Source: Macrostomum lignano (Eukaryota). From it: a DNA stretch of 64,000 nucleotides. The DNA lies in NCBI GenBank assembly GCA_002269645.1, contig NIVC01002373.1, positions 75,674 through 139,673 on the forward strand. Direction: 5' to 3'. The notes beneath the pieces are model-generated. The model was not told where the DNA came from, did not search any database, and saw only the letters and a list, made by a program, of their open reading frames with translations. Made by a program: the position numbers and the translations under genes. Positions 1-64,000 of the stretch are shown here, one piece after another; positions within the stretch are counted from its first letter, which is position 1; each line of letters opens with the position of its first letter.

Positions 1-325
1 ACCCGACGCCACAGAGAAACTGCTCCTGCTTTGTTTGCCAATGCACGAACGATAAACAGAAAGACTGGCTGAGTCTACAATTCGAATGAGTTCAACATTG
101 CAATGAACAAACTGGTCTTTGTTTGTGTCGTACAGCCAAGCCTTTGCTTAGGCTCAGTTAATGCATACAGTAGGGCAGAATTGCTTTAGTGTTGTAGAAG
201 ATAGATAAAAGCTCAAAGACAATTGATTGGGAGCACGCTAAAAATAGAGTAGTCACTTTTTAATGCAAATAATACGAATACAAGCAGCAGTTCTTTAGTA
301 CGGAATTTTACCCTGCACTACTCAC

Positions 326-3300
326 CTCGTTGTTTCCACCGCCCGCACTTTTCGCAATTGCATCCTCGACGAATTTGAGCGCATGCTGGCAGCCTCGGCG
401 GAACGAAGGCTCGAGCGGCTGAGACCGGGAAATCTGCTGCTGCAGCAGCGTGTCATACTGCCAGTGGGCGGCTCTGTGGACAGTTGTGCAGTCAGGTGTG
501 GTACATAGAGATGCGCCTGCCAAAGCAGGTGCGCAGCACAGCGCATCTAAGGGCTGTGTACGCCCGACCTTCAACCGAGACCGGCTCCACTACCTCGGGC
601 CCAACCCGTCCCTGGACTACGCTTCCCAGCCCGAGAATATCCACAGCTCATCCGGTTCCTCCGGGCCACCAAACGAGCATCCGTCTTCCCCCGGGGACCA
701 CGCCGCAGACAGGCCCGGCAGACCTCTGCCTAATTCTGCCCTAGCCAATGCGGGCTTCTCAAGGATTAGCGGAATGAGCGACGCTCACCTCCCCGCTGCA
801 AAGTCAGAACCGCCCTGCGACTAAGCCAAGTAAGTCAAGGGCTGTGTGTAGCTACCCTTTATTTCCACCAGCTTAGAGCTACTTCCCTATATCAGCAGGG
901 TAAACTAGAGGCCAGCTTCTTAATGTGCGACGCATTGGCCCGTTTAGCTGCGTACTAACAGCGACCTTTATGCTTATATTGAATATCTTGTAGCACAGAG
1001 AGCGAACACTCTGACCCACTGGGCTAGCGACAATATAGCTTAAAAGCTTAAGTACTAGTGACTCACTCGTCCAGCCAGAAGCTGCCATCGGAAGCAGGTC
1101 GCCCTGCATCGGAAACCACTGGGAGTCTCTTGCCACCGGGAGCAGCGGCAGCTCTCGCCCAGGAAGTCCGAAGCTGCGAGGTCATCGACAGCTGCTGGTC
1201 TTCACTCGTCAAGGCATCGTCAAGACGAGCGGCCCTGCTCAGTGCGGGGCGCAGGCAGTACCGGCTGCGACCCATGACCTTCGTCAGCCAGCCGGAGAGA
1301 TCAACGTTTTTCTGAGGACGACAGGGAAGAGTTGGAAACCAATTATTGTTACTCAGCTCACTCGTGCATGCTTGCTTTTGTTGATTTCACAATTAATTCT
1401 TCCCTCCCCTCTGTACCGCATTCGCTTATTTGAGCCCGTGGTTACAGATGCAATACGTATTGCATTAACTTACGTTACCACTTTTATATCATTAAGCAAA
1501 GCTGTTGGTTTTTCTTAAAAAAGTTCTGCCTAATTTGAACCAAACATTCATGCGTTATTTTTTCAGTTAAATTTACTAAAGATGTACGTCAAAAAATTTC
1601 ACAATAGGTTCTTTTATACTGATTATTTTATTGTTTATAGATGATTAAATGCTTTAATATATATTATTATAAACAACGACATTGCAGCATGAATTATAAA
1701 GGATTAATGCAGCCGTCTGACTCCTTGCCTGGATTGTTTCTCAGCTCATGAAAGCTGACAGTCGAGCTGTGTTTTGCGGCGATCATCTTCTTACAATCAT
1801 TTTTTTCATTTTCTCCTTTCTTAATGTACGCGCCCTTCAAACTCCTCCATTGTCAGCCACCCCAAAATCAATTTAATCAATAGAAAGTGTGTTAGTGCAG
1901 GGTTCGTGTTTTTTGTTACAGTTTTTAAGCCGCTGTGAGAGATCGCAACATGAGCCTGATTTACTAGCAAAAATGAATGACCGATTTTTGCAAAGTTTTT
2001 AGTTCCAACTCGTAGTGAAAACATCAATTTGTCACAGACATTTTCCAAAATCAACATAAAATAACTTGACCACTCAACTGCTTCCGGCCAGTGTTGGTTG
2101 AGCTCAGCGTCCCATACGGAGCGGCGCAGCGCCAAGGCCTTCAGCGGGACGCGTTGCACCCGGTGAATGATCCCGGGACTGCGTGACGTATGCGGCATGG
2201 TCTGTAAAAATGGACGTTCGATTCTTCGCTCACCATTTTATTGTATATTATTTTGCGGCTCTAAACGGAGTCCGGAGAATCTCTTTCCAAACCTGATCGT
2301 TCCAGGCGCTGGCGCAGAAGAGGTTCGGGTCCCTGTCCATGAGATGCAGCGTCCAGTTGAAGAACTGAATGGCGTCGCGGGTCAAAGCGATGCCGTCTTC
2401 CAGCAGAATGACAAACTTTGCTGACTGAAAGGGATTTTTGCAACGATGTCAGTCAGTCTGAGAGCAGCTCAGGAACTGTGCGCACAGTGCTCAGCACCGG
2501 TTATGATTGTATGGCTGACGCGGCTGTCTGCAACACAGCAGAGGCCTCACCGGGTAGAGCTGGAAAGTCTCGGTCAGGCTCAGACGGTAAAGGTCCGCGA
2601 GCGACACGGATACTGACCGTCGCTGCGAGCTCGGCAGCTGCAGCAGGTTGCAGACCAGCCGCGGCTCTTCGAAGAAGCCGCGCAGAAGGACGCGGATTTG
2701 TGAGGCGTTCACCGCCTCTGCTGAGAGTAGCGAGGCCAGAGCTCTGCGGGCAGGTAGGTGGTGCTCCATAGCTGGAGACTCGGAATTATTATGGGAGCAG
2801 CGTTCCACCTCACCTGAACAAAAACTGAGGTCGGTTGTCGCTCATCACAGTGATGGGCACTACCTCAGAAGCAATCCAGGGACTCTGTGGGCGGAGAGGT
2901 TACAAATCTTGTACGTACTGTATTGCGATCCACTCGTTATTTATCGAATTTTTGGTAGCGCGAACCGTCCTGCTTCTTTGCTTACCGGAGCGCTGCGGAA
3001 GCTGACTCGAGCCGGACTGTCGCAGGCGCACACGTTGCTGCTGAAGCCGTCGACGAGGCTGCAGAATCGTCGCCTACGGAGCGTCTCCTCGCCGGCCGGC
3101 CAGCCAGGGCAGAGCAAGTCTGAGGACGGGGATCAACCGGCCAGTCGTGTGGCGTTTTAGCTAAATGCTTCTTTATTGAAGACAGTTCACCCCTTTAAGT
3201 CTTCTGAAGTCTTAATTCAACCAAATTTCGCTTCTAAGTTTCAAAAGGCTTAAACTGTGATTTCCTACCAGTTTTACTGCATCATATAGCTTGCCCATAT

Positions 3301-4860
3301 ACGTACAATCTGTCTCTCTGAATCTGCCCGCTAAATCCGCTTTGAAATCGCTTTTTAATAAACTCAGTATCGCGCCTAATCTACCTCCGACAGAACCTGC
3401 TGGCTAATTGCTTTACCAGCTTCAGCCCAGCCTCACCGTCTTCTGCTGCCAGTCTGATGGCTGTCTCGACTTCAGTCAACTGCCCGACGCTTGGCGAAAG
3501 CTTCTCGATCAGGCGTCCGACTGAAAGAATGACATGTGCACAAAATTACATCGGGTCAAACCTGCATCATCACGCCAGGTTTTACTCACTTTTGGCTAGA
3601 GACACCATCGCCCAGGTCCAACCGGGTCTCAGTTTGTACAACAGGTGGCCTCCCTGGGCAGCCACCGCCGCACTACCGGGGTCCAGACCGCCGATCTGGT
3701 GGCTCCTCTGCAAGTAAGCCAGGAAGCAAGCTCCTCTTCTAGCTAATGTTGATCAATATGATGAAGATCAAGGTTGAAGAATTCGGTCTCACCGCAGTTG
3801 CCATGGCCAGAATCCGCCCAGAGACCACAGTATTTATCACTGCCGCGGCTTGCTCCAGGTCAGCGAAAATTCTGTGGCCCATGAGGGAAGCCTAAAGTTT
3901 TGCATGAAAGAGGAAAAATTCAGCTTTGCTCAAATTTGTTTAAATTCAAGGCTGCCCGCTACTACTACTCACAGTAGCCTGGTTGAGAATGAACAAGTGT
4001 AGACCGGGCCTCGTATCATTTACGAGCTGAAAATTATGCCAGATTTTCATACCAGACGATTTAAATAAACAAACAGAAAATAATTAAAAACGCCTAATGT
4101 TTACCAGATGTCGATTGTCGGACATAAAGACCCCTGATCCACTAAATCCACTGATCCACCATCCCGAGGTTCCCAGAGTTTCCGAAATCTTCGCTAAACA
4201 TCGCCAATCATGGGGACCAGAAAACCCAACTCCCTCAGACCCAGCCAGAAGCACCAACCAGCACCCCATCGACATTCAGCGCTGTGAAGCCGCCGCCAGT
4301 CCACAGTCGCAATCGAATGCGAGACCCCGTCGGTTGAGCCTCCTCCACCGGCGCCTCCGGTGGCAGCTGCCTGATTTGCCGAAACCTGCTCCCGACAATG
4401 CCTGAGTCGGGATTTTCCACAGACCCTGTGGGGATTTAAAATTTTAGCATTAATTAACTCAACATGTATGTGCTCAAGCATAAAAGCGTTCAAAATCAAG
4501 CCCCTAAAAAGTTTTATTCACTCATCCAAGGGACTTCGTCACCTCATTCGGATCCCTAACCAGCTTGATGCGGTCAAGCAAAATAATGATACTTGAGAAA
4601 AGAAGCAGGTACTCTGAGTTGAAATCTTCATTAAGCCATCGAAGAAGCTACTCCAAGCGACGTGCCTCGCTATCGGTGATGAGGTGGTTATTGCCGCCAC
4701 TCAAAGTTCCTTGCTCGTATTTGGACACCAAGGATTCAACATAATCAGCTTCCTCCAGCCTCATCAACAGCCTCGCTAATGCTGTCAGCGTCATCTCTCC
4801 CAGGCTCTCAGAGCGGCCAGAAGAGCACGGGAAGCCAGCGGACCATGAAATGGACATTCC
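326..4860 (-). CDS. POMGNT1: Multi-exon POMGnT1-like (GT13 family) gene, partial; 5' exons probably further right (~5.6-6.7 kb), 3' end unresolved
   Basis: GT-AG exons translated by hand match POMGnT1 in order: RIRLRLWTGGGFTALNVDG (~4250-4400), LVNDTRPGLHLFILNQAT (3973-4026), LLCPGW..RRRRFCSLVDGFSSNVCACDSP (~2990-3120), LASLLSAEAVNASQIRVLLRGFFEEP (~2660-2750), KFVILLEDG..DPNLFCASAWNDQ (2293-2420), HTSRSPGIIHRV..LRRSVWDAEL..HWP (~2070-2200), YDTLLQQQISRSQPL (326-477). Confidence 0.85.
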
Positions 4861-7246
4861 TCCACTTCCACTGCAGCCTCCGCTATCGATTTCGGCTGGC
4901 CCCGACCCACCTCACAGTTCGAGGAGGTCCGGAACTCGCTCCCTAGACTGGCCTCCCTGCCTCAGCACAGCTCGATCCCATCGTCTCTTATTCCCTTCGC
5001 ACTCGATGGCTCGACATCCCTGCGATTCCGACTCCGTAGGCTGGGATTTTATTCCCCTCCACCCCCGCAATCTCCGAGAGCAGCGGGGGACGGCCGCGCT
5101 GGAGAAACTAAAAAGTGAAGGCCGGGGTCGGCCGGGCCAGCAGCTCAGGTCCTCCGAGACCGAGCCCGAAAACCGGGCGCTCAAGTGAAGCTTCCGAGTT
5201 GGGGATGAAGGAGCGGCCCAGAATCAGGCAGCACTTTCCCTCCCCTCGTCTTCCCCCCGGTTGCTCCCCCGATTCCGGGGCGCTGCAAAAGTAAAAGTTG
5301 AGCTGGCTCGAAAATCGGCCCCAGCTTTGTGCACAGTTATATACTCGTATGCATGCATAATGCATTGGTCCAATTCACTGGACCAAACAAAGTATTTATA
5401 TTTATTCTGAATTGCTAGGCAGCCCGGACCAGAGCAGGGGATGAGCAGCCCAGTTTCGCCTCCTGGGAAAATGCAGCAACCAGCTAAAATTCTTCTAAAA
5501 TTAATTGCTTCCTCACCAATACATTGCACTCTCTTCTGTTTTGGCTTTAATTTCGATTTTCGATAACCTTTAGCTTGGACTCGAGCAGCAAGCCTCCTGC
5601 TGCATACGAGCGTAGATTCGGGTATTTTTATATAAATTGAGAAGAAAGTCTTGTTTATTTGAAGTGCGTCTTGACTATTTAATTTTTTCCATATTCTTAA
5701 CATATCGCTCGATGAACCAACCATTCTCAGGACCTGTGGCAGCAGCGGCGTCAACCTGTAGCTCTTACGCCTCCTGGGATATCGCGGGTGCACAAGGTCG
5801 TGTCGGAAGGCATCTCCAAGTTGATGTAATAATCCAAGGGGGAACACCAGACCACAAAAACACAGGCTAGTGTGCTCCTTGTGATGTTCGCACATTCATG
5901 CATCTCAACCTCCAGAGTTTGATATTGCTGAAAATACGCTCGTGTATAAAACTGCCTGCGATATTTTAACAGAGTCAACTATATTGGCGGGCGAAAAACT
6001 ATCCCTAACAGCATAAACGGATGCTCAATTGCTTAGATATATTTAGCTTGCACTAGCGCAGTGACAATGTGCCAGTAAGAGAGAAAGAGCGTGCATAGCT
6101 ATTGACTTTGTCAGCGATAGAAACAGAACGTGCAATGGGTTTTACGTATCGAAAAAGTTCACAACTTTACTACTGCCCAATAGAGCTACCAATAAAAGAC
6201 ATCGAGTCATCACAGTTTTTTCTGTATTTTCCCATATTTCTTCCGATTTCGCAGACTTTCCTGACCATCCTTTTGTAGAATGGAATCCGAATGGAACTGT
6301 CAGCTCAATTCTTCGTCTGAAAATTTTCTGCCTTTGAGATCCTCAGCAGAGCAAAGTCGAGCTGACAACTAGTAATTGGCTGCGCTCCAGAGCGCCCAGC
6401 GTCACGCAAATTTGCCCATAGATGCGGCCCAGACTCCGCCATCTCACGGGAGGGTCTCAACTCAGTGCTGTCAGCTTCAATCCGCAGTCAAAGCATGCAG
6501 CACTGAAACAGGGCTAGAAGAAAACTCATTGGGATGCGCATTTCCATGCTTTGCAGCTTGTAAGCTGCACAGGATCTGGTCTCGTGCTTGCTACTCGGAT
6601 AAGTTGAGTAACGCATTTAAATTACTTTGCCTTTGGTCCTTCGGGCGCGTCTTCATCCAGTGCAAATTCGAACTGCCTGTTCATTGCCTCTTCATCCTCT
6701 ACTTTTCAGTTGCCGCTTGCATGGGAAACTTACTGAGGTAACAGCTCCCATTCTCCTTCCCACTAGCTGAGCTTTCCTGCAGCAATTCTTCGCAGCTCTA
6801 CTGCAGCACAGCTAGCTGGCTCGAGCATCCATCAGCATCCCTCCTGCTTTACCGGCGGTTCCTTTTGGCCTTTTCGAATCAGTCAGGCCAACCCAGGATC
6901 AAAGTGAAGCGTTAAATCTCTCCAAAGCTGCGAGTTGTCTTCAATGGATGGATGTCTTTGCAGCATCCCAAAGTCTTCATCAGTTTGGCAGGCCTCTGTT
7001 CTGCTTGCCTGCTTCCAATTCTTTGCAAAGCAGTATACAGATTATGATTGACAGGTGAAATTTCGCCCTGCCAATTCATTGAGGAAGCAGAATTTGTCAT
7101 TAATAATTCATTCCAAACTTTTTGTATACGAGATTGCATGTAATGATTATTTGCTAATTTAAAACTTATCGAATCAAGCCACACATCTGAGTCAGAGTGG
7201 AAAATAGCATTTCTCGTTCGCCTTATCCAAATTAGCATCTGCTGTC

Positions 7247-7815
7247 TGATCCCCATACCTACTCTCCCCACCTCCCATCTGATCCCCATACCTACTCTCC
7301 CCACCTCCCATCTGATCCCCATACCTACTCTCCCCACCTCCCATCTGATCCCCATACCTACTCTCCCCACCTCCCATCTGATCCCCATACCTACTCTCCC
7401 CACCTCCCATCTGATCCCCATACCTACTCTCCCCACCTCCCATCTGATCCCCATACCTACTCTCCCCACCTCCCATCTGATCCCCATATACCTACTCTCC
7501 CCACCTCCCATCTGATCCCCATATACCTACTCTCCCCACCTCCCATCTGATCCCCATATACCTACTCTCCCCACCTCCCATCTGATCCCCATACCTACTC
7601 TCCCCACGTCTCATCTGAACTCATACCTACTCTCCCCACGTCTCATCTGAACTCATACCTACTCTCCCCACGTCTCATCTGAACTCATACCTACTCTCCC
7701 CACCTCCCATCTGATCCCCATACCTACTCTCCCCACCTCCCATCTGATCCCCATACCTACTCTCCCCACGTCTCATCTGAACTCATACCTACTCTCACCA
7801 CCTCCCATCTGATCC
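7247..7815. repeat. 33-bp minisatellite (CATCTGATCCCCATACCTACTCTCCCCACCTCC)
   Basis: Directly visible tandem array. Confidence 0.95.
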
Positions 7816-8291
7816 CACTCTCCCACATCACATCTAATCCCAGATCAACCTGATTTCCATACCCCTGTCTGATCTCGCACGGCTATCCTTATCCCCTGCC
7901 TACTCACTTTCATCCCGTATCTCCAGACAATTTCTGCATACGAAGTTCCCGCAGCCCCTCACAAGCTGTGATTTGGCCAATGCCTCGCCAGCTGAGCCCC
8001 CTGCCCGCTGAGTTCGAGCTCAGCTCAGCTCAGGCGATGCCCCAGCATCCTGAGAAAGCCACTCTGCTGAATTATTCACACTTCATTGGCAGGCCGCGGC
8101 TCCCCCCCCCCCGTCAACAGCCAGGCCGCCGAAAGCGAGTGTTGATTTCGTGTTCCCCCCTTCTCCGCTGCCCCTCAAGTGCATCGACGTCTCTGAGTCC
8201 AGAGGAGTCTTGAGACTGACAGGGAGGACAAACTAGCGAGAGTAGAAGCCACGAAGGCAGGCATGAGAATCATCTGCATTGGGGATTTCAG

Positions 8292-8878
8292 AGGAGTGTG
8301 TAGAGAGTGTGAGAGGGAGTGTGTAGAGAGTGTGAGAGGGAGTGTGTAGAGAGTGTGAGAGGGAGTGTGTAGAGAGTGTGAGAGAGTGTGTAGAGAATGT
8401 GAGAGGGAGTGTGTAGAGAGTGTGAGAGGGAGTGTGTAGAGAGTGAGAGGGAGTGTGTAGAGAGTGAGAGGGAGTGTGTAAAGATTGTGAGAGAGAGTGT
8501 GTAGAGAGTGTGAGAGGGAGTGTGTAGAGAGGGTGAGGGGAGTGTGTAGAGAGGGTGAGGGGAGTGTGTAGAGAGTGTGAGAGAGAGTGTGTAGAGAGGG
8601 TGAGAGGGAGTGTGTAGAGAGTGTGAGAGAGAGTGTGTAGAGAGGGTGAGGGGAGTGTGTAGAGAGGGTGAGAGGGAGTGTGTAGAGAGTGTGAGAGAGA
8701 GTGTGTAGAGAATGTGAGAGGGAGTGTGTAGAGAGTGTGAGAGGGAGTGTGTAGAGAGTGTGAGAGAGAGTGTGTAGGGAGTGTGAGAGGGAGTGTGTAG
8801 AGAGGGTGAGGGGAGTGTGTAGAGAGGGTGAGGGGAGTGTGTAGAGAGGGTGAGGGGAGTGTGTAGAGAGGGTGAGAG
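8292..8878. repeat. ~21-23-bp GA/GT-rich minisatellite (GAGTGTGTAGAGAGTGTGAGAGG)
   Basis: Directly visible tandem array. Confidence 0.95.
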
Positions 8879-10129
8879 TAGGGAAAATATGACATAACAA
8901 TGGTGCAAAGAATCCAGTGTTTCGGAAGTCAATTCTAAAGAGTTCGAAAGGAGATTAGCAATTTGAGTTTCATTGAAAATTATGGCTCTACAAAAGACCT
9001 GAAGCAATATGGAAAACTCCCCAGCTAAGATCCGGGCTGCTCCCTAACTCGAAAACCTGCTAGTATGAAGACTTGCTTTGTTGGTCAGCGCCAATCTCGA
9101 CAGGCTGGCCACGCCGAAACAGGAGCCTCTGCGACAGCAGAACCGCGGCAGCCAAAGCCAGGGTTAGCGCGACCTGCTGGTTAAGAATGGGAAGATTGAG
9201 ATCATTGAAAATGCTCTAACAACAACTTTGCATGATTCCGCCTCATTTAAATTCCCGCAGCTGATAGCTGCAGAATGCCTGCTATATAGTCATGGCTTGT
9301 TGGCCCGATTAAGGTTTTGTCATTAAGAGAGCGAATTGCATTGAAACTCTCGGGCACCGCTCTGTTCCCCACTCGAATACCCCTTCTGCATCCAAATGCG
9401 GAGCTATCTGCAAAATCTGCAGCCTTTGAGGCGGAACGGCAGGCTGAGACCCCGGCCAGTCTCCGCCCACAGCCTCTCCTCTGCTCTCCATCCTTGAAGA
9501 GCAGCTCAATGCAGCGGCAGGGCACCCTTCGCACACAAAAGCGGAGGAAGCAAGGGAGGTGGCTGCTCAGAATGCTCGGTGCAATAACGTATAGGTAAGA
9601 AGCCAGCGCTCGGCACTCCTGAGCTAGTGGGCCTGAGACAGAGAGGGACTGGAGAGGCTCTAAGGCTGATGAACTGTCTCCGGGCGGGTGATGAAGAATC
9701 CGCCGCCATCTGCTGGCGAAAATGGATGGGAGACAGCGAGCGGGAGACGCAAAGCAGAGTCACTCTCACTGTGCGGCTCTGCATTCACCCGCCTGACGGG
9801 AGACAAAGTGATTTATTGCTCTCGGCTGCAGCTCCGTGGCTGCAGATTCCTTTATCTAGGCCGGCCAGCACCATCCTTCAATGCAGCCCCTGCCGTGTGC
9901 TTGGGGAAGGGAAGCCTTATGATATCCTGCAACTGCACGAGCAACGAGAAGGGAGCTGGGCGCCAAAAAAGATAATGGCGCGCCGTGGCAATTGGCGCCA
10001 AAATGGAGTGGGGCATCGATTCCTCACAGGGATGCATGTGGGCGATATGTATGTAAGTATGGAGACAATATCCATCTGCACAATGCCTATTACAGACTGC
10101 AATTTTCAATTACACAATGGGAGAGTTCG

Positions 10130-10600
10130 TAGACAGTATACAGTATGCGGTACACAGTGTGCAGTACACAGTGTGCAGTACACAGTATGTAGTACACAGT
10201 GTGCAGTGCACAGTATGCAGTGCACAGTATGCAGTACACAGTATGTAGTACACAGTGTGCAGTGCACAGTATGCAGTGCGCAGTATGCAGTACACAGTAT
10301 GTAGTACACAGTGTGCAGTACACAGTGTGCAGTACACAGTGTGCAGTACACAGTGTGCAGTACACAGTATGTAGTACACAGTATACAGTACACAGAAAGC
10401 AGTGCACAGTATGCAGTGCACAGTATGCAGTACACAGTATGTAGTACACAGTGTGCAGTGCACAGTATGCAGTGCGCAGTATGCAGTACACAGTATGTAG
10501 TACACAGTGTGCAGTACACAGTGTGCAGTACACAGTGTGCAGTACACATTGTGCAGTACACAGTATACAGTTCATAGTATACAGTACATAGTATGCAGTA
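10130..10600. repeat. 14-bp minisatellite (CACAGTGTGCAGTA)
   Basis: Directly visible tandem array. Confidence 0.95.
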
Positions 10601-10639
10601 CACTTTACACTACAATTCCACAACACATAACTCACATCA

Positions 10640-10856
10640 CACTTTACAATTGCACTGCACACAGTAAAGCTTACAATTGCACTGCACACAGTAAAGCTTA
10701 CAATTGCACTGTACACAGTAAAGCTTACAATTGCACTGTACACAGTAAAGCTTACAATTGCACTGCACACAGTAAAGCTTACAATTGCACTGTACACAGT
10801 AAAGCTTACAATTGCACTGTACACAGTAAAGCTTACAATTGCACTGCACACAGTAC
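10640..10856. repeat. 27-bp minisatellite (TTACAATTGCACTGYACACAGTAAAGC)
   Basis: About 8 visible copies. Confidence 0.95.
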
Positions 10857-11334
10857 GAACGTACGCAGTAACACTTCCCAATTGCACAGCAATCCTACAC
10901 AGTGCATTGCGCAGTCTCACCTTCGGCAAAAGCCCCAGCTTGAGGCGGCGCAGACTTGGCATTGTCTGCTAATATTTTGTTGAATCCCTTCGACACGAAA
11001 TCAGAGCGCCAAGCTGAAAATGTTCCTTGACCTGTGCTCACCAGTGGGAAGTTGAGTATTAAATGCCTGGGCTTCTCAGCCTTGCACATAAATCTATAGA
11101 GAATGCGAAACCAACAGTGTTGAGTTCCCACAGCTCCATTCCCATTGGCCCCTCGGCGGATTCTCACTTTCAGCTGTAAATTGATATTTAATATTAATTC
11201 ACTAGGAGGAATTCGCACACACTACTTCAAGTAGCATTATGAGACTTGCGCGGTTTAAAAGCACAGACTACTTTAGCTTTTAGTAATAAATATATACGAG
11301 TAGATTTTGATGTTTTTAATAATGCAGTGAGACA

Positions 11335-11880
11335 CTGTGGCAGGGAGTGGCAGTGTGGCGGGGAGTGGCAGTGTGGCAGGGAGTGGCAGTGTGGCGGGGA
11401 GTGGCAGTGTGGCAGGGAGTGGCAGTGTGGCGGGAGTGGCAGTGTGGCGGGAGTGGCAGTGTGGCAGGGAGTGGCAGTGTGGCGGGGAGTGGCAGTGTGG
11501 CGGGGAGTGGCAGTGTGGCAGGGAGTGGCAGTGTGGCGGGGAGTGGCAGTGTGGCAGGGAGTGGCAGTGTGGCAGGGAGTGGCAGTGTGGCAGGGAGTGG
11601 CAGTGGGGCAGGGAGTGGCAGTGGTGCAGGGAGTGGCAGTGTGGCAGGGAGTGGCAGTGTGGCAGGGAGTGGCAGTGTGGCGGGGAGTGGCAGTGTGGCG
11701 GGGAGTGGCAGTGTGGCGGGGAGTGGCAGTGTGGCAGGGAGTGGCAGTGTGGCGGGAGTGGCAGTGTGGCGGGGAGTGGCAGTGTGGCAGGGAGTGGCAG
11801 TGTGGCGGGGAGTGGCAGTGTGGCAGGGAGTGGCAGTGTGGCAGGGAGTGGCAGTGTGGCGGGGAGTGGCAGTGGGGCAC
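11335..11880. repeat. 18-bp minisatellite (GGGAGTGGCAGTGTGGCR)
   Basis: Directly visible tandem array. Confidence 0.95.
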
Positions 11881-12329
11881 TGTAACATAGGAGAGTGCTC
11901 CATGAGCAGTGCGGAGCAACTGTCAGTGAATAGGAGTTGCGCACCGACTAATTATAGCCGGTTGCTCTCAGGCTGCGCAATCGCGGAGGTACGGCCGGCG
12001 AGTGAGCTCTGAGCAGATGCTGTTAGTGAGCGTTATCGCTATCTGAAGCCTGCGGATAGAAATAGGACTCACCTGTGAGGCCTGTGAGCAATGTCTGACC
12101 AGCGAGATGCGCATTAGCTCAGCTCGGATATCGGAGCAATTTATGCTTACCTACTGATAAGAGATGGAGTTGGCGGTTTCGCACTGAATTTAGTTATTAT
12201 ATTATAAGTAATCATAGTTGATGCTCATTGTTTCGTTATCTGGTATTGGGCCTCGGATATTCAGGTAGCAGTCAGCCCAAGGTGAGGCGAAGTTGACTGC
12301 AGGATAAGCAGAGATGGGGTGGACGGGAT

Positions 12330-13770
12330 GGAAGGATAGAAGTTGACAAATTGAGGAATGTAGGATGAGATTGAATGATGGAAGTTGCGAAATGGCGGGA
12401 TGGAGGGTGAGATGGAATGATGAATGTTGAGAATCGGCGGGATGGGGGTGAGATGGAAGGATGGATGTTGAGAAATGGAGGGATGGGGGTGAGATGGATG
12501 TTGCGAAATGGCGGGATGGGGGTGAGATGGAAGGATGAATGTTGAGAAATGGCGGGATGAATGGTGAGATGGAAGGATGGAAGTTGAGAAATGGCGGGAT
12601 GAAGGGTGAGATGGAATGATGAATGTTGAGAAATGGCGAGATGGAGGGTGAGATGGAATGATGAATGTTGAGAATCGGCGGGATGAAGGGTGAGATGGAA
12701 TGATGAATGTTGAGAAATGGCGAGATGGAGGGTGAGATGGAATGATGAATGTTGAGAATCGGCGGGATGAAGGGTGAGATGGAATGATGAATGTTGAGAA
12801 ATGGCGAGATGGAGGGTGAGATGGAATGATGAATGTTGAGAATCGGCGGGATGGGGTGAGATGGAAGGATGGAAGTTGAGAAATGGAGGGATGGAGGGTG
12901 AGATGGAATGATGAATGTTGAGAAATGGCGGGATGGGGGTGAGATGGAAGGATGGATGTTGAGAAATGGAGGGATGGGGGTGAGATGGAAGGATGGATGT
13001 TGAGAAATGGAGGGATGGGGGTGAGATGGAAGGATGGATGTTGAGAAATGGCGGGATGGAGGGTGAGATGGAATGATGAATGTTGAGAAATGGCGGGATG
13101 GGGGTGAGATGGAAGGATGGATGTTGAGAAATAGCGGGATGGAGGGTGAGATGGAATGATGAATGTTGAGAAATGGCGAGATGGAGGGTGAGATGGAAGG
13201 ATGGATGTTGAGAAATGGCGGGATGGAGGGTGAGATGGAAGGATGGATGTTGAGAAATGGCGGGATGGAGGGTGAGATGGATGTTGCGAAATAGCGGGAT
13301 GTAGGGTGAGATGGATGTTGCGAAATGGCGGGATGTAGGGTGAGATGGATGTTGCGAAATGGCGGGATGTAGGGTGAGATGGATGTTGCGAAATGGCGGG
13401 ATGTAGGGTGAGATGGATGTTGCGAAATGGCGGGATGTAGGGTGAGATGGATGTTGCGAAATGGCGGGATGTAGGGTGAGATGGATGTTGCGAAATGGCG
13501 GGATGGAGGGTGAGATGGAAGGATGGAAGTTGAGAAATAGCGGGATGAAGGGTGAGATGGAAGGATGGAAGTTGAGAAATGGCGGGATGGAGGGTGAGAT
13601 GGATGTTGCGAAATGGCGGGATGGAGGGTGAGATGGAAGGATGTATGTTGAGAAATAGCGAGATGGAGGGTGAGATGGAAGTTGAGAAATGGTGGGATGG
13701 AGGTTGAGATGGATTTTGCGAAATGGCGGGATGGAGGGTGAGATGGAAGTTGAGAAATGGCGGGATGCTG
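12330..13770. repeat. Compound ~33-42-bp purine-rich minisatellite (GTTGAGAAATGGCGGGATGGAGGGTGAGATGGAAGGATGGAT)
   Basis: Directly visible tandem array with length variants. Confidence 0.95.
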
Positions 13771-15344
13771 TGTCAGACCGAGCGGGCACAGCACAGAATT
13801 AGTCAAGGAAGATTCTGAGCTGAGTGACGCAGTTTTGATGCAGACGCAGGGGCTGTGGCACGGAAGTGGCGAGGCCAGGCTGTCCAGCTCAGCACAGACA
13901 CTTTGGACATGCAGCGGCTGCCTTGTTTTGCACTTCGCACAGGAAAGGTGAAAATCGGGCCATACAGGCTTGCTTCTCTTCACTGAGGCCCTGAGCAGTT
14001 GTGAGGCCGGAGCCTCCCAGAGACCGGGGGGCTTGGCTTGACTTTCAGTTTCTCGGTTTCCAGCCGGCCTGAGTATCGAAATGAGCTATCGAGTTCTGCA
14101 CCCCAGCCCAGCCGAGTCCCAGGCCTTTGTTTGCCGCGGCCGGATTGAATTTCACTGCTAAATATATTGGGGGGTTGAGGAGACCCCGGTGAGTTCAGCT
14201 CTTCACCCACCAGCGCGCCCTGCAGCTCAGGTGGCCTGTCTAATGCATGCATTATGCGGAGAAAGAGCGAGCAGTGCGCGGGCTCAGAGAACTGTATCGA
14301 CAAGTCTTGAGCAAAGTAGAGAAATTTGGTTACTGCCAAGCACTAACAGCCTTGGGGCCGAATTCTCTGCTCTCTCTCCTGTCTGCTCACGAGCTCCAAT
14401 GCAACTTCTGTTTCGTCTCTTAGGCTACTTGGTTTGCTGTGTTTTCACTGGTTCGTTCTGGTCTCCTGAAATAGACGGCCCGTTCGAACTCTGCTCAACA
14501 GTTTGCCTTCGGTTGGAGATTCGTCTGCTGCCGGCTGCCTGTTGATGAGACTGAGTCATCCTTCTAACCCTCCTTGAGTGTTGCATTGTGGCAGATCAGG
14601 CTGTTTATTAGACTCCAAAACTCCGAATTTCAGTTTAAAGGCGCTGTCCGGATTGATTACATAAATAAAATTCACGAGGAGCGGCACTGCATCTTGGAGA
14701 CAAAACCTGCTGTTTGGAGTGCCCGCAGAGCATTTATGTTTATGCATTCCTTAGCACCATCCTTCCTGTCCAACCCTCATCGTATCAGCTTAGGCGTCTG
14801 CACCGCTTCAGCAGAACAGCACAAAGAAATTGACGCCAGCCAGTGAGCGTTAGTCCGACCTCACTCTCCAGGAGTCTCATGGACTTCAGTCAGTTATCGC
14901 AGCTATTCATCAGTTCATTTCACTGTATCGCCCTTTGTTTATGCTGTGTGGATGCGTCCTGCCTTTCAGCCCACTTGCCGCGATTGGAACGGCAGTTTGG
15001 GCAAGGAATGGGCCAAGGGAGGCTTTCACTGCTCCGGGCTTAGAGCTCTTCCTGCCGTTAGTGGGGGGGTGGGTGAGTCGCGCGTTGAGACAACTTCACA
15101 CCCCATATGCAAGACTGCAGACCCTTTGGTCCAAACCCCCCCAAACTCGGCCTTTCCCCCGAGCCAATCAGCGCCCGCCGCACGCCAGACCCTCCCGGCT
15201 GAGCTCCCCAGTATTTTAATTCAATGACAAACAAAGCAATAAAATCCGCTCGCGCACTTAAATCGCAGTCAAGAGACAGGCAAACAAGGCAGACTTTTCT
15301 GTGTATTTCTTAGCCTGCCCTGAAAGTTCCTCGCGTGTCTGCAG

Positions 15345-15676
15345 AAGTGGTCAGCGCGATGTCGTCAGCACAGGAGCAAGAAGGCAGTAAACGGCGCTCA
15401 CGACTCGACGAATTCCTCGCAAACAACAGCGGCTTAGTGGCTTCCTCCCCGGCTGTCACCCACGTCCTGTGTTGCCCCGCCATGCCCTCTTGCTGCTTCA
15501 TGAGCCTTCAAGAGTCCGAGCTGGTTGCCCATGTAGCCACTTGCGGTTGCGTGGGCCCCGTTGACAGCTGCAACGTCACAGTGTACAGCTGCAGTCGCTG
15601 CCACGGAGCCTCCACTCAGCTGGACCTCATGCGGCAGCACATGAACATCTACCATGGACTCAGCGGCCAGGAGGAG
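15345..15676 (+). CDS. Exon encoding a C2H2 zinc finger (gene identity unknown)
   Basis: TCTGCAG acceptor and GAG|GTTGGT donor flank a frame with YSCSRCHGASTQLDLMRQHMNIYH (C-x2-C-x12-H-x4-H). Confidence 0.6.
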
Positions 15677-15689
15677 GTTGGTTTCTTTG

Positions 15690-16525
15690 CAGTGTTTTCC
15701 TTCAGGTTGTCTTTTAGGTGTTCAGGTCCTTCATTCAGGTGTCTTTTGGGTGTTCAGATCTTTCAGTGTGTCTTTTGAGTGTTCAGGTCTTTCAGTGTGT
15801 CTTTTGGGTGTTCAGATCCTTCAGTGTGTCTTTTGGGTGTTCAGGTCCTTCAGTGTGTCTTTTGGGTGTTCAGATCCTTCAGTGTGTCTTTTGGGTGTTC
15901 AGGTCCTTCAGTGTGTCTTTTGGGTGTTCAGGTCCCTCAGTGTGTCTTTTGTGTGTTCAGGTCCTTCAGTGTGTCTTTTGGGTGTTCAGGTCCCTCAGTG
16001 TGTCTTTTGGGTGTTCAGGTCCTTCAGTGTGTCTTTTGGGTGTTCAGATCTGTCAGTGTGTCTTTTGGGTGTTCAGGTCCTTCAGTGTGTCTTTTGGGTG
16101 TTCAGGTCCTTCAGTGTGTCTTTTAGGTGTTCAGGTCCTTCAGTGTGTCTTTTGGGTGTTCAGATCTTTCAGTGTGTCTTTTGGGTGTTCAGATCTTTCA
16201 GTGTGTCTTTTGGGTGTTCAGATCTTTCAGTGTGTCTTTTGGGTGTTCAGATCCTTCAGTGTGTCTTTTGGGTGTTCAGATCCTTCAGTGTGTCTTTTGG
16301 GTGTTCAGATCCTTCAGTGTGTCTTTTGGGTGTTCAGATCCTTCAGTGTGTCTTTTGGGTGTTCAGATCCTCCAGTGGGTGCCGTCGCTATCCCCTGATC
16401 CTCCAGTGGGTGCCGTCGCTATTCCCTGATCCTCCAGTGGGTGCTGTCGCTATCCCCTGATCCTCCAGTGGGTGCTTTCGCTATCCCCTGATCCTCCAGT
16501 GGGTGCTGTCGCTATCCCCTGATCC
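15690..16525. repeat. 29-bp minisatellite followed by a 31-bp minisatellite (~5 copies)
   Basis: CAGTGTGTCTTTTGGGTGTTCAGRTCYTT array, then GATCCTCCAGTGGGTGCYGTCGCTATCCCCT array. Confidence 0.95.
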
Positions 16526-17069
16526 TCGAGTCTACTGTCGCAATCTAGAACCATCAATGCGGGCCACTCGCATCCCAGTGGGAAAAGGCGCGAAAATCTT
16601 GGATCATTTCAATCCTGTGGAGCAGTCAAACCAGGGGCTGAGTCTCACAAGCCGTGTGCACCTGGGTCTCCAAATTGTATCAAATTTCTCCCAAACTGCT
16701 CTGCTCGATTGCTGAACCAAAATATGCAACTCCCGCGACCACCCGCTGACTCGGGCTGGACTGGCTCGGCGGTCACAGGCTGTGCATTCTAACATCCCCT
16801 CTGATCACCTCTCAAGTTTTGGGAAGTCTCCACTTGCGCCCAGCTTTGTCGCTCATTTGAATTCTAATTTCGAATTGCGCAACATTTCAGATTGTTGGGC
16901 AAAATAAACCTCAATTCCTTCAAGTCATTTTGCATTGCAAACACTGGTCAAATATATGGTTGGCACTGTGGGGAGCCTTTGCGGCAAAATGCTGCAGGCT
17001 AAGTGGTTGCGGTCAATGTTTGTTTATACAGCCCATGCTTGTTTTCAATAGAGACGGCTGCAAAAAAAT

Positions 17070-17350
17070 CTGCAAGCCTCCCATACAGAATCCACAGCCT
17101 CCCATACAGAATCCACAACCTCCCATACAGAATCCACAGCCTCCCATACAGAATCCACAACCTCCCATACAGAATCCACAGCCTCCCATATAGAATCCAC
17201 AGCCTCCCATACAGAATCCACAGACTTCCCTGCAGAATCCTCAGCCTCCCATACAGAATCCACAGCCTCCCTACAGAATCCACAGCCTCCCCTGCAGAAT
17301 CCACAGCCTCCCATATAGAATCCACAACTTCCCCTGCAGAATCCACAGCC
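17070..17350. repeat. 21-bp minisatellite (CATACAGAATCCACAGCCTCC)
   Basis: Directly visible. Confidence 0.9.
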
Positions 17351-17519
17351 CGAATCCATCCGCAGGTCAGCTCCCAGTTGACGGCCTGTCAGCTCAGCTG
17401 TCGACCCGTTGATTTTGGCGGCCCGGCGCCCACCGGCTCAAGAAAGCGGAAAAGTCACGTGCCGGTGAGTCAGCAGGCAGGAGTTCTCAGACAACTCTTC
17501 TCAACCTGGCCTCAGCTAA

Positions 17520-18205
17520 GCCATACTCTACTCTCACTCATCTGAGCCACAATCTACTCTCACTCAGCTAATCTCAGTCAGCTGAGCCATGATCTACTCT
17601 CAATTAGCTGAGCCACAATCTACTCTAAAATAGCTGAGCCATAATCTACTCTCACTCAGCTGAGCCATGATCTACTCTCAACTACTCTCACTCAGCTGAG
17701 CCATGATCTACTCTCAGCTACTCTCACTCAGCTGAGCCATACTCTACTCTGACTCAGCTGAGCCATGATCTACTCTCAGCTACTCTCACTCAGCTGAGCC
17801 ATAATCTACTCTGACTCAGCTGAGCCATGATCTACTCTCAACTACTCTCACTCAGCTGAGCCATGATCTACTCTGACTCAGCTGAGCCATGATCTACTCT
17901 CAACTACTCTCACTCAGCTGAGCCATGATCTACTCTCAGCTACTCTCACTCAGCTGAGCCATAATCTACTCTGACTCAGCTGAGCCATGATCTACTCTCA
18001 ACTACTCTCACTCAGCTGAGCCATAATCTACTCTGACTCAGCTGAGCCATGATCTACTCTCAACTACTCTCACTCAGCTGAGCCATAATCTACTCTCACT
18101 CAGCTGAGCCATGATCTACTCTCAGCTACTCTCACTCAGCTGAGCCATACTCTACTCTGACTCAGCTGAGCCATGATCTACTCTCAACTACTCTCACCCA
18201 GCTGA
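17520..18205. repeat. Compound 25/36-bp minisatellite (TCAGCTGAGCCATGATCTACTCTC...)
   Basis: Directly visible. Confidence 0.9.
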
Positions 18206-18634
18206 ACCAAATCTCTCAATTCGCAGCCAAGTGCCGCAGCACTCCAGCAAGTTTATCTTACAGCTTGCGAAAGCTGGGCCTCCGCCTCATCTATCAAGCC
18301 TCAGCTGTGTGCAGCTCAGGCCGCCAAATATCTGTGCGATCTGCGGTGCTGCTCGCATCTGCGCAAAGCCACCCCATGCAGGCCGAGTGAGGCCCCATCT
18401 GTGCATGAAATCTGCAGGCCTGCTTTCAGTCACGCACTGCTGCAGGGCTCAAGGCTGAACTTCGGTCTAAAACTTGTTCAGCTCTCGGTGTGCAACTCGC
18501 CCATATCTAAACTAAACTCTGCAGAGAATTATGTGCTGCTTAGCCGGGGCCGTGGCTGTGTTTATACACTGATCTATAATCCATGCAGTTTCCGCTGGAG
18601 CCAGCAGCCATGCCTGCCTTCTCTGCTCTGCCCC

Positions 18635-18669
<35 letters not shown>

Positions 18670-18849
18670 CCTCAGCTCTCACCGATCACGCCATTCCAGA
18701 TAGTTGCAACTTCGCTTGCTTCTGCAGGAACGGCTCTTGAGCTTGCACGGCTCTGCTTCAGCAATACTAGATATTTCTCTGGCGCAGTTTTGTGTCTTTT
18801 GATGTCAGATTTGTATCGTGCTTTCTTGTATATCTTGGGCGACTTTTCT

Positions 18850-19250
18850 CGGTGGACTGGCACAGTCGCGCATAGGACTGGCACAATCGCACATAGGACT
18901 GGCACAATCGCGCATAGAACTGGCACAAGCGCGCATAGGACTGGCACAAGCGCGCATAGGACTGGCACAAGCGCGCATAGGACTGGAACAAGCGCGCATA
19001 GGACTGGCACAATCGCGCATAGGACTGGCACAAGCGCGCATAGGACTGGCACAATCGCGCATAGGACTGGCACAAGCGCGCATAGGACTGGCACAAGCGC
19101 GCTTAGGACTGGCACAATCGCGCATAGGACTGGCACAAGCGCGCATATAACTGGCACTTTCATAGGACTGGCACAAGCGCGCTTAGGACTGGCACAATCG
19201 CGCATAGGACTGGCACAAGCGCGCATATAACTGGCACTTTCATAGGACTG
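18850..19250. repeat. 21-bp minisatellite (CATAGGACTGGCACAAGCGCG)
   Basis: Directly visible. Confidence 0.95.
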
Positions 19251-20334
19251 GCGTTCTCAATAATCGCTTAAATTCAATCAATCATAATAATGCACAGATT
19301 TCGGTTGCACAGGCATCGCACATACGAGTACCGGTATGTTCTGCAAAACAAGGCGTTGAACAAGGCGTTTTATCTGTAAAATGCGCGCTTGTACCTGTGC
19401 ACACATCGATCTGCGCTAATGTCGCGCGCTTATTCGGCTAATTCTCACTCCATATTCCACGCTATGCCCCCTTCTCAGTGCTCTCATCTCTCAAGTCAAA
19501 ATATTTCTCCTTCAATTCTTACCAGCCTGAGTCCTTGACAAGCGTAAGTTGAGCTGGACCCACTAACAGGTATTCAGCAGGCACTTGCACCGGGAGCAAC
19601 CGGTAGCGGAAACCCCAGGCAGACACGGCATAAATCATGGCTCCGCTCTTAGAGACGCCTCAAAACTCACTGAGACCCAGCTTGCGGACAACGCTAACAG
19701 CCCCGGAATTTCCTCCATTTGAGCTCCCAGGGACGGCGCGGTCCTTCACCCGACACCGCACTGCAGTTTATAATAATAATATTTATGGATTACATGCAGC
19801 TTCTCACAAATCTTGCTGACCCTGGCAGCCTGCTGCCCCAGTTTGCCGACTGTGCAACTCGAGTAGAGACGGGGCCAGGCTAATTGAAATTTGAGACCAC
19901 AGGCTCCCATTAGCTTTTCACTGAGGCCTGCTTTGACACTTGCTCCCCCTGCTGATTCACTGCTCTCTCTGTTTTGCCTCGGTGCTCACTGGCGCTTCCT
20001 GTTGTTCATTCAACAAGACTTATTCTACTCTAACTACTTCGATTCTCCATGCAAATAGCAATATGCGAATAACTTTGAAAATTCTTCCAAATCCTGCAGG
20101 AGCGAATCCGGTCACCAGCCTCTGCTGCCAGCGAGAAAATTTCGAAGCTTTTGGACTCGTCGGCTGCAAAGGTAAGTTCTGAAATGCACCGGCTTTGTGC
20201 AAGCTGAGCAGCTCTTGGCCTCCTGGGCGCCTCATCTCACTTAGCAAGCTGTTCACCAGTTCCCAAGTTCTGAAGGAACACATGGAGCTGGCGGACACCG
20301 CCCTGGGCATCTTATCTTATTAAGGAAAGTATTC

Positions 20335-21430
20335 ACCAGCTGCCCTGTTCCTTCAGGCCCGCCAGCTCTCCTTTTCCTTCAGGCCCGCCAGCTGCCCTGT
20401 TCCTTCAGGCCCGCCAGCTGCCCTGTTCCTTCAGGCCCGCCATGCAGCTGCCCTGTTCCTTCAGGCCCGCCAGCTGCCCTGTTCCTTCAGGCCCGCCAGC
20501 TGCCCTGTTCCTTCAGGCCCGCCATGCAGCTGCCCTGTTCCTTCAGGCCCGCCAGCTGCCCTGTTCCTTCAGGCCCTCCAGTTCTCCCGTTCCTTCAGGC
20601 CCGCCAGCTGCCCTGTTCCTTCAGGCCCTCCAGTTCTCCCGTTCCTTCAGGCCCGCCAGCTGCCCTGTTCCTTCAGGCCCTCCAGTTCTCCCGTTCCTTC
20701 AGGCCCGCCAGCTGCCCTGTTCCTTCAGGCCCTCCAGTTCTCCCGTTCCTTCAGGCCCGCCAGCTCTCCCGTTGCTCGCCAGTTCTCCCGTTTCTTCAGG
20801 CCCGCCAGCTCTCCTTTTCCTTCAGGCCCGCCAGCTGCCCTGTTCCTTCAGGCCCGCCAGCTGCCCTGTTCCTTCAGGCCCTCCAGTTCTCCCGTTCCTT
20901 CAGGCCCGCCAGCTCTCCGTTGCTCGCCAGTTCTCCCGTTCCTTCAGGCCCGCCAGCTGCCCTGTTCCTTCAGGCCCGCCATGCAGCTGCCCTGTTCCTT
21001 CAGGCCCGCCAGCTGCCCTGTTCCTTCAGGCTCGCCTGCTATCCTGTTCCTTCAGGCTCGCCAGCTGCCCTGTTCCTTCAGGCTCGCCAGCTGCCCTGTT
21101 CTTTCAGGCCCTCCAGTTCTCCCGTTCCTTCAGGCCCTCCAATTCTCCTGTTCCTTCAGGCCCTCCAGTTCTCCCGTTCCTTCAGGCCCGCCAGCTCTCC
21201 TGTTCCTTCAGGCTCGCCAGCTCTCCTGTTCCTTCAGGCTCGCCAGCTGCCCTGTTCCTTCAGGCCCTCCAGTTCTCCCGTTCCTTCAGGCCCTCCAATT
21301 CTCCTGTTCCTTCAGGCCCTCCAGTTCTCCCGTTCCTTCAGGCCCTCCAGTTCTCCCGTTCCTTCAGGCCCGCCAATTCTCCCGTTCCTCCAGGCCCGCC
21401 AGCTCTCCCGTTCCTCCAGGCCCGCCAGCT
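20335..21430. repeat. 26-bp minisatellite (GTTCCTTCAGGCCCGCCAGCTGCCCT)
   Basis: Directly visible. Confidence 0.95.
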
Positions 21431-21473
21431 CTCTCGCCCAAACAGCGCACGCCCCAGCGCCTCAGCCATTCAG

Positions 21474-22057
21474 CTCTTGACCATCGCCCAATTTCGACTC
21501 TCCAGCCCGGCGCCAGGCCCTGCATCCCGCCAGCCGTCTCGCCTGCCTCAGCCTCCGACATTCTGGATCTCCGCCTGAAGCCGCCAGCCGACGCCGCTGA
21601 TGCCGAGGACGCGTTGCTGTCGCAACCCCAGCAGCTTTATCCGCAGAGCAGCGCCGATTGCAGCATCCCGCCAGCCTCGTCATCGACCAACTCGCCATCG
21701 TCGGCTTCCTCCAAGTCAGCCTGCGGCATCCTGGATCTCAGCCTGAAGCGGCTGGCAGATGCGGCGTCGCCGATGTCCCAGAAGCCGCAGCAGCAGCAGC
21801 AGGCCAGGCACCCAAAGCAGCAGCAGCAGAAGACGATCGCGAAGCCACAGAGGCAGAATTTCACAGACGTGCAGAACAGCCAGCTGCAGGGCTGGTTCTC
21901 CGAGCACCGGCAGAAGCCGTACCCCAGCACCGCGGACACGCACCGGCTGGCCGAGCTCACCGGCCTGAGCTACCCGCAGGTGAAGAAGTGGTTCGCCAAC
22001 AGGCGCATGCGGACAAAAACTCCCTGCGAGCTGCTGCCCGGAGATGCGCAGTGCGGG
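21474..22057 (+). CDS. Exon encoding a divergent TALE-class homeodomain protein
   Basis: RQNFTDVQNSQLQGWFSEHRQKPYPSTADTHRLAELTGLSYPQVKKWFANRRMRTK has the TALE PYP loop and WFxNxR helix 3. The exon ends at a GGG|GTGAGT donor; the acceptor is approximate. Confidence 0.85.
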
Positions 22058-22289
22058 GTGAGTCTGGCTGGCTGAACCAGCTGTTACTGAGCTTGCCAAC
22101 CTTCAAGCTTGAATCCCCGTGCTTTGTGTAAAATACCTTCAGATAAATCTCCCGATTATACCTGACAGTCCCCATAGTTGTCTCCCTGGCTTGTATGCAG
22201 AAATTCCCACCGCAAATCCCGGGTTTTTATACTGTATTACAATCCCCACTGAAAATCCGTGTTTTATACCAGAATCCTTGGTTTTTATA

Positions 22290-22690
22290 TCAGAATACCA
22301 CAGGTGAATCCCTGTGTTTTATATCAGAATCCCACAGGTGAATCCCTGTGTTTTATATCAGAACCCCACAGGTGAATCCTTGAGTTTTATATCAGAACCC
22401 CACAGGTGAATCCCTGAGTTTTATATCAGAATCTCACAGGCGAATCCCTGTGTTTTATATCAGAACCCCACAGGTGAATCCCTGTGTTTTATATCAGAAT
22501 CCCACAGGTGAATCCCTGTGTTTTATATCAGAATCCCACAGGTGAATCCCTGTGTTTTATATCAGAATCCCACAGGTGAATCCCTGTGTTTTATATCAGA
22601 ATCCCACAGATTAATCCCTGTGTTTTATATCAGAATCCCACAGGTAAATCCCTGTGTTTTATATCAGAATCCCACAGGTAAATCCCTGGA
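22290..22690. repeat. 34-bp minisatellite (GTTTTATATCAGAATCCCACAGGTGAATCCCTGT)
   Basis: Directly visible. Confidence 0.95.
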
Positions 22691-23359
22691 TTATAGAATG
22701 CAACAGAAATAGTAAACGGTGCTCACCCACCGAATCCCAAACCCACAGGAAATCCGCAGCAGCGGTCTGTCATCCGGCAAGGCCTCCCCTAGCAACTGGT
22801 CGCTGGCGGAATTCCGCTCAGAGAACTCGCCAGCCTAAGCGTCAGTAGTTTGGTCAGTAGTATGCTGCGCTCGCGCCTTCCAAGAACATGTGGTGCTCTA
22901 AAAATCGGAGTTTATTTGCGAGCTACTCGTAGAAAAAACTCAAAAAACCTTTGACTCCTCACAGCTCGACTCAAATCCGAGCTTAAGCGGTGCTTTTTGT
23001 GTCATTTTTGAAGCCATCAGTTGATTTTTGCGCGCGACTTCAAACAGATTTCCTTGGTGTGCAATTTTTAAACAATATTTTAATATTTTAGTATTTAGCC
23101 AAGCATGCGCTACGCATAAGAATTCTCCTGCAATAATTCATGTTTTATCATTTTGTTTTCTCTTCGTCTTCTTGAAGTGCGTCGTAGTATAGTAGCTTTC
23201 AGCTGATGAGCTCGTTGCTTAAGTCCCACTCTTAATTCTTTTCAACCAACAGTGCACATCAATACACATCGGAGAAGTCAAACTCAGCTTTTGCGAGCCA
23301 TGAATTTGTTAGAACTCTTCATTCTTATGCGTTTCTTTTTTGCTGAAAGTCGCTATGGT

Positions 23360-26190
23360 CGCTCATCCATCCACAGCTGTAAATCATCCATCCACAGCTG
23401 TAAATCATCCATCCACAGCTGTAAATCCTCCATCCACAGCTGTAAATCATCCATCCACAGTTGTAAATCCTCCATCCACAGCTGTAAATCATCCATCCAC
23501 AGCTGTAAATCATCCATCCACAGCTGTAAATCATCCATCCACAGCTGTAAATCCTCCATCCACAGCTGTAAATCATCCATCCACAGCTGTAAATCATCCA
23601 TCCACAGCTGTAAATCATCCATCCACAGTTGTAAATCCTCCATCCACAGCTGTAAATCATCCATCCACAGCTGTAAATCATCCATCCACAGCTGTAAATC
23701 ATCCATCCACAGCTGTAAATCATCCATCCACAGCTGTAAATCCTCCATCCACAGCTGTAAATCATCCATCCACAGCTGTAAATCATCCATCCACAGCTGT
23801 AAATCATCCATCCACAGTTGTAAATCCTCCATCCACAGCTGTAAATGATGTATCCACAGCTGTAAATCATCCATCCACAGCTGTAAATCATCCATCCACA
23901 GCTGTAAATCATCCATCCACAGCTGTAAATCCTCCATCCACAGCTGTAAATCATCCATCCACAGTTGTAAATCCTCCATCCACAGCTGTAAATCATCCAT
24001 CCACAGCTGTAAATCATCCATCCACAGCTGTAAATCATCCATCCACAGCTGTAAATCCTCCATCCACAGCTGTAAATCATCCATCCACAGCTGTAAATCA
24101 TCCATCCACAGCTGTAAATCATCCATCCACAGTTGTAAATCCTCCATCCACAGCTGTAAATCATCCATCCACAGCTGTAAATCATCCATCCACAGCTGTA
24201 AATCATCCATCCACAGCTGTAAATCATCCATCCACAGCTGTAAATCATCCATCCACAGCTGTAAATCCTCCATCCACAGCTGTAAATCATCCATCCACAG
24301 CTGTAAATCATCCATCCACAGCTGTAAATCATCCATCCACAGTTGTAAATCCTCCATCCACAGCTGTAAATCATCCATCCACAGCTGTAAATCATCCATC
24401 TACAGCTGTAAATCATCCATCCACAGCTGTAAATCATCCATCCACAGCTGTAAATCATCCATCCACAGCTGTAAATCCTCCATCCACAGCTGTAAATCAT
24501 CCATCCACAGCTGTAAATCATCCATCCACAGTTGTAAATCCTCCATCCACAGCTGTAAATCATCCATCCACAGCTGTAAATCATCCATCCACAGCTGTAA
24601 ATCATCCATCCACAGCTGTAAATCATCCATCCACAGCTGTAAATCATCCATCCACAGTTGTAAATCCTCCATCCACAGCTGTAAATCATCCATCCACAGC
24701 TGTAAATCATCCATCCACAGCTGTAAATCATCCATCCACAGCTGTAAATCCTCCATCCACAGCTGTAAATCATCCATCCACAGCTGTAAATCCTCCATCC
24801 ACAGCTGTAAATCCTCCATCCACAGCTGTAAATCATCCATCCACAGCTGTAAATCATCCATCCACAGCTGTAAATCATCCATCCACAGCTGTAAATCCTC
24901 CATCCACAGCTGTAAATCCTCCATCCACAGCTGTAAATCATCCATCCACAGCTGTAAATCATCCATCCACAGCTGTAAATCATCCATCCACAGCTGTAAA
25001 TCATCCATCCACAGCTGTAAATCCTCCATCCACAGCTGTAAATCATCCATCCACAGCTGTAAATCATCCATCCACAGCTGTAAATCATCCATCCACAGTT
25101 GTAAATCCTCCATCCACAGCTGTAAATCATCCATCCACAGCTGTAAATCATCCATCCACAGCTGTAAATCATCCATCCACAGCTGTAAATCATCCATCCA
25201 CAGCTGTAAATCATCCATCCACAGCTGTAAATCCTCCATCCACAGCTGTAAATCATTCATCCACAGCTGTAAATCATGTATCCACAGCTGTAAATCATTC
25301 ATCCACAGCTGTAAATCATGTATCCACAGCTGTAAATCATCCATCCACAGCTGTAAATCATCCATCCACAGCTGTAAATCATCCATCCACAGCTGTAAAT
25401 CATCCATCCACAGTTGTAAATCCTCCATCCACAGCTGTAAATCATCCATCCACAGCTGTAAATCCTCCATCCACAGCTGTAAATCATCCATCCACAGTTG
25501 TAAATCCTCCATCCACAGCTGTAAATCATCCATCCACAGCTGTAAATCATCCATCCACAGTTGTAAATCCTCCATCCACAGCTGTAAATCATCCATCCAC
25601 AGCTGTAAATCATCCATCCACAGTTGTAAATCCTCCATCCACAGCTGTAAATCATCCATCCACAGCTGTAAATCATCCATCCACAGCTGTAAATCATCCA
25701 TCCACAGCTGTAAATCATCCATCCACAGCTGTAAATCATCCATCCACAGTTGTAAATCCTCCATCCACAGCTGTAAATCATCCATCCACAGCTGTAAATC
25801 ATCCATCCACAGCTGTAAATCATCCATCCACAGCTGTAAATCATTCATCCACAGCTGTAAATCATTCATCCACAGCTGTAAATCATGTATCCACAGCTGT
25901 AAATCATTCATCCACAGCTGTAAATCATGTATCCACAGCTGTAAATCATTCATCCACAGCTGTAAATGATGTATCCACAGCTGTAAATCATTCATCCACA
26001 GCTGTAAATCATCCATACACAGCTGTAAATCATCCATCCACAGCTGTAAATCATCCATCCACAGCTGTAAATCATCCATACACAGCTGTAAATCATCCAT
26101 CCACAGCTGTAAATCATTCATCCGCAGCAGTACATTATGTATCCGCAGCAGTACATTATGTATCCACAGCAGTACATTATGTATCCACAG
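23360..26190. repeat. ~2.8-kb 21-bp satellite (CATCCACAGCTGTAAATCATC)
   Basis: Over 130 near-identical copies with recurring variants. Confidence 0.97.
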
Positions 26191-26519
26191 TTGTATTTCA
26201 CTTATTCACACCTGTAAATATAAATCTATTTATAGCTGAAAATAGTTTATCCACAGCTATAAATCATCTATATCTATCCGCATCTGTACAACAAACAGAA
26301 TAATTATCGATCAGCTCCAATTTGAAAAGCTTTGAGTCACAATACTTCAGTTTTCTGCAGTGGTTTCCAGCTGCAAGCTTTTTCTTCACCAACAACGAAG
26401 GCACATCGAATACATTGGATACTGAGGCTCATCAAGCTAGCAAGCAAGTCATCGGCATAGAACAAATAATCAGTGGTTAATGGTTGGCCAGATTCGGTAA
26501 CTCATATTTCTCAGGTGAC

Positions 26520-28457
26520 TTAGAGCTCGTCCTTCAAATCCTTGCCTCCCTCAGTCGGGGCGGCCGCATCCTCAACATCGAAGATGATGCGCTCCGCATC
26601 CAGGATGTCGCTCATGTACAGCACATTCGGGTCGCCTGTCCGCGCATCGCCGGGAAGCTCGGGCCGGAACTGCCTGTTAAACTCCACCAGGAAGCGCAGG
26701 GTCTCCACGTAGCCCTGGCTGGTGGCAGCGTCCGTCATGCGACTGGAGCGGACGCTGCCCGACTTCGTCACCATCAGCACCGACATGCCGGGCACCGACG
26801 CTGTCAGCCCCGTCAGCCCGGCGGACTTAAGAGCGTCCGGCTGGTCGGCCTGCGGCAACAGGGCGAAGTTGAAGTTCCGGATGAGCTTCCGGGACAGCAC
26901 TTTGTGCAGCAGGGTCGGCTTGTCGTCCTCTGCGAGGGGTTGAAGGTTGAAGCTATTGAAGAGCTAAGTGGAGAAGTTCCGGCTTTTGCCAGGAGGGAAT
27001 CTTATTTGAGGCATGCTGAAGGACGGCCGGATGACCTCAATGCTGATCTCCCCGTCCGTAATACCCTCTCCCGTCGCCAATACCCCTTCTCCCGTCGCCA
27101 ATACCCATTCTCCCGTCCGCAATACCCCTTCTCCCGTCCCCAATACCCCTTCTACCGTCCCCAATACCCCTTCTCCCGTCCCCAATACCCATTCTCCCGT
27201 CCCCAATACCCATTCTCCCGTCGCCAATACCCCTTCTACCGTCCCCAATACCCCTTCTCCCGTCCGCAATACCCCTTCTCCCGTCCCCAATACCCATTCT
27301 CCCGTCCCCAATACTCCTTCTACCGTCCCCAATACCCATTCTCCCGTCGCCAATACCTCTTCTCCCGTCGCCAATACCTCTTCTCCCGTCCCCAATACCC
27401 CATTCTCCCGTCCCCAATATCCCTTCTACCGTCCCCAATACCCCTTCTACCGTCCCCAATGCCCCTTCTACCGTCGCCAATACCCCTTCTCCCGTCCCGT
27501 CCCCTCTCCTGTCAGTCCAGTCCAGTCTCTCATGGGCTCAAGGGCCAGCACTCACTAACGGTGAACAGCACGGTGAATCTTGATGGCTTGGAGGCGATTG
27601 CCTCTGACAGCAGGGTCTTTGTGTCCTTCTCGGAATTCAGAACCGTCAGAAAGTCGTCCGGCACGGAGGCGGCCGCGTGCTCCAGCGCCGCTCTGAAGCC
27701 ATCGGTGTCCAGAAATTTCTGTTGCTTCCGGGTCTCCCAGCCGAAGGGCAGCGACCGGAAAAAGTTACGGCTGGGGTCAAATTTCTGCAGATGGTATCGG
27801 GAAATTTATACGAATATTTTGCTTTTACTAATACATTCCCTCCCTCAGGTACCAGCATGCTGAGCACCCCCCCTCAGGTACCAGCAAACTGAGCACCCCT
27901 CCCTCAGGTACCAGCATGCTGAGCACCCCTCCCTCAGGTACCAGCATGCTGAGCACCCCTCCCTCAGGTACCAGCATGCTGAGCACCCCTCCCTCAGGTA
28001 CCAGCATGCTGAGCACCCCTCCCTCAGGTACCAGCATGCTGAGCACCCCTCCCTCAGGTACCAGCATGCTGAGCACCCCTCCCTCAGGTACCAGCATGCT
28101 GAGCACCCCTCCCTCAGGTACCAGCATGCTGAGCACCCCTCCCTCAGGTACCAGCATGCTGAGCGCCTCCTTGTCTCCAACGTCGAGCATTCCGAACCGC
28201 ACGAGTCCGCGCCACTCGCCCGCCAGCCGCTTGACCTCCGGGTCCAAGAAGCCGTCGTGCACGTAGAGAACCCAGGCCTGCTCGTCTTGCATTGCTGCGC
28301 TGCTGAGGTTGGCCGCCGAGAGGGGCACAAAGTCCTGGTAGAGCCGATGCTCATTCAAGAAGACACTGCGCTTCAGGCTGCTCTGAGCTGCCGCAGAAGT
28401 CAGGAGCTGCAGCAGCAGCAGCGGCAGAAGCAGAGCGAGACTGAATTTATTCAGCAT
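26520..28457 (-). CDS. ER-lumenal protein (~314 aa): signal peptide, probable redox-inactive thioredoxin-like domains, C-terminal KDEL; exons 28457-28152, 27784-27556, 26929-26520
   Basis: Signal peptide MLNKFSLALLLPLLLLQLLTSAAA. The three exons join in frame through GT-AG sites (phases 0 and 1) and the protein ends KDLKDEL*. No CxxC. The thioredoxin fold is inferred from AWVLYVHD..LAGEWRGLVRFGMLDV and KPTLLHKVLSRK..FNFA. Confidence 0.75.
27060..27500. repeat. 21-bp minisatellite in intron 2 of the KDEL gene
   Basis: CCCCAATACCCYTTCTCCCGT units. Confidence 0.95.
27840..28165. repeat. 30-bp minisatellite containing repeated copies of the exon-1 splice donor
   Basis: About 11 copies of (minus strand) CTCAGCATGCTG|GTACCTGAGGGAGGGGTG. 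Confidence 0.95.
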
Positions 28458-30116
28458 CGCCTCAGGCTTTCCACGCATTTCTGAGCAGGGGCCTCTCTAT
28501 TGCACCGAGCCCCGTCTTGTCTTACTTAAGACCTCCAAATGCAGCGAGTGCTTATCTGCCCCCTCCCCGTGAACGGGGCGGCAGTGTGGCGGGTTTGGCA
28601 GGCAGGGCAACCCAAACAGGCAGATTGGCAGACAAATGAGCTGCGCTGCCTCAGTCGAGTGGCCACGTGGCTCGCGTGGGAATTCGCCACTTGCTTTCAG
28701 GCGAGTCATTTGACTCAAATTAGTTTGTTTGCAGCAGCGCCAAGCAGCTTCTATCGATCTCTCTTCCTCTCAATAGGATTTTTAACTCTGTCAGATATCG
28801 AGTAAATTAATTATCGCGCAACGCCTCCCAATCTTAATTAAAAAATTAAAGTTATATTTTAATTTGTAAATTTGTAGGCATTTTTTTCCGTTAGTAGCAG
28901 GAAACGTATTTTAAGTCGAAATCAACAGAACAATCAAAGAATTCCTTTAAAAAAATCAATCAGGTGCTAGGGCTGCACTGTTCCCATGCGCTCCTTCGGT
29001 CCAGCCTGTTGGTTCCCAACAAGCCGCGCATCACCCAGTCGGATCAGCTGCTCATCCACTCCGGCCATCAATCCCAGCTCAGGCGGGCAGCAGCGGCTCT
29101 CAGAGCAGGCCTGAGCGCTTCTCCGCCCCGGCCATCAATCTTGGCCGAGTGGCGGCCGCCTCAATCAGTTTTGGGGCGCCGCCCAGAGGCTGCGGAATTC
29201 CCGAGGCCCCGAGCAGCAGCGGGGAGCAACGGGCCGGCAGCCTCCCCCCTGCCCCGGTCCAGCCTGTACTTTTAATCCCCTGCTCGGCCCATCGCTGACC
29301 ACCCTCCGGCTCAGAAAGCCTCGGCCATGTTCGGCTGTAAATTAAACTGGAACAAAAAATGCGAGCCGAGCGCTCAGCTTTGCCGAATTTCATATCCTGG
29401 ACTTTCTCCAGCGGTGCCACAGCTGAGAGTAGATGGGGTCTGTGCAGCCAAATTATCCAGTTTTCGTCCCACCGAAAATACAAGCAGAATATTTTTGAAA
29501 ATAATCTTCGCCAGCTAATAAACATCTGAGTCGTTGTATTTAAAAATTAAACCATAAGTCGGATAGGAGAGTTCTGTACATCAGCAGGTTTCAGGCCGAG
29601 CTAAGGAGGGGGGGGTTTCGCGGGGCAGCCGGAACAGCTGGGGCAGCTGGTAAAATTTTGCACGTGGCGCGTGGACCATGGCATAGATATGGGAATAGAA
29701 CTAGAAGGGATTAAGTTACTGTCAGGCTGTCCTGTCTTACCGATCTGTTCAGCTTGGGCTGCTCATTAGACACGGAGGACTTACTTTTCCTACCTATGAT
29801 CGATAGCGCAGGGAGGTGAATCGATGTAATTGGATAGCACTGCACTGCACAGGGCCGCTTCATCCGCTTTCTCGAGTTGCTTTCCACTGAGGGGAGGGAC
29901 GAGCTTCACGCACCGGCTCCTGTGAGCTCACGGTGCTGCACCCATGGCCAACTTCAGAGCTGAGAAATCAAATGAAAATTTAACTGATGAACGGATTGCC
30001 CTCAGAAGCTTAGCGCTTGGCAGTCCCAGTCGGAATTCGGGGCAGAACAGAATGTGAGCTAATATGGACAGTAGTCAGCATGCGAGGCAATGCAATCGCA
30101 GGTGCAATCGGGCCCG

Positions 30117-30842
30117 CTACATCAGGCCGCACTTCTTCCCCGCTGCACCTTCGGCAGCTTCCGCACCCGCCGCTCCTGATGCGCCTGCACTCGCGCCGGA
30201 GGTTCCCGCCTTGTCCGTCTTGTCCGTTTTGTCTGTCTTGTCTGCTTTCTCCGCCTTCTTGTCCGCCTTCTCCGCCTTCTTGTCCGCCTTGCCCTTCTTC
30301 TTCTTGTCTCCAACCAGCGCCATGTTGCGCTCCTTGTCCATCTGCAGCAGCTGGGCGAACAGCTCCGTGACGTTCACGTTCTCCTTTGCGGAAGTCTCGA
30401 TGAAGCCGCAGCCCCACTTGTTGGCGATGGCGGCCCCCGTCTCCTTGCCGACCTCCCTGGCCGCCTCGTCGCACTTGTTGGCTACGAGCATCATGGGGAT
30501 CTTAGCGATATCCGGGCCCTTGATCTCCTTGATTTCGTTCACAATAGTGTTTAGCTCGACCAGGCTGGACCGCGATGTCACTGAGTACACCAGGATGAAG
30601 GCGTGGCCTTTGCTCATGCTGAGCCGCATCATTGCTGGGAATTGGTGCGATCCAGTTGTGTCCGTGATCTGCAACGTGCACACCTGCTTGTCATTGGTGA
30701 TGACCTGCCGATACGTGTCCTCAACGGTGGGCGTGTAGGCCTCTTTGAAGGTGCCCTTGATGAAGCGCTGCACCAGCGAGGACTTGCCGACGCCGGCGGA
30801 GCCGAAGACAGCCACTCGGTAGTCGTTGCTTTGCTCCGGCAT
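30117..30842 (-). CDS. DIRAS: Di-Ras family small GTPase, intronless
   Basis: [41 protein letters not shown] (Di-Ras-type G3), NKCD, ETSAK and CaaX CGLM. Confidence 0.95.
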
Positions 30843-31084
30843 GGGGGCGAAGTCTGCTGTTGTTGAACTGCGGGCGGTTGGGTTTACAGCGCTCGTAGTC
30901 AGTCCGCAGTTACGAGACCGCTAGGATTGCGGATTGAAGATTGGATTGAGGATTGCGTGCGTGCTCGTGGTTAACAATTTGCAGTTTGCTCTGCCGCAAA
31001 TCAACGCCCAAGCCCGTCACGCAGCCAGCGAGGAGACCAGCTGATATGGCCCCTGAGTTCCCCTCACATGCACTGCAAGTCCTC

Positions 31085-31470
31085 TGCAGGTACTTCAGTT
31101 AATCCCATAGTCCTATGCAAGTACTTCAGTTACTCCCATAGTCCTATGCAAGTACTTCAGTTACTCCCATAGTCCTATGCAAGTACTTCAGTTACTCCCA
31201 TAGTCCTATGCAAGTACTTCAGTTACTCCCATAGTCCTCTGCAGGTACTTCAGTTAATCCCATAGTCCTCTGCAGGTACTTCAGTTAATCCCATAGTCCT
31301 CTGCAGGTACTTCAGTTACACCCATAGTCCTATGCAAGTACTTCAGTTACTCCCATAGTCCTCTGCAGGTACTTCAGTTAATCCCATAGTCCTCTGCAGG
31401 TACTTCAGTTAATCCCATAGTCCTCTGCAGGTACTTCAGTTACACCCATAGTCCTATGCAAGTACTTCAG
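31085..31470. repeat. 31-bp minisatellite (GCAGGTACTTCAGTTAATCCCATAGTCCTCT)
   Basis: Directly visible. Confidence 0.95.
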
Positions 31471-33194
31471 TTAAACGCAGTCATTCGATTCAAAAATGAA
31501 AGAGCAATAAAGCTCGACGCCGGGTCTCCAGGACTGAAAGCTTTCGGGATTCCAGCACTTATCCGAGAACTCCGAGGAACCCCCCCCCGACCGCCTGTTT
31601 CAGGCGCTCTAGCCGTGGCCTACGTCACGCACCGAGCTACTCAGGGGATGAGCCGTGGGCAGAAAGTGCAAGCTTGTGAGCGGCCAGGCTACTCAGGCAC
31701 CGGCAGGCCGGACCAACTGCCCAGTGAAGGGTGGGGGAGAAAACGGAAGGAGAAGCTGATGGAAGCAGAGCTGAGTCCGATAGCAAATAATTGATGAGCC
31801 CAGGTGCCCGTCCTGCTGGACTGCAAGTCTATCTTGACCAGCTCAGGTACTGTTGGCGGAAAATCATTCCCAATTCCCATCTCCCTAAGTAAATCCCCTA
31901 TCAGCTGCCTCCGTGAGCTTCCCACTGCTCTGCATCAAACTGGCAGCGTCAAGCAGAATTCCTCCAGCTCAATTATTTTTGTTAGAATTTTTTATCAGCG
32001 GTTGCCAAAGTTCCTCGCAATAAAACTGATGAAGTTGCGGTTGGCAGGTAGGATAATTGACCTGGGCAGCTGGAAGGTCGCTCCGATCCACACTCGAATG
32101 GGAGATTGCTGGAGTGCTCAGGATTAGTCCAGATTGGGATTTGCTCCGCCGCTTCTGCCATCGAGAACTCACTTCCCCACCGAGAGGATTATCGGCTGGC
32201 CGCAGGGATTAGCAGATAGAGATTAAATTGCTGCGATCTCCCGTTTCCATCCCATTCCAGTCCGACTTTTAGCCAGTGCACTTTCCTGCCACATGACATC
32301 TGGCCTGTCAGCTGGGTGAGGAGCCCAGACTCCCCTGCTGTCTGGTGCCGCACCCGCACTCTCCATCTCCCATTAAAACACTGCGGGGGGCACTTACTCC
32401 CCTCTCCCCCGCACTTCCCCTCCCCCTGTTTCCCCATCCGGCTTCGCTGGCGGCTCCGAATTGGAAATTTCCCAGGAGCTCTCGAAGGTCGGCCGGGCCT
32501 GAAGGCGAGCGGTTCCTGCCTGGCCGATGGGGCGGGGGGGGGGGGCAGCGGCAGCCACCCCCTGGGATCGCTGAGGTCGGCCTGGTAGCCGGGATTGTCC
32601 TGACATGACGCGCCTCTGCCCCTTCCTCTCCCTGTGCTCAGCCTTCCTGCCCCAGCAGCGGGGACAGCCGCTGGGATCCCCTGCACCACTGAGAGGCGCC
32701 CAGCCGCCCCCGCGTTAAATACATTCTTTCTTCCAGCTCCGCGCTACCAGGAGGCTGGTAGGAATGATGGGGCTGAATCGATGCCGCTGAATCGATCCAA
32801 TAGATCTAGATAAGCAGGGGAAACTTGGTTAAAAAAAGAGAGAGACGCAATGAAGGAGGAAAATGATTAGCAGTGCTTGAGAAAAGACGGGGTTTCGGTG
32901 ACTATGGTCAAGATTCACTACTGCTCCAGTTGCTGGCTAAAATTAGGAGTGCAAAAGAACTCGTGACAGCAATTTTTCCAGCCACTGCTAAACTCTGACG
33001 CTCTCTTTGCTAAAGTGCATCCTGAACTGCCGTCCGTATTGATTATTGCAGCCAGCCAGACCGGTAGCTGAAAGTGTGAGGAGTTTCAATCCGGGAGCGG
33101 AAGGCTGAGCTGCCTTTTCAGTGGGCCTGAGAGCTTGGGAGCTGGCGGGGAGCCCGCGTTTCCATGGGCCGGCAGGGAGGCTAAGAAAACTGCC

Positions 33195-33385
33195 GGCGTG
33201 CGATGCGATAACTGAGGTTGGGGAGGCACTGGAGCACTTGCAGGAGTTAGCAATGACTATGCGATAACTTAGGTTGGGGAGGCACTGGAGCACTTGCAGG
33301 AGTTAACAATGACTATGCGATAACTGAGGTTGGGGAGGCACTGGAGCACTTGCAGGAGTTAACAATGACTATGCGATAACTGATA
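33195..33385. repeat. 56-bp tandem repeat, ~3 copies
   Basis: GCGATAACTGAGGTTGGGGAGGCACTGGAGCACTTGCAGGAGTTAGCAATGACTAT. Confidence 0.9.
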
Positions 33386-33944
33386 GGGAGGGGTAGACAA
33401 GTAGCTAAGGAAGGAGTTGCAGAAAGTGAACGATTCACAGTTCTGTATTGTGCGAAATGCCTTAACGGAATTCGAGTGGGCAAAGTTCGAAAAGTAGATC
33501 ACCGCAATCTCATTTCCATCCAGCCGTGGGGAATCTCCATGCAGTCTCCACTCAGAATCCCCCGAACTTGATGGTGCTGTGGAGGCGGGGCTCCTGGGGA
33601 ACTCAAAGCGCATTTCAGGCTTGATTGGCGCTGGGGCAGACAGGGGGAGATGAAGCTCGGAGGCCGGTGGGAGGGCAGTTAATGGGCCTAAAAGCAATTC
33701 GACTGCCCTCGCCCGCCTCCGTTTCCCATTATCTGCGGGCCTTTGATTTATCTGTGAGCGCAGCTTTTTCGGCCTTTGGACGCATTTTAAGCGGGCTTCG
33801 GTGCTTTTGACTGTTGGACAGCTCGGGCAACCCTCGAATCGATTTTGCACTGAGGGACGAAATGAATTATTCATCTCAGCTTTGCTGCCGATGGGACCGA
33901 CGGAGACGCCAGCTGGGACAGCGGGCGAGTGCAAAGGCGATTCA

Positions 33945-35120
33945 GTCATAGCCTGCTGGCCTGAGAGAGTGAGAGCCAAGGCGATTCAGTCATAGCCTGC
34001 TGGCCTGAGAGAGTGAGGGCCAATGCGATTCAGTCATAGCCTGCTGGCCTGAGAGAGTGAGGGCCAATGCGATTCAGTCATAGCCTGCTGGCCTGAGAGA
34101 GTGAGGGCCAATGCGATTCAGTCATAGCCTGCTGGCCTGAGAGAGTGAGGGCCAATGCGATTCAGTCATAGCCTGCTGGCCTGAGAGAGTGAGGGCCAAT
34201 GCGATTCAGTCATAGCCTGCTGGCCTGAGAGAGTGAGGGCCAATGCGATTCAGTCATAGCCTGCTGGCCTGAGAGAGTGAGGGCCAATGCGATTCAGTCA
34301 TAGCCTGCTGGCCTGAGAGAGTGAGGGCCAATGCGATTCAGTCATAGCCTGCTGGCCTGAGAGAGTGAGGGCCAATGCGTCACTCGCCTCCCACAGGCTA
34401 GGGAGAGTGAGGGGCCAATGCGTCACTCGCTTCCCACAGGCTAGGGTGAGTGAGGGACCAATGCGTCACTCGCCTCCCACAGGCTAGGGAGAGTGAGGGG
34501 CCAATGCGTCACTAGCCTCCCACAGGCTAGGGAGAGTGAGGGACCAATGCGTCACTCGCCTCCCACAGGCTAGGGAGAGTGAGGGGCCAATGCAGGGGGG
34601 CCGTAGCCCAGCGGTAGCGCAGCTGCTCTGGTGTGCCGTGACCCAGGCTCGATTCCAAGTGCAGCCACATTAATTTGGGGCTGAATTGGAATTTCGGCTT
34701 GGCTCGCTTGTGCAATTAACGGCCTTGAGAGCCAACCCCCCAAGGCGCAGTGAAGTGTACATGCCTAACGATAATATAAAGTTAGGGCCGCTGTACACTC
34801 CTGTGTGAGTGTGTGCCTGCGTAACGTATCCGCGCGCTTGTATGCCTGCTCAGGGGAGTCGGCGGAATGGGCAGTAATGCCTCTCGCCGGTTGTGTGCCA
34901 ATGACGCTTAAATTGCGCCAGGGTGCACACAACCCCCTGCCTCTAATAAAAAAGAGGGGCCAATGCGTCACTCGCCTCCCACAGGCTAGGGAGAGTGAGG
35001 GGCCAATGCGTCACTCGCTTCCCACAGGCTAGGGTGAGTGAGGGACCAATGCGTCACTCGCCTCCCACAGGCTAGGGAGAGTGAGGGGCCAATGCGTCAC
35101 TCGCTTTCCACAGGCTAGCA
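33945..35120. repeat. Two related 43-44-bp minisatellites, interrupted by a SINE
   Basis: The units share GAGAGTGAGGGCCAATGCG. Confidence 0.9.
34594..34953 (+). mobile_element. tRNA-derived SINE with 13-bp target-site duplication
   Basis: A box TAGCCCAGCGG (34604-34614), B-box-like GGCTCGATTCC (34646-34656), A-rich 3' end, and flanking direct repeat GAGGGGCCAATGC (34581-34593 and 34954-34966). Confidence 0.75.
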
Positions 35121-36949
35121 CCAACAAATCTTGAGTCGTAGAGACTCCACTCTAAGCATTGCAGATACGGGGAAAACTTACATTGAAGGCCGAGTTGCAG
35201 CTGCTGAAGGAGTCTCCTGTTGCGCCAAAGTCCGCCAAAGGCCAGCAGCAGCTGTGGACTTGTTTCGTACAAGCCAACCAAGCCCTAGAGCGGTCGCAAA
35301 ACCAACGCCGCTCCCAGCACGGGGCTTTATGCAGGCCTCCCCTTCTTCCCACTCTGCCTCCCTCTGCCCCGATCCCAACTCCCATCTCGCGTCTCTCTTG
35401 CGTCTGCCAACACCAGCTGCCCCTCACGGAGCTAAAGTTTGCAGCCTGCCGCCATTGGCTGCTGACCGGGGGGGGGGGGGGCTGGCTTGCTCTGCCTGAG
35501 AGCTTGCTTGACATGAACTTTGATCTAGACAGCTGGGATGCAGCTCCAAGCTGTGAGACTGGGGTGGTCTCTAGACAGCTGGGATGCAGCTCCAAGCTGT
35601 GAGCTGAGGCTTGACAACTAATTTTTCAGATTCTTCCTCACTGACACCCTCCTCTCCCCTCTCCTCCCACGTCTCCCCTCTACTCTCTCATTTATCCTGT
35701 CCAGCATTCCCTTCACTCTCTTCCCCACCTCTCCACCCATCTCCTTCCCCATCTCTTCGCGGAGGCACTACACCGAAGGCTATTTAATTGCCTGAAAAAG
35801 GTTTCTCAAATCGAAAAAGCCTCGTATTCGAGGCCCGCACTAATTTGCGATCTCAGAATTCCACACCTGATCCCCTGCCCCTGCTCTCTCTGTCACCTGA
35901 TAATTGATAAACATCTCACTCCATTCGCCATCTCTGCCACTCGCGTGCTCATGCTGCCAGCAGTTTTTGTGGAATAACAGAGGCAGTCGTGGCTCAATTA
36001 TGACTGGCGCTATTATGACTGGCGCTATTATGACTGGCGCATCCGGGACTGCCGGAAATGGCGCGGGCAGCGCAGCCCCCTTTCTCGCCTCCGCACACGC
36101 AGTTGATTTTCCGCGAGGACCCTCAGCCCCACCGCGGGAATATCCTGGCTGAGCTCGCAGGCCGCGGGAATTCTCAGGGCCTCGGAGTCCATAAAGTGCA
36201 AACCGTCGCCGCGGGAGCCAAAAAGGCGATGCTCTCGGCACTGCCTGCGCGGGCGGGGAGAGAGCGGAGAGTCTCAAGAAGGCCCCGAGCTTCAATTAGC
36301 ATACTGGGCTGCTGGGCGCTGCATCGGATATGCGAGCCCACGAGCTGAGGAGGCGGCGGCTGCTGATTCAATTTCTTGGAAACGAATTTCGGAAAGAATT
36401 CTGGGGCTCTATCTTAGGTCACGGATGGCTCGGGTGCATGCTTGGGAGCTCATCCCCATGCGAATTCTCCCAGTATCTGCCTGGCAGCGCTGCAGCCCCA
36501 GCCACTGCCAGGCTCAGATTCTGCCAACACGGGTTTTCTTGGCTTTCATAAATTTTGCATCTCCTGCGTTCCCCTCGGCTCTCCCATCTGAACGCTTCCT
36601 TAAACTCAGTGATTTGATTGCAGCAGGAAACGGAGCTGGAGTTTCCTGGCCTGGCAACTGCTTGCTGCAATCGCGCTCGCAAAACAAGAAATACCTGCAA
36701 GTTTTATGTCAGGATTTTAATAATAAACCAAGCACGAAAATTATGCATTGAGGATTCTCGGGGGTGATGAATTAGGACAGAGGATTATCAAAATTGAGGA
36801 TTACTGATAAGGGTTATGAGTTTAGAACTATTTATTTAACGGATTAGAATAAGGAGGACAATGACTAAAGATTAAAGCTTTGAATTGATTTGAAATTATG
36901 AATCGGGATTATGAAATCTGACTTTGGAGCATTAAAATAGGAGTTTTGG

Positions 36950-37905
36950 AGAACAGCTTCACCAATCACAGCTTCACCGATCACAGCTTCACCGATCACA
37001 GCTTCACCGATCACAGCTTCGCTGATCACAGCTTCGCTGATCACAGCTTCACCAATCACAGCTTCACCGATCACAGCTTCACCGATCACAGCTTCACTGA
37101 TCACAGCTTCACTGATCACAGCTTCACCAATCACAGCTTCACCGATCACAGCTTCACCGATCACAGCTTCACCAATCACAGCTTCACCGATCACAGCTTC
37201 ACCAATCACAGCTTCACTAATCACAGCTTCACCGATCACAGCTTCACTGATCACAGCTTCACCGATCACAGCTTCACTGATCACAGCTTCACCGATCACA
37301 GCTTCACCGATCACAGCTTCACCGATCACAGCTTCACCAATCACAGCTTCACTAATCACAGCTTCACCGATCACAGCTTCACTGATCACAGCTTCACTGA
37401 TCACAGCTTCACTGATCACAGCTTCACCGATCACAGCTTCACCAATCACAGCTTCACCAATCACAGCTTCACCAATCACAGCTTCACTGATCACAGCTTC
37501 ACCGATCACAGCTTCACCGATCACAGCTTCACTGATCACAGCTTCACCGATCACAGCTTCACCAATCACAGCTTCACCGATCACAGCTTCACCGATCACA
37601 GCTTCACCGATCACAGCTTCACCAATCACAGCTTCACCGATCACAGCTTCACCGATCACAGCTTCACCGATCACAGCTTCACTGATCACAGCTTCACCAA
37701 TCACAGCTTCACCGATCACAGCTTCACCGATCACAGCTTCACCAATAACAGCTTCACCGATCACAGCTTCACTGATCACAGCTTCACCGATCACAGCTTC
37801 ACCGATCACAGCTTCACCAATCACAGCTTCACCAATCACAGCTTCACTGATCACAGCTTCACCGATCACAGCTTCACCGATCACAGCTTCACCGATCACA
37901 GCTTC
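36950..37905. repeat. 15-bp minisatellite (ATCACAGCTTCACYR)
   Basis: Directly visible. Confidence 0.97.
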
Positions 37906-38372
37906 ACAAAGCAAAAATCGCATCTCCAAGTCGCAGTGCTGCTCAGCCTGATGCCCAACTCGTCAAATCCTGCTCCAGCTAAAGTGCAAAGCCGTGCAGA
38001 AATACGCGGCCCAATCTCCAGGTGAGCGCAGCTCAAATATGCGCGGCAGCCGGGTTTGCTCAATCCGATAGCGGCTCTGTTTGCTCAGACCGAGAGCGCG
38101 CGAGCTCGATGTCTCAGTCTGAGCCGTCCCTGTCAACAGGCACCCTGGATGGTCCGAAATCTCTGCTTGGGGAAGATGATGGACGAGATGCGCGAGTTTC
38201 TTGGGCCGGTCGCAAGCGCTAAGCTTCTGTGTGGACCCGACAGCTGACAAGTCCCAGCTCTTGATGTCAAGGCGTATTTTTAAAATAATGCACCTAATCC
38301 GCTGTCCAGATGACAGGGCTCAGCAATGTTTTTTTCTAAGCTGGTGCATGTGTTTTGGGTGCATTTTTGTTA

Positions 38373-38745
38373 CTTAAAGTCACTGAGCTCATCATGTTCA
38401 GCCATCCAGGAAATCTCTCACAAAGCTTAAAGTCACTGAGCTCATCATGTTCAGCCATCCAGGAAATCTCTCACAAAGCTTAAAGTCACTGAGCTCATCA
38501 TGTTCAGCCATCCAGGAAATCTCTCACAAAGCTTAAAGTCACTGAGCTCATCATGTTCAGCCATCCAGGAAATCTCTCACAAAGCTTAAAGTCACTGAGC
38601 TCATCATGTTCAGCCATCCAGGAAATCTCTCACAAAGCTTAAAGTCACTGAGCTCATCATGTTCAGCCATCCAGGAAATCTCTCACAAAGCTTAAAGTCA
38701 CTGAGCTCATCATGTTCAGCCATCCAGGAAATCTCTCACAAAGCT
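38373..38745. repeat. 53-bp tandem repeat, ~7 near-identical copies
   Basis: CTTAAAGTCACTGAGCTCATCATGTTCAGCCATCCAGGAAATCTCTCACAAAG. Confidence 0.95.
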
Positions 38746-38949
38746 GGAACCCCTAGCAGAATGGGATATCGAAATGGAATAATGAGCCATTGTAAATGCA
38801 GAAAAATTAGGCTAGGATGAACTATAGCTGATTCATACGCTCAAATTAAACATTGTGGAGACCTTGTAGTGTTCTAGTAGGACGGTAGAAAGTAAGGGAC
38901 AGGAAAGAATTGGGAAGCGGGACAAAGGAAAATATGAGACAGAGAGCCA

Positions 38950-39240
38950 GCATAGGCTGAGGTGGCTGAGGAAGTACGCCTTACTAACTATGTCCGATCG
39001 ATGGAGCTGCACTTGAGATGTGGAAGCTGGGAAAGAAAAGATGGAGACGCTGAGGAGGCAGAGGACAGAGGCTGTGTGGGGAAGTTCAGGAAGCCTCTCC
39101 GCCTTGCCTCACAGTGGCGGGAGCGGTGGGCAATTCGTGTCGAAAATGGTGGCCCCTAGTGCGAGAGTGAAGCGCAGGGAAGGCTGCAAATCACGGAGGC
39201 GAGATGAAGCTTTTTTGGTAACGCATGGAAGCCTAAACTA
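38950..39240 (-). pseudogene. Possible degenerate 3' fragment of a CR1/L2-type LINE ORF2
   Basis: Minus-strand HSRTRGHHFR.ELP motif followed by frameshifted LNFP..LSSASS, loosely resembling the CR1 C-terminal TRGH...WNxLP region. Confidence 0.3.
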
Positions 39241-40483
39241 ATGAGAGACGGAAGTCAAAGGGAAGAGTAGGAGCAGCGCGGATAGAGAAGTGGGGCTGAA
39301 AATGCGAAGCACAATCTCTTCAGAGACTTCATTGCAGAGCACTGCTGCTTCGAATCTGTTTTGAGCTTTTCTGACTCCATATCTCATACACTAGAGCATC
39401 TTTTCTTTTTTCTCTGCCCCCGATGACTGATTCCATTGATTAAACGGTATATCATATACTCTTTGACATTCATGACGTACACAGACCTACCTACACAGTA
39501 GCTAATTTTCAATTTACGTTCGTGACATGCCTTACCTGGGTGTGTAGCGGACTAGCAGTTTTTCAAAATGTGATCACAGCAGACCTTGCGAAATCAGTCT
39601 ATAAAGACACACATTATGTATGCAGTGTCCCAGTCATGTACATGTACATTGCATTATCAAGTACATGTACATGTATGCAGCTAAACACTTTATTGGATTT
39701 TCTAGCAAACGTGGGGGCCATTGCCCCTCCCCACTCCCCCGCATTACGCTCGTTACACGTACGCCTAGATGTTATACATTTATGTCTGCTGCATGGATTC
39801 ATGTACCAAGGACCACTAGCAGAAATGTACAGCTAGCTGCATGTAAGCTAGTATATGGTATGCGTGCAATATAGTACTTACACGCAAACAGGTAAGGAAA
39901 TAATTTTGGTGTAATTTATGCTAAGGAAAAATGCTTTTAATCTGACAAAAATGCATTATTAAGAATATAGCTCGTATATATGAAGTATAAACTTGAGCTA
40001 CATATTCGCTGCTTCCTTCCATATATTTTTAAGCCAATCGCGTCGATCACCTAATACGAGTAAATATCTATAAAGAATAAATCATTCTTTTTTCTGCATT
40101 AAGGGGGTCTAGTATGCGGATGCATGCAATATAACACGAGGGAATTACTTTGATATTTAATATTTAATATTTAACACTTTAATATTTTACTTCATAAAGC
40201 TACTAAACAGATAAATAATAAAACTTATTACTGTTTATTTCAAAACAGATAAAAGCTTTTTGCTATTAATCATTAACAAATAGATCGTTCTGTATAATAA
40301 ATTGTTTTAAACAACATTGCAGCCAGCACGCTCTCCAAGCGTTCTAAGAAACAGAAAATCTATCTGCAAAACCGACTAAAAAGAGCAGCTCAGCATTTTA
40401 TTATTTATTGTCTGGTGTGTACAGTTTATTTGCGATTCAAATGTACTATTTAATATCCAGGGCAAATTTTTGTTAAATTAGAA

Positions 40484-43400
40484 ATGTCATTGTTGCTTAA
40501 CATCGTCGACTTCGATCCAAAAAAGCCAAAGAAGCTAACCAAAGTCAAAGACAAAGACAAAGTAAATAGGGATCATCAAAATTCTAAAAATGGTGATGAA
40601 CAGCTTAGGAAAGCTGAAAAGAAGGCATCAAAAAGCAAAGAAAAACCAGAAAAGGTAGGTCAACCAACGTTTAATGCATATAACATTTTTATTATTGGCA
40701 TGCTAGCATCTTATTCTTAGTGCCAGCAAAAACCCAGTATCTAGGTGATTTGACACTGAATTTTCTATTGAAATATCTGATACCAAAACATATAGCATCA
40801 TAGTATGAAGGGCATACTAAAAGTTTTGAGATACACTAAAACCACAAAAGTCTAAGACAAAATTTCTGTCACAAATTTTTTAATCTGAAAAATATTAAAA
40901 AATTCATTTTAAAGCATAAATTTCAAGCTTTCTGGGTTTTTAAAGCTCATAATAAGGCATTTGAATAAATCTTTGCATGTATCAATTTTCTGCTATAAAT
41001 AGTATAGGTGAAAAAGCAAAAAATCAATCAAATTATTAACCAAAAGGCAGTTGTTATTTGTCCGGTGACTGGACGAATAGTGATGTGGTTATTTGTCCAG
41101 TTACTAGATCCTGACCATGCTTTACTATTCATCCGGTTAATACCAGACAAATAAACATTTTGTTATTTGTCCGGTTAAATTGATAATGCTAAAATATCTA
41201 GTTTATAAAAACCACAAGGGTAAATATTCCTAGACTTCAAAGACTTCTTACTCGTGTCTTGATTATTATATTGTTATACTAGTGTGTGTCTTATACACCA
41301 AATTATGCCAAATTGAATACACTGCTTTGCTTACACTCAAGTAATACAAGAAAATATTAATCAGTATACGAGAAAAGGTCTTAAAAGTCAAGAATATTCA
41401 TCACGAAACAAATAAGATATTTGTGTTAGCAATTTAACTGGACAAATAGCAAAAAGGCTATTTGTCCAGTCACCAGACAAATAACAACTGTCTAACCAAA
41501 ATGGGTCCCCCAAAAAGGTTATTAATTGTTGCAACACTGGCATAGATTTGAGAGTATGAGCGAACACTTAATTTTTTTGGTCTGCATTTGTAATTATTCA
41601 ATTATTGTTTGAGCATGCACTTAGCATGATCTAGAGTATGGCTTTCAAACTAAGTCCCAAACAGTTAGCTCTTCATCAAAGGGAAAAGAAAAAATTATAG
41701 GATGCTAGGTTGATTTTAAATATTTCACCAACTAGACTTTATTCTTGGCCAAAAATGCCAATGTTTCAGCAGCTATGTATATTGGAATTGTTAGGCCTAT
41801 AGTGTAGCAACAGGCCATTAAGACTGTTAGTTTAATATGTAGCCAGTGTCTATACTAGGCCTATGCATTGAACACAAGCAATAGGGCCTAGGAACTAGTT
41901 GATATACTAGTAAATTGACTATCTGCCTGTCTTGGAAGGCCATAGTTGCCAAGTAGCCAGCTTGGCTAAAAAAGTCACCCTTATCTGTTTCCTTATGCTG
42001 TGGGCCTACTTGACCTTTGTTAGAATCGCATTATGTGCCAAATTGTTAATTGCTACTTGGTTTCTAGATTGTATTGGTAGACCCAGGTCTCATTGTGGTG
42101 ATCTCTCAGCATTGCTTTGAGATACCAGAATTGAATATTTTGAGCATGAACTTGCACCAATGCATCCTCTCCATTTTTTGGTCCTCTGTCAAGTTGTGGG
42201 GCACCTAGTGAATACCACTTGGAGGCTCCTAGCTTGTTGTGCAAGATGTTTGTAACTACTGCCAATCCAATGCCAAGAGCTTCTCTGGTTGATTTTGGCA
42301 CAAGTCATTTGTTGGTCTTTGTCAATCATTCTCTAGACAGCAATGATGTTTTTGTCTATGACTATAGAAGCTCGATATCCCATCCAAGGTTTGTCATCAA
42401 GGCTGCTTTGGCCCTACTTATATTTGCTAGACTACCAAAAAACTGCTGGCATAGTCTCCAAAGACAGCATATAAACTTTCAATGCATTACTTTTGTGTGA
42501 GACCTTTTTGCTAGTCATGGCATACCCTATAGGAAAAAGTTTTAAAACCGCGGACGGTGTCCGGCGCACTTTTGAAAATTTTCTAAAGCGCAGCGCGCGC
42601 ACAGGCGCATCACCTGCACGCGCGCTGCCCTTTCTTACTGGCTGCTGCTCTAGCAAATACATATACATGGAAATGGGTATAATACCCCTGTTGAAGGGGC
42701 TTATACACTCGTAATTTATTAAGCTTAGAGATGTTCCGAGAATTCAATTTCAATTTTCCAAAATTTGAAATTTTTTAGAGCGAATTTCAATTTAGAAAAA
42801 AATTTAGAAGTGAAAATTTTGGTAGTGTCTAAAGAGTCGCTAAAAATAAACTACTTTCTACTACATATACATGTATTACTTTTTGCTTAAGCAGTAAATT
42901 GAAAGTAAAAAAGTGAGTGTTGATCATACTAAACTTTGTTTTTCTGAATTATGATTTCGGGAAATTTCAATTTTGATTTTGGAAAGTTAGCAAATTTTGA
43001 TTTCGACAAAACTGCAGATCTTTCGGAACATCTCTAATAATCCTAAAGCGCAGTAAAATAGTTTGACTCTTTCTAAAGTGCGCGTCCGCGGGTTTTTAAC
43101 ATTTATTCCAATAGGGATGGCATAGAAGTTATTATTTGTTAACTCCATTGGAGCAAGTACAGTTTGATAGAAGGTATTGACTTTAAAGAGTAATTGTGAA
43201 AAATTGACAAGAGTGCAAAGGCTGAAAATTTATACCTAATCATATTAAGGGTGGTAGAGTATGTATTTAAAAATTTGTATAGATTTGACTTATGAGTCAG
43301 CCATATCTCAAAATTTTTAGTATACTCCTTGTATCTATAATCAAAATAGTGGCTTTTGCCATGGATAATTCTAGTGTATATAAACTATTACTAATTTATT

Positions 43401-45989
43401 TAGTGCATAATCATAGCATATAATGTGGTTTCTAGTGCACATAGTGCTTAACCTTTTTTGACAAGTTTATTGTAAAATATATGGGCTAATTGTTTGTTTA
43501 TCTTATTTGCATTTATTAGGTATTTAATTTCTTTGTATATTCTCAAAATTGGACAACTATTTAGAATCAAATTGAATTAACCAAATATTCAGCTTGAATT
43601 AGAACTGAGAAGTTGGCAATCTGAAGATTTAAAAGTTGCTTTAATATAGGCAAAGATTTGGAGCAAATCAAGAGTTAAGTATTTGTATTATGGCTTACAA
43701 GTATAAATAAAGGGAAGGAATTGGGGATATATTAATTAGGAGATTAAGGGCTGAGAAGTTTGTATTTGAAGAATTGAGAGTTTTAAGGATTGTGGAATTG
43801 TGGCTCATAAATGAAAAATGGAATTTAGGATAGGATAACATGTGGAATGTCTTGAAGAAAGGCAGGGGTGCTTAAGCAGTTTTGAGCACATTGTGCTTAG
43901 ATTAAGTAGTGAGGCTTTTGGAGGCTTTAAGGCTTTAAGAGCCCTTGAGGCTTTAGGAGAAGTGGAGCATTAGGAATCAAGTTTATAGAACTTGGATTTA
44001 GGGGTATTAATTCCCACAAATTTGGAGGGATTTAGTTGGAATTTTTTCTGGGTGAATTTCATTGGACAAGAAGTAAAGATGCAAGCCTTTTGGTTGAGGG
44101 CTGCTAAAGGTAATGTGGCTGAATATTAAATGCCATGTGTTTCTAGCAGTGAGTATACATGTAGCTAGACACCCTATTGGAATAAAAGTTGAAAACCTGC
44201 AGATGCGCGCTTTAGAGTAGAGTCAAATTATTTTACCTTGCTTTAGCATTATTAGAGATGTTCCATTGCAATTGACGAAATTGTCCATTTCAATCTGTCG
44301 AAATCAAAATTCGATAACTTTCCGAAATTGAAATTGAACTTGAAATTTTCCAAAATCAAAATTCAGAAAAACAAAGTTTAATATGACTAACACTTACTTT
44401 TTTACGTTTTGATTTACTGCTTATGCAAAACAAAATACATGTATATGTAGCAGAAATTACTCGCTGTCTATTTTTAGCCACTTGACACTTTCGAAATTTT
44501 GACTTCCAATTTTTTTTAAAATTAAAATTTGCTCTTAAAAATTTCGAATTTTGGAAAATTGAAATTGAAATTTTGGAACATCGCTAAGTATTATAAATGA
44601 CAAGTGTATAGGCTCCTTCTACAGAGGTATTAGGACCCCTTCCATGTATATTATTTGCTTGAGCAGCAGCCAGCAAGGAAGGGCACCGTGCGCGCGCACT
44701 GCGCTTTAGAAAAATTTCAAATGTGTGCCGGACGCTGTCTGCAGTTTTACAACTTTTTCCTATAGGGGCTAGACATTCCACACATGTTTAATCATTGTAA
44801 TTCATGGTTTTACCAAAGTGCTCACCTGTGTGGCAGTTTTTTTGAGAAAATGGCAGCAAAAAAGCAACTTGCAACAAATGTTGGAACTTTTTGTCTTTAT
44901 GAATAAAGATTTTTATCATTGTTCCTTTAAGTATATTCTACTTATAAATGGAAAAATGAAAGTCAGTCCATATTTATAATTGCTTTGATAGCCATTTATA
45001 TAGAATGAATTCATTTAACTATCAATTAGCACTACTGGCAAGTGATTAATGAGTAGTGAGGTGGGCATATTATTGACAGAAATATTTGTATTTGGTATTT
45101 TTCAGTATTCAAATTGGTTCTGTCAGATATTTGAATCTGACATGGAATCAGTTCAAAAATTTTATATGACATGGGATACTTAAAACAAAGAAACAAAATA
45201 AGGATATAGCTATTGTTTGATTGCCTTTCAATAGCTTTCTTTGCTTCATAGAAAAAATCCAATTATTAATTTCTTTTATTAAAGATACTAAAGTACAATG
45301 TGTGTTCCTATCTCTGTCATATATTTTGGAAGTCTGACAAACAGACAATTTGCTATCCATCTGTTTCTACTAACTGCAAAAAACTATGAAGCTTTGCTTG
45401 TCTCGACATTAAGGAATGAAAAATGTGTTGAAAAAGTTGAAAATCAATACTTTACCTTAAAGCCTGTACTTTTTGCCAGAAGTAAACGCTGTAGTGGCTT
45501 TGTTAAAATTCAAATCTGTTTGTAAATGTCAATCCACTGGAGATAAGTGCATTTACTATACTTGTAAAATCATCTTTATGACATGTAGTTGATCCTACCT
45601 TTTCTAATACAAGTATAACTCATTTGTTAAATGGAGTTACAATTTTATTTTTATTGTTTTTGTATGTGGAGAATTCTTTTACTCAAAAGTACTTAGCAGT
45701 GAGGGGACTGAAGCCTTTGCCTGCACTTTCAACTCCTTAGGCTGCTCAGAACAATGCAAAGCGCAAGCTGTCTGCAGCCTCAGCGGCCACCGAATCCCCC
45801 GCGCCAAAGAAGTTCAGGCCAGAGGCTCCTAAAGGAACCGCAATTAGGAAGAAACTGTCCAAAACTGATGAGGCGGCGGCGGGCCCAGCTTCCGTAGCCG
45901 CTCGCGCCGGAAATTTGGAATTCGAATCGGCGCCAGCGGAGCAGCGGGAGAAGCGGCAGCAGCTGCAGACTCAGCAGCGACATCAGTAG
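40484..45989 (+). CDS. Putative host Lys-rich gene: exons 40484-40654 and 45741-~45984/45989 around a transposon-filled intron
   Basis: A phase-0 AAG|GTAGGT donor and a phase-0 CCTTAG| acceptor give ..KSKEKPEK|AAQNNAKRKLS..APKKFRP.. open up to the Polinton boundary. No recognisable domain. Confidence 0.4.
41046..41492. mobile_element. Non-autonomous DNA transposon, Mutator-like (9-bp TSD)
   Basis: ~35-bp TIRs GGCAGTTGTTATTTGTC.../...GACAAATAACAACTGTC; TSD TAACCAAAA at 41037-41045 and 41493-41501. Confidence 0.8.
41540..43148 (-). pseudogene. Degenerate mariner transposase, interrupted by a MITE
   Basis: Fragments in mariner order: MELTNNNFYAM, EALGIGLAVVTNILHNKLG, NETWVYQYNLETK (cf. DETWVYQYDPETK), LASYNFFLFPLMK (cf. 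LAPxDFFLFPxLK). Many stops and frameshifts. Confidence 0.75.
42525..43116. mobile_element. ~590-bp composite MITE (copy 1) with nested hAT-like MITE at 42726-43036
   Basis: TIRs CCCTATWGGAA..; 8-bp TSD ATGGCATA (42517-42524 and 43117-43124); inner TIR TAGAGATGTTCCGA. Confidence 0.85.
44172..44767. mobile_element. Same composite MITE family (copy 2, opposite orientation), nested hAT-like MITE at 44253-44586
   Basis: Reverse-complement homolog of copy 1 with its own 8-bp TSD GCTAGACA (44164-44171 and 44768-44775); inner TSD AGCATTAT/AGTATTAT. Confidence 0.85.
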
Positions 45990-46551
45990 TATACGTTTTT
46001 TTGACACAAAGCCGATTTCCTTATGGCGAAATACATAGTAAGTACAGGCCCAAAAAAATGGCAGAGTCCGAAATTTCATGTGCACGCAGTCTGAAATTCC
46101 GTGTGCACGCAGTCTGAAATTCCAAGTGCACGCTAAATATCTTTTACGCAACGTGATTATTCAGACGAATTGCATATCCACCTGTCCAAAATACAAGTAA
46201 CCAATTCTAACAATGGTGACACAAACACACTTCAAAGGATTCCATTCAAGACAAATTTACTCCAAAGCTATTCACACATTTCAAGTGTTATTGAAATATT
46301 GAAAACTTGCGAATATTATCACCCTTTTGAAGAAAGATAGTAAGTGATCTATTCTTGAGTGCCTATAGAATTTTTGCACCAACTTGAGCAGATGGTTTAC
46401 AGATACTATGTCAACAACCACGTCAACATGCTTCTTCTTTACTATATATATATATATATATATACGAACACACTGACACAGAAAATATTCAATAACTCAA
46501 ACCAAGTATACATTATACTACTTGTTCAACTATACGTACATCTTAAGAGAA

Positions 46552-47487
46552 ATGAAGCGATCACGTCAGCAGGAATTGGCCGAGCGCTATGTTAAACAAG
46601 GTAAGATAATCACCTACTCTAGTTCAGTTTTCTTTTTAGATTGACAGTTTGCTAGTTTAGTTTCTAGATTGATTGTTAGTTCGTTTTCTGTTTAGACCTA
46701 TCCTCTTTTAGCTCAGTTTACATTGATTCTCTGCTAGTTCAGTCTCTAGATTGATTCTCTGCTAGTTCAGTCTCTAGATTGATTCTCTGCTAGTTCAGTC
46801 TCTAGATTGATTCTCTGCTAGTTCAGTCTCTAGATTGATTCTCTGCTAGTTCAGTCTCTAGATTGATTGTCTGCTAGTTCAGTTTCTGTTTAGACTGATT
46901 CTCTGCTAGTTCAGTTTCTATATACATTATTTACATGCACCTATACCAAATTTTCCCTCATCTTATCCATTATTACAGCATTCAAGAATGGTGTCTTCAC
47001 GCGGCCACCTCCAGATCAGTGCAAACGCATTTGCCATGCCACCACCACATCCAATTCTGCTGCAAGAGCATCATACTACTCTACATCTCTCGCCAAAGTA
47101 ACCTCGATTCATGTCGAGAGACAGACAACTGAGCTAGATCGCATTTACACAAGAACTGATGTTATTCAGTCAATTAGGCAGCAATCGAACCCACGACCAA
47201 CTGACCAACTGCAGTATGCACCACCACCATCACCAACCAGCTACAATGACCCAACAGAGCAAGCTTGCAGTGGACCTACAAGTACCAAACCAACGATAGC
47301 AAATGAAACACCGTCATCATCAATTGCTATTTCTACCCAAGTTCAACAGCTGCTAAACTCACCAATTATTGTACAGAAGGACATCAAGTCTGTAAAAGTC
47401 TCTCAAACAAGCACAGGCTTCTACCAAGTAGAATTAACAAAAACCTGTAATACAACTCAAGTATTTGAGTATTGGGACCTATCTTAA
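46552..47487 (+). CDS. Spliced ORFan (~185 aa; exons 46552-46600 and 46979-47487), Ser/Thr/Pro-rich
   Basis: ATG, phase-1 G|GTAAGA donor and TTACAG| acceptor give a stop-free 168-codon second exon; the intron contains a 28-bp tandem repeat. Confidence 0.55.
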
Positions 47488-48015
47488 AAAGACATTTTTT
47501 CTAAATCTTCATCAAATTTTGCCAGCAATATGTCCAAGTAATTGCTCTTTTAGTATATATCAAACAAGTATGTAATCAATAATATAATCTCTATAAATTC
47601 ATTATTCTAAAAAATTCTCTCAATTTTATTCATCATTCATTGAAATTATTTAATTCAATATAAAGTCAATATCCTGTACAGTTATCATTAAACAAAAATA
47701 TTAATCCATGCAAATAAACTTTTTCAATATTCTTAAACTTGTATTAAATGCTTCTTTAATTTTTTTCTTACAAACTAAAAATGTAATAATGGTACATATT
47801 TAACAACAAAAAATTATATACAGTATTTAACTACAGTTACACTAATCAATAAAAATGATACAGTAATACAAAAATACTAAAACACAACACAAATGCAAGT
47901 AAATATATAATCATAAAATGCTAGTTTACTTTTGCAAGAAAAATATTAATACAACAACACTCCACTCAGGAAAACATACAAAAATATTAAAGCAAATAAT
48001 TGTAATAAAAGAAAA

Positions 48016-48052
<37 letters not shown>

Positions 48053-48460
48053 AAATATTTACAAAATTGTAATCAAATCCACATAAGACAAGAATTAGTA
48101 AATAAAAAACTAAATATTTTCAAATATTAAATGTACTAATTAAGTTTTTGTTTAAAAAATATACTATTTGCTTTATTATACACTATATATTTTTCTCCAT
48201 CTATTGGGTTTAATATTTCTAGTGATCAAAGCTTTTTAAACAATCATTTTCTAGGTTTTATAAAAAATATATAAAAAAGTTATATGTCTAAATGCTTCTT
48301 ATAATTTTTATATAATGAATGAAAACTATGAAAACTATTTTTTATTACAGTTAATCAACAGAAAATAAAGGAGATAGGCAACTTTTGAAAAAGTAAATAA
48401 AAAGTAAAAGTAATTTCAGTTCGAAAAAGAAAGCGTCAAAAATAAACACAATCAAAGTAA

Positions 48461-49014
48461 TCAATTAGCAACTAGAGTTGCGTCCGAATCTATGGTTGAT
48501 TCCTCTAGCCTACTCAAGCCATGCTGAGTGCTTGCAACTTCTGCTTGATTTAATCCATATGGCGTCGATGTAACTATTTTAGCTATTCGACGAGGAGACT
48601 GCCAGTTGTCATTGTCAATTGTGCCCGAGGAAGAACCACAATTGGTAATAGGTGCTTTATTAGGAGTTACAGCTGACACACTTGTCAATGCCGTCTCTTC
48701 CATCATTTTAGTACCACCAGTAGCAGGTGAACTAAAAGTAATTGAAAGACAGTTAACTTTTAATTAATAATATTCTTTTTACAGTGTATCAAAGCCAAGA
48801 CCAGAAAAATAGCTTACATGCTCTTCTTCCAATATCGCAATCGAAATGCGACAACAACAACGCACATGACAGCAATGACAGCTACAATAATAACCTGAAC
48901 CAGACCAATTCTTTCGGTTTGGCTCACTAATTTGTCGATATTGCTCACTAGCTTACTAATAGATTCCGCATTTCCCTGAACTAAAATTACAACTTTATTA
49001 GTTTGGGGTACCAT
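48461..49014 (-). CDS. Spliced single-pass membrane protein (exons 49014-48818 and 48731-48461; a further 5' exon is possible)
   Basis: TM segment IGLVQVIIVAVIAVMCVVVVAF followed by basic RLRYWKK. An 86-bp GTAAGC..TTTTAG intron joins the two ORF-track ORFs in frame. Confidence 0.6.
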
Positions 49015-49334
49015 TTTCTTCTAAACTAAATAAAAATATGCAAGACAAACAAAAGAAATTCTCTAAAATAAAAGGCACACCTATAACAATAATCCAGCTC
49101 TAGACTCTAAACTATGAATCAACGTAAAGAAAATCTCCGTTTCAAAAATAAATTTTTTATTATATAAATATAACAAAAAATCGTAAACTAATACTTTGTA
49201 ACTAATTAGAAATATTAAGTTTGCCAACTGTTAAACTTAAATACTTGAGCAAAATATAGGTATGGATGTAGGTACGATTAGCTACATTAATTTGTAAAAA
49301 TTATCTTTCTTAAGCATGCGGAAAATACGTTTCT

Positions 49335-50065
49335 TTAGCCATGGTCTGGCTTTTGCCTCATGATTTAGCCGTATGCTCCGACTTTTGCCTCAACAGTATG
49401 ATTTAGTCGTATGGTCCGACTTTTATCCCAACAGTATGATTTAGCTGTGGTCCAGCTTTTACCTCAACAGTTTTTTAGCCGTGGTCCGGCTTTTTTTGCA
49501 ACAGTATTATTTAGCTGTGGTCTAGCTTAAAACTGAATCAACAGTGATTTAGTTATAGTCCAGGCTTAACTACCTCAACGATGATTTAGCTATAGTCCAG
49601 GCTTAACTGTCTCAACAGTAATTTTAGCTGTAGTCCAGACTTAACTGCCTCAACAGTGATTTTAGCTGTGGTCCAGGCAACTGTCTCAACAGGGATTTAG
49701 CTGTAGTCCGATTAGCTTAACTGTCCAGTTATTTAGCTGTGAGCCAAGCAGCAGCACCCGTCTCAACAGTGAGAATTAGCTATGGTCAGCTTTACCTCAA
49801 CTGTGATTTGGCTGCTGTGGTCTAGCATAACTGACTCAACAGTAATTTTAGCTGTAGTCGTCCAGCTTAACCACCCGTCCAGTTTTATAACCATGGTCCA
49901 GCTTAACCACCGTCTCAACGAACAGCGATTTAGTCGTGGTCCAGCTTAACCGTCTCAACGTACAGTGATTTAGCCATGGGTCTAGTAGCAATTAACCGTA
50001 TCAATAGTGATTTAGCCGTGGTCCAGCTTAACTGTCTCAACACAGTAATTTAGCTTAGTCCAAAC
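49335..50065. repeat. Degenerate ~37-bp tandem array between divergent viral genes
   Basis: Roughly 19 imperfect copies of ATTTAGCTGTGGTCCAGCTTAACTGTCTCAACAGTG. Confidence 0.9.
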
Positions 50066-50678
50066 AGCATTTGTGTGTCAACTGCACTGACTGCATGCGG
50101 TTATAGCAGCGGCAGTCATTATAGTCCCAACAAGCTGCGCGTCGCAGCATGATAGTGTAACTCTATATAGCTTCTGCTCAATATAGGACTGCAAAAGCTG
50201 AGTTGCAACTATACCTTTTTCTGTTTGAAAAGTAACACTCTATATATAGGTTACTCAAGCAATCTCTTGTCATCGTGCGAGCTAAAAAATTCCAACATGC
50301 AAGCAAAACTTTCAATAAATTAATTTCATAGCACCGCGTGCAGCTTATTTTTACTCTAAAATCCAAGATTGCTAATTTTTCAAGTCGCAAAATATTTTAA
50401 TTACATTCTACTTGAGAACAAAACCAATCTAATGAAGCAACAACCAGCAGTCTTCTTATTAAACGCTTGCCATCGTGTTACTCTTGCAAATTTATAACTA
50501 GTGTGCCTAAGATTCATTAATTTTATTGTATAAAATATCAACCTGCATTTGCGTAAAATTAGACCTAATTGTGCAACCCACAATAGAAACTTATGCCACC
50601 TTTGGCACGCAACATGCCTTAATCAGCACGCAACAATTAAATTTGTTTACTAGTTCACAAACAGCATGCAATGCTTGC

Positions 50679-50686
50679 TATAAATA
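50679..50686 (+). promoter_or_regulatory. Canonical TATA box (TATAAATA) upstream of the SSB-like gene
   Basis: Located 86 bp before the ATG at 50765. Confidence 0.4.
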
Positions 50687-50764
50687 CAAGACCCGAAATG
50701 GTCAATTTTTCATGAGCTCAATCATTACAGCAAAAGAAATACTATATTCAATTGCTTGTAAGAC

Positions 50765-51991
50765 ATGGCAGCTTGCATCAAGACGGAGTCAATTGTACGC
50801 TCCGACTCGAGTCCGATTTTCTACGTTGGAGAGCAGTCTACAACCACGACTGGTTCGTCCTGCCAGTTTCGATCTATTGCGTGGAAACCATCAATCGAGT
50901 GTACAAAATGGTACCCAATTATATTGCAAACCAAGGCTCCAATGGAGCTTTTTCGTGGAATCGCAGAAAGGCCAGAGCTCGATCATCCGTCTTGCAGACA
51001 CGACTCTCGCGACGCAGTAAGTGTCCAATTTCATCCAGACAGCTGCGATAAGGAACTCTTCCACTCTCTCCGGTGAGCACCATATTTAATTTATACAATT
51101 AATTTTAAAAACTTTTAAAAATTTAAAAAACAAATATTCATAATTTATATAATGTTTTGCAGTCAAGTCGAAAAAGGTCTATCGGGCAAGTTGAACGAGA
51201 TTCAAGATGCTCGACCCTTGGCACGACTAACAAAACCAGCTCATCAGCATGCTAACGACGTCCTCGAGTTTGTGCCTCAACAATGGCTGGCTATAAAGCC
51301 TGCTTACCCTTGTGCCACAATCAGGATCAGCAACGATCATCCACACGGGAAGGAGGTGTCCATTTCCGATTTCAAAGGTGTCAGCGGTACCTACCAAATG
51401 ACAGTGCAAGCAACGAGCTTGTATTGTCCAAAAGGCAGCCTCGTCTGGCGCATTACATTCGCTGTGCGCTCTCTAACGCTCATAGAATCTTCCGACAACA
51501 TGTTGCAGCGCCTTGACATGTTCAAGGGAGTGCTTGCACACCTACCTGCGACCAAGCCAGCAATTAGAAGCAGGAGTCCGTCCCCAACGTCTACCCATGA
51601 CCAAGAAGAAGCAGATGAACAAAGCCGGCAGAATTCAAGCCAGGTGACGCCTGCCAAGTCACCTGCAAAGCGTCGGTCTACCACCACCGTATCGAAGAAG
51701 TCGACTCCATCGAATGCAGCGCCAGCATCTATTGAACCGGTGGCTAAAAAGCAAGTTCGCAAACGCAGCGGTGCAAAACAGCAAAACAATTCTGCCGAAG
51801 CTGGTGCAGATGGCACAGACTGGGTGAAGGCACCACCAGCAAAGATCTTGGTGAGTACACCTGCCTCTGGAACCCGGGTAGCGTCCAAGGAGACAGCATT
51901 TTTAAAGCATGCTGCTGCTGCTGCTGCGGACGCTACTACAGCTAGCGTGTATTCATCGGACGATTCGTACAGCAGCTCTGATGATGAGTAA
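50765..51991 (+). CDS. Spliced gene (50765-51072 and 51163-51991, ~378 aa), putative OB-fold ssDNA-binding protein with acidic tail
   Basis: A 90-bp AT-rich CG|GTGAGC..TTGCAG| intron joins two ORFs in frame. IILQTKAPMELFRGI..AVSVQF..VQATSLY...WRITF resembles T7 gp2.5/NCLDV-type SSBs, and the protein ends SSDDSYSSSDDE. The function is inferred. Confidence 0.55.
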
Positions 51992-52199
51992 CAAAATTTT
52001 TGACTAATTTTATCCAAGTTTTAACTAACTTAATTCCACTATATTTATCAAATTTTTGGCTAGGGAAATATTATTTTTAGGGAAAAGCTCAAAACATTTT
52101 TGCTACTCCTTGTACGCCAACCAGGTTTTGTTACTTAATATTAGAATTTACAATAGTATAGTCTTGTTAATTTTTTTTATTATTTACTTTCCGTTTTAG

Positions 52200-52757
52200 C
52201 GACTTGTCCTATTAATAGTTACTGCGAGTCTGAAGCTGCGTCCGTTTGAAAAATTTGATTTAAAGCAGACCAAACAGAAGCTACAGACCAGAAACCGGTT
52301 TTGCAAACTATTCCTAAGCCGACCAACAATGCTAAAGACAATTTATTCAAACGCAAAAATCCAACTTTATCCAGCAGGAAAACTAACTATATATGGCTGT
52401 AAATCAAATTCTCAGATAGTTTCAGTTTTACGATTTATCAACGATACTATTAATTGTGTAGATTTTGATTCAGTAAAAATTCAGAGCAGTACCTATGTCG
52501 GCTTTATTGGTCATCTTTGGCCAAAATTCGGTTTCTCTAGTCTAAAAAGATATGCAGGCTACTATTCGAATTATCTGGTTGGATACGATGCAGAAAATTT
52601 CCCACAAGCAGTTTCTGTTAGATCAAAATCAAAACCAAGACTTTTTTGTAACATATTTTTTTCGAAAAAGTTTGTTATTATGGGCGTTCAAAACACTCAT
52701 GAATTGAATAATATTCTTAACCATGTCAAGGATTTTTTAATCTCTGTTAATAACTAA
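52200..52757 (+). CDS. Divergent TATA-binding-protein-like domain (3' exon; the frame is open 43 codons upstream of the annotated ATG)
   Basis: Colinear with both TBP repeats: IVTASLKL..KFDLKQ (NIVSTVNL.CKLDLKT), IQLYPAGKLTIYGCKS (LIFSSGKMVCTGAKS), FDSVKIQS (FLDFKIQN), YDAENFP (YEPELFP), KPRLFCNIFFSKKFVIMG (KPRIVLLIFVSGKVVLTG). Confidence 0.75.
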   Translation, partial: RLVLLIVTASLKLRPFEKFDLKQTKQKLQTRNRFCKLFLSRPTMLKTIYSNAKIQLYPAGKLTIYGCKSNSQIVSVLRFINDTINCVDFDSVKIQSSTYVGFIGHLWPKFGFSSLKRYAGYYSNYLVGYDAENFPQAVSVRSKSKPRLFCNIFFSKKFVIMGVQNTHELNNILNHVKDFLISVNN

Positions 52758-52976
52758 ACTTAACAAGTAAACAGTTGCTGTCAAATCGCAGTTGCGATGC
52801 ATTATTTTACAAACATTTTGTCTTGTTTTCATTTCTTTACCAATTGTTTTCTCTAATAGTAAACGTGCCAGCTATAACCCAATCTAACTAACCAAATCAT
52901 CATTTTTCTTACAGCCGCAAATGACAAACCGGATCATCTATTAATATTATGCTCGATACGCTCGTTGTCGAGCTAG

Positions 52977-53693
52977 GTGCACACAATGCCGCGTGCACAA
53001 TGTCAAATCTGCAGAAAAAAGTTCAGCAATCAAGCTGAGCTGCATGCTCACTCGCATGGTGATTGTTTTTCGCCGGAACGATTACTGGTCGGATCACTGC
53101 AAAACCTGATCGAAAACCCACCAGATGGATGGTCCATCACTTTGCGCGAGTCAGCTCATCGTGGTCGGGTAAATTTTGTCGAATTTACTCCCACTCTTGA
53201 ACAACAAGACAGCAGCTCTGGCGAGTTACTTCCTGGCGAGTTGATTGCGTCTTTAAGAGGACTAATATTTAAAATATTGGAAAAAATTGGCTCACCTAGT
53301 TTATTAATAAGAGTCTGCTTTCACTTGAAAGTGACACTTTTTCGACCGAAAGCAGCAGCAGACGACAACGATGGCTCGAGCAGCGAAGAAATCATCTCGG
53401 TCTATTTTAATACCAACATTGCGACAATATCATTTGATGAGACGATTGCAAACAGTGACATGCTGTTATCTCCCGAGGCCTACAATGACTGGTTCGCACG
53501 CGTTATTAATCAGCTATTAACAAAAATAGACAATTTTCAATCTCGAGGCAGTAATTGGCAATATAGAGCAATCGAGCAGCTAGACTTGATGCTCTGCATT
53601 TATCGCAAAAGCCATGCAACCACACTGTTAACAAATACGTCCCACGATGGTGTGGGAGCGGGCGGCGGGGGTGGTGGTGGTGGTGGTGGTGGT

Positions 53694-53731
<38 letters not shown>

Positions 53732-56700
53732 GCGCGGCGAGTCCGGTCCAGTCCGGTCCGGTCCAGTCCGGTCCGGTCCGATTAAACAGCGAGCGTTTAA
53801 AGTTCCACTCTCAATCGGGCGCAAAGCTGGAGCAGTACTGCTTCTAAAGCCGCACAGAGCAAATCAGTACGACTGTTTTCGCTACTCAATATTGGCGAGT
53901 ATATTTCATCCTTGTGTGCAAGATGCGAAAAGGAAAGACAGCTATGTGCAATGGATGAGAGAATTTAATTTTGGTCGACAAGCTAATGGACCAGCTCGCC
54001 ATTCAAGTAGATCGTACAAAAAATTCTGCCGACGCAATCCGAGAGTTAGTCTACGAGTATTTGTGTGGGATCACGACACCAAGACGAGCACATTATTTTA
54101 CTCGCACAGAAGCAAATATGATGGCGATCGTTATTTTGCGAGCTGTCTGTTTGTGCCGCGGTATGACGATTTTGAATTTGGTCATTATTTACCAATTCGC
54201 AATTTGAACCGGTTATTGAGCAAGCGAGGTAAACAGCGACGATATTGTCCGGAGTGCACGGCTTCGTTTCCTTGCTCAACTTCGTGGGACTATATTCTCA
54301 AGGAGCATTGCTGTGAAGGTGGTAACGTGTCATCATCATCAGCTTCTAATATTGAATGGAGTTCGGATTTTGTGCCTCAAATCCGCGAGATTCGCCATCG
54401 ACCACAAGAAGTAATGCCGAAACCAGAAGACGCAATTTTAAAATTTAAATCACACGAGGCAAAACTGCCTTCGTTGTATGTCTTGTACGCAGACATGGAA
54501 TGTCTATGTGCACCTGCAAATAATGAAGCAAATGTAAAAAAGACTTGTAATTCGAAGCCGCTTGAAGTCCACGTACCAATTTGTTTGGCCTATCGTCTGA
54601 TAACTTGCCAAGGTTTGCAACTGACACCAAAACTAGCTGCAGCAGTTGGAATGGGCGACAAAAAACCTTGTGGAGTAATTTACTCGCAAAAAGATGGTGA
54701 GAATTGTGTTCGACTGTTTTTACGCAAACTTCAGACCATTGCCAGCGAGATTTGTCTGCATGCTCAGACTGAGACGTTTACTCCCTTGCTACGTGAATAT
54801 CTCAATATTAAATCCAACAAGAAGCTTCAGCAGACTTGCCAACTATGCAAGCGAGTATTTGACAAGACTGAAAAAACTGTGCTGGACCATTGTCACTTGA
54901 CTGGTTTGCCTCGTGGCATAGTTTGCGTCTCGTGTAATCGAAAGTTAAGTTTAAAACGATACCGATTGATTGTCTACTTTCACAATTTGGCTGCCTACGA
55001 TGGTAAATTTCTTGTGCGAGAGATTTACAACGTGTTTTCTGGAAACAGTGTTCAACTAAGCGTGCTACCAGAGACTCGTGAACGCTTCAAGACGTTTTCG
55101 CTAAAGTTTACATTGCCAAGTAATCAACACAAGAATGGCTTTGTGCGGTTTGAGATTTGTTTCAAGGATACTTTTGCCTATTTATCGACAAGTTTGGCTA
55201 CTCTAGCCGATCGACTGCTTCCCGAGCAACTAGTGCATACAAAAGAGTTGTTAAAAACGTATCCAAAGTTGGAGCTGGCAACTCTACGACAAAAGGGAAT
55301 CTATCCCTACTCTTTTTTGGACTGCGAGGAAAAATTGGACAATGTGACACAGTTACCGCCGAAGGAGAATTTTTTCAACAAGCTTACAATGTCGCACTGC
55401 ACGGAAGAAGATTATGGTCGAGCTTGTGTAGCTTGGAATCAGTTCGAGTGTCAAAATCTTCGAGATTATACAACAGCCTATTTGTTGCTTGATGTACTGC
55501 TGCTATGCGACGTCTTTGAAAATTTTCGTCAGACTGCGCTGCGTGAATATGGTCTCGATCCGACTCACTTTTTGGGTGCACCGATGTTTAGCATGGTAGC
55601 CTGCCTGTTGCGGGTAGACGAGCCAATAAAATTGTTTACCGACGCATCTATGTATGCCGAAGTTGAGTCCTCCATTCGAGGCGGTTTCAGTTTTGGAACG
55701 CGACATGTAACGACGGCCAATAACCCGAGTGTAGCAGAGTACAGAAGCGAGTTTGATCGACTTGATCCGGACTTTGAAAGCTTGCGAAAAAATGCACCAT
55801 ATGGAACTTATCTAGCATACTTGGACGCTAATTCGCTCTACTCAAGCTGCATGATTCAACCTTTACCAGTTGGCGATTTTTTATGGCTATCACGCGATGA
55901 AATTGGGAACATTCCAACCGATAGTGCGAGTGCAGACTATTTGGAAAGCCCAAGTGTTAAAAGTCAACTATTGGATTGGTTAGACAAGTTTTGTAACGAC
56001 GAACAAGGAGCAATGTTCACTGTGGATCTATATTATCCTCGCTTCTTGCATGACTCGACAGCAGATCTTCCGCTTGCAATTGGTCACGAATTAGTTGGCG
56101 AAGACCGACTTAGTGAACAGATGAAACTGGACTGGTTTTGCCTTCAAAGAGAACTCAATCCAGATCGTTTTGAAAACGCAACAAGCTATGGTGATGTGAA
56201 AGCTTTCAGCAGCTCGACGCGAAAATTGATTGGGTCTGTGCTTCACAAAAAGAAGTATGTTGTGCATCATCGAGCTCTTCGATTGTATCTAGAATTGGGA
56301 ATGCGCGTAACGCGTGTTTACCGCGTAATTCGATTTACAGAACGACCAATTTTGCGATACTATATTGAACACAATATTGAGCGGCGTAAAGTAGCAAAAA
56401 CTGAATTCGAACGCGACTTTTTCAAGTTGCTAAATAATGCTCTTTTCGGAAAGTTTCTGCAACGAGTTCGCGATCGACTCAATTTCCGCATGTGTTCAGA
56501 AGCTGAAAAATTGGAGAAATATGTTTCTCGAGAAGATTTTCTTGACGTAGTAATTTATAATGAAAGTCTGGCAGGAGTTAGCCTCGCTCCACGTCGTGTT
56601 GCGCTAGACAAACCGATTATAATCGGTGCTGCAATCTTAGACATTGCAAAGACTCTTGTATACGACTTTTATTACAATCATGTTCAGATTCATCATTCAC

Positions 56701-57224
56701 TAGCAAGTGCTCGGGTACTCGCAGGAGATACTGATAGTCTTATGCTGGCTCTAGTTATGCGTAAACCGGACGAGACTCCTTACGATACCTTGTTCAAAGA
56801 TTTGGCAGAAGAAGGTTTGCTAGACACGAGTAACTATTCACCATCGCATGCTCTGTACTCGACAAAGCACAAGGGTCGACTTTTGGCGTGGAAAGACGAG
56901 TTTAAAGGTTGTATACCACTGGAACTGGTATTTTTGCGACCAAAAAATTACTCCTTCGTGTATGCCAATGGAACTATAGATCAAGTCTCGCGCTGCAAAG
57001 GTGTCTGCAAGACTGTAGCACAAAGTTTAAAGCATCAAGACTATTTGAGAGTTTTGCACAAGCGACAACTTGTGTTTTCGCGCATGCAGTCGATTCGTTC
57101 TAGAAAACAGAAAGTTTTTTTAATGCAACAAAGAAAACTTGCACTAAGTTTTTTCGACACGAAGCGATCTTGGACAGACTGCATCGATTCGCTGCCCTTT
57201 GGTCACTGGCGCTTGACCAATTAA
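52977..57224 (+). CDS. pPolB: Protein-primed family B DNA polymerase with N-terminal Zn finger/terminal-protein region and endonuclease VII-like insert
   Basis: Exo I YADMEC, Exo II FHNLAAYDG, Exo III YLLLDV, Pol A YLDANSLY, Pol B KLLNNALFGK, Pol C GDTDS. CxxC..DHCHLTGLPRG..C..CN is an EndoVII-like motif. Confidence 0.97.
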
Positions 57225-57513
57225 CAATATGCTCTGATCTCTTTTGTTGTACAAAGTATAAATAGCATGCTATAGAAGACTGTAAGCCATCAATAGTTTT
57301 TTCATTGATCATAATTTTACAATAAATAAATGGTGCGTGCATTCATTTAATCTATAATTTTAGCACTTTTTTGTGCTTAATTATTTGAAAGAGTATAATT
57401 TTTTATAGTTAGATTCGTATGACTAGGTTGTAGTGACCGTAAATGTAATTGCTAACGCTCATGTTTCAAGGAAAAAACTTTTTTAAACTTTCAGCTACAA
57501 TTGAATCGACAAC

Positions 57514-57999
57514 ATGAATGCCGAGCAGCAGCAACAACAACAACAGCAGCAGCAGTACCAACTTTTAGTGGAACGCCTGTACGAATCGGCAACAATTCCG
57601 GCCCGAAAAACTGTCGGCTCGATTGGTTACGATCTTTGCGCAGGCGTTGATGGCACTATTCCAGCCTACGAGTCCCGCAGTGTACGAACCGGACTTAAAG
57701 TCCGGTTACCGGCTGGTACGTATGGCAGGATTGCGGCCCGATCGAGCATGGCTCTGCGCGGTATCTTTGTTGGCGGTGGCGTAATCGACCCCGACTATAC
57801 AGGGGAAATCTGTATAGTTTTATTCAACTACAGCTCGGAGGATTTTGATTACTACGCCGGGCTAAGTATCGCGCAACTCGTTCTTGAGCAGGCTGTGCTT
57901 GCTTCAGTCTATGCGATTGAAGCCGATAACTCCATTCGGAAGATTGAGCCGCCGACCAAGCGGCGCGGTTTTGGCGGCTTTGGAAGCACTGGTCAATAA
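57514..57999 (+). CDS. dut: Trimeric dUTPase
   Basis: All five motifs: GYDL, GRIAARSS, GVIDPDYTGEI, IAQLV, RGFGGFGSTG. Confidence 0.95.
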   Translation: MNAEQQQQQQQQQQYQLLVERLYESATIPARKTVGSIGYDLCAGVDGTIPAYESRSVRTGLKVRLPAGTYGRIAARSSMALRGIFVGGGVIDPDYTGEICIVLFNYSSEDFDYYAGLSIAQLVLEQAVLASVYAIEADNSIRKIEPPTKRRGFGGFGSTGQ

Positions 58000-58064
58000 T
58001 AATGATAATGATAATAAACTGATTTTTTTTTATTTGGTGATTGGGCACTATGCCTTGTAAATGC

Positions 58065-58073
58065 TATAAGCAA
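58065..58073 (+). promoter_or_regulatory. TATAAGCAA candidate late-promoter motif (also at 59243, 60286, 61504 and 62886)
   Basis: Each copy lies 50-61 bp upstream of an ATG. Confidence 0.55.
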
Positions 58074-58124
58074 TTTTAAAATTTATGCCAAAAAAAAAAT
58101 ATATATATATATATATGTTGTAAA

Positions 58125-58544
58125 ATGTCTCCAGCGAAAGATCGAGGTTTTAAAAAGAAAAAGAAGAGCAGTCGTATAAAGAAGAAATCTATTAGAAAGA
58201 TTAATAAAAAGCAACAAGGTTTTGGTGTCGTAAATTGGTTAATTAATCATTTACCATTTGAAGCGCATTTACCCGGCGGATATCAGTTTTGTGGTCCAGG
58301 TACGCAACTGCAAGCTAGGCTAGCAAAAGGACAACGAGGAATCAATCGACTTGACAATTTGTGCATGCTTCACGACGTGGCCTATGATAAAAATTCGGAC
58401 GTGCAAGAGAGATTAAAAGCTGATAAGCTATTAGAATCTGGTGCACGAGAAATTGCCCACGATCCGTCTACTGGTTGGAAAGAAAAACTAGCTGCGAAGT
58501 TGGTTACCAAGGTTATGCAAGTTAAGCAACGCTTTGGTGCTTGA
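58125..58544 (+). CDS. Parvovirus VP1u-type phospholipase A2 domain protein (adintovirus PLA2-like)
   Basis: Ca-binding loop YQFCGPG and catalytic DNLCMLHDVAY; basic N-terminus. Confidence 0.9.
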   Translation: MSPAKDRGFKKKKKSSRIKKKSIRKINKKQQGFGVVNWLINHLPFEAHLPGGYQFCGPGTQLQARLAKGQRGINRLDNLCMLHDVAYDKNSDVQERLKADKLLESGAREIAHDPSTGWKEKLAAKLVTKVMQVKQRFGA

Positions 58545-58546
58545 AA

Positions 58547-59236
58547 ATGCAGCAGCCATACAATATGCAACTAGCTCACGATTCTACATTTATTATTGCT
58601 GGACCTTCAAACTCGGGTAAAACTGAATGGACGTTGCGTTTGTTGACTGAACGAAAAGAATTATTTGATGAAAAACCGCGTCGTCTTGTTTGGTGTCATG
58701 GATCAAGTTTGAAACCAGACGATCAACAACGAATTAGAACATGCTGGCAAAAGAGCGGTCTTGACCCTATTGTTTTTGTACCCGAATTCATACCACAGAT
58801 GATTAATCGTTTTTTACCACACGATTTGGTTGTTGTTGACGACTTGCAAAGCGAGATTGCTAAGTTGCCAGAATTTACTAGTATGTTTACAAAGCATGCG
58901 CATCATATCCCTTTGACTTGTCTGTATCTTTGTCAAGGTCTTTTTAACAAGTCTGATCCCGAAGCACGCATGCGAAGTTTATCAGCTAGTTATATTTGTC
59001 TAACTCGTAGTGTGCGCGATCGAACCACAGTTGAGCATCTCGGTCGACAAATGTATCCGCGTAATAGTAGGTTTCTAGTGAATGTGTATGAAGACGCAAC
59101 AAATAACAAACCTTTTTCATATTTATTCATTGACCTGCGACAAATGACACCCGATTTTTTACGATTGAGAACAGGAATCTTTCCTGGCGATGAGCAAGTT
59201 GTCTATACTCGTGAATGTGATGCAAAGTTTGTGTAA
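58547..59236 (+). CDS. A32/FtsK-like DNA packaging ATPase
   Basis: Walker A GPSNSGKT, Walker B LVVVDDL, FTKHAHH, RSLSASY, YLFIDL. Confidence 0.95.
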   Translation: MQQPYNMQLAHDSTFIIAGPSNSGKTEWTLRLLTERKELFDEKPRRLVWCHGSSLKPDDQQRIRTCWQKSGLDPIVFVPEFIPQMINRFLPHDLVVVDDLQSEIAKLPEFTSMFTKHAHHIPLTCLYLCQGLFNKSDPEARMRSLSASYICLTRSVRDRTTVEHLGRQMYPRNSRFLVNVYEDATNNKPFSYLFIDLRQMTPDFLRLRTGIFPGDEQVVYTRECDAKFV

Positions 59237-59293
59237 TATTATTATAAGCAAATTATAAACTGTTGTCAATATTAGTTTGTGTTTTATTTCAAA

Positions 59294-60283
59294 ATGAGTT
59301 TTTACGTTTTTTTGCCGTCAAACGATATCAGTTACGAAACCAACTCGCCTAATGAATTTCGAGTACGACTAACTGAACCAATAAATTTATTGAACGGATT
59401 CTTCGAGGTTGCACTAGTTGAATTACTTTGCCATGGAGCAATTACGACCCCAAATGCTCATCGTGAGCGTCGATTTGAAGTTCCATATTTTGCGGACATT
59501 GACTCAATAATACGATTAAAGAAAAACTATTGGGGTCGCGTTTGGGCAGAGGCAGACTTGGATGCTTACGTTTCCTGGCAACCGTCTGGTACAAATGAAA
59601 AATTTGCCTGGCTTTTACGAAATTCAGGCGAAAAAACTATTGGATTAGAACTACCGGTTACATTTATGGACGCTTTCAAATTTGACTCTTGGAAGAAACT
59701 TTCTGGACTTGTCTCGGAAAAATTATCAAAACCTACCGCTGGTAGTGTACAACCACCGGATGGATCATACTTGGATGTGGTAAAAAGTCTCGACAATACT
59801 CTAGCGCTAGTACCTGAGAACTATTATGTTTTTTATTGTGTTCTATCGCCTGGTGAAGCTATACGACTTGTTTCGCATGGAGACTATCTTCAAAAAACGG
59901 AAGGAGAAGTGTACATCAAATTACACCAATATTGGTTGAGAAATCGTATTTGGCGCATTAACAAAACCTACTTGGATGCTGTGCTACCTTCTCCGATGCC
60001 TAGTAAAACGGTTTACATGTACTGTTACACAGACATAATCGAGTATCAAGCAGTGGGAAGTACATCAGTACCGTTGCTTCGAGTTGTGGAACTCCAACAA
60101 AAGAAAAATGGAGAACTTGTACGCGATAGCAGTGCATTGCAAACACCCTACTACTTGAAAACAAATCGACAACAAATTCACGAGATTTCGATTCGACTAT
60201 CGGACCAGCGCGGAAAACCATTTAATTTTCATCCGGGAGCACACGTTGTTGTCGTACTGCATTTTAGACACAGGTCAGACTAA
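59294..60283 (+). CDS. Minor capsid (penton-like) protein
   Basis: Polinton penton termini FYVFLPSN..NSPNEFRVRL..FEVALVEL and YCYTDIIEYQ.VG..PLLRVV..EISIRLSDQRGK..VVLHFR. Confidence 0.9.
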   Translation: MSFYVFLPSNDISYETNSPNEFRVRLTEPINLLNGFFEVALVELLCHGAITTPNAHRERRFEVPYFADIDSIIRLKKNYWGRVWAEADLDAYVSWQPSGTNEKFAWLLRNSGEKTIGLELPVTFMDAFKFDSWKKLSGLVSEKLSKPTAGSVQPPDGSYLDVVKSLDNTLALVPENYYVFYCVLSPGEAIRLVSHGDYLQKTEGEVYIKLHQYWLRNRIWRINKTYLDAVLPSPMPSKTVYMYCYTDIIEYQAVGSTSVPLLRVVELQQKKNGELVRDSSALQTPYYLKTNRQQIHEISIRLSDQRGKPFNFHPGAHVVVVLHFRHRSD

Positions 60284-60339
60284 TTTATAAGCAAAGATTA
60301 ATGTGTAAAAAGAAAATTTTGTGAATTTTTTTTGTAAGA

Positions 60340-60768
60340 ATGAACGAACTAACAGAAAAAGGAAAACGAAATGCTCGCTCATTGTGTCAGTGTGCTTTTT
60401 TACTACAAATTGTTTATCGGCTAAAGCATCCAAAGCAGAGAAAAAGTTTTTTACAAACACTTTCAGAGTCGGAGATACGATGTCTAGTAGACTTTCTGTT
60501 TAATATTATTAGTGGACGTATTAAAATTAGTAACTGTAACAAAAGACGACTTGAGAAGCATCGCAGATATATACGTCAGCTTTTGGAACAGAAGACTCCA
60601 ATTACTGCAAAAAGGAAAATACTTGTCCAACACGGAGGATTTTTACCTTTTTTGGCTCCAATTATTGCCGCTCTACCTGCTATAAGCACTGCGCTTGGGA
60701 TAACGTCTGGAGTAGTTGGTACCGCCGCGGGAGCAGCAAATTTAATACGATCAATTCAACGAAAGTAG
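60340..60768 (+). CDS. Polinton basic core-type protein with adenovirus pX(mu)-like C-terminus
   Basis: KRKILVQHGGFLPFLAPIIAAL resembles adenovirus pX GGILPLLIPLIAAA; basic central region. Confidence 0.75.
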   Translation: MNELTEKGKRNARSLCQCAFLLQIVYRLKHPKQRKSFLQTLSESEIRCLVDFLFNIISGRIKISNCNKRRLEKHRRYIRQLLEQKTPITAKRKILVQHGGFLPFLAPIIAALPAISTALGITSGVVGTAAGAANLIRSIQRK

Positions 60769-60776
60769 TAGGAATA

Positions 60777-61466
60777 ATGCGAGCCAAGGAGAGTAGTAGT
60801 TTTCAACGAATGTATCTAGTACCTGAATCTGTGTATCAATCTACATGTCAAGGAGCAGAACAAGGTTCGTCACCAGCTGCTGAGGTACCTCGAAAAACTG
60901 AAGTTTTAGACGCACCGCAAGATGGTCTGGCAAAAAATATGGTGGAAATGAGAGAACAAATGGATAACTTGGACAAGGAAATGGAGAAGGAGCCAAATTA
61001 CACAGCTCAATTGAAACGAAGCAGATTGGAAGACAAACTTTTAAAATTACGCAAAGTCTATCGCACTGGAGACGAGGACAATCTGCCACTTGTTCGCAAA
61101 GGGACTAATGTAAGAAGCTCATATGCCAGAGAATCAAGGGAAATTCCTAAAGTTTTTTTACCACGTTTCGAAGCTCTCGCTCAAAACCTATTTTCGGACA
61201 TGGACAAGAATGCAGAACCAATGCTGGCTAATTTGACTGATGGCGAGATACAAGATCTCATGGAATATGTTGTTCGAGACAGACCGCTTAAGCGACACGA
61301 GACTCAACCACCTAGTGGACTAAAAACATTTTTAGACTTTCTTCGAAAACGTGGAATCGCAGCAAACCAAATCGGGCGTCATGTACGAAACGAGCTAATG
61401 CATGCTCCAAAAACTGTTGCAAAGGAGGATCTTAGTCTGTTTGAAAATTATCAAACACTGGCTTAA
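60777..61466 (+). CDS. Polinton hypothetical protein
   Basis: Intact 229-aa ORF tightly packed in the cluster; N-terminal RMYLVP motif. Confidence 0.7.
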   Translation: MRAKESSSFQRMYLVPESVYQSTCQGAEQGSSPAAEVPRKTEVLDAPQDGLAKNMVEMREQMDNLDKEMEKEPNYTAQLKRSRLEDKLLKLRKVYRTGDEDNLPLVRKGTNVRSSYARESREIPKVFLPRFEALAQNLFSDMDKNAEPMLANLTDGEIQDLMEYVVRDRPLKRHETQPPSGLKTFLDFLRKRGIAANQIGRHVRNELMHAPKTVAKEDLSLFENYQTLA

Positions 61467-61564
61467 TTTGTTTTAAATGTTTTAACAAAATTGATTCGAG
61501 CACTATAAGCTTTTTAAAAAGGTTAATTTTGTTTATGAAAATATATAGTTTAATAAGACAAACC

Positions 61565-61753
61565 ATGTCATCTATCTGCCAAAAACTTTTGATTCGTCTC
61601 TGTGAGTTTTTTTGCTTAAAATCCGAATGTGTGCCGTTTCTGGGAGAGGAGCACAACGAGGATACTGACGGAAATTCGATCGAGGCTTCGTTCTTTTGTT
61701 GCAATTGGCATACGAATAGCATCAATCTAACTCATGATGAAGCGAGTGCGTAA
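61565..61753 (+). CDS. Small Cys-containing ORF (62 aa)
   Basis: ATG is 61 bp after a TATAAGC motif; overlaps the integrase start. Confidence 0.3.
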   Translation: MSSICQKLLIRLCEFFCLKSECVPFLGEEHNEDTDGNSIEASFFCCNWHTNSINLTHDEASA

Positions 61754-62894
61754 GGAAATTGAAGAATTTTTGACGGATGCTTTTTTTAACTTGAACAAAC
61801 CTACTTCATTTAGTGGTAACAAGACTATACTTGTTCGTGAAGTGCGTAAAAAGTTTCCACAGATTACGAACAAAGTTGCGAAGCGCGAAGTTGATAATTG
61901 GGTGCGATCAACAAATGAGCATCATTTATTTCGAAAAACACGACGAAACTTTCCAACTCCAAAAATTAGTGTACCACCAGTTGCAAAGTTTCAGTTTCAA
62001 ATCGATTTGGCAGATTTACCTCGATACAAGACGGAAAATCGAGGTTATCGTTACATACTTGTTCTGATTGACTGTTTTACTAGAGTTGTACGACTAAGAC
62101 CATTGCGTACAAAGAAGCCTTCAGAAGTTAGTCAAGTATTACTAGAGATTTTTCGAAGTGGTTTTAAGCCTGTTTATTTACAAGGTGATGCTGGTATGGA
62201 GTTTCTCGGAAGAGCTACACGTCAAATGCTGAAACAGGAAGGAGTTCGATTTTTTGTTAGCCAAAGCAATTACAAGGCAAGCATGGCTGAACGATTTATC
62301 CGCTCGCTAAAGGAGCGTCTATTACGATACTTTCGAGCAAAAAATTTACCTCGATGGTTTGATATTTTGCCACAATTGGAAGATAATTTCAACTCTAGTC
62401 CTCATCGATCCTTGAGTGGAGAAACACCAAAACGTGTAGAGACAGACCCACATTTACAAGGAATTTTGTGGGACAAAATGTTTGCGAAGTCGTACACTAA
62501 AAAGAATGAGAATAAATTTAAAGTTGGTGATTGGGTTAGAATTACACGACGTCGAGGAACATTTGAAAAAGGATACACTACGAGTTGGAGTAATTCAAAA
62601 TATCGCATTCACCGTGTACACTTGACAGAACCGCCAATGTACGAATTAGCGGACCCTGAAGATGGATTTGAAGTGCTGAAAGGAAGGTTTAACCAAGCGG
62701 AACTAATGTTGGTAAACGAGACAGATGAAACACCTAATGAAATTGAAAAAGTTATTGAAACTGATCGATCGAAAAATGGAAGTCGTCTGTATCTAGTAAA
62801 ATGGAAAGGTATGCCAATCTCAAGAAGTCAGTGGTTAAACGAAAAGGATCTTGACGCAAAGACTGCTAAACTATTTTCTAAAGTGTATAAGTAA
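61734..62894 (+). CDS. INT: Retroviral-like DDE integrase with C-terminal chromodomain
   Basis: FQIDLAD, LQGDAGMEF, KASMAERFIRSLK; chromodomain EIEKVI..YLVKWKG...SQWL. Confidence 0.95.
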   Translation: MMKRVRKEIEEFLTDAFFNLNKPTSFSGNKTILVREVRKKFPQITNKVAKREVDNWVRSTNEHHLFRKTRRNFPTPKISVPPVAKFQFQIDLADLPRYKTENRGYRYILVLIDCFTRVVRLRPLRTKKPSEVSQVLLEIFRSGFKPVYLQGDAGMEFLGRATRQMLKQEGVRFFVSQSNYKASMAERFIRSLKERLLRYFRAKNLPRWFDILPQLEDNFNSSPHRSLSGETPKRVETDPHLQGILWDKMFAKSYTKKNENKFKVGDWVRITRRRGTFEKGYTTSWSNSKYRIHRVHLTEPPMYELADPEDGFEVLKGRFNQAELMLVNETDETPNEIEKVIETDRSKNGSRLYLVKWKGMPISRSQWLNEKDLDAKTAKLFSKVYK

Positions 62895-62935
62895 CACATG
62901 AATTGGGATTGCATGACGATGAGAAGACTGTTGAA

Positions 62936-63394
62936 ATGGATCCTATTTTTGCTTTTTATTCTGGTCCGAATAGATCTGCTGAAGGTGGAGGTGGATCTGG
63001 CATTCCTGTTTACGAAGGTTACGGTTTTTTGTCAAATTTGGCGGACAGATTGGTGTATCCTGTACTACGCAACGCAAAGAAAGATTTCTTGGATCGTGGT
63101 CTGGAGTATTTGAAAAGTGCGACAGCAAAAATTGGTATGGGTCGGAAGCGTCACTTGGACACAGAATCGAGCGAAGAGATGTTTAATACACCTGCAGTCT
63201 CGAGACCAAAGCGAAGGAAAAGAACCAGTGGAGTGGCTATAAGCTTAGGAAAGAAGAAACGACAAAAGAAACGACGAACAAGACAGTGTGGAAAAGGACG
63301 CGTGAACAAACGAAAACGCAAGAGGGTAGGTGGTAAAAAAAAACGTCGAACTGCTACTGCAAGCAAGAAACTTTTTAGTCTGTTTGAAAAGTAG
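62936..63394 (+). CDS. Basic virion protein with GxG motif and amphipathic helix
   Basis: YEGYG-FLSNLADRLVYPVLRNAKK followed by an Arg/Lys-rich tail. Confidence 0.7.
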   Translation: MDPIFAFYSGPNRSAEGGGGSGIPVYEGYGFLSNLADRLVYPVLRNAKKDFLDRGLEYLKSATAKIGMGRKRHLDTESSEEMFNTPAVSRPKRRKRTSGVAISLGKKKRQKKRRTRQCGKGRVNKRKRKRVGGKKKRRTATASKKLFSLFEK

Positions 63395-63395
63395 C

Positions 63396-64000
63396 ATGAA
63401 TCATTTGCTTGGACCTGATATTGCTGCTCTTAAAAGTGAATTGTCGCTATTTGATCAAAGTCCTGTCAGTTTAGTGTTTTGGATAATCGGTATACTAACA
63501 TTCAACCGCAACATGGTATTACAAAAGGATCACCTATCGAATTTGAGAGGTTGTGCCTGCAGGCGATTTGTATTTGGATCTACAAGAAACTGTGCTCACG
63601 GTATGCTTCAGCGTTAGTGATAGTGAAGGTGAACCTATAGATGCAACAAAAAATTTTGTTTGTTTGAATAATTTGGCTATTGGAACATTGTTTGAAGACG
63701 TTCAATTTACTATTGGCGATACTGTAGTTTGAAGGTGGTAGTTTTATGTATCCATACAAGGCTATGCTTCTTACATTACTGGAATACGGACATACAGCTC
63801 AGAAGGCTGGTTTACTACCGTGGGATTTTACAAGGATACAGCTGGTAAAATGAATGCAACAAGTGAAAACGATGGACGAACAAAGAGCAGCAGGCGCTTA
63901 TTGCTAACAATAGGCGGTGCACTGTATCGGGGCCGTTATTCTTGGATTTGTTTCGTCAGCCTCGGTATCTACTATCAAAGACACCACTGCGGATCAAGCT
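63396..64000 (+). pseudogene. Major capsid protein (double jelly-roll) 5' part with multiple frameshifts
   Basis: KSELSLF, SPIEF, YLDLQET, YPYKAML..LLEY, FYKDTAGKM and DLFRQPRYLL..LRIK occur in order but in different frames. Confidence 0.85.

Follow-up and report, generated by a model that had tools for sequence, protein, structure and literature searches.

The locus at 50765-52757 of the window (the whole 64,000-nt stretch of Macrostomum lignano contig NIVC01002373.1 analysed here; genes and signals lie on its forward strand unless stated) raises the question of whether one gene can encode both an SSB-like protein and an SSB-TBP fusion. The original prediction proposed that removal or retention of a second intron decides between the two products, by analogy with early-to-late switches in DNA viruses. 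We lean towards regulated choice of an internal splice donor that would yield a short form and an SSB-TBP fusion. That the choice is an early-to-late switch is a tentative guess by analogy, and on balance somewhat doubtful.

A multi-copy Polinton/Maverick-type element, in which this locus is gene number one, spans from ~45985 to past the end of the window. Its left end begins with AGTAGT (45985-45990), which we take to be a Polinton terminus; this left end is common to the copies, and similarity between them starts at 45982-45985 in 5/5 copies fetched. Pfam matches identify as element genes a protein-primed PolB (pPolB; 52986-57224; PF03175, 3.7e-20; PF02945, 1.4e-11), a dUTPase, a PLA2-like gene, an adenovirus pX-like domain and a retroviral-type rve integrase with a chromodomain (61731-62894; PF00665, 5.3e-8; PF00385, 3.1e-7), pPolB and the integrase being expected of a Polinton/Maverick. 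A Walker A motif within 58526-59236, a region with no significant Pfam match, marks a candidate packaging ATPase. The element resembles the Polinton/Maverick (adintovirus-type) elements of animals in its pPolB, rve integrase, PLA2 and pX-like domain (PLA2X is described in the accessible part of PMC8502044), but differs from them in that its SSB-like gene contains an intron, its TBP-like exon lacks an ATG and a leader trans-splice site precedes pPolB. When the genome (764 Mb in 5269 contigs) was searched, the 2.3-kb region gave at least 46 matches, at least 30 of them full length at 95-100% identity. A segment of ~1.6 kb at 47725-49333 occurs in the window copy and in copy L067 and is missing from the 4 other fetched copies. 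Degenerate tandem repeats of 36-40 nt occupy 49340-50070, 5' of the gene, and are also found in other copies. Outside the left end, an imperfect inverted-repeat element of ~2.2 kb lies at 42525-44767, and the N-terminal part of pPolB contains in-frame poly-Gly and GPVRS repeats (53661-53780).

Recomputation reproduced the predicted coordinates, frames and products. The exon pieces measure 308 nt (phase 0), 688 nt (phase 2) and 558 nt (phase 0), and none contains an internal stop when read separately; joined without interruption they form 1554 nt (517 aa plus stop), while the intron-2-retained form has 1137 nt (378 aa plus a TAA at 51989-51991). A TATA-like box at 50679-50685, 86 nt before the ATG, is a candidate promoter by motif match. 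Exon 1 (50765-51072) encodes the first half of a likely SSB-like domain and equals the first 102 aa of database record P0012. Intron 1 (51073-51162; 90 nt, GT..AG, phase 2, 16% GC) has its donor at the equivalent position in 6/6 families of related loci. The shared part of exon 2 (51163-51850) encodes the second half of the domain, a linker and a conserved P-x-K-x-L end; the linker is basic and of low complexity, as had been proposed (18 K/R against 9 D/E in 101 aa). Next comes the internal phase-0 donor TTG/GTGAGT (51848-51856, cut at 51850/51851), a predicted alternative 5' splice site on the grounds of its conservation, and behind it the short-form tail (51851-51991), 46 codons with a Ser/Asp/Glu end before the TAA, which is also in P0012. 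This tail had been called acidic; the acidic residues do cluster at its end, but overall it is only modestly acidic (7 D/E in 46 aa). An AT-rich spacer (51992-52199, 25% GC) with a pyrimidine tract leads to the acceptor TTTTAG (52199/52200), which, like the donor, is as originally described, and to the ATG-less TBP-like exon 3 (52200-52757; 185 codons, two repeats). The first in-frame ATG of exon 3 (52329, codon 44) falls within the first TBP repeat, and a stop separates the in-frame ATGs at 51909, 51981 and 51984 from exon 3. For exon 2 and one given phase, chance would supply 0.14 GTRAGY and 0.03 exact GTGAGT sites. From the window alone the internal donor is weak evidence; its weight comes from conservation across families.

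Expression was assessed in 8 of 24 listed runs, as assembled contigs only (7 guessed to be RNA, and X17, which is DNA-like). These contigs are shallow (mostly 3-50x, rare forms dropped), and uncovered stretches (e.g. 52033-52445 in X1) and contig ends at 52014-52032 were not counted as evidence. The intron 1 joint, 51072>51163, is present in 4/8 runs (X1, X9, X10, X5), and in contigs of X1, X9 and X10 the sequence runs unspliced across the internal donor. Record P0012 is identical to the 378-aa form across both exons, and the database proteins that match the short product at 98-100% identity carry the label Macrostomum lignano. The short form predicted from intron retention is thereby established as real. 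The fusion junction, 51850>52200, was seen in 0/8 runs of these shallow contigs, as was any other joint from 51850; two joints nearby (51929>52158 and 51946>52178) were rejected, having no GT..AG ends and looking like divergent copies. A fused protein was found in none of 337 longer database candidates, in none of 8000 scored database sequences (4 matches, short forms only) and in none of 1.84 billion sequences (6 matches of 201-375 aa). Since contigs bridge the donor, P0012 is identical and neither fused protein nor junction was found, the short form is the common form in these samples. The fusion is either rare, made only under certain conditions or not made at all, and contig depth cannot discriminate among these. 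The alternative-splicing claim was thus borne out for intron 1, the short form and the conservation of the intron 2 sites, but not for the fusion junction.

The first domain is likely an SSB, with ssDNA binding predicted. No sequence match to it was found in Pfam, PHROG or PDB. Its Atlas neighbours are viral, with leads at 0.86-0.92, and include DUF2738, DUF5871 and Pox_I3 clusters at 0.86-0.89, which are presumably SSB families. A model of the exon-2 half-domain was too poor to judge the fold (pLDDT 58, best Z 4.2, best viral E 0.3). An acidic C-terminal tail is a feature of T7 gp2.5-like viral SSBs; one is present in the short form, and most families have similar ends. The window protein resembles T7 gp2.5-like and poxvirus I3-like SSBs in its beta-rich domain, acidic end and place before the polymerase, but differs in giving no Pfam, PHROG or PDB sequence match, in its long basic linker and in a predicted exchangeable C-terminus. 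T7-like SSBs have been described from related DNA viruses (PMC11253617, accessible sections). Of the two domains originally proposed, the OB-like one stands as a lead only, from the Atlas neighbours and the poor half-domain model, whereas the TBP-like one was upheld by Pfam, PDB profile, model and Foldseek.

Modelling and profile searches confirm exon 3 as a two-repeat TBP fold. It matches Pfam TBP (PF00352) at 2e-7, its model has a pLDDT of 89, all 40 entries among the Foldseek matches listed (E<=0.001) contain TBP, and so does every one of the 35 PDB sequences matched in a profile search. The whole TBP core apparently lies within exon 3 in both model and PDB profile; upstream residues therefore would not be needed. 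In TBP, four Phe intercalate into DNA. The second repeat has F134 and F153, invariant in 10/10 sequences and aligned with the Phe of TBP FPG and IFxSGK, but the first repeat has Tyr at the matching places and no Phe, so exon 3 is classed as TBP-like and not as a canonical TBP. Compared with TBP (PF00352), it shares the two-repeat saddle fold and the second-repeat Phe pair, but is only ~20% identical and has no start codon of its own. A divergent Giardia TBP without the key Phe favours ssDNA (PMC12209930, available portion), and TATA binding by the TBP-like exon is therefore not to be assumed. The exon has no match in UniRef or NCBI and seems to escape gene annotation, so similar TBP-like genes may be missed elsewhere.

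Both intron 2 splice sites are conserved in other copies, as the original prediction required. They are unchanged in 25/25 close loci, of which L001 is the window itself and two are 87-88% identical; the three frames are all intact in 18 of the 22 close loci covered. A protein search added five families, making six with the window's. The families are 29-46% identical to one another in TBP and 27-42% in exon 2; a single sister pair is closer (62-64%), which leaves five deep lineages. Intact members have the order exon 1, intron, exon 2, TBP-like, pPolB; eight further loci are decayed or are fragments without downstream genes, and L063 repeats the L036 family. A phase-0 Leu/GTRAG donor occurs at the equivalent motif in 6/6 families, and [PA]-x-[KE]-x-L-V-S is coded with Leu/GTRAG in 18/18 further loci, a count that leaves out L048 and L051, stretches without the upstream gene. 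In 6/6 families (one representative each) the reading frame stays open past the donor, giving a tail of 42-50 codons; the TBP frame likewise starts with a phase-0 YAG/Arg and no ATG in all six, and the spacers of the six representatives are AT-rich and 138-490 nt long. The last ~165 aa of exon 2 contain only 5 invariant residues, and 4 of these are the K and L preceding the donor and the V-S at it. Elsewhere, Val-Ser pairs are coded GTRAG in 4/33 cases, conserved Ser columns are all-AGY in 0/7 (5 switch between AGY and TCN) and four-fold columns are all-purine in 6/35, while the Leu preceding the donor uses 4 different codons and synonymous sites look saturated. Because these controls differ from the donor, its bases are under selection beyond that on the protein, and the read-through tail is kept coding as well. 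The nominal Fisher p of 6e-5 for the donor is overstated (too small), since the families are related by descent and 6/6 are not independent trials. In two outside database relatives, P0001 and P0002, the protein letters ahead of the domain are likewise ...LQ, which is what a CAG acceptor would give. Long TBP frames in relatives were considered as intron-less SSB-TBP fusions and rejected, being C-terminal extensions instead. No relatives were found in metagenome or viral contigs. Two truncated L036-family copies, L055 and L056, end ~6 codons past the internal donor and continue in foreign sequence.

The absence of an ATG had been read as an argument for fusion. It holds in all families, but a rival had been missed, in that the host spliced leader could supply the start. 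The trans-spliced leader of Macrostomum lignano ends in ATG, and part of it appears in one X10 contig as a 23-nt loose end of foreign bases ending at the AG acceptor before pPolB (52900-52914; PMC5173321, accessible sections). Given these leader bases at 52914, the element uses host leader trans-splicing, as observed in this one contig. The site, 52914/52915, is 715 nt downstream of the 52200 acceptor, and a leader added at 52200 would open the ATG-less TBP frame in frame with Met. The lack of an ATG and the phase-0 acceptor alone therefore do not favour fusion. The arrangement resembles flatworm spliced-leader ORFs, in which a leader ending in ATG joins a phase-0 acceptor of an ORF without its own ATG, although those are host genes, whereas here the element is virus-like and the leader is seen only at the pPolB acceptor. 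The leader part has 58 genomic matches against 0 for a control. A leader RNA gene was not found among the 8 of 58 matches read, which all continue with G and have a GT donor in 0/8, and Rfam held nothing relevant. Seven of these eight copies (L027-L034) have a common flanking context that does not resemble a leader RNA gene, and L027 resembles a retro-copied trans-spliced mRNA. The pPolB ATG (52986) is preceded by short ATG frames at 52921 (7 codons) and 52949 (29 codons), which could damp pPolB translation.

The leader brings in the most serious alternative, an operon of two cistrons in which the TBP-like protein exists only as a stand-alone product with its Met from the leader ATG, and the donor motif is never joined to 52200. 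The motif would then be maintained for U1 binding, which would allow transcription to continue beyond the 3' end of the first gene, a read-through role that comes from other systems. Phase 0 at 52200 exactly fits the leader ATG, exon 3 is predicted to fold alone, and the fusion junction is missing from all 8 runs. Leader-supplied initiator codons are documented in flatworms (PMC9851317, available text), the spacers are near the reported operon distances of 200-1,000 bp, and cis-splicing is strongly suppressed at operon-resolving acceptors (PMC12582326, available text). Against this, no leader at 52200 is among the loose ends listed for the 8 runs, all but seven of the total, and an operon explains neither the conservation of P-x-K-x-L up to the donor nor the donor's phase 0; we judge it unlikely.

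Base-level conservation reveals a donor but not its partner, and so the donor might join another acceptor or make a non-coding or decay-bound transcript that tunes the levels of the short form or pPolB, with no stable fusion protein. A joint to 52915, for example, would not be in the pPolB frame and would extend the protein by 9 codons only. Yet the nearest strong acceptor is in frame in 6/6 families, with an exon behind it that has no start of its own, and the 8 runs show no joint leading out of 51850; we judge such a use very unlikely. Least credible is coincidence, in which P-x-K-x-L-V-S would matter only as a motif in the short-form protein and GTRAG would be inherited codon inertia: a conserved Ser does need two changes to leave AGY, the families do share descent and a donor in exon 2 would not be a rare chance event, but 5 of 7 other conserved Ser columns have switched class and none is all-AGY, synonymous sites look saturated, and the TBP exon would still need a start codon.

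Under the regulated donor choice that we favour, splicing of intron 1 gives the 378-aa likely ssDNA-binding protein, and the conserved internal donor would likely swap the 46-aa tail for the TBP-like exon to give the 517-aa fusion in a minority or stage-specific transcript. A conserved in-frame donor and acceptor with both frames open, as seen here, would be expected of an alternative 5' splice site or composite terminal exon. The simplest reading that uses all the evidence is a composite terminal exon, in which the donor at 51851 would compete with 3'-end formation behind the stop at 51991. Read-through with an end after the stop would be the default and would leave the tail on the protein, whose predicted role is in replication by pPolB, as for T7 gp2.5-type SSBs. 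Splicing would instead tether the first domain, by a basic linker of ~100 aa, to a divergent TBP, and the fusion is predicted to bind the element's own promoters or termini. The pPolB mRNA would likely be cut from the same long transcript by spliced-leader trans-splicing, and a leader-started stand-alone TBP may be a third product. Fusion and leader-started TBP are not mutually exclusive, because cis- and leader-splicing often share acceptors in parasitic flatworms (PMC12582326, available text). The fullest version, in which one Polinton locus makes a tailed SSB, an SSB-TBP fusion and a leader-started TBP by cis- and trans-splicing at one acceptor as a replication-to-late-expression switch, is distinctly unlikely as a whole; if true, the fusion would tie transcription initiation to replicating single-stranded viral DNA.

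In polyomavirus small t/large T and in secreted/membrane IgM, a donor internal to a coding exon decides whether the protein ends in a short read-through tail or continues into a downstream exon. The layout here is the same, with unrelated proteins and with a spliced product that is demonstrated there and predicted here. Internal-donor choice is thus already known in viral early genes, and the joining of SSB to TBP appears new. A TBP-like gene is mentioned only in a figure legend on MELD viruses, in a section on non-animal datasets, and nothing on its splicing or fusion occurs in the accessible parts of PMC8502044 and, for the mention, its preprint. Neither an SSB-TBP fusion nor leader trans-splicing in Polintons was reported in the titles and abstract beginnings covered by a limited literature search; PMC10748475 and 10.64898/2026.06.19.733378 contain no TBP or SSB term. 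A literature search also found no description of the timing or control of Polinton expression. To our knowledge, no mechanism for either has been described. If the favoured reading is true, splice choice would equip Polintons with their own transcription factor and provide a concrete point of control. Both leading readings would be new to the literature searched, one as an SSB-TBP fusion and the other as a viral gene with a host-leader start codon.

A deoxynucleoside kinase accompanies the TBP frame in some families. At L040:1640-3019 (- strand) it is fused in frame to the TBP frame (Pfam dNK, 6e-24; 460 aa in all). In L036 and L038 it comes after the TBP frame but in a different reading frame, in L037 it lies behind a stop, and the window's family lacks it. 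If the donor is used, the L040 family would produce an SSB-TBP-kinase protein.

Follow-up and report, generated by a model that had tools for sequence, protein, structure and literature searches.

Cellular TATA-binding proteins and TBP-related factors (TBP/TRF, PF00352) share a two-repeat saddle, with a pair of phenylalanines, a proline and a stirrup glutamate in the C-terminal lobe, and TBP and TFIIB form a textbook, DNA-dependent pair. Many of the NCLDVs and mirusviruses that bear a TBP of their own also carry their own polymerase. Their TBP-like proteins are divergent, with an N-lobe signature that is weakened or lost (PMC7221094, section 12), and most of the viruses encoding them carry their own TFIIB, as far as the text of that study describes. 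The beta- and gamma-herpesviruses use a viral protein of TBP fold (vTBP) with a polar DNA face, which serves a variant TATA box on late genes with host Pol II; its KSHV representative, ORF24, has all four intercalating phenylalanines, lacks the TFIIB glutamates and belongs to a six-protein complex, according to the available text of PMC12529657. Finally, adintoviruses, Mavericks and MELD viruses have in common pPolB, an integrase, PLA2-like and protein X (pX)-like genes, an ATPase, a protease and terminal inverted repeats (TIRs) (PMC8502044, available text). The first-pass annotation knew of no TBP-like gene described in such elements, which holds in part: the legend to Fig. 5 in Starrett et al. 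2021 (PMC8502044) lists one in a MELD virus or related element, within a section on non-animal datasets, and it is the only direct mention found. The text of that paper contains no promoter, splicing or TBP analysis, and one of its supplements has no TBP match. In addition, the main text of Ravarani et al. 2020 (PMC7221094) on viral TBPs does not name Polintons (its supplements could list some), and a term search of the main text of three Polinton/PLV papers (PMC12220804, PMC11131425 and 10.64898/2026.06.19.733378) returned no TBP.

The window analysed here (64,000 nucleotides of Macrostomum lignano contig NIVC01002373.1, with positions counted from its first letter) contains a Polinton that encodes a real, selected TBP-like domain (52200..52757, +) with a candidate cognate late box. 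This protein has the saddle and the C-lobe residues of cellular TBP/TRF, but differs from them in its low identity (~20%), in the loss of the first Phe, the replacement of the second by Tyr and the loss of both Asn, in several polar residues of the DNA face, and in its place as an apparent terminal exon in a mobile element. With the herpesvirus system, it shares the TBP fold, the polar DNA face, a sequence pattern in which a variant TATA box is confined to late genes and, presumably, host Pol II; unlike ORF24, it keeps the Glu, and no partner gene was recognised in ~19.6 kb. Pfam likewise gave no member of a herpesvirus-type, six-member preinitiation complex with direct Pol II binding among 13 ORFs, several ORFs having no assignment. 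It is also a divergent viral TBP with a weakened N-lobe, as in NCLDVs and mirusviruses, but without their TFIIB: PF00382 has no match in the ORFs of the element (a very divergent TFIIB could escape), and its 15 matches in the genome, on 7 contigs, are in no case multi-copy; the host TFIIB frame is split by introns. Our results suggest that what is new here is a TATAAGC box on the capsid-side genes, matched to the Polinton TBP.

The element is a recently inserted Polinton. Its left TIR of ~104 bp, starting with AGTAGT (45985..46088, +), follows the left copy of a 6-bp target-site duplication, GACATC (45979..45984); other copies begin at exactly the same base within unrelated flanks, and two empty host sites hold a single copy of the 6-mer followed by the sequence found to the right of the element end on contig C84. 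An inverted match of the left TIR (104–106 bp) closes the far end of the C84 copy (~19.6 kb) and of the C424 copy; the right TIR and right duplication are known from such copies, the right end of the window copy lying outside the view. The TBP-like exon is ~6.2 kb inside the left end, and the alternative of a host-gene fragment outside the TIRs, which the first-pass annotation had named as a refutation, fails. Note that the right flank of the C84 copy continues the left flank of the window, so that near-identical copies appear cross-joined in the assembly, and copy numbers and flanks need care.

Downstream of the exon and on the same strand (+), the element encodes a protein-primed PolB with an endonuclease VII-like insert (52986..57224; PF03175 E 4e-20, PF02945 E 1e-11), a dUTPase (57514..57999; PF00692 E 7e-29), a parvovirus-type PLA2-like virion protein (58125..58544; PF08398 E 3e-9) and, abutting it, a packaging ATPase candidate (58547..59236) with a visible Walker A and a Pox_A32 score below cut-off (E 0.046). 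These are followed by a putative minor capsid protein (59294..60283; no Pfam match), an adenovirus protein X-like core protein (60340..60768; PF05829 E 2e-6), a retroviral-type integrase with chromodomain (61734..62894; PF00665 E 5e-8, PF00385 E 3e-7) and the start of a putative major capsid gene (63396..64000; no Pfam match), which leaves the window. In another copy, this last frame reaches 441 aa and is followed by a C5-type protease (Peptidase_C5 E 0.033). We presume the ATPase, protease and major and minor capsid names partly from gene position and sequence pattern. The pPolB, dUTPase, PLA2-like, pX-like and integrase genes are above the Pfam cut-off; pPolB and the integrase, with the TIRs and the 6-bp target duplication, place the element among the Polintons/adintoviruses. 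Near its left end there are also a spliced-looking gene (46553-47487, +), with a short first exon, a GT donor and then a 170-codon exon, and a spliced-looking minus-strand frame with a hydrophobic stretch (48461-49020, −).

The stop-free frame of 185 codons at 52200-52757 (+), which ends 228 nt 5′ of pPolB, encodes the full two-repeat TBP fold. Taken as a single sequence, its translation matches Pfam PF00352 with 31.2 bits (E 2e-7; cut-off 22.9 bits), and phmmer against PDB finds TBP 1mp9 (E 3e-4). AlphaFold2 returned a model of pLDDT 93.4 with two strand-helix-4-strand-helix repeats; this model is not blind because its 21-row alignment includes host TBP, whereas the single-sequence Pfam and PDB matches are. 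Indeed, 20 of the 21 aligned members match PF00352 at E<=0.01. With the model as query, the best 38 rows listed by Foldseek were all TBP chains (TM 0.68-0.77), and VIA-align superposed it on TBP with Z 16.7 and an rmsd of 2.3 over 164 residues, the first non-TBP row scoring Z 8.6. In the Atlas, the clusters closest to it are families of viral TBPs (0.95-0.97), BFVD also gives hits to viral TBP-like proteins, and hhalign of the clade-A TBP against host TBP gives 96.9%. Thus, Pfam, AlphaFold2, Foldseek and VIA all agree with the earlier reading by eye of both saddle halves in a frame immediately upstream of pPolB; the profile and structure searches it had proposed gave clear TBP matches, and its refutation by absence of a TBP fold does not apply.

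A search of genome G000 with the window TBP gave 83 matches among 96 candidates, 26 of them at 99-100% identity and further sets at 32-46%; each of the 20 divergent loci retrieved had pPolB in the same 10 kb, and the frame is free of internal stops in all 26 near-identical copies. Between subfamilies L050 and L052, dN is 0.195 and dS 1.17 (dN/dS ~0.17), comparisons with the window's own subfamily being saturated at silent sites, and by this codon comparison the TBP-like exon is under purifying selection. Outside this genome, HMMER against 1.84 billion representatives returned 5 matches, of which four, from ENA and Logan samples, are relatives at 40-43% identity; the fifth, a 7048-aa tick repeat protein, is a repeat artefact. 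None of 35 candidates from a word-indexed protein search with the single TBP protein was scored, the 19, 18 and 33 pattern matches from IMG/VR scans (alignment A1, host TBP and alignment A3, respectively) were not confirmed, and the only one of 75 retained from a JGI metagenome scan was a phage contig, which we rejected. That the exon is a captured and decaying fragment of host TBP without function could be imagined from its missing start codon and from a splice junction unseen in RNA contigs (see below), but such a fragment would hardly show ~20% identity to host TBP, a long branch of its own with 100/100 support, purifying selection, a position fixed across at least five subfamilies (39-46% identity) and relatives in four samples from elsewhere, while the host TBP genes lie elsewhere. 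We therefore give this reading a negligible probability, dN/dS and synteny having already largely refuted it. As a separate observation, in 18 of the 26 near-identical copies the distance from the TBP exon to the integrase is ~3.1 kb shorter than in the window copy, and the two such short-spaced copies that were aligned have lost most of pPolB; a non-autonomous derivative has spread with its TBP exon kept open.

The residues facing DNA were scored on 11 clade-A rows. Invariant in all 11 are Y57 (LYP), F134 (ENFP), F153 (IFFS), E132, N151 and T63, with P135 and Q55 kept in 10; in yeast numbering, we take F134 to be F190, F153 to be F207, E132 to be E188, Y57 to be F116 and P135 to be P191. The first intercalating Phe (F99 position) has become a small residue (S/A/G) followed by R/K-P, so that the intercalating set of clade A consists of two Phe and one Tyr instead of the canonical four Phe; the register at this first stirrup is uncertain by two residues, and in either register no aromatic is found there. 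Both canonical Asn positions are changed (N69 reads L/Q/H/A/M/S around the site, N159 reads S/T), as had been proposed. The proposal of retained intercalating aromatics stands for Y57, F134 and F153, and falls for ‘RNRF’, which is no conserved DNA-contact motif, its F34 varying among relatives (F,S,S,P,P,N,E,D,S,D). Other positions have moved to polar or otherwise different residues (L114 to Q in 10, V122 to T in 11, L205 to N in 11 and T124 to F/Y in 10 of the 11 rows), and R141 and R147 are also fixed, so that Q55, T63, N151, R141 and R147 each occur in 10-11 of the 11 rows. The C-lobe is changed too, in its second Asn (S/T) and in a Leu that became Asn, but its acidic stirrup for TFIIB is kept (E132 in 11/11; position 130 is D in 7, N in 3 and S in 1). 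For the basic N-lobe patch that in canonical TBP serves TFIIA, TAF1, Mot1 and Brf, a crude K/R count of the H2 segment gave 2 in the window protein against 6 in host TBP, with 1-6 across five clade-A rows and 6 in one subfamily.

These substitutions can be read in two ways. The viral TBP could be a decoy or modulator that uses its kept acidic stirrup to titrate host TFIIB or other TBP partners and damps host or early transcription; host TBP would then read the element's boxes as weak variants of TATA. With the first Phe and both Asn gone, DNA binding could indeed be weaker, as it is in the TRF2-like paralogue of the host, and the E-x-F of the stirrup is the most invariant motif over four Polinton lineages and the host. 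A decoy, however, would not be expected to fix new polar residues at its DNA-face positions, which are not randomised here and recall the polar interface of KSHV ORF24 (PMC12529657, available text). As judged from the alignment, the DNA face is rebuilt with fixed polar residues and not eroded.

The promoter side of the element provides a second line of evidence. TATAAGC occurs on the + strand at 58065..58071 (60 nt 5′ of the PLA2-like gene), 59243..59249 (51 nt 5′ of the putative minor capsid gene) and 60286..60292 (54 nt 5′ of the protein X-like gene); at 60681..60687, inside the pX gene and 96 nt 5′ of ORF 60777, a place where other subfamilies do not have it; at 61504..61510, 230 nt 5′ of the integrase; and at 63238..63244, inside ORF 62936 and 158 nt 5′ of the putative major capsid gene, the last two being found at the same place in L046, L118, L119 and L120. 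Thus, of the 10 genes that follow pPolB, 6 have the box 51-230 nt upstream and 4, including the packaging ATPase, are without it. For a motif first picked by eye, and with ‘late’ assigned from gene type, the 57225-64000 region holds 6 sense copies against 0.38 expected (P 3e-6) and no antisense copy, while 45985-57224 holds none against 1.0 expected. Over six pooled late regions, TATAAGC was the top 7-mer (20 against 1.29 expected under a second-order Markov model, one region having a local duplication and orthologous sites not being independent), and four early regions contain none. The same genes carry 5, 4 and 5 boxes in three additional copies, which belong to divergent subfamilies. The element shows no enrichment of TATAAA, and the 9-mer TATAAGCAA is not significant over the whole window (3 against 0.79 expected; reached in 6 of 100 shuffles).

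As described in the available text of PMC1636458, TBP's C-proximal lobe reads the TATA box's 5′ half and the N-proximal lobe the 3′ half, and wild-type TBP did not select G at box positions 6-7. TATAAGC keeps TATA and alters positions 6-7, while the protein has retained Phe-Pro-Phe in its C-lobe and no longer has the first Phe of its N-lobe; the altered half of the box (G6/C7) would fit the remodelled N-terminal lobe, which is suggestive. Altogether, the box and the polar substitutions of the DNA face support the earlier suggestion that the element may carry its own promoter factor of altered specificity. PDB titles record crystals of wild-type TBP on variants with a single G(-26) or C(-25), and host TBP may therefore read TATAAGC weakly. 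These crystals, like the canonical box of another Polinton lineage (lineage D, see below), are in line with the decoy reading, which nevertheless leaves a non-canonical box limited to late genes without a reason; we consider it unlikely.

The first-pass annotation overlooked the probable splicing. The frame lacks an ATG ahead of codon 44 and begins directly after a pyrimidine tract and AG, and therefore looks like an exon, the last one of the upstream gene, and not like a free-standing ORF. The gene that would hold it has a canonical TATA box, TATAAAT (50679..50685, +), and not TATAAGC; this putative promoter lies 86 nt 5′ of exon 1, and TATATAAGG occupies its place in the early gene of two other subfamilies. 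An imperfect array of ~40-bp repeats further 5′ (49325-50050), also inside the element, could be an enhancer or an origin. Exon 1 (50765..51072, +; 102 codons + 2 nt) is an ORF conserved at 25-38% in relatives and is joined to exon 2 in RNA-type contigs across intron 1 (51073..51162, +), a frame-keeping GT..AG intron of 90 nt; this joint was seen in contigs from two of three probable RNA runs and not in a fourth run, whose kind is unknown. Exon 2 (51163..51991, +; conserved at 25-35%) encodes a folded domain and a Lys/Ser-rich linker, and would end with the stop at 51991 if intron 2 were retained. The predicted intron 2 (51851..52199, +) has a GTGAGT donor after K-I-L and a pyrimidine tract with an AG acceptor, both at codon boundaries, and its removal would fuse exon 2 in frame to the TBP exon. 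Indeed, each of the 14 clade-A loci inspected has a GT(G/A)AG donor at K-x-L|V-S and a YAG acceptor. None of the four runs showed the intron-2 junction, and one RNA-type contig crosses it unspliced; none of these runs is on record as RNA, and they may include DNA. Since they are assembled contigs, the missing joint is not proof of absence. Similarly, a weak test among long database proteins recovered the fused form in none of 8000 candidates. As predicted from these splice signals, the upstream gene probably makes a 378-aa form without the TBP domain and a 517-aa form with it.

For the exon-2 domain, Atlas gives weak leads (0.84-0.90) to DUF5871, DUF2738 and Pox_I3, taken as viral ssDNA-binding families, while AlphaFold2 models it poorly (pLDDT 44), VIA finds no match among 48,161 chains, and PDB, Pfam and PHROG have none. 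An ssDNA-binding identity is thus a weak lead only. If it were right, the spliced product could be a replication or genome-organising protein, whose ssDNA-binding domain and TBP saddle would act on AT-rich termini or replicating DNA with a secondary effect on transcription. The predicted junction to such a domain, the place of the exon in a replication block before dNK and pPolB (with TBP in frame with dNK in one subfamily) and the similar upstream-gene/TBP layout of lineage D would agree with it, but the candidate domain lacks any Pfam, PHROG, PDB or fold match, no alignment is obtained between the upstream genes of A and D, the TBP ORFs of clades B and C stand alone and carry an ATG of their own, and neither the kept TFIIB-type Glu nor the box is explained. 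This makes a mainly replicative role quite improbable in our opinion.

We consider it fairly probable, from the sequence features taken together, that the protein would serve as a viral TBP for late promoters, in concert with host TFIIB and Pol II and comparable to herpesvirus vTBP. Host TFIID would transcribe the early gene from its ordinary TATA box, and splicing of intron 2 would give a protein ending in the TBP domain. The C-lobe, with both Phe and the Pro kept, would read TATA, and the remodelled N-lobe would accept the G-C disfavoured by host TBP. The kept acidic stirrup would then recruit host TFIIB and Pol II to TATAAGC and switch on the virion genes; we infer this recruitment because the element has no TFIIB or polymerase. 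A weakened basic patch of the N-lobe might also lessen control by host TBP regulators, and the outcome would be a switch from early to late genes that resembles the TATT/vTBP system of the beta- and gamma-herpesviruses. Several observations stand against this late-factor reading, namely the intron-2 junction unseen in 4/4 runs and unspliced in one RNA-type contig, the fused protein missing among long database proteins (in a weak test), the choice of the box by eye, the non-significant 9-mer and the non-independence of orthologous boxes, the 4 of 10 late-side genes without a box and the box before the integrase, the H2 basic count that is low in the window protein and 6 in one subfamily, the changes that also affect the C-lobe together with a possible weak reading of the box by host TBP, and the canonical TATAAAT of lineage D and the lack of a clear box in clade B.

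Other Polinton lineages of the same genome were found with the PF00352 profile, which gave 150 scored matches among 330 candidates. The 12 best are host TBP and a TRF2-like gene, each located on three contigs, and among 20 further loci, 18 have Polinton genes and 16 have pPolB at ~30% identity; these Polinton loci form clade B and type C, with free-standing TBP ORFs that have their own ATG and keep the first Asn. One clade-B protein agrees at 189 of 190 residues with a protein that NCBI lists for Macrostomum lignano. Lineage D, chosen as a TBP-less control, also carries a short TBP-like frame, which Pfam missed and the A1 profile finds (E 6e-10 among 750 ORFs; hhalign 87%); it gave 91 matches among 93 candidates, has no ATG and shows a possible donor-acceptor pair. 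The shared box of this lineage is the canonical TATAAAT (15 against 1.53 expected), and no clear box was seen in clade B (best TATAATA, 5 against 0.62) or C. A tree of 22 rows, built without archaeal or giant-virus TBPs, puts A, B and C and the host sequences each on a side of their own. The TBP gene, found in all four Polinton lineages examined in this genome, may be an overlooked and widespread part of the tool-kit, and standard annotation will miss it in other Polintons because it is an exon that lacks an ATG or has diverged too far for Pfam.

We also put forward, tentatively and as a possibility that falls somewhat short of probable, a one-protein, herpesvirus-like late switch in animal Polintons, in which an alternatively spliced early gene would supply a TBP co-evolved with a lineage-specific TATA variant and acting through host TFIIB/Pol II, with a fused ssDNA-binding domain possibly tying it to replicating DNA and a gene that is possibly widespread. 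The question bears on how Polintons time their capsid genes and on whether animal Polintons are autonomous nuclear viruses. A TBP and a seven-base box can be tested directly with one small protein and one oligonucleotide. If the pairing is true, it would be a natural altered-specificity TBP in which a changed lobe matches a changed half of the box, useful for understanding TBP-DNA recognition, and it would also offer an orthogonal promoter-factor pair.

Several minor observations concern the related elements and the flanks. Lineage D (L106-L115; contigs C261, C416, C976, C1395 and C4 of G000) is a short Polinton-like element with an integrase and capsid, protease and ATPase candidates; no match to pPolB lies within 20 kb of it. 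The clade-B gene immediately 5′ of TBP (L088:4305-4817 and equivalents) has a TATATAAGAA-type box and no Pfam match; its N-terminal ‘IDFQGF’ recalls, in our assumption, DEDD-type exonucleases, and this gene and TBP face pPolB tail to tail. In one clade-A subfamily (L045 and L057; contigs C297 and C362), TBP runs in frame into a deoxynucleoside kinase (dNK; 460-473 aa), while other clade-A subfamilies have a separate dNK (PF01712) and that of the window has none. At L041-L043 (contig C272), the upstream gene pair is present twice, in inverted orientation, flanking a truncated element, as in a fold-back rearrangement. Outside the Polinton, the window contains long imperfect inverted repeats (42525-44767; 82-89%) that are fold-back-like, and two host repeats, namely a tandem array with over 130 units of 21 bp from 23216 onward and a 15-bp array at 36865-37923 that reads as a (GEAVI)n frame.

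Follow-up and report, generated by a model that had tools for sequence, protein, structure and literature searches.

A conserved, clade-specific TATA-like box precedes most virion-gene units of a Macrostomum lignano Polinton clade that encodes a TBP-like protein

How animal Polintons without an RNA polymerase order the expression of their genes is a question for which we found no description in the literature searched; the main text of Starrett et al. 2021 (PMC8502044) never uses the word 'promoter', and the parts consulted describe neither a motif nor a TBP function. The question is raised by a 64,000-nt stretch of Macrostomum lignano DNA (GCA_002269645.1 NIVC01002373.1:75674-139673; the window), in which a short TATA-like word recurs before the late genes of an element that also encodes a TBP-like protein. 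The element is a Polinton/Maverick (adintovirus), as judged by its protein-primed PolB and retroviral-type integrase (Pfam DNA_pol_B_2, rve) and by terminal inverted repeats starting with AG: three further copies (L069, L089 and L090) have right ends that match the left repeat (45985..46088, beginning AGTAGT), read in inverted orientation, at 96–97%. With the adintoviruses and animal Polintons covered in the same parts of PMC8502044 it shares pPolB, integrase and PLA2 and, as putative members of the set, the ATPase, the protease and the capsid proteins. The match is weak for the packaging ATPase (E 0.046) and also for the protease, taken from copy L069 (E 0.033), and the MCP and penton are named by position and conservation, family searches having given no match. 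A Pfam scan of the element's ORFs returned no RNA polymerase gene. All features described below lie on the + strand.

The early block opens with a canonical TATA box, TATAAATA (50679..50686), 86 nt 5' of the first early ORF, and a TATAWAW word lies upstream of this gene in all six clade-1 families. The preliminary description had assigned a canonical box to this gene, which holds, and had called the gene SSB-like, a label for which we found neither a structure nor a family match (the exon-2 part gave a low-confidence model, pLDDT 48). The putative gene comprises exon 1 (50765..51072) and exon 2 (51163..51991), with a GT..AG joint (51071>51162) present in RNA contigs from two of four runs; its read-through form ends in an acidic tail. 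The TBP-like coding exon follows (52200..52757; 185-aa open frame; Pfam TBP, E 2.1e-7), and then the protein-primed family B DNA polymerase (52986..57224; DNA_pol_B_2, E 3.6e-20), which has no motif upstream. The dUTPase (57514..57999) has no TATAAG copy in the window's family, and TATAAATAG lies 257 nt upstream of it.

The TATAAG(C/T) motif is real. A recount confirmed the seven copies listed in the preliminary description (58065, 59243, 60286, 60681, 61504, 62886 and 63238), and the spacings it gave for five of them (60, 51, 54, 61 and 50 nt) are all correct. Counted on both strands of the whole window, the 7-mer shows no enrichment, with 12 copies for an expectation of 12.6. Within 58–64 kb, the enrichment over shuffled background, whose absence was to count against the proposal, is present: the + strand carries seven copies against a mean of 0.72, a count reached by none of 2000 dinucleotide shuffles, and by 4 of 2000 when the interval is extended to 50–64 kb. 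The − strand of 57.2–64 kb and the early block (50.3–57.5 kb) contain no copy. TATAAGC is the top non-microsatellite 7-mer of the late block (p ~6e-7, or ~0.01 corrected for 16,384 7-mers), and five of the seven copies lie 45–65 nt 5' of one of nine late ATGs (P ~1e-6, for an interval picked post hoc). We use 'late' as an assignment inferred from gene function.

Along the late block, a first TATAAGCAA (58065..58073) stands 60 nt 5' of the PLA2-like ORF (58125..58544; Phospholip_A2_4, E 2.8e-9) and is retained in five of five lineages, in one as TATATGC. The packaging ATPase (58547..59236; weak Pox_A32 match) lacks a motif of its own at ~50 nt. Two further TATAAGCAA copies precede the penton-like ORF, named so in the preliminary description and without a family match (box 59243..59251, 51 nt 5'; ORF 59294..60283), and the pX-like core protein (box 60286..60294, 54 nt 5'; ORF 60340..60768; Adeno_PX, E 2.3e-6); both are found in 5/5 lineages, the former in intergenic sequence or varied frames. 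TATAAGCTT (61504..61512; 5/5 lineages, one TATATGC) lies 230 nt 5' of the integrase with chromodomain (61734..62894; rve, Chromo) and 61 nt 5' of a conserved small Cys-containing ORF of 62 aa (61565..61753), for which six of six families have a homologous small ORF in the same position and which has no Pfam or PHROG match. TATAAGTAA (62886..62894) overlies the last integrase codons (Y-K-stop), 50 nt 5' of a basic Lys/Arg-rich core-like protein (62936..63394), in four of five lineages, J being the exception. The last copy, again TATAAGCTT (63238..63246), sits in the basic-protein frame 158 nt 5' of the MCP start (5' part of the gene, 63396..64000; frameshifted in the window copy).

Having defined the motif in family A, we searched for it out of sample in the other clade-1 families, between which alignable DNA is ~64–79% identical and consists mostly of coding stretches. 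Every one of the six clade-1 blocks carries 5–8 copies of TATAWGY on its + strand, compared with shuffle means of 0.7–1.6, and these counts were reached by at most 1 of 300 shuffles. Across five divergent lineages of the clade, TATA(A/T)G(C/T) is present at 29 of 30 gene-by-lineage orthologous sites. Its distance to the ATG is 41–68 nt at 23 of the 24 non-MCP sites (median 51), and the G at position 6 and the upstream TA are fixed (29/29 each), with C or T at position 7. The canonical TATATAAG register is avoided: TA precedes the box at 0/29 sites and A at 1/29, against a flank A frequency of 0.33, orthologous sites not being independent. TATA(A/T)G(C/T)A is thus a conserved, clade-specific box before most virion-gene units of the clade.

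The two copies that had been added to the series as lying upstream of ORF229 and the MCP fared differently. The pre-MCP copy is conserved in 6/6 families, where its codons read xxT-ATA-AGC throughout, 124–165 nt 5' of the MCP, with a chance from codon use of ~1e-7. The TATAAGC at 60681..60687, inside the pX frame and 96 nt 5' of ORF229, is present in all four other copies of the same family and missing at the aligned codons of all four other lineages; since no other lineage keeps it, it is probably incidental and outside the box system. A TATAAGG within the MCP, 134–140 nt 5' of the protease, was rejected as a codon coincidence, synonymous changes breaking the word in two of five lineages. Relatives outside this genome were not recovered by MCP among viral contigs or by TBP alignment among metagenome contigs; protein searches outside the genome gave 0 relatives from a single sequence and one from an alignment, and a 50%-cluster protein library yielded about a dozen close relatives, which come without DNA context.

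The TBP-like exon encodes what AlphaFold2 models as a two-repeat saddle (pLDDT 95.8, pTM 0.82), for which Foldseek returns TBP matches (E ~2e-9, TM ~0.7), and its Pfam TBP match passes the cut-off. The genome retains some 28 intact TBP frames that are nearly identical, together with several divergent families. All six clade-1 TBPs have Gln55 and Asn151 in place of two normally hydrophobic DNA-facing leucines and retain Asp130/Glu132, Phe134, Pro135 and Phe153, so that their DNA face is predicted to be more polar. Taking the four intercalating Phe and the two base-contacting Asn of TBP to be placed as in yeast numbering, we find Phe134 and Phe153 kept, Tyr57 in place of a third Phe and no aromatic residue at 39–43 (register uncertain), while the Asn positions are Leu4 and Ser96, so both Asn are absent. 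Because both base-contacting Asn and one intercalating Phe are gone, the clade-1 protein could have lost DNA binding. Asp130 and Glu132, present in 6/6 proteins, form the acidic C-terminal stirrup that faces TFIIB in TBPs; here a TFIIB contact is predicted.

The TBP-like frame opens directly 3' of an AG acceptor conserved in six of six families, and its first ATG comes only at 52329. An internal phase-0 donor of the upstream early gene (51850|51851), Leu|GT(A/G)AG at a homologous K-x-L|V-S position, is likewise conserved in 6/6 families, its use being predicted. These signals predict that splicing joins the TBP to the upstream protein as a fusion; none of the four RNA contig sets contained a joint into the TBP exon. 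A spliced leader ending in AUG is able to provide an initiation codon, according to the excerpt of PMC9851317 consulted; we set aside such a leader as the start of the TBP frame because a conserved in-frame cis donor is present.

The same genome contains four Polinton clades, each with its own TBP-like gene and its own box. That of clade 1 is TATAWGY; the others, selected after inspection of the data, are TTAAGAA in clade 2 (6–9 copies in 5/5 blocks), TATAARA in clade 3 (five copies in 2/2 blocks) and TATAAATA in clade 4 (four copies in its one block), the last being canonical despite the TBP-like gene, which was found by profile search. Clade 2 was considered as a TBP-less control and rejected: tblastn with the window protein missed its TBP and a Pfam search found one. 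Among the four clades found, as scored candidates, none is TBP-less, and a sample of four is too small to test TBP/box covariation. In clade 2 the TBP gene itself lies 73–82 nt 3' of the clade's own box, and therefore priming by another route would be needed. As for host genes, the clade-1 box outside the canonical register is found in 0/17 H3 and 0/12 small-HSP upstream regions (10 opposite-strand or non-HSP ORF rows excluded from the count), and a TTTAAG-type word occurs in 4 of the 17 H3 regions. A genome search for TFIIB gave 15 matches on seven contigs, none of them a contig that is also listed for a Polinton TBP or ATPase.

We favour, with a probability of about 55%, the reading that the box is a core promoter for late genes, which the element's TBP recognises together with host Pol II, as in beta- and gammaherpesviruses. 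The link between box and TBP is favoured by the clade-specific boxes within one host and by the altered DNA face of the predicted protein. Since co-resident clades differ in both TBP-like protein and box, a private factor per element is likely, each element switching on its own late genes. In such a scheme, host TBP would start the early unit from the canonical TATA, and alternative splicing of that unit would fuse the upstream protein to the TBP core. The element TBP would then bind the variant box, favouring TATAAGCA over TATAAAAG, and recruit host TFIIB through the retained acidic stirrup, with transcription starting ~30 nt 3' of the box; an upstream-ATG test for a start at ~+30 (corrected, without MCP leaders) was not significant (p 0.11–0.72). 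Genes lacking a box (ATPase, ORF229, integrase, protease) would be expressed from the upstream unit. A fuller version, in which the co-resident clades hold private orthogonal late codes, each TBP reading only its own box (TATAWGY, TTAAGAA or TATAARA), and in which splicing fuses the clade-1 TBP to an early protein that possibly binds single strands, is one that we put forward tentatively, as less probable than not. Of the preliminary proposal of a late promoter perhaps read by the TBP-like protein, a conserved cis-element of the virion block, absent from the early block, stands, and the TBP link is favoured on the grounds given above; the comparison with the baculovirus TAAG core is not supported.

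The herpesvirus late system (KSHV ORF24, EBV BcRF1, HCMV UL87; TATT(WAA) box, host Pol II) uses a viral TBP mimic without an RNA polymerase of its own, and the Polinton likewise combines a TBP fold with no polymerase. In the sections of PMC12529657 and PMC6541308 consulted, herpesvirus late genes have a modified TATA and early genes a conventional one, the same split as in Polinton clade 1, and PMC12529657 likewise describes the DNA face of KSHV ORF24 as more polar than that of cellular TBP, as predicted for the Polinton TBP. The differences are as clear: the box is TATAWGY rather than TATT, and among the ORFs scanned none was recognised as a homologue of the five further herpesvirus activators. 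The TFIIB-binding acidic residues, absent from ORF24 in the same sections of PMC12529657, are retained in the Polinton TBP, and ORF24 keeps four Phe, whereas the Polinton TBP keeps two, with one Tyr and one lost. TBP dependence of late genes is proven in herpesviruses, whereas the Polinton is known from sequence and predicted structure. At most, the Polinton design resembles a herpesvirus-type system in how it works; it does not belong to that class. Mavirus/EMALE elements and polinton-like viruses, with helper giant-virus promoters, also have virion genes preceded by one shared motif, in a small integrating virus of the double-jelly-roll type, as far as the accounts drawn on here go; the Polinton motif differs in being TATA-like, ~50 nt upstream, clade-specific and accompanied by an element-encoded TBP. 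Mavirus/EMALE-type promoters have the motif TCTA.

The most serious competitor, plausible though less probable than the favoured reading, is that the box is a weak non-canonical TATA for host TBP/TFIID, late timing being due to amplification of the template or to other factors, with the TBP-like protein serving, for example, as a repressor or decoy. The box shares with the canonical Pol II TATA box (TATAWAWR) the TATA core, the W at position 5, which obeys TATA rules, the use of one strand and a fixed spacing to the gene start. Such words can also function: excerpts of PMC13732139 report expression from TATAAGA and TATAAGT comparable to minimal CMV in HeLa cells, those of PMC9872816 report that the CaMV 35S box tolerates a single A6G or A7C, and PDB entry titles list wild-type TBP bound to G(-26) and C(-25) variants. 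The canonical box of clade 4 and the several canonical DNA contacts missing from the viral protein point the same way. However, the box departs from the TATAWAWR consensus, and host TBP leaves unexplained its invariant G6, the avoided canonical register, the canonical TATA at early genes and the near-exclusive boxes of co-resident clades, among which TTAAGAA is not a TATA at all. Very unlikely, in our view, is a baculovirus-type (A/G/T)TAAG initiator for an unknown helper virus and its RNA polymerase, in the manner of the mavirus promoter and its giant virus. (A/T)TAAG is contained in the boxes of clades 1, 2 and 3, with ATAAG at 27/29 clade-1 sites, and the ATG distance is similar to that of baculovirus TAAG motifs, which lie within ~50 nt of the start codon in the part of PMC5490809 consulted. 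Yet TAAG, called invariant in the corresponding part of PMC13483298, gives way to TATATGC at 2/29 sites, and the upstream TA is the same at all 29. A further eight [AGT]TAAG words of the window's late block share no spacing, clade 4 has no TAAG box and no polymerase gene was seen among the element's ORFs. Nor have ATGs been purged as upstream AUGs: 24 sites hold 16 of them between +8 and +33, with 12.0 expected, and this speaks to some degree against a start site within the motif. A genome search for LEF-8 gave no match, nor did its positive control.

The strand specificity of the box, and its position no more than ~15 nt from the upstream stop at three sites (penton, pX and basic protein), would suit a signal in the RNA for the 3' end or termination of the preceding gene, one that a compact genome happens to place before the next gene. 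Where the intergenic gap is long, however, the box follows the downstream ATG, which weakens this account: in four lineages it lies 105–273 nt past the dUTPase stop and 42–68 nt 5' of PLA2, and in lineage F 193 nt past the ORF229 stop and 53 nt 5' of the small ORF. The pre-MCP copy, moreover, is within a coding frame, and we regard a 3'-end signal as quite unlikely. Chance or a by-product of codon conservation fits the copy at 60681 and the TATAAGG within the MCP, and could extend to the integrase-end copy over its conserved Y-K-stop. As a general account it is highly improbable, because the word returns out of sample at 29/30 sites, in intergenic sequence and in all three frames; judged by these alignments, it appears refuted for six copies of the window's seven, least firmly for the integrase-end copy.

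If the favoured reading of a late promoter served by the element's own TBP is true, the pairing of a self-encoded TBP and its matching box would constitute an early-to-late switch that operates without a helper virus, and would represent an independent origin of the herpesvirus strategy. If the TBP is in addition fused to a single-strand-binding protein, late activation would be tied directly to replicating genomes. The box can also help to find small genes that lack annotation, the 62-aa ORF being one example, and several natural TBP–box pairs in one host would offer a small testable set for rewiring the sequence specificity of TBP. For the family as a whole, a helper-free switch of this kind would support the status of animal Polintons as autonomous viruses.

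All seven TATAAG(C/T) copies reported in the preliminary description ahead of the presumed late genes lie at the positions claimed for them, all on the + strand, and the five motif-to-ATG spacings given there are correct. Over the whole window the 7-mer is not enriched (12 observed vs 12.6 expected). Between 58 and 64 kb, the proposed excess over shuffled background holds: seven copies occur vs 0.72 expected, 0/2000 shuffles reach that count, and no 7-mer other than microsatellite words ranks above TATAAGC. The early block (50.3–57.5 kb) contains no copies, ATPase, ORF229, integrase and protease have none ~50 nt upstream, and box presence at the dUTPase is mixed.

These genes belong to a Polinton/Maverick whose left terminal repeat starts at 45985. 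It carries genes for a TBP-like protein, pPolB, dUTPase, PLA2, ATPase, a pX-like protein and an integrase; its MCP gene has a frameshift in this copy. The M. lignano genome holds ~30 close copies and, besides these, several divergent families with a TBP identity of 40–47%. In most close copies TBP and ATPase are ~3 kb rather than 6.2 kb apart, and a contig joint jumps 3163 nt of PolB (window 53860–57024); these observations suggest a large non-autonomous deletion family that has retained TBP and the late boxes. In other clade-1 families, relatives of the window's own, TBP and PolB are separated by a deoxynucleoside kinase gene (L012 48–710, L014 312–749, L018 37–657, L020 2–508) that is absent from the window's family. 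In 6/6 families the integrase is preceded by a Cys-containing ORF of 62 aa (window 61565–61753) whose C-terminal 'CC' motif is conserved and for which there is no family match. The left arm contains two arrays of degenerate tandem repeats (49330–50070 and 46700–46920). Also within the element are two small minus-strand ORFs of 66 and 81 aa (48461–49014), one with a hydrophobic segment and both without a late box. Directly left of the Polinton lies a separate ~2.2-kb element (42525–44767) with degenerate inverted arms of ~550 nt.

Conservation was assessed in six clade-1 families, of which B and D are close and were treated as one lineage (lineages A, to which the window's copy belongs, B/D, C, F and J). 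Generalized to TATAWGY, the motif occurs 5–8 times per structural block on the + strand, vs 0.7–1.6 expected; no block has more than one − strand copy. It is present at 29/30 gene-by-lineage sites, in 5/5 lineages at PLA2, penton, pX, the small ORF and MCP and in 4/5 at the basic protein, with the cores TATAAGC (23), TATAAGT (4) and TATATGC (2). The box-to-ATG distance is 41–68 nt at 23 of the 24 non-MCP sites and 124–165 nt for MCP. Penton and pX copies lie in differing reading frames or between genes, depending on the family, and the MCP-proximal box sits on the same three codons in 6/6 families, so that it is the DNA that is constrained. Of two additional TATAAGC copies in the preliminary description, the MCP-proximal one is conserved in 6/6 families and the one at 60681 fails this test; a TATAAGG inside MCP was likewise ruled out as a member of the set by cross-family conservation. 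Family C has a tandem duplication upstream of PLA2 that holds four TATAAG copies (L026 6565–6745).

As had been proposed, the first early gene instead bears a canonical TATA box, here in 6/6 clade-1 families (TATAAATA, TATAAAAG twice, TATATAAG twice and TATAAAAT), and late sites avoid the canonical TATATAAG register (0/29), 'early' and 'late' being labels inferred from gene function only. Upstream of host H3 and small-HSP genes, any visible box is canonical; 0/29 such rows, which stem from duplicated genes and are not independent, show the late box outside the canonical register, and TTTAAG occurs in four H3 rows, also from duplicated, non-independent genes.

Three further Polinton clades (2–4) were identified in the same genome via their ATPases. 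All three carry a TBP-like gene and therefore provide no TBP-less control. For clade 2, unbiased word counts gave TTAAGAA, confirmed in three further blocks (6–7 copies vs 0.6–0.8) and located 34–60 nt before integrase, penton and ATPase, ~109 nt before MCP and 148 nt before the basic protein. Patterns chosen after inspection gave TATAARA as enriched in clade 3 and TATAAATA in clade 4. The boxes are nearly clade-exclusive: TATAWGY occurs once across eight non-clade-1 blocks, and TTAAGAA once in six clade-1 blocks and twice per clade-3 block. Because a single host TBP serves all four clades, the differing boxes point to an element-encoded reader (n = 4 lineages). Against a strict own-TBP model, the clade-2 TBP gene sits behind clade 2's own box and the clade-4 box is canonical. 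The TBP ORF of clades 2 and 3 shares its DNA with the 3' half of another ORF, 270–280 aa long and in a different frame (L043, oriented, 6203–7280; L041 6218–7310). In-frame stops in clade-2 ATPase matches (L043, oriented, 4459–5475) lie where the ATPase ends and a downstream pX-like ORF begins; in some copies the two form one continuous frame. These stops do not indicate recoding. Besides the canonical host TBP (C70), the genome has a second cellular TBP-family gene, TRF2/TLF-like (G000:C350:633851-634351).

The frame from 52200 is predicted to form a complete two-repeat saddle (pLDDT 95.8) whose fold matches solved TBPs. Since its first strand and helix are encoded 5' of the first ATG, the 142-aa ORF would be incomplete. 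In 6/6 clade-1 families there is a phase-0 acceptor ahead of the first strand, and the upstream gene, 5' of the TBP exon, has a phase-0 donor at a homologous K-x-L|V-S position (donor-type words in a control: 16 per 6952 codons). From this conserved pair, alternative splicing is predicted to fuse the upstream, putative SSB-like protein to the TBP core. Read-through past the donor, into the predicted intron (window 51851–52199), would instead give the upstream protein an acidic tail. Within the upstream gene, only the first intron is seen as a joint, in 2/4 contig sets whose RNA origin is a guess, and it is retained in genomic copies. On the predicted DNA face, clade-1 TBPs keep Phe134, Pro135, Phe153 and the acidic pair Asp130/Glu132, have Tyr57, Gln55 and Asn151 in 6/6, and have lost both Asn and one Phe; residue assignment and yeast numbering are those we take to apply. 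The TBP tree, which has long branches, places clade 1 with clade 4 and clade 2 with clade 3.

We consider the box real, and its tie to the element's TBP favoured but unproven. With a probability of about 0.55, host TBP would initiate the early unit, splicing of which would yield the TBP fusion; this would bind TATAWGYA and recruit host TFIIB and Pol II to the virion genes. No TFIIB-like gene was found on Polinton TBP/ATPase contigs. The main rival, a weak box read by host TBP, is the less likely explanation but deserves weight: one study describes TATAAGA and TATAAGT as functional in HeLa cells (PMC13732139), and another reports that plants tolerate single changes at box positions 6 or 7 (PMC9872816), the yeast consensus being TATAWAWR (PMC2396422). 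That one host TBP faces four different boxes speaks for the element-encoded reader.

Reading the motif as a 3'-end signal appears very unlikely, as some sites track the downstream ATG over long gaps. An initiator of the baculovirus type is likewise very unlikely; the preliminary description had linked the motif to the baculovirus TAAG core, and the TATATGC sites and the undepleted ATGs behind the motif speak against this link.

The own-TBP reading resembles the viral-TBP late system of beta- and gammaherpesviruses (PMC12529657, PMC6541308): the Polinton box and TBP would work alike without being a member of that system. In Starrett et al. a figure legend lists a TBP-like gene, and the main text does not discuss promoters; the terms TBP, TATA and promoter are absent from two recent Polinton papers, and our literature search, within the listings of non-subscription journals, did not turn up such a box for any animal Polinton. 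New here, in our assessment, are the out-of-sample conservation of the box, the clade-by-box pattern within one host and the predicted fusion. The Polinton box together with the element's own TBP would represent a new form of the known viral-TBP strategy.
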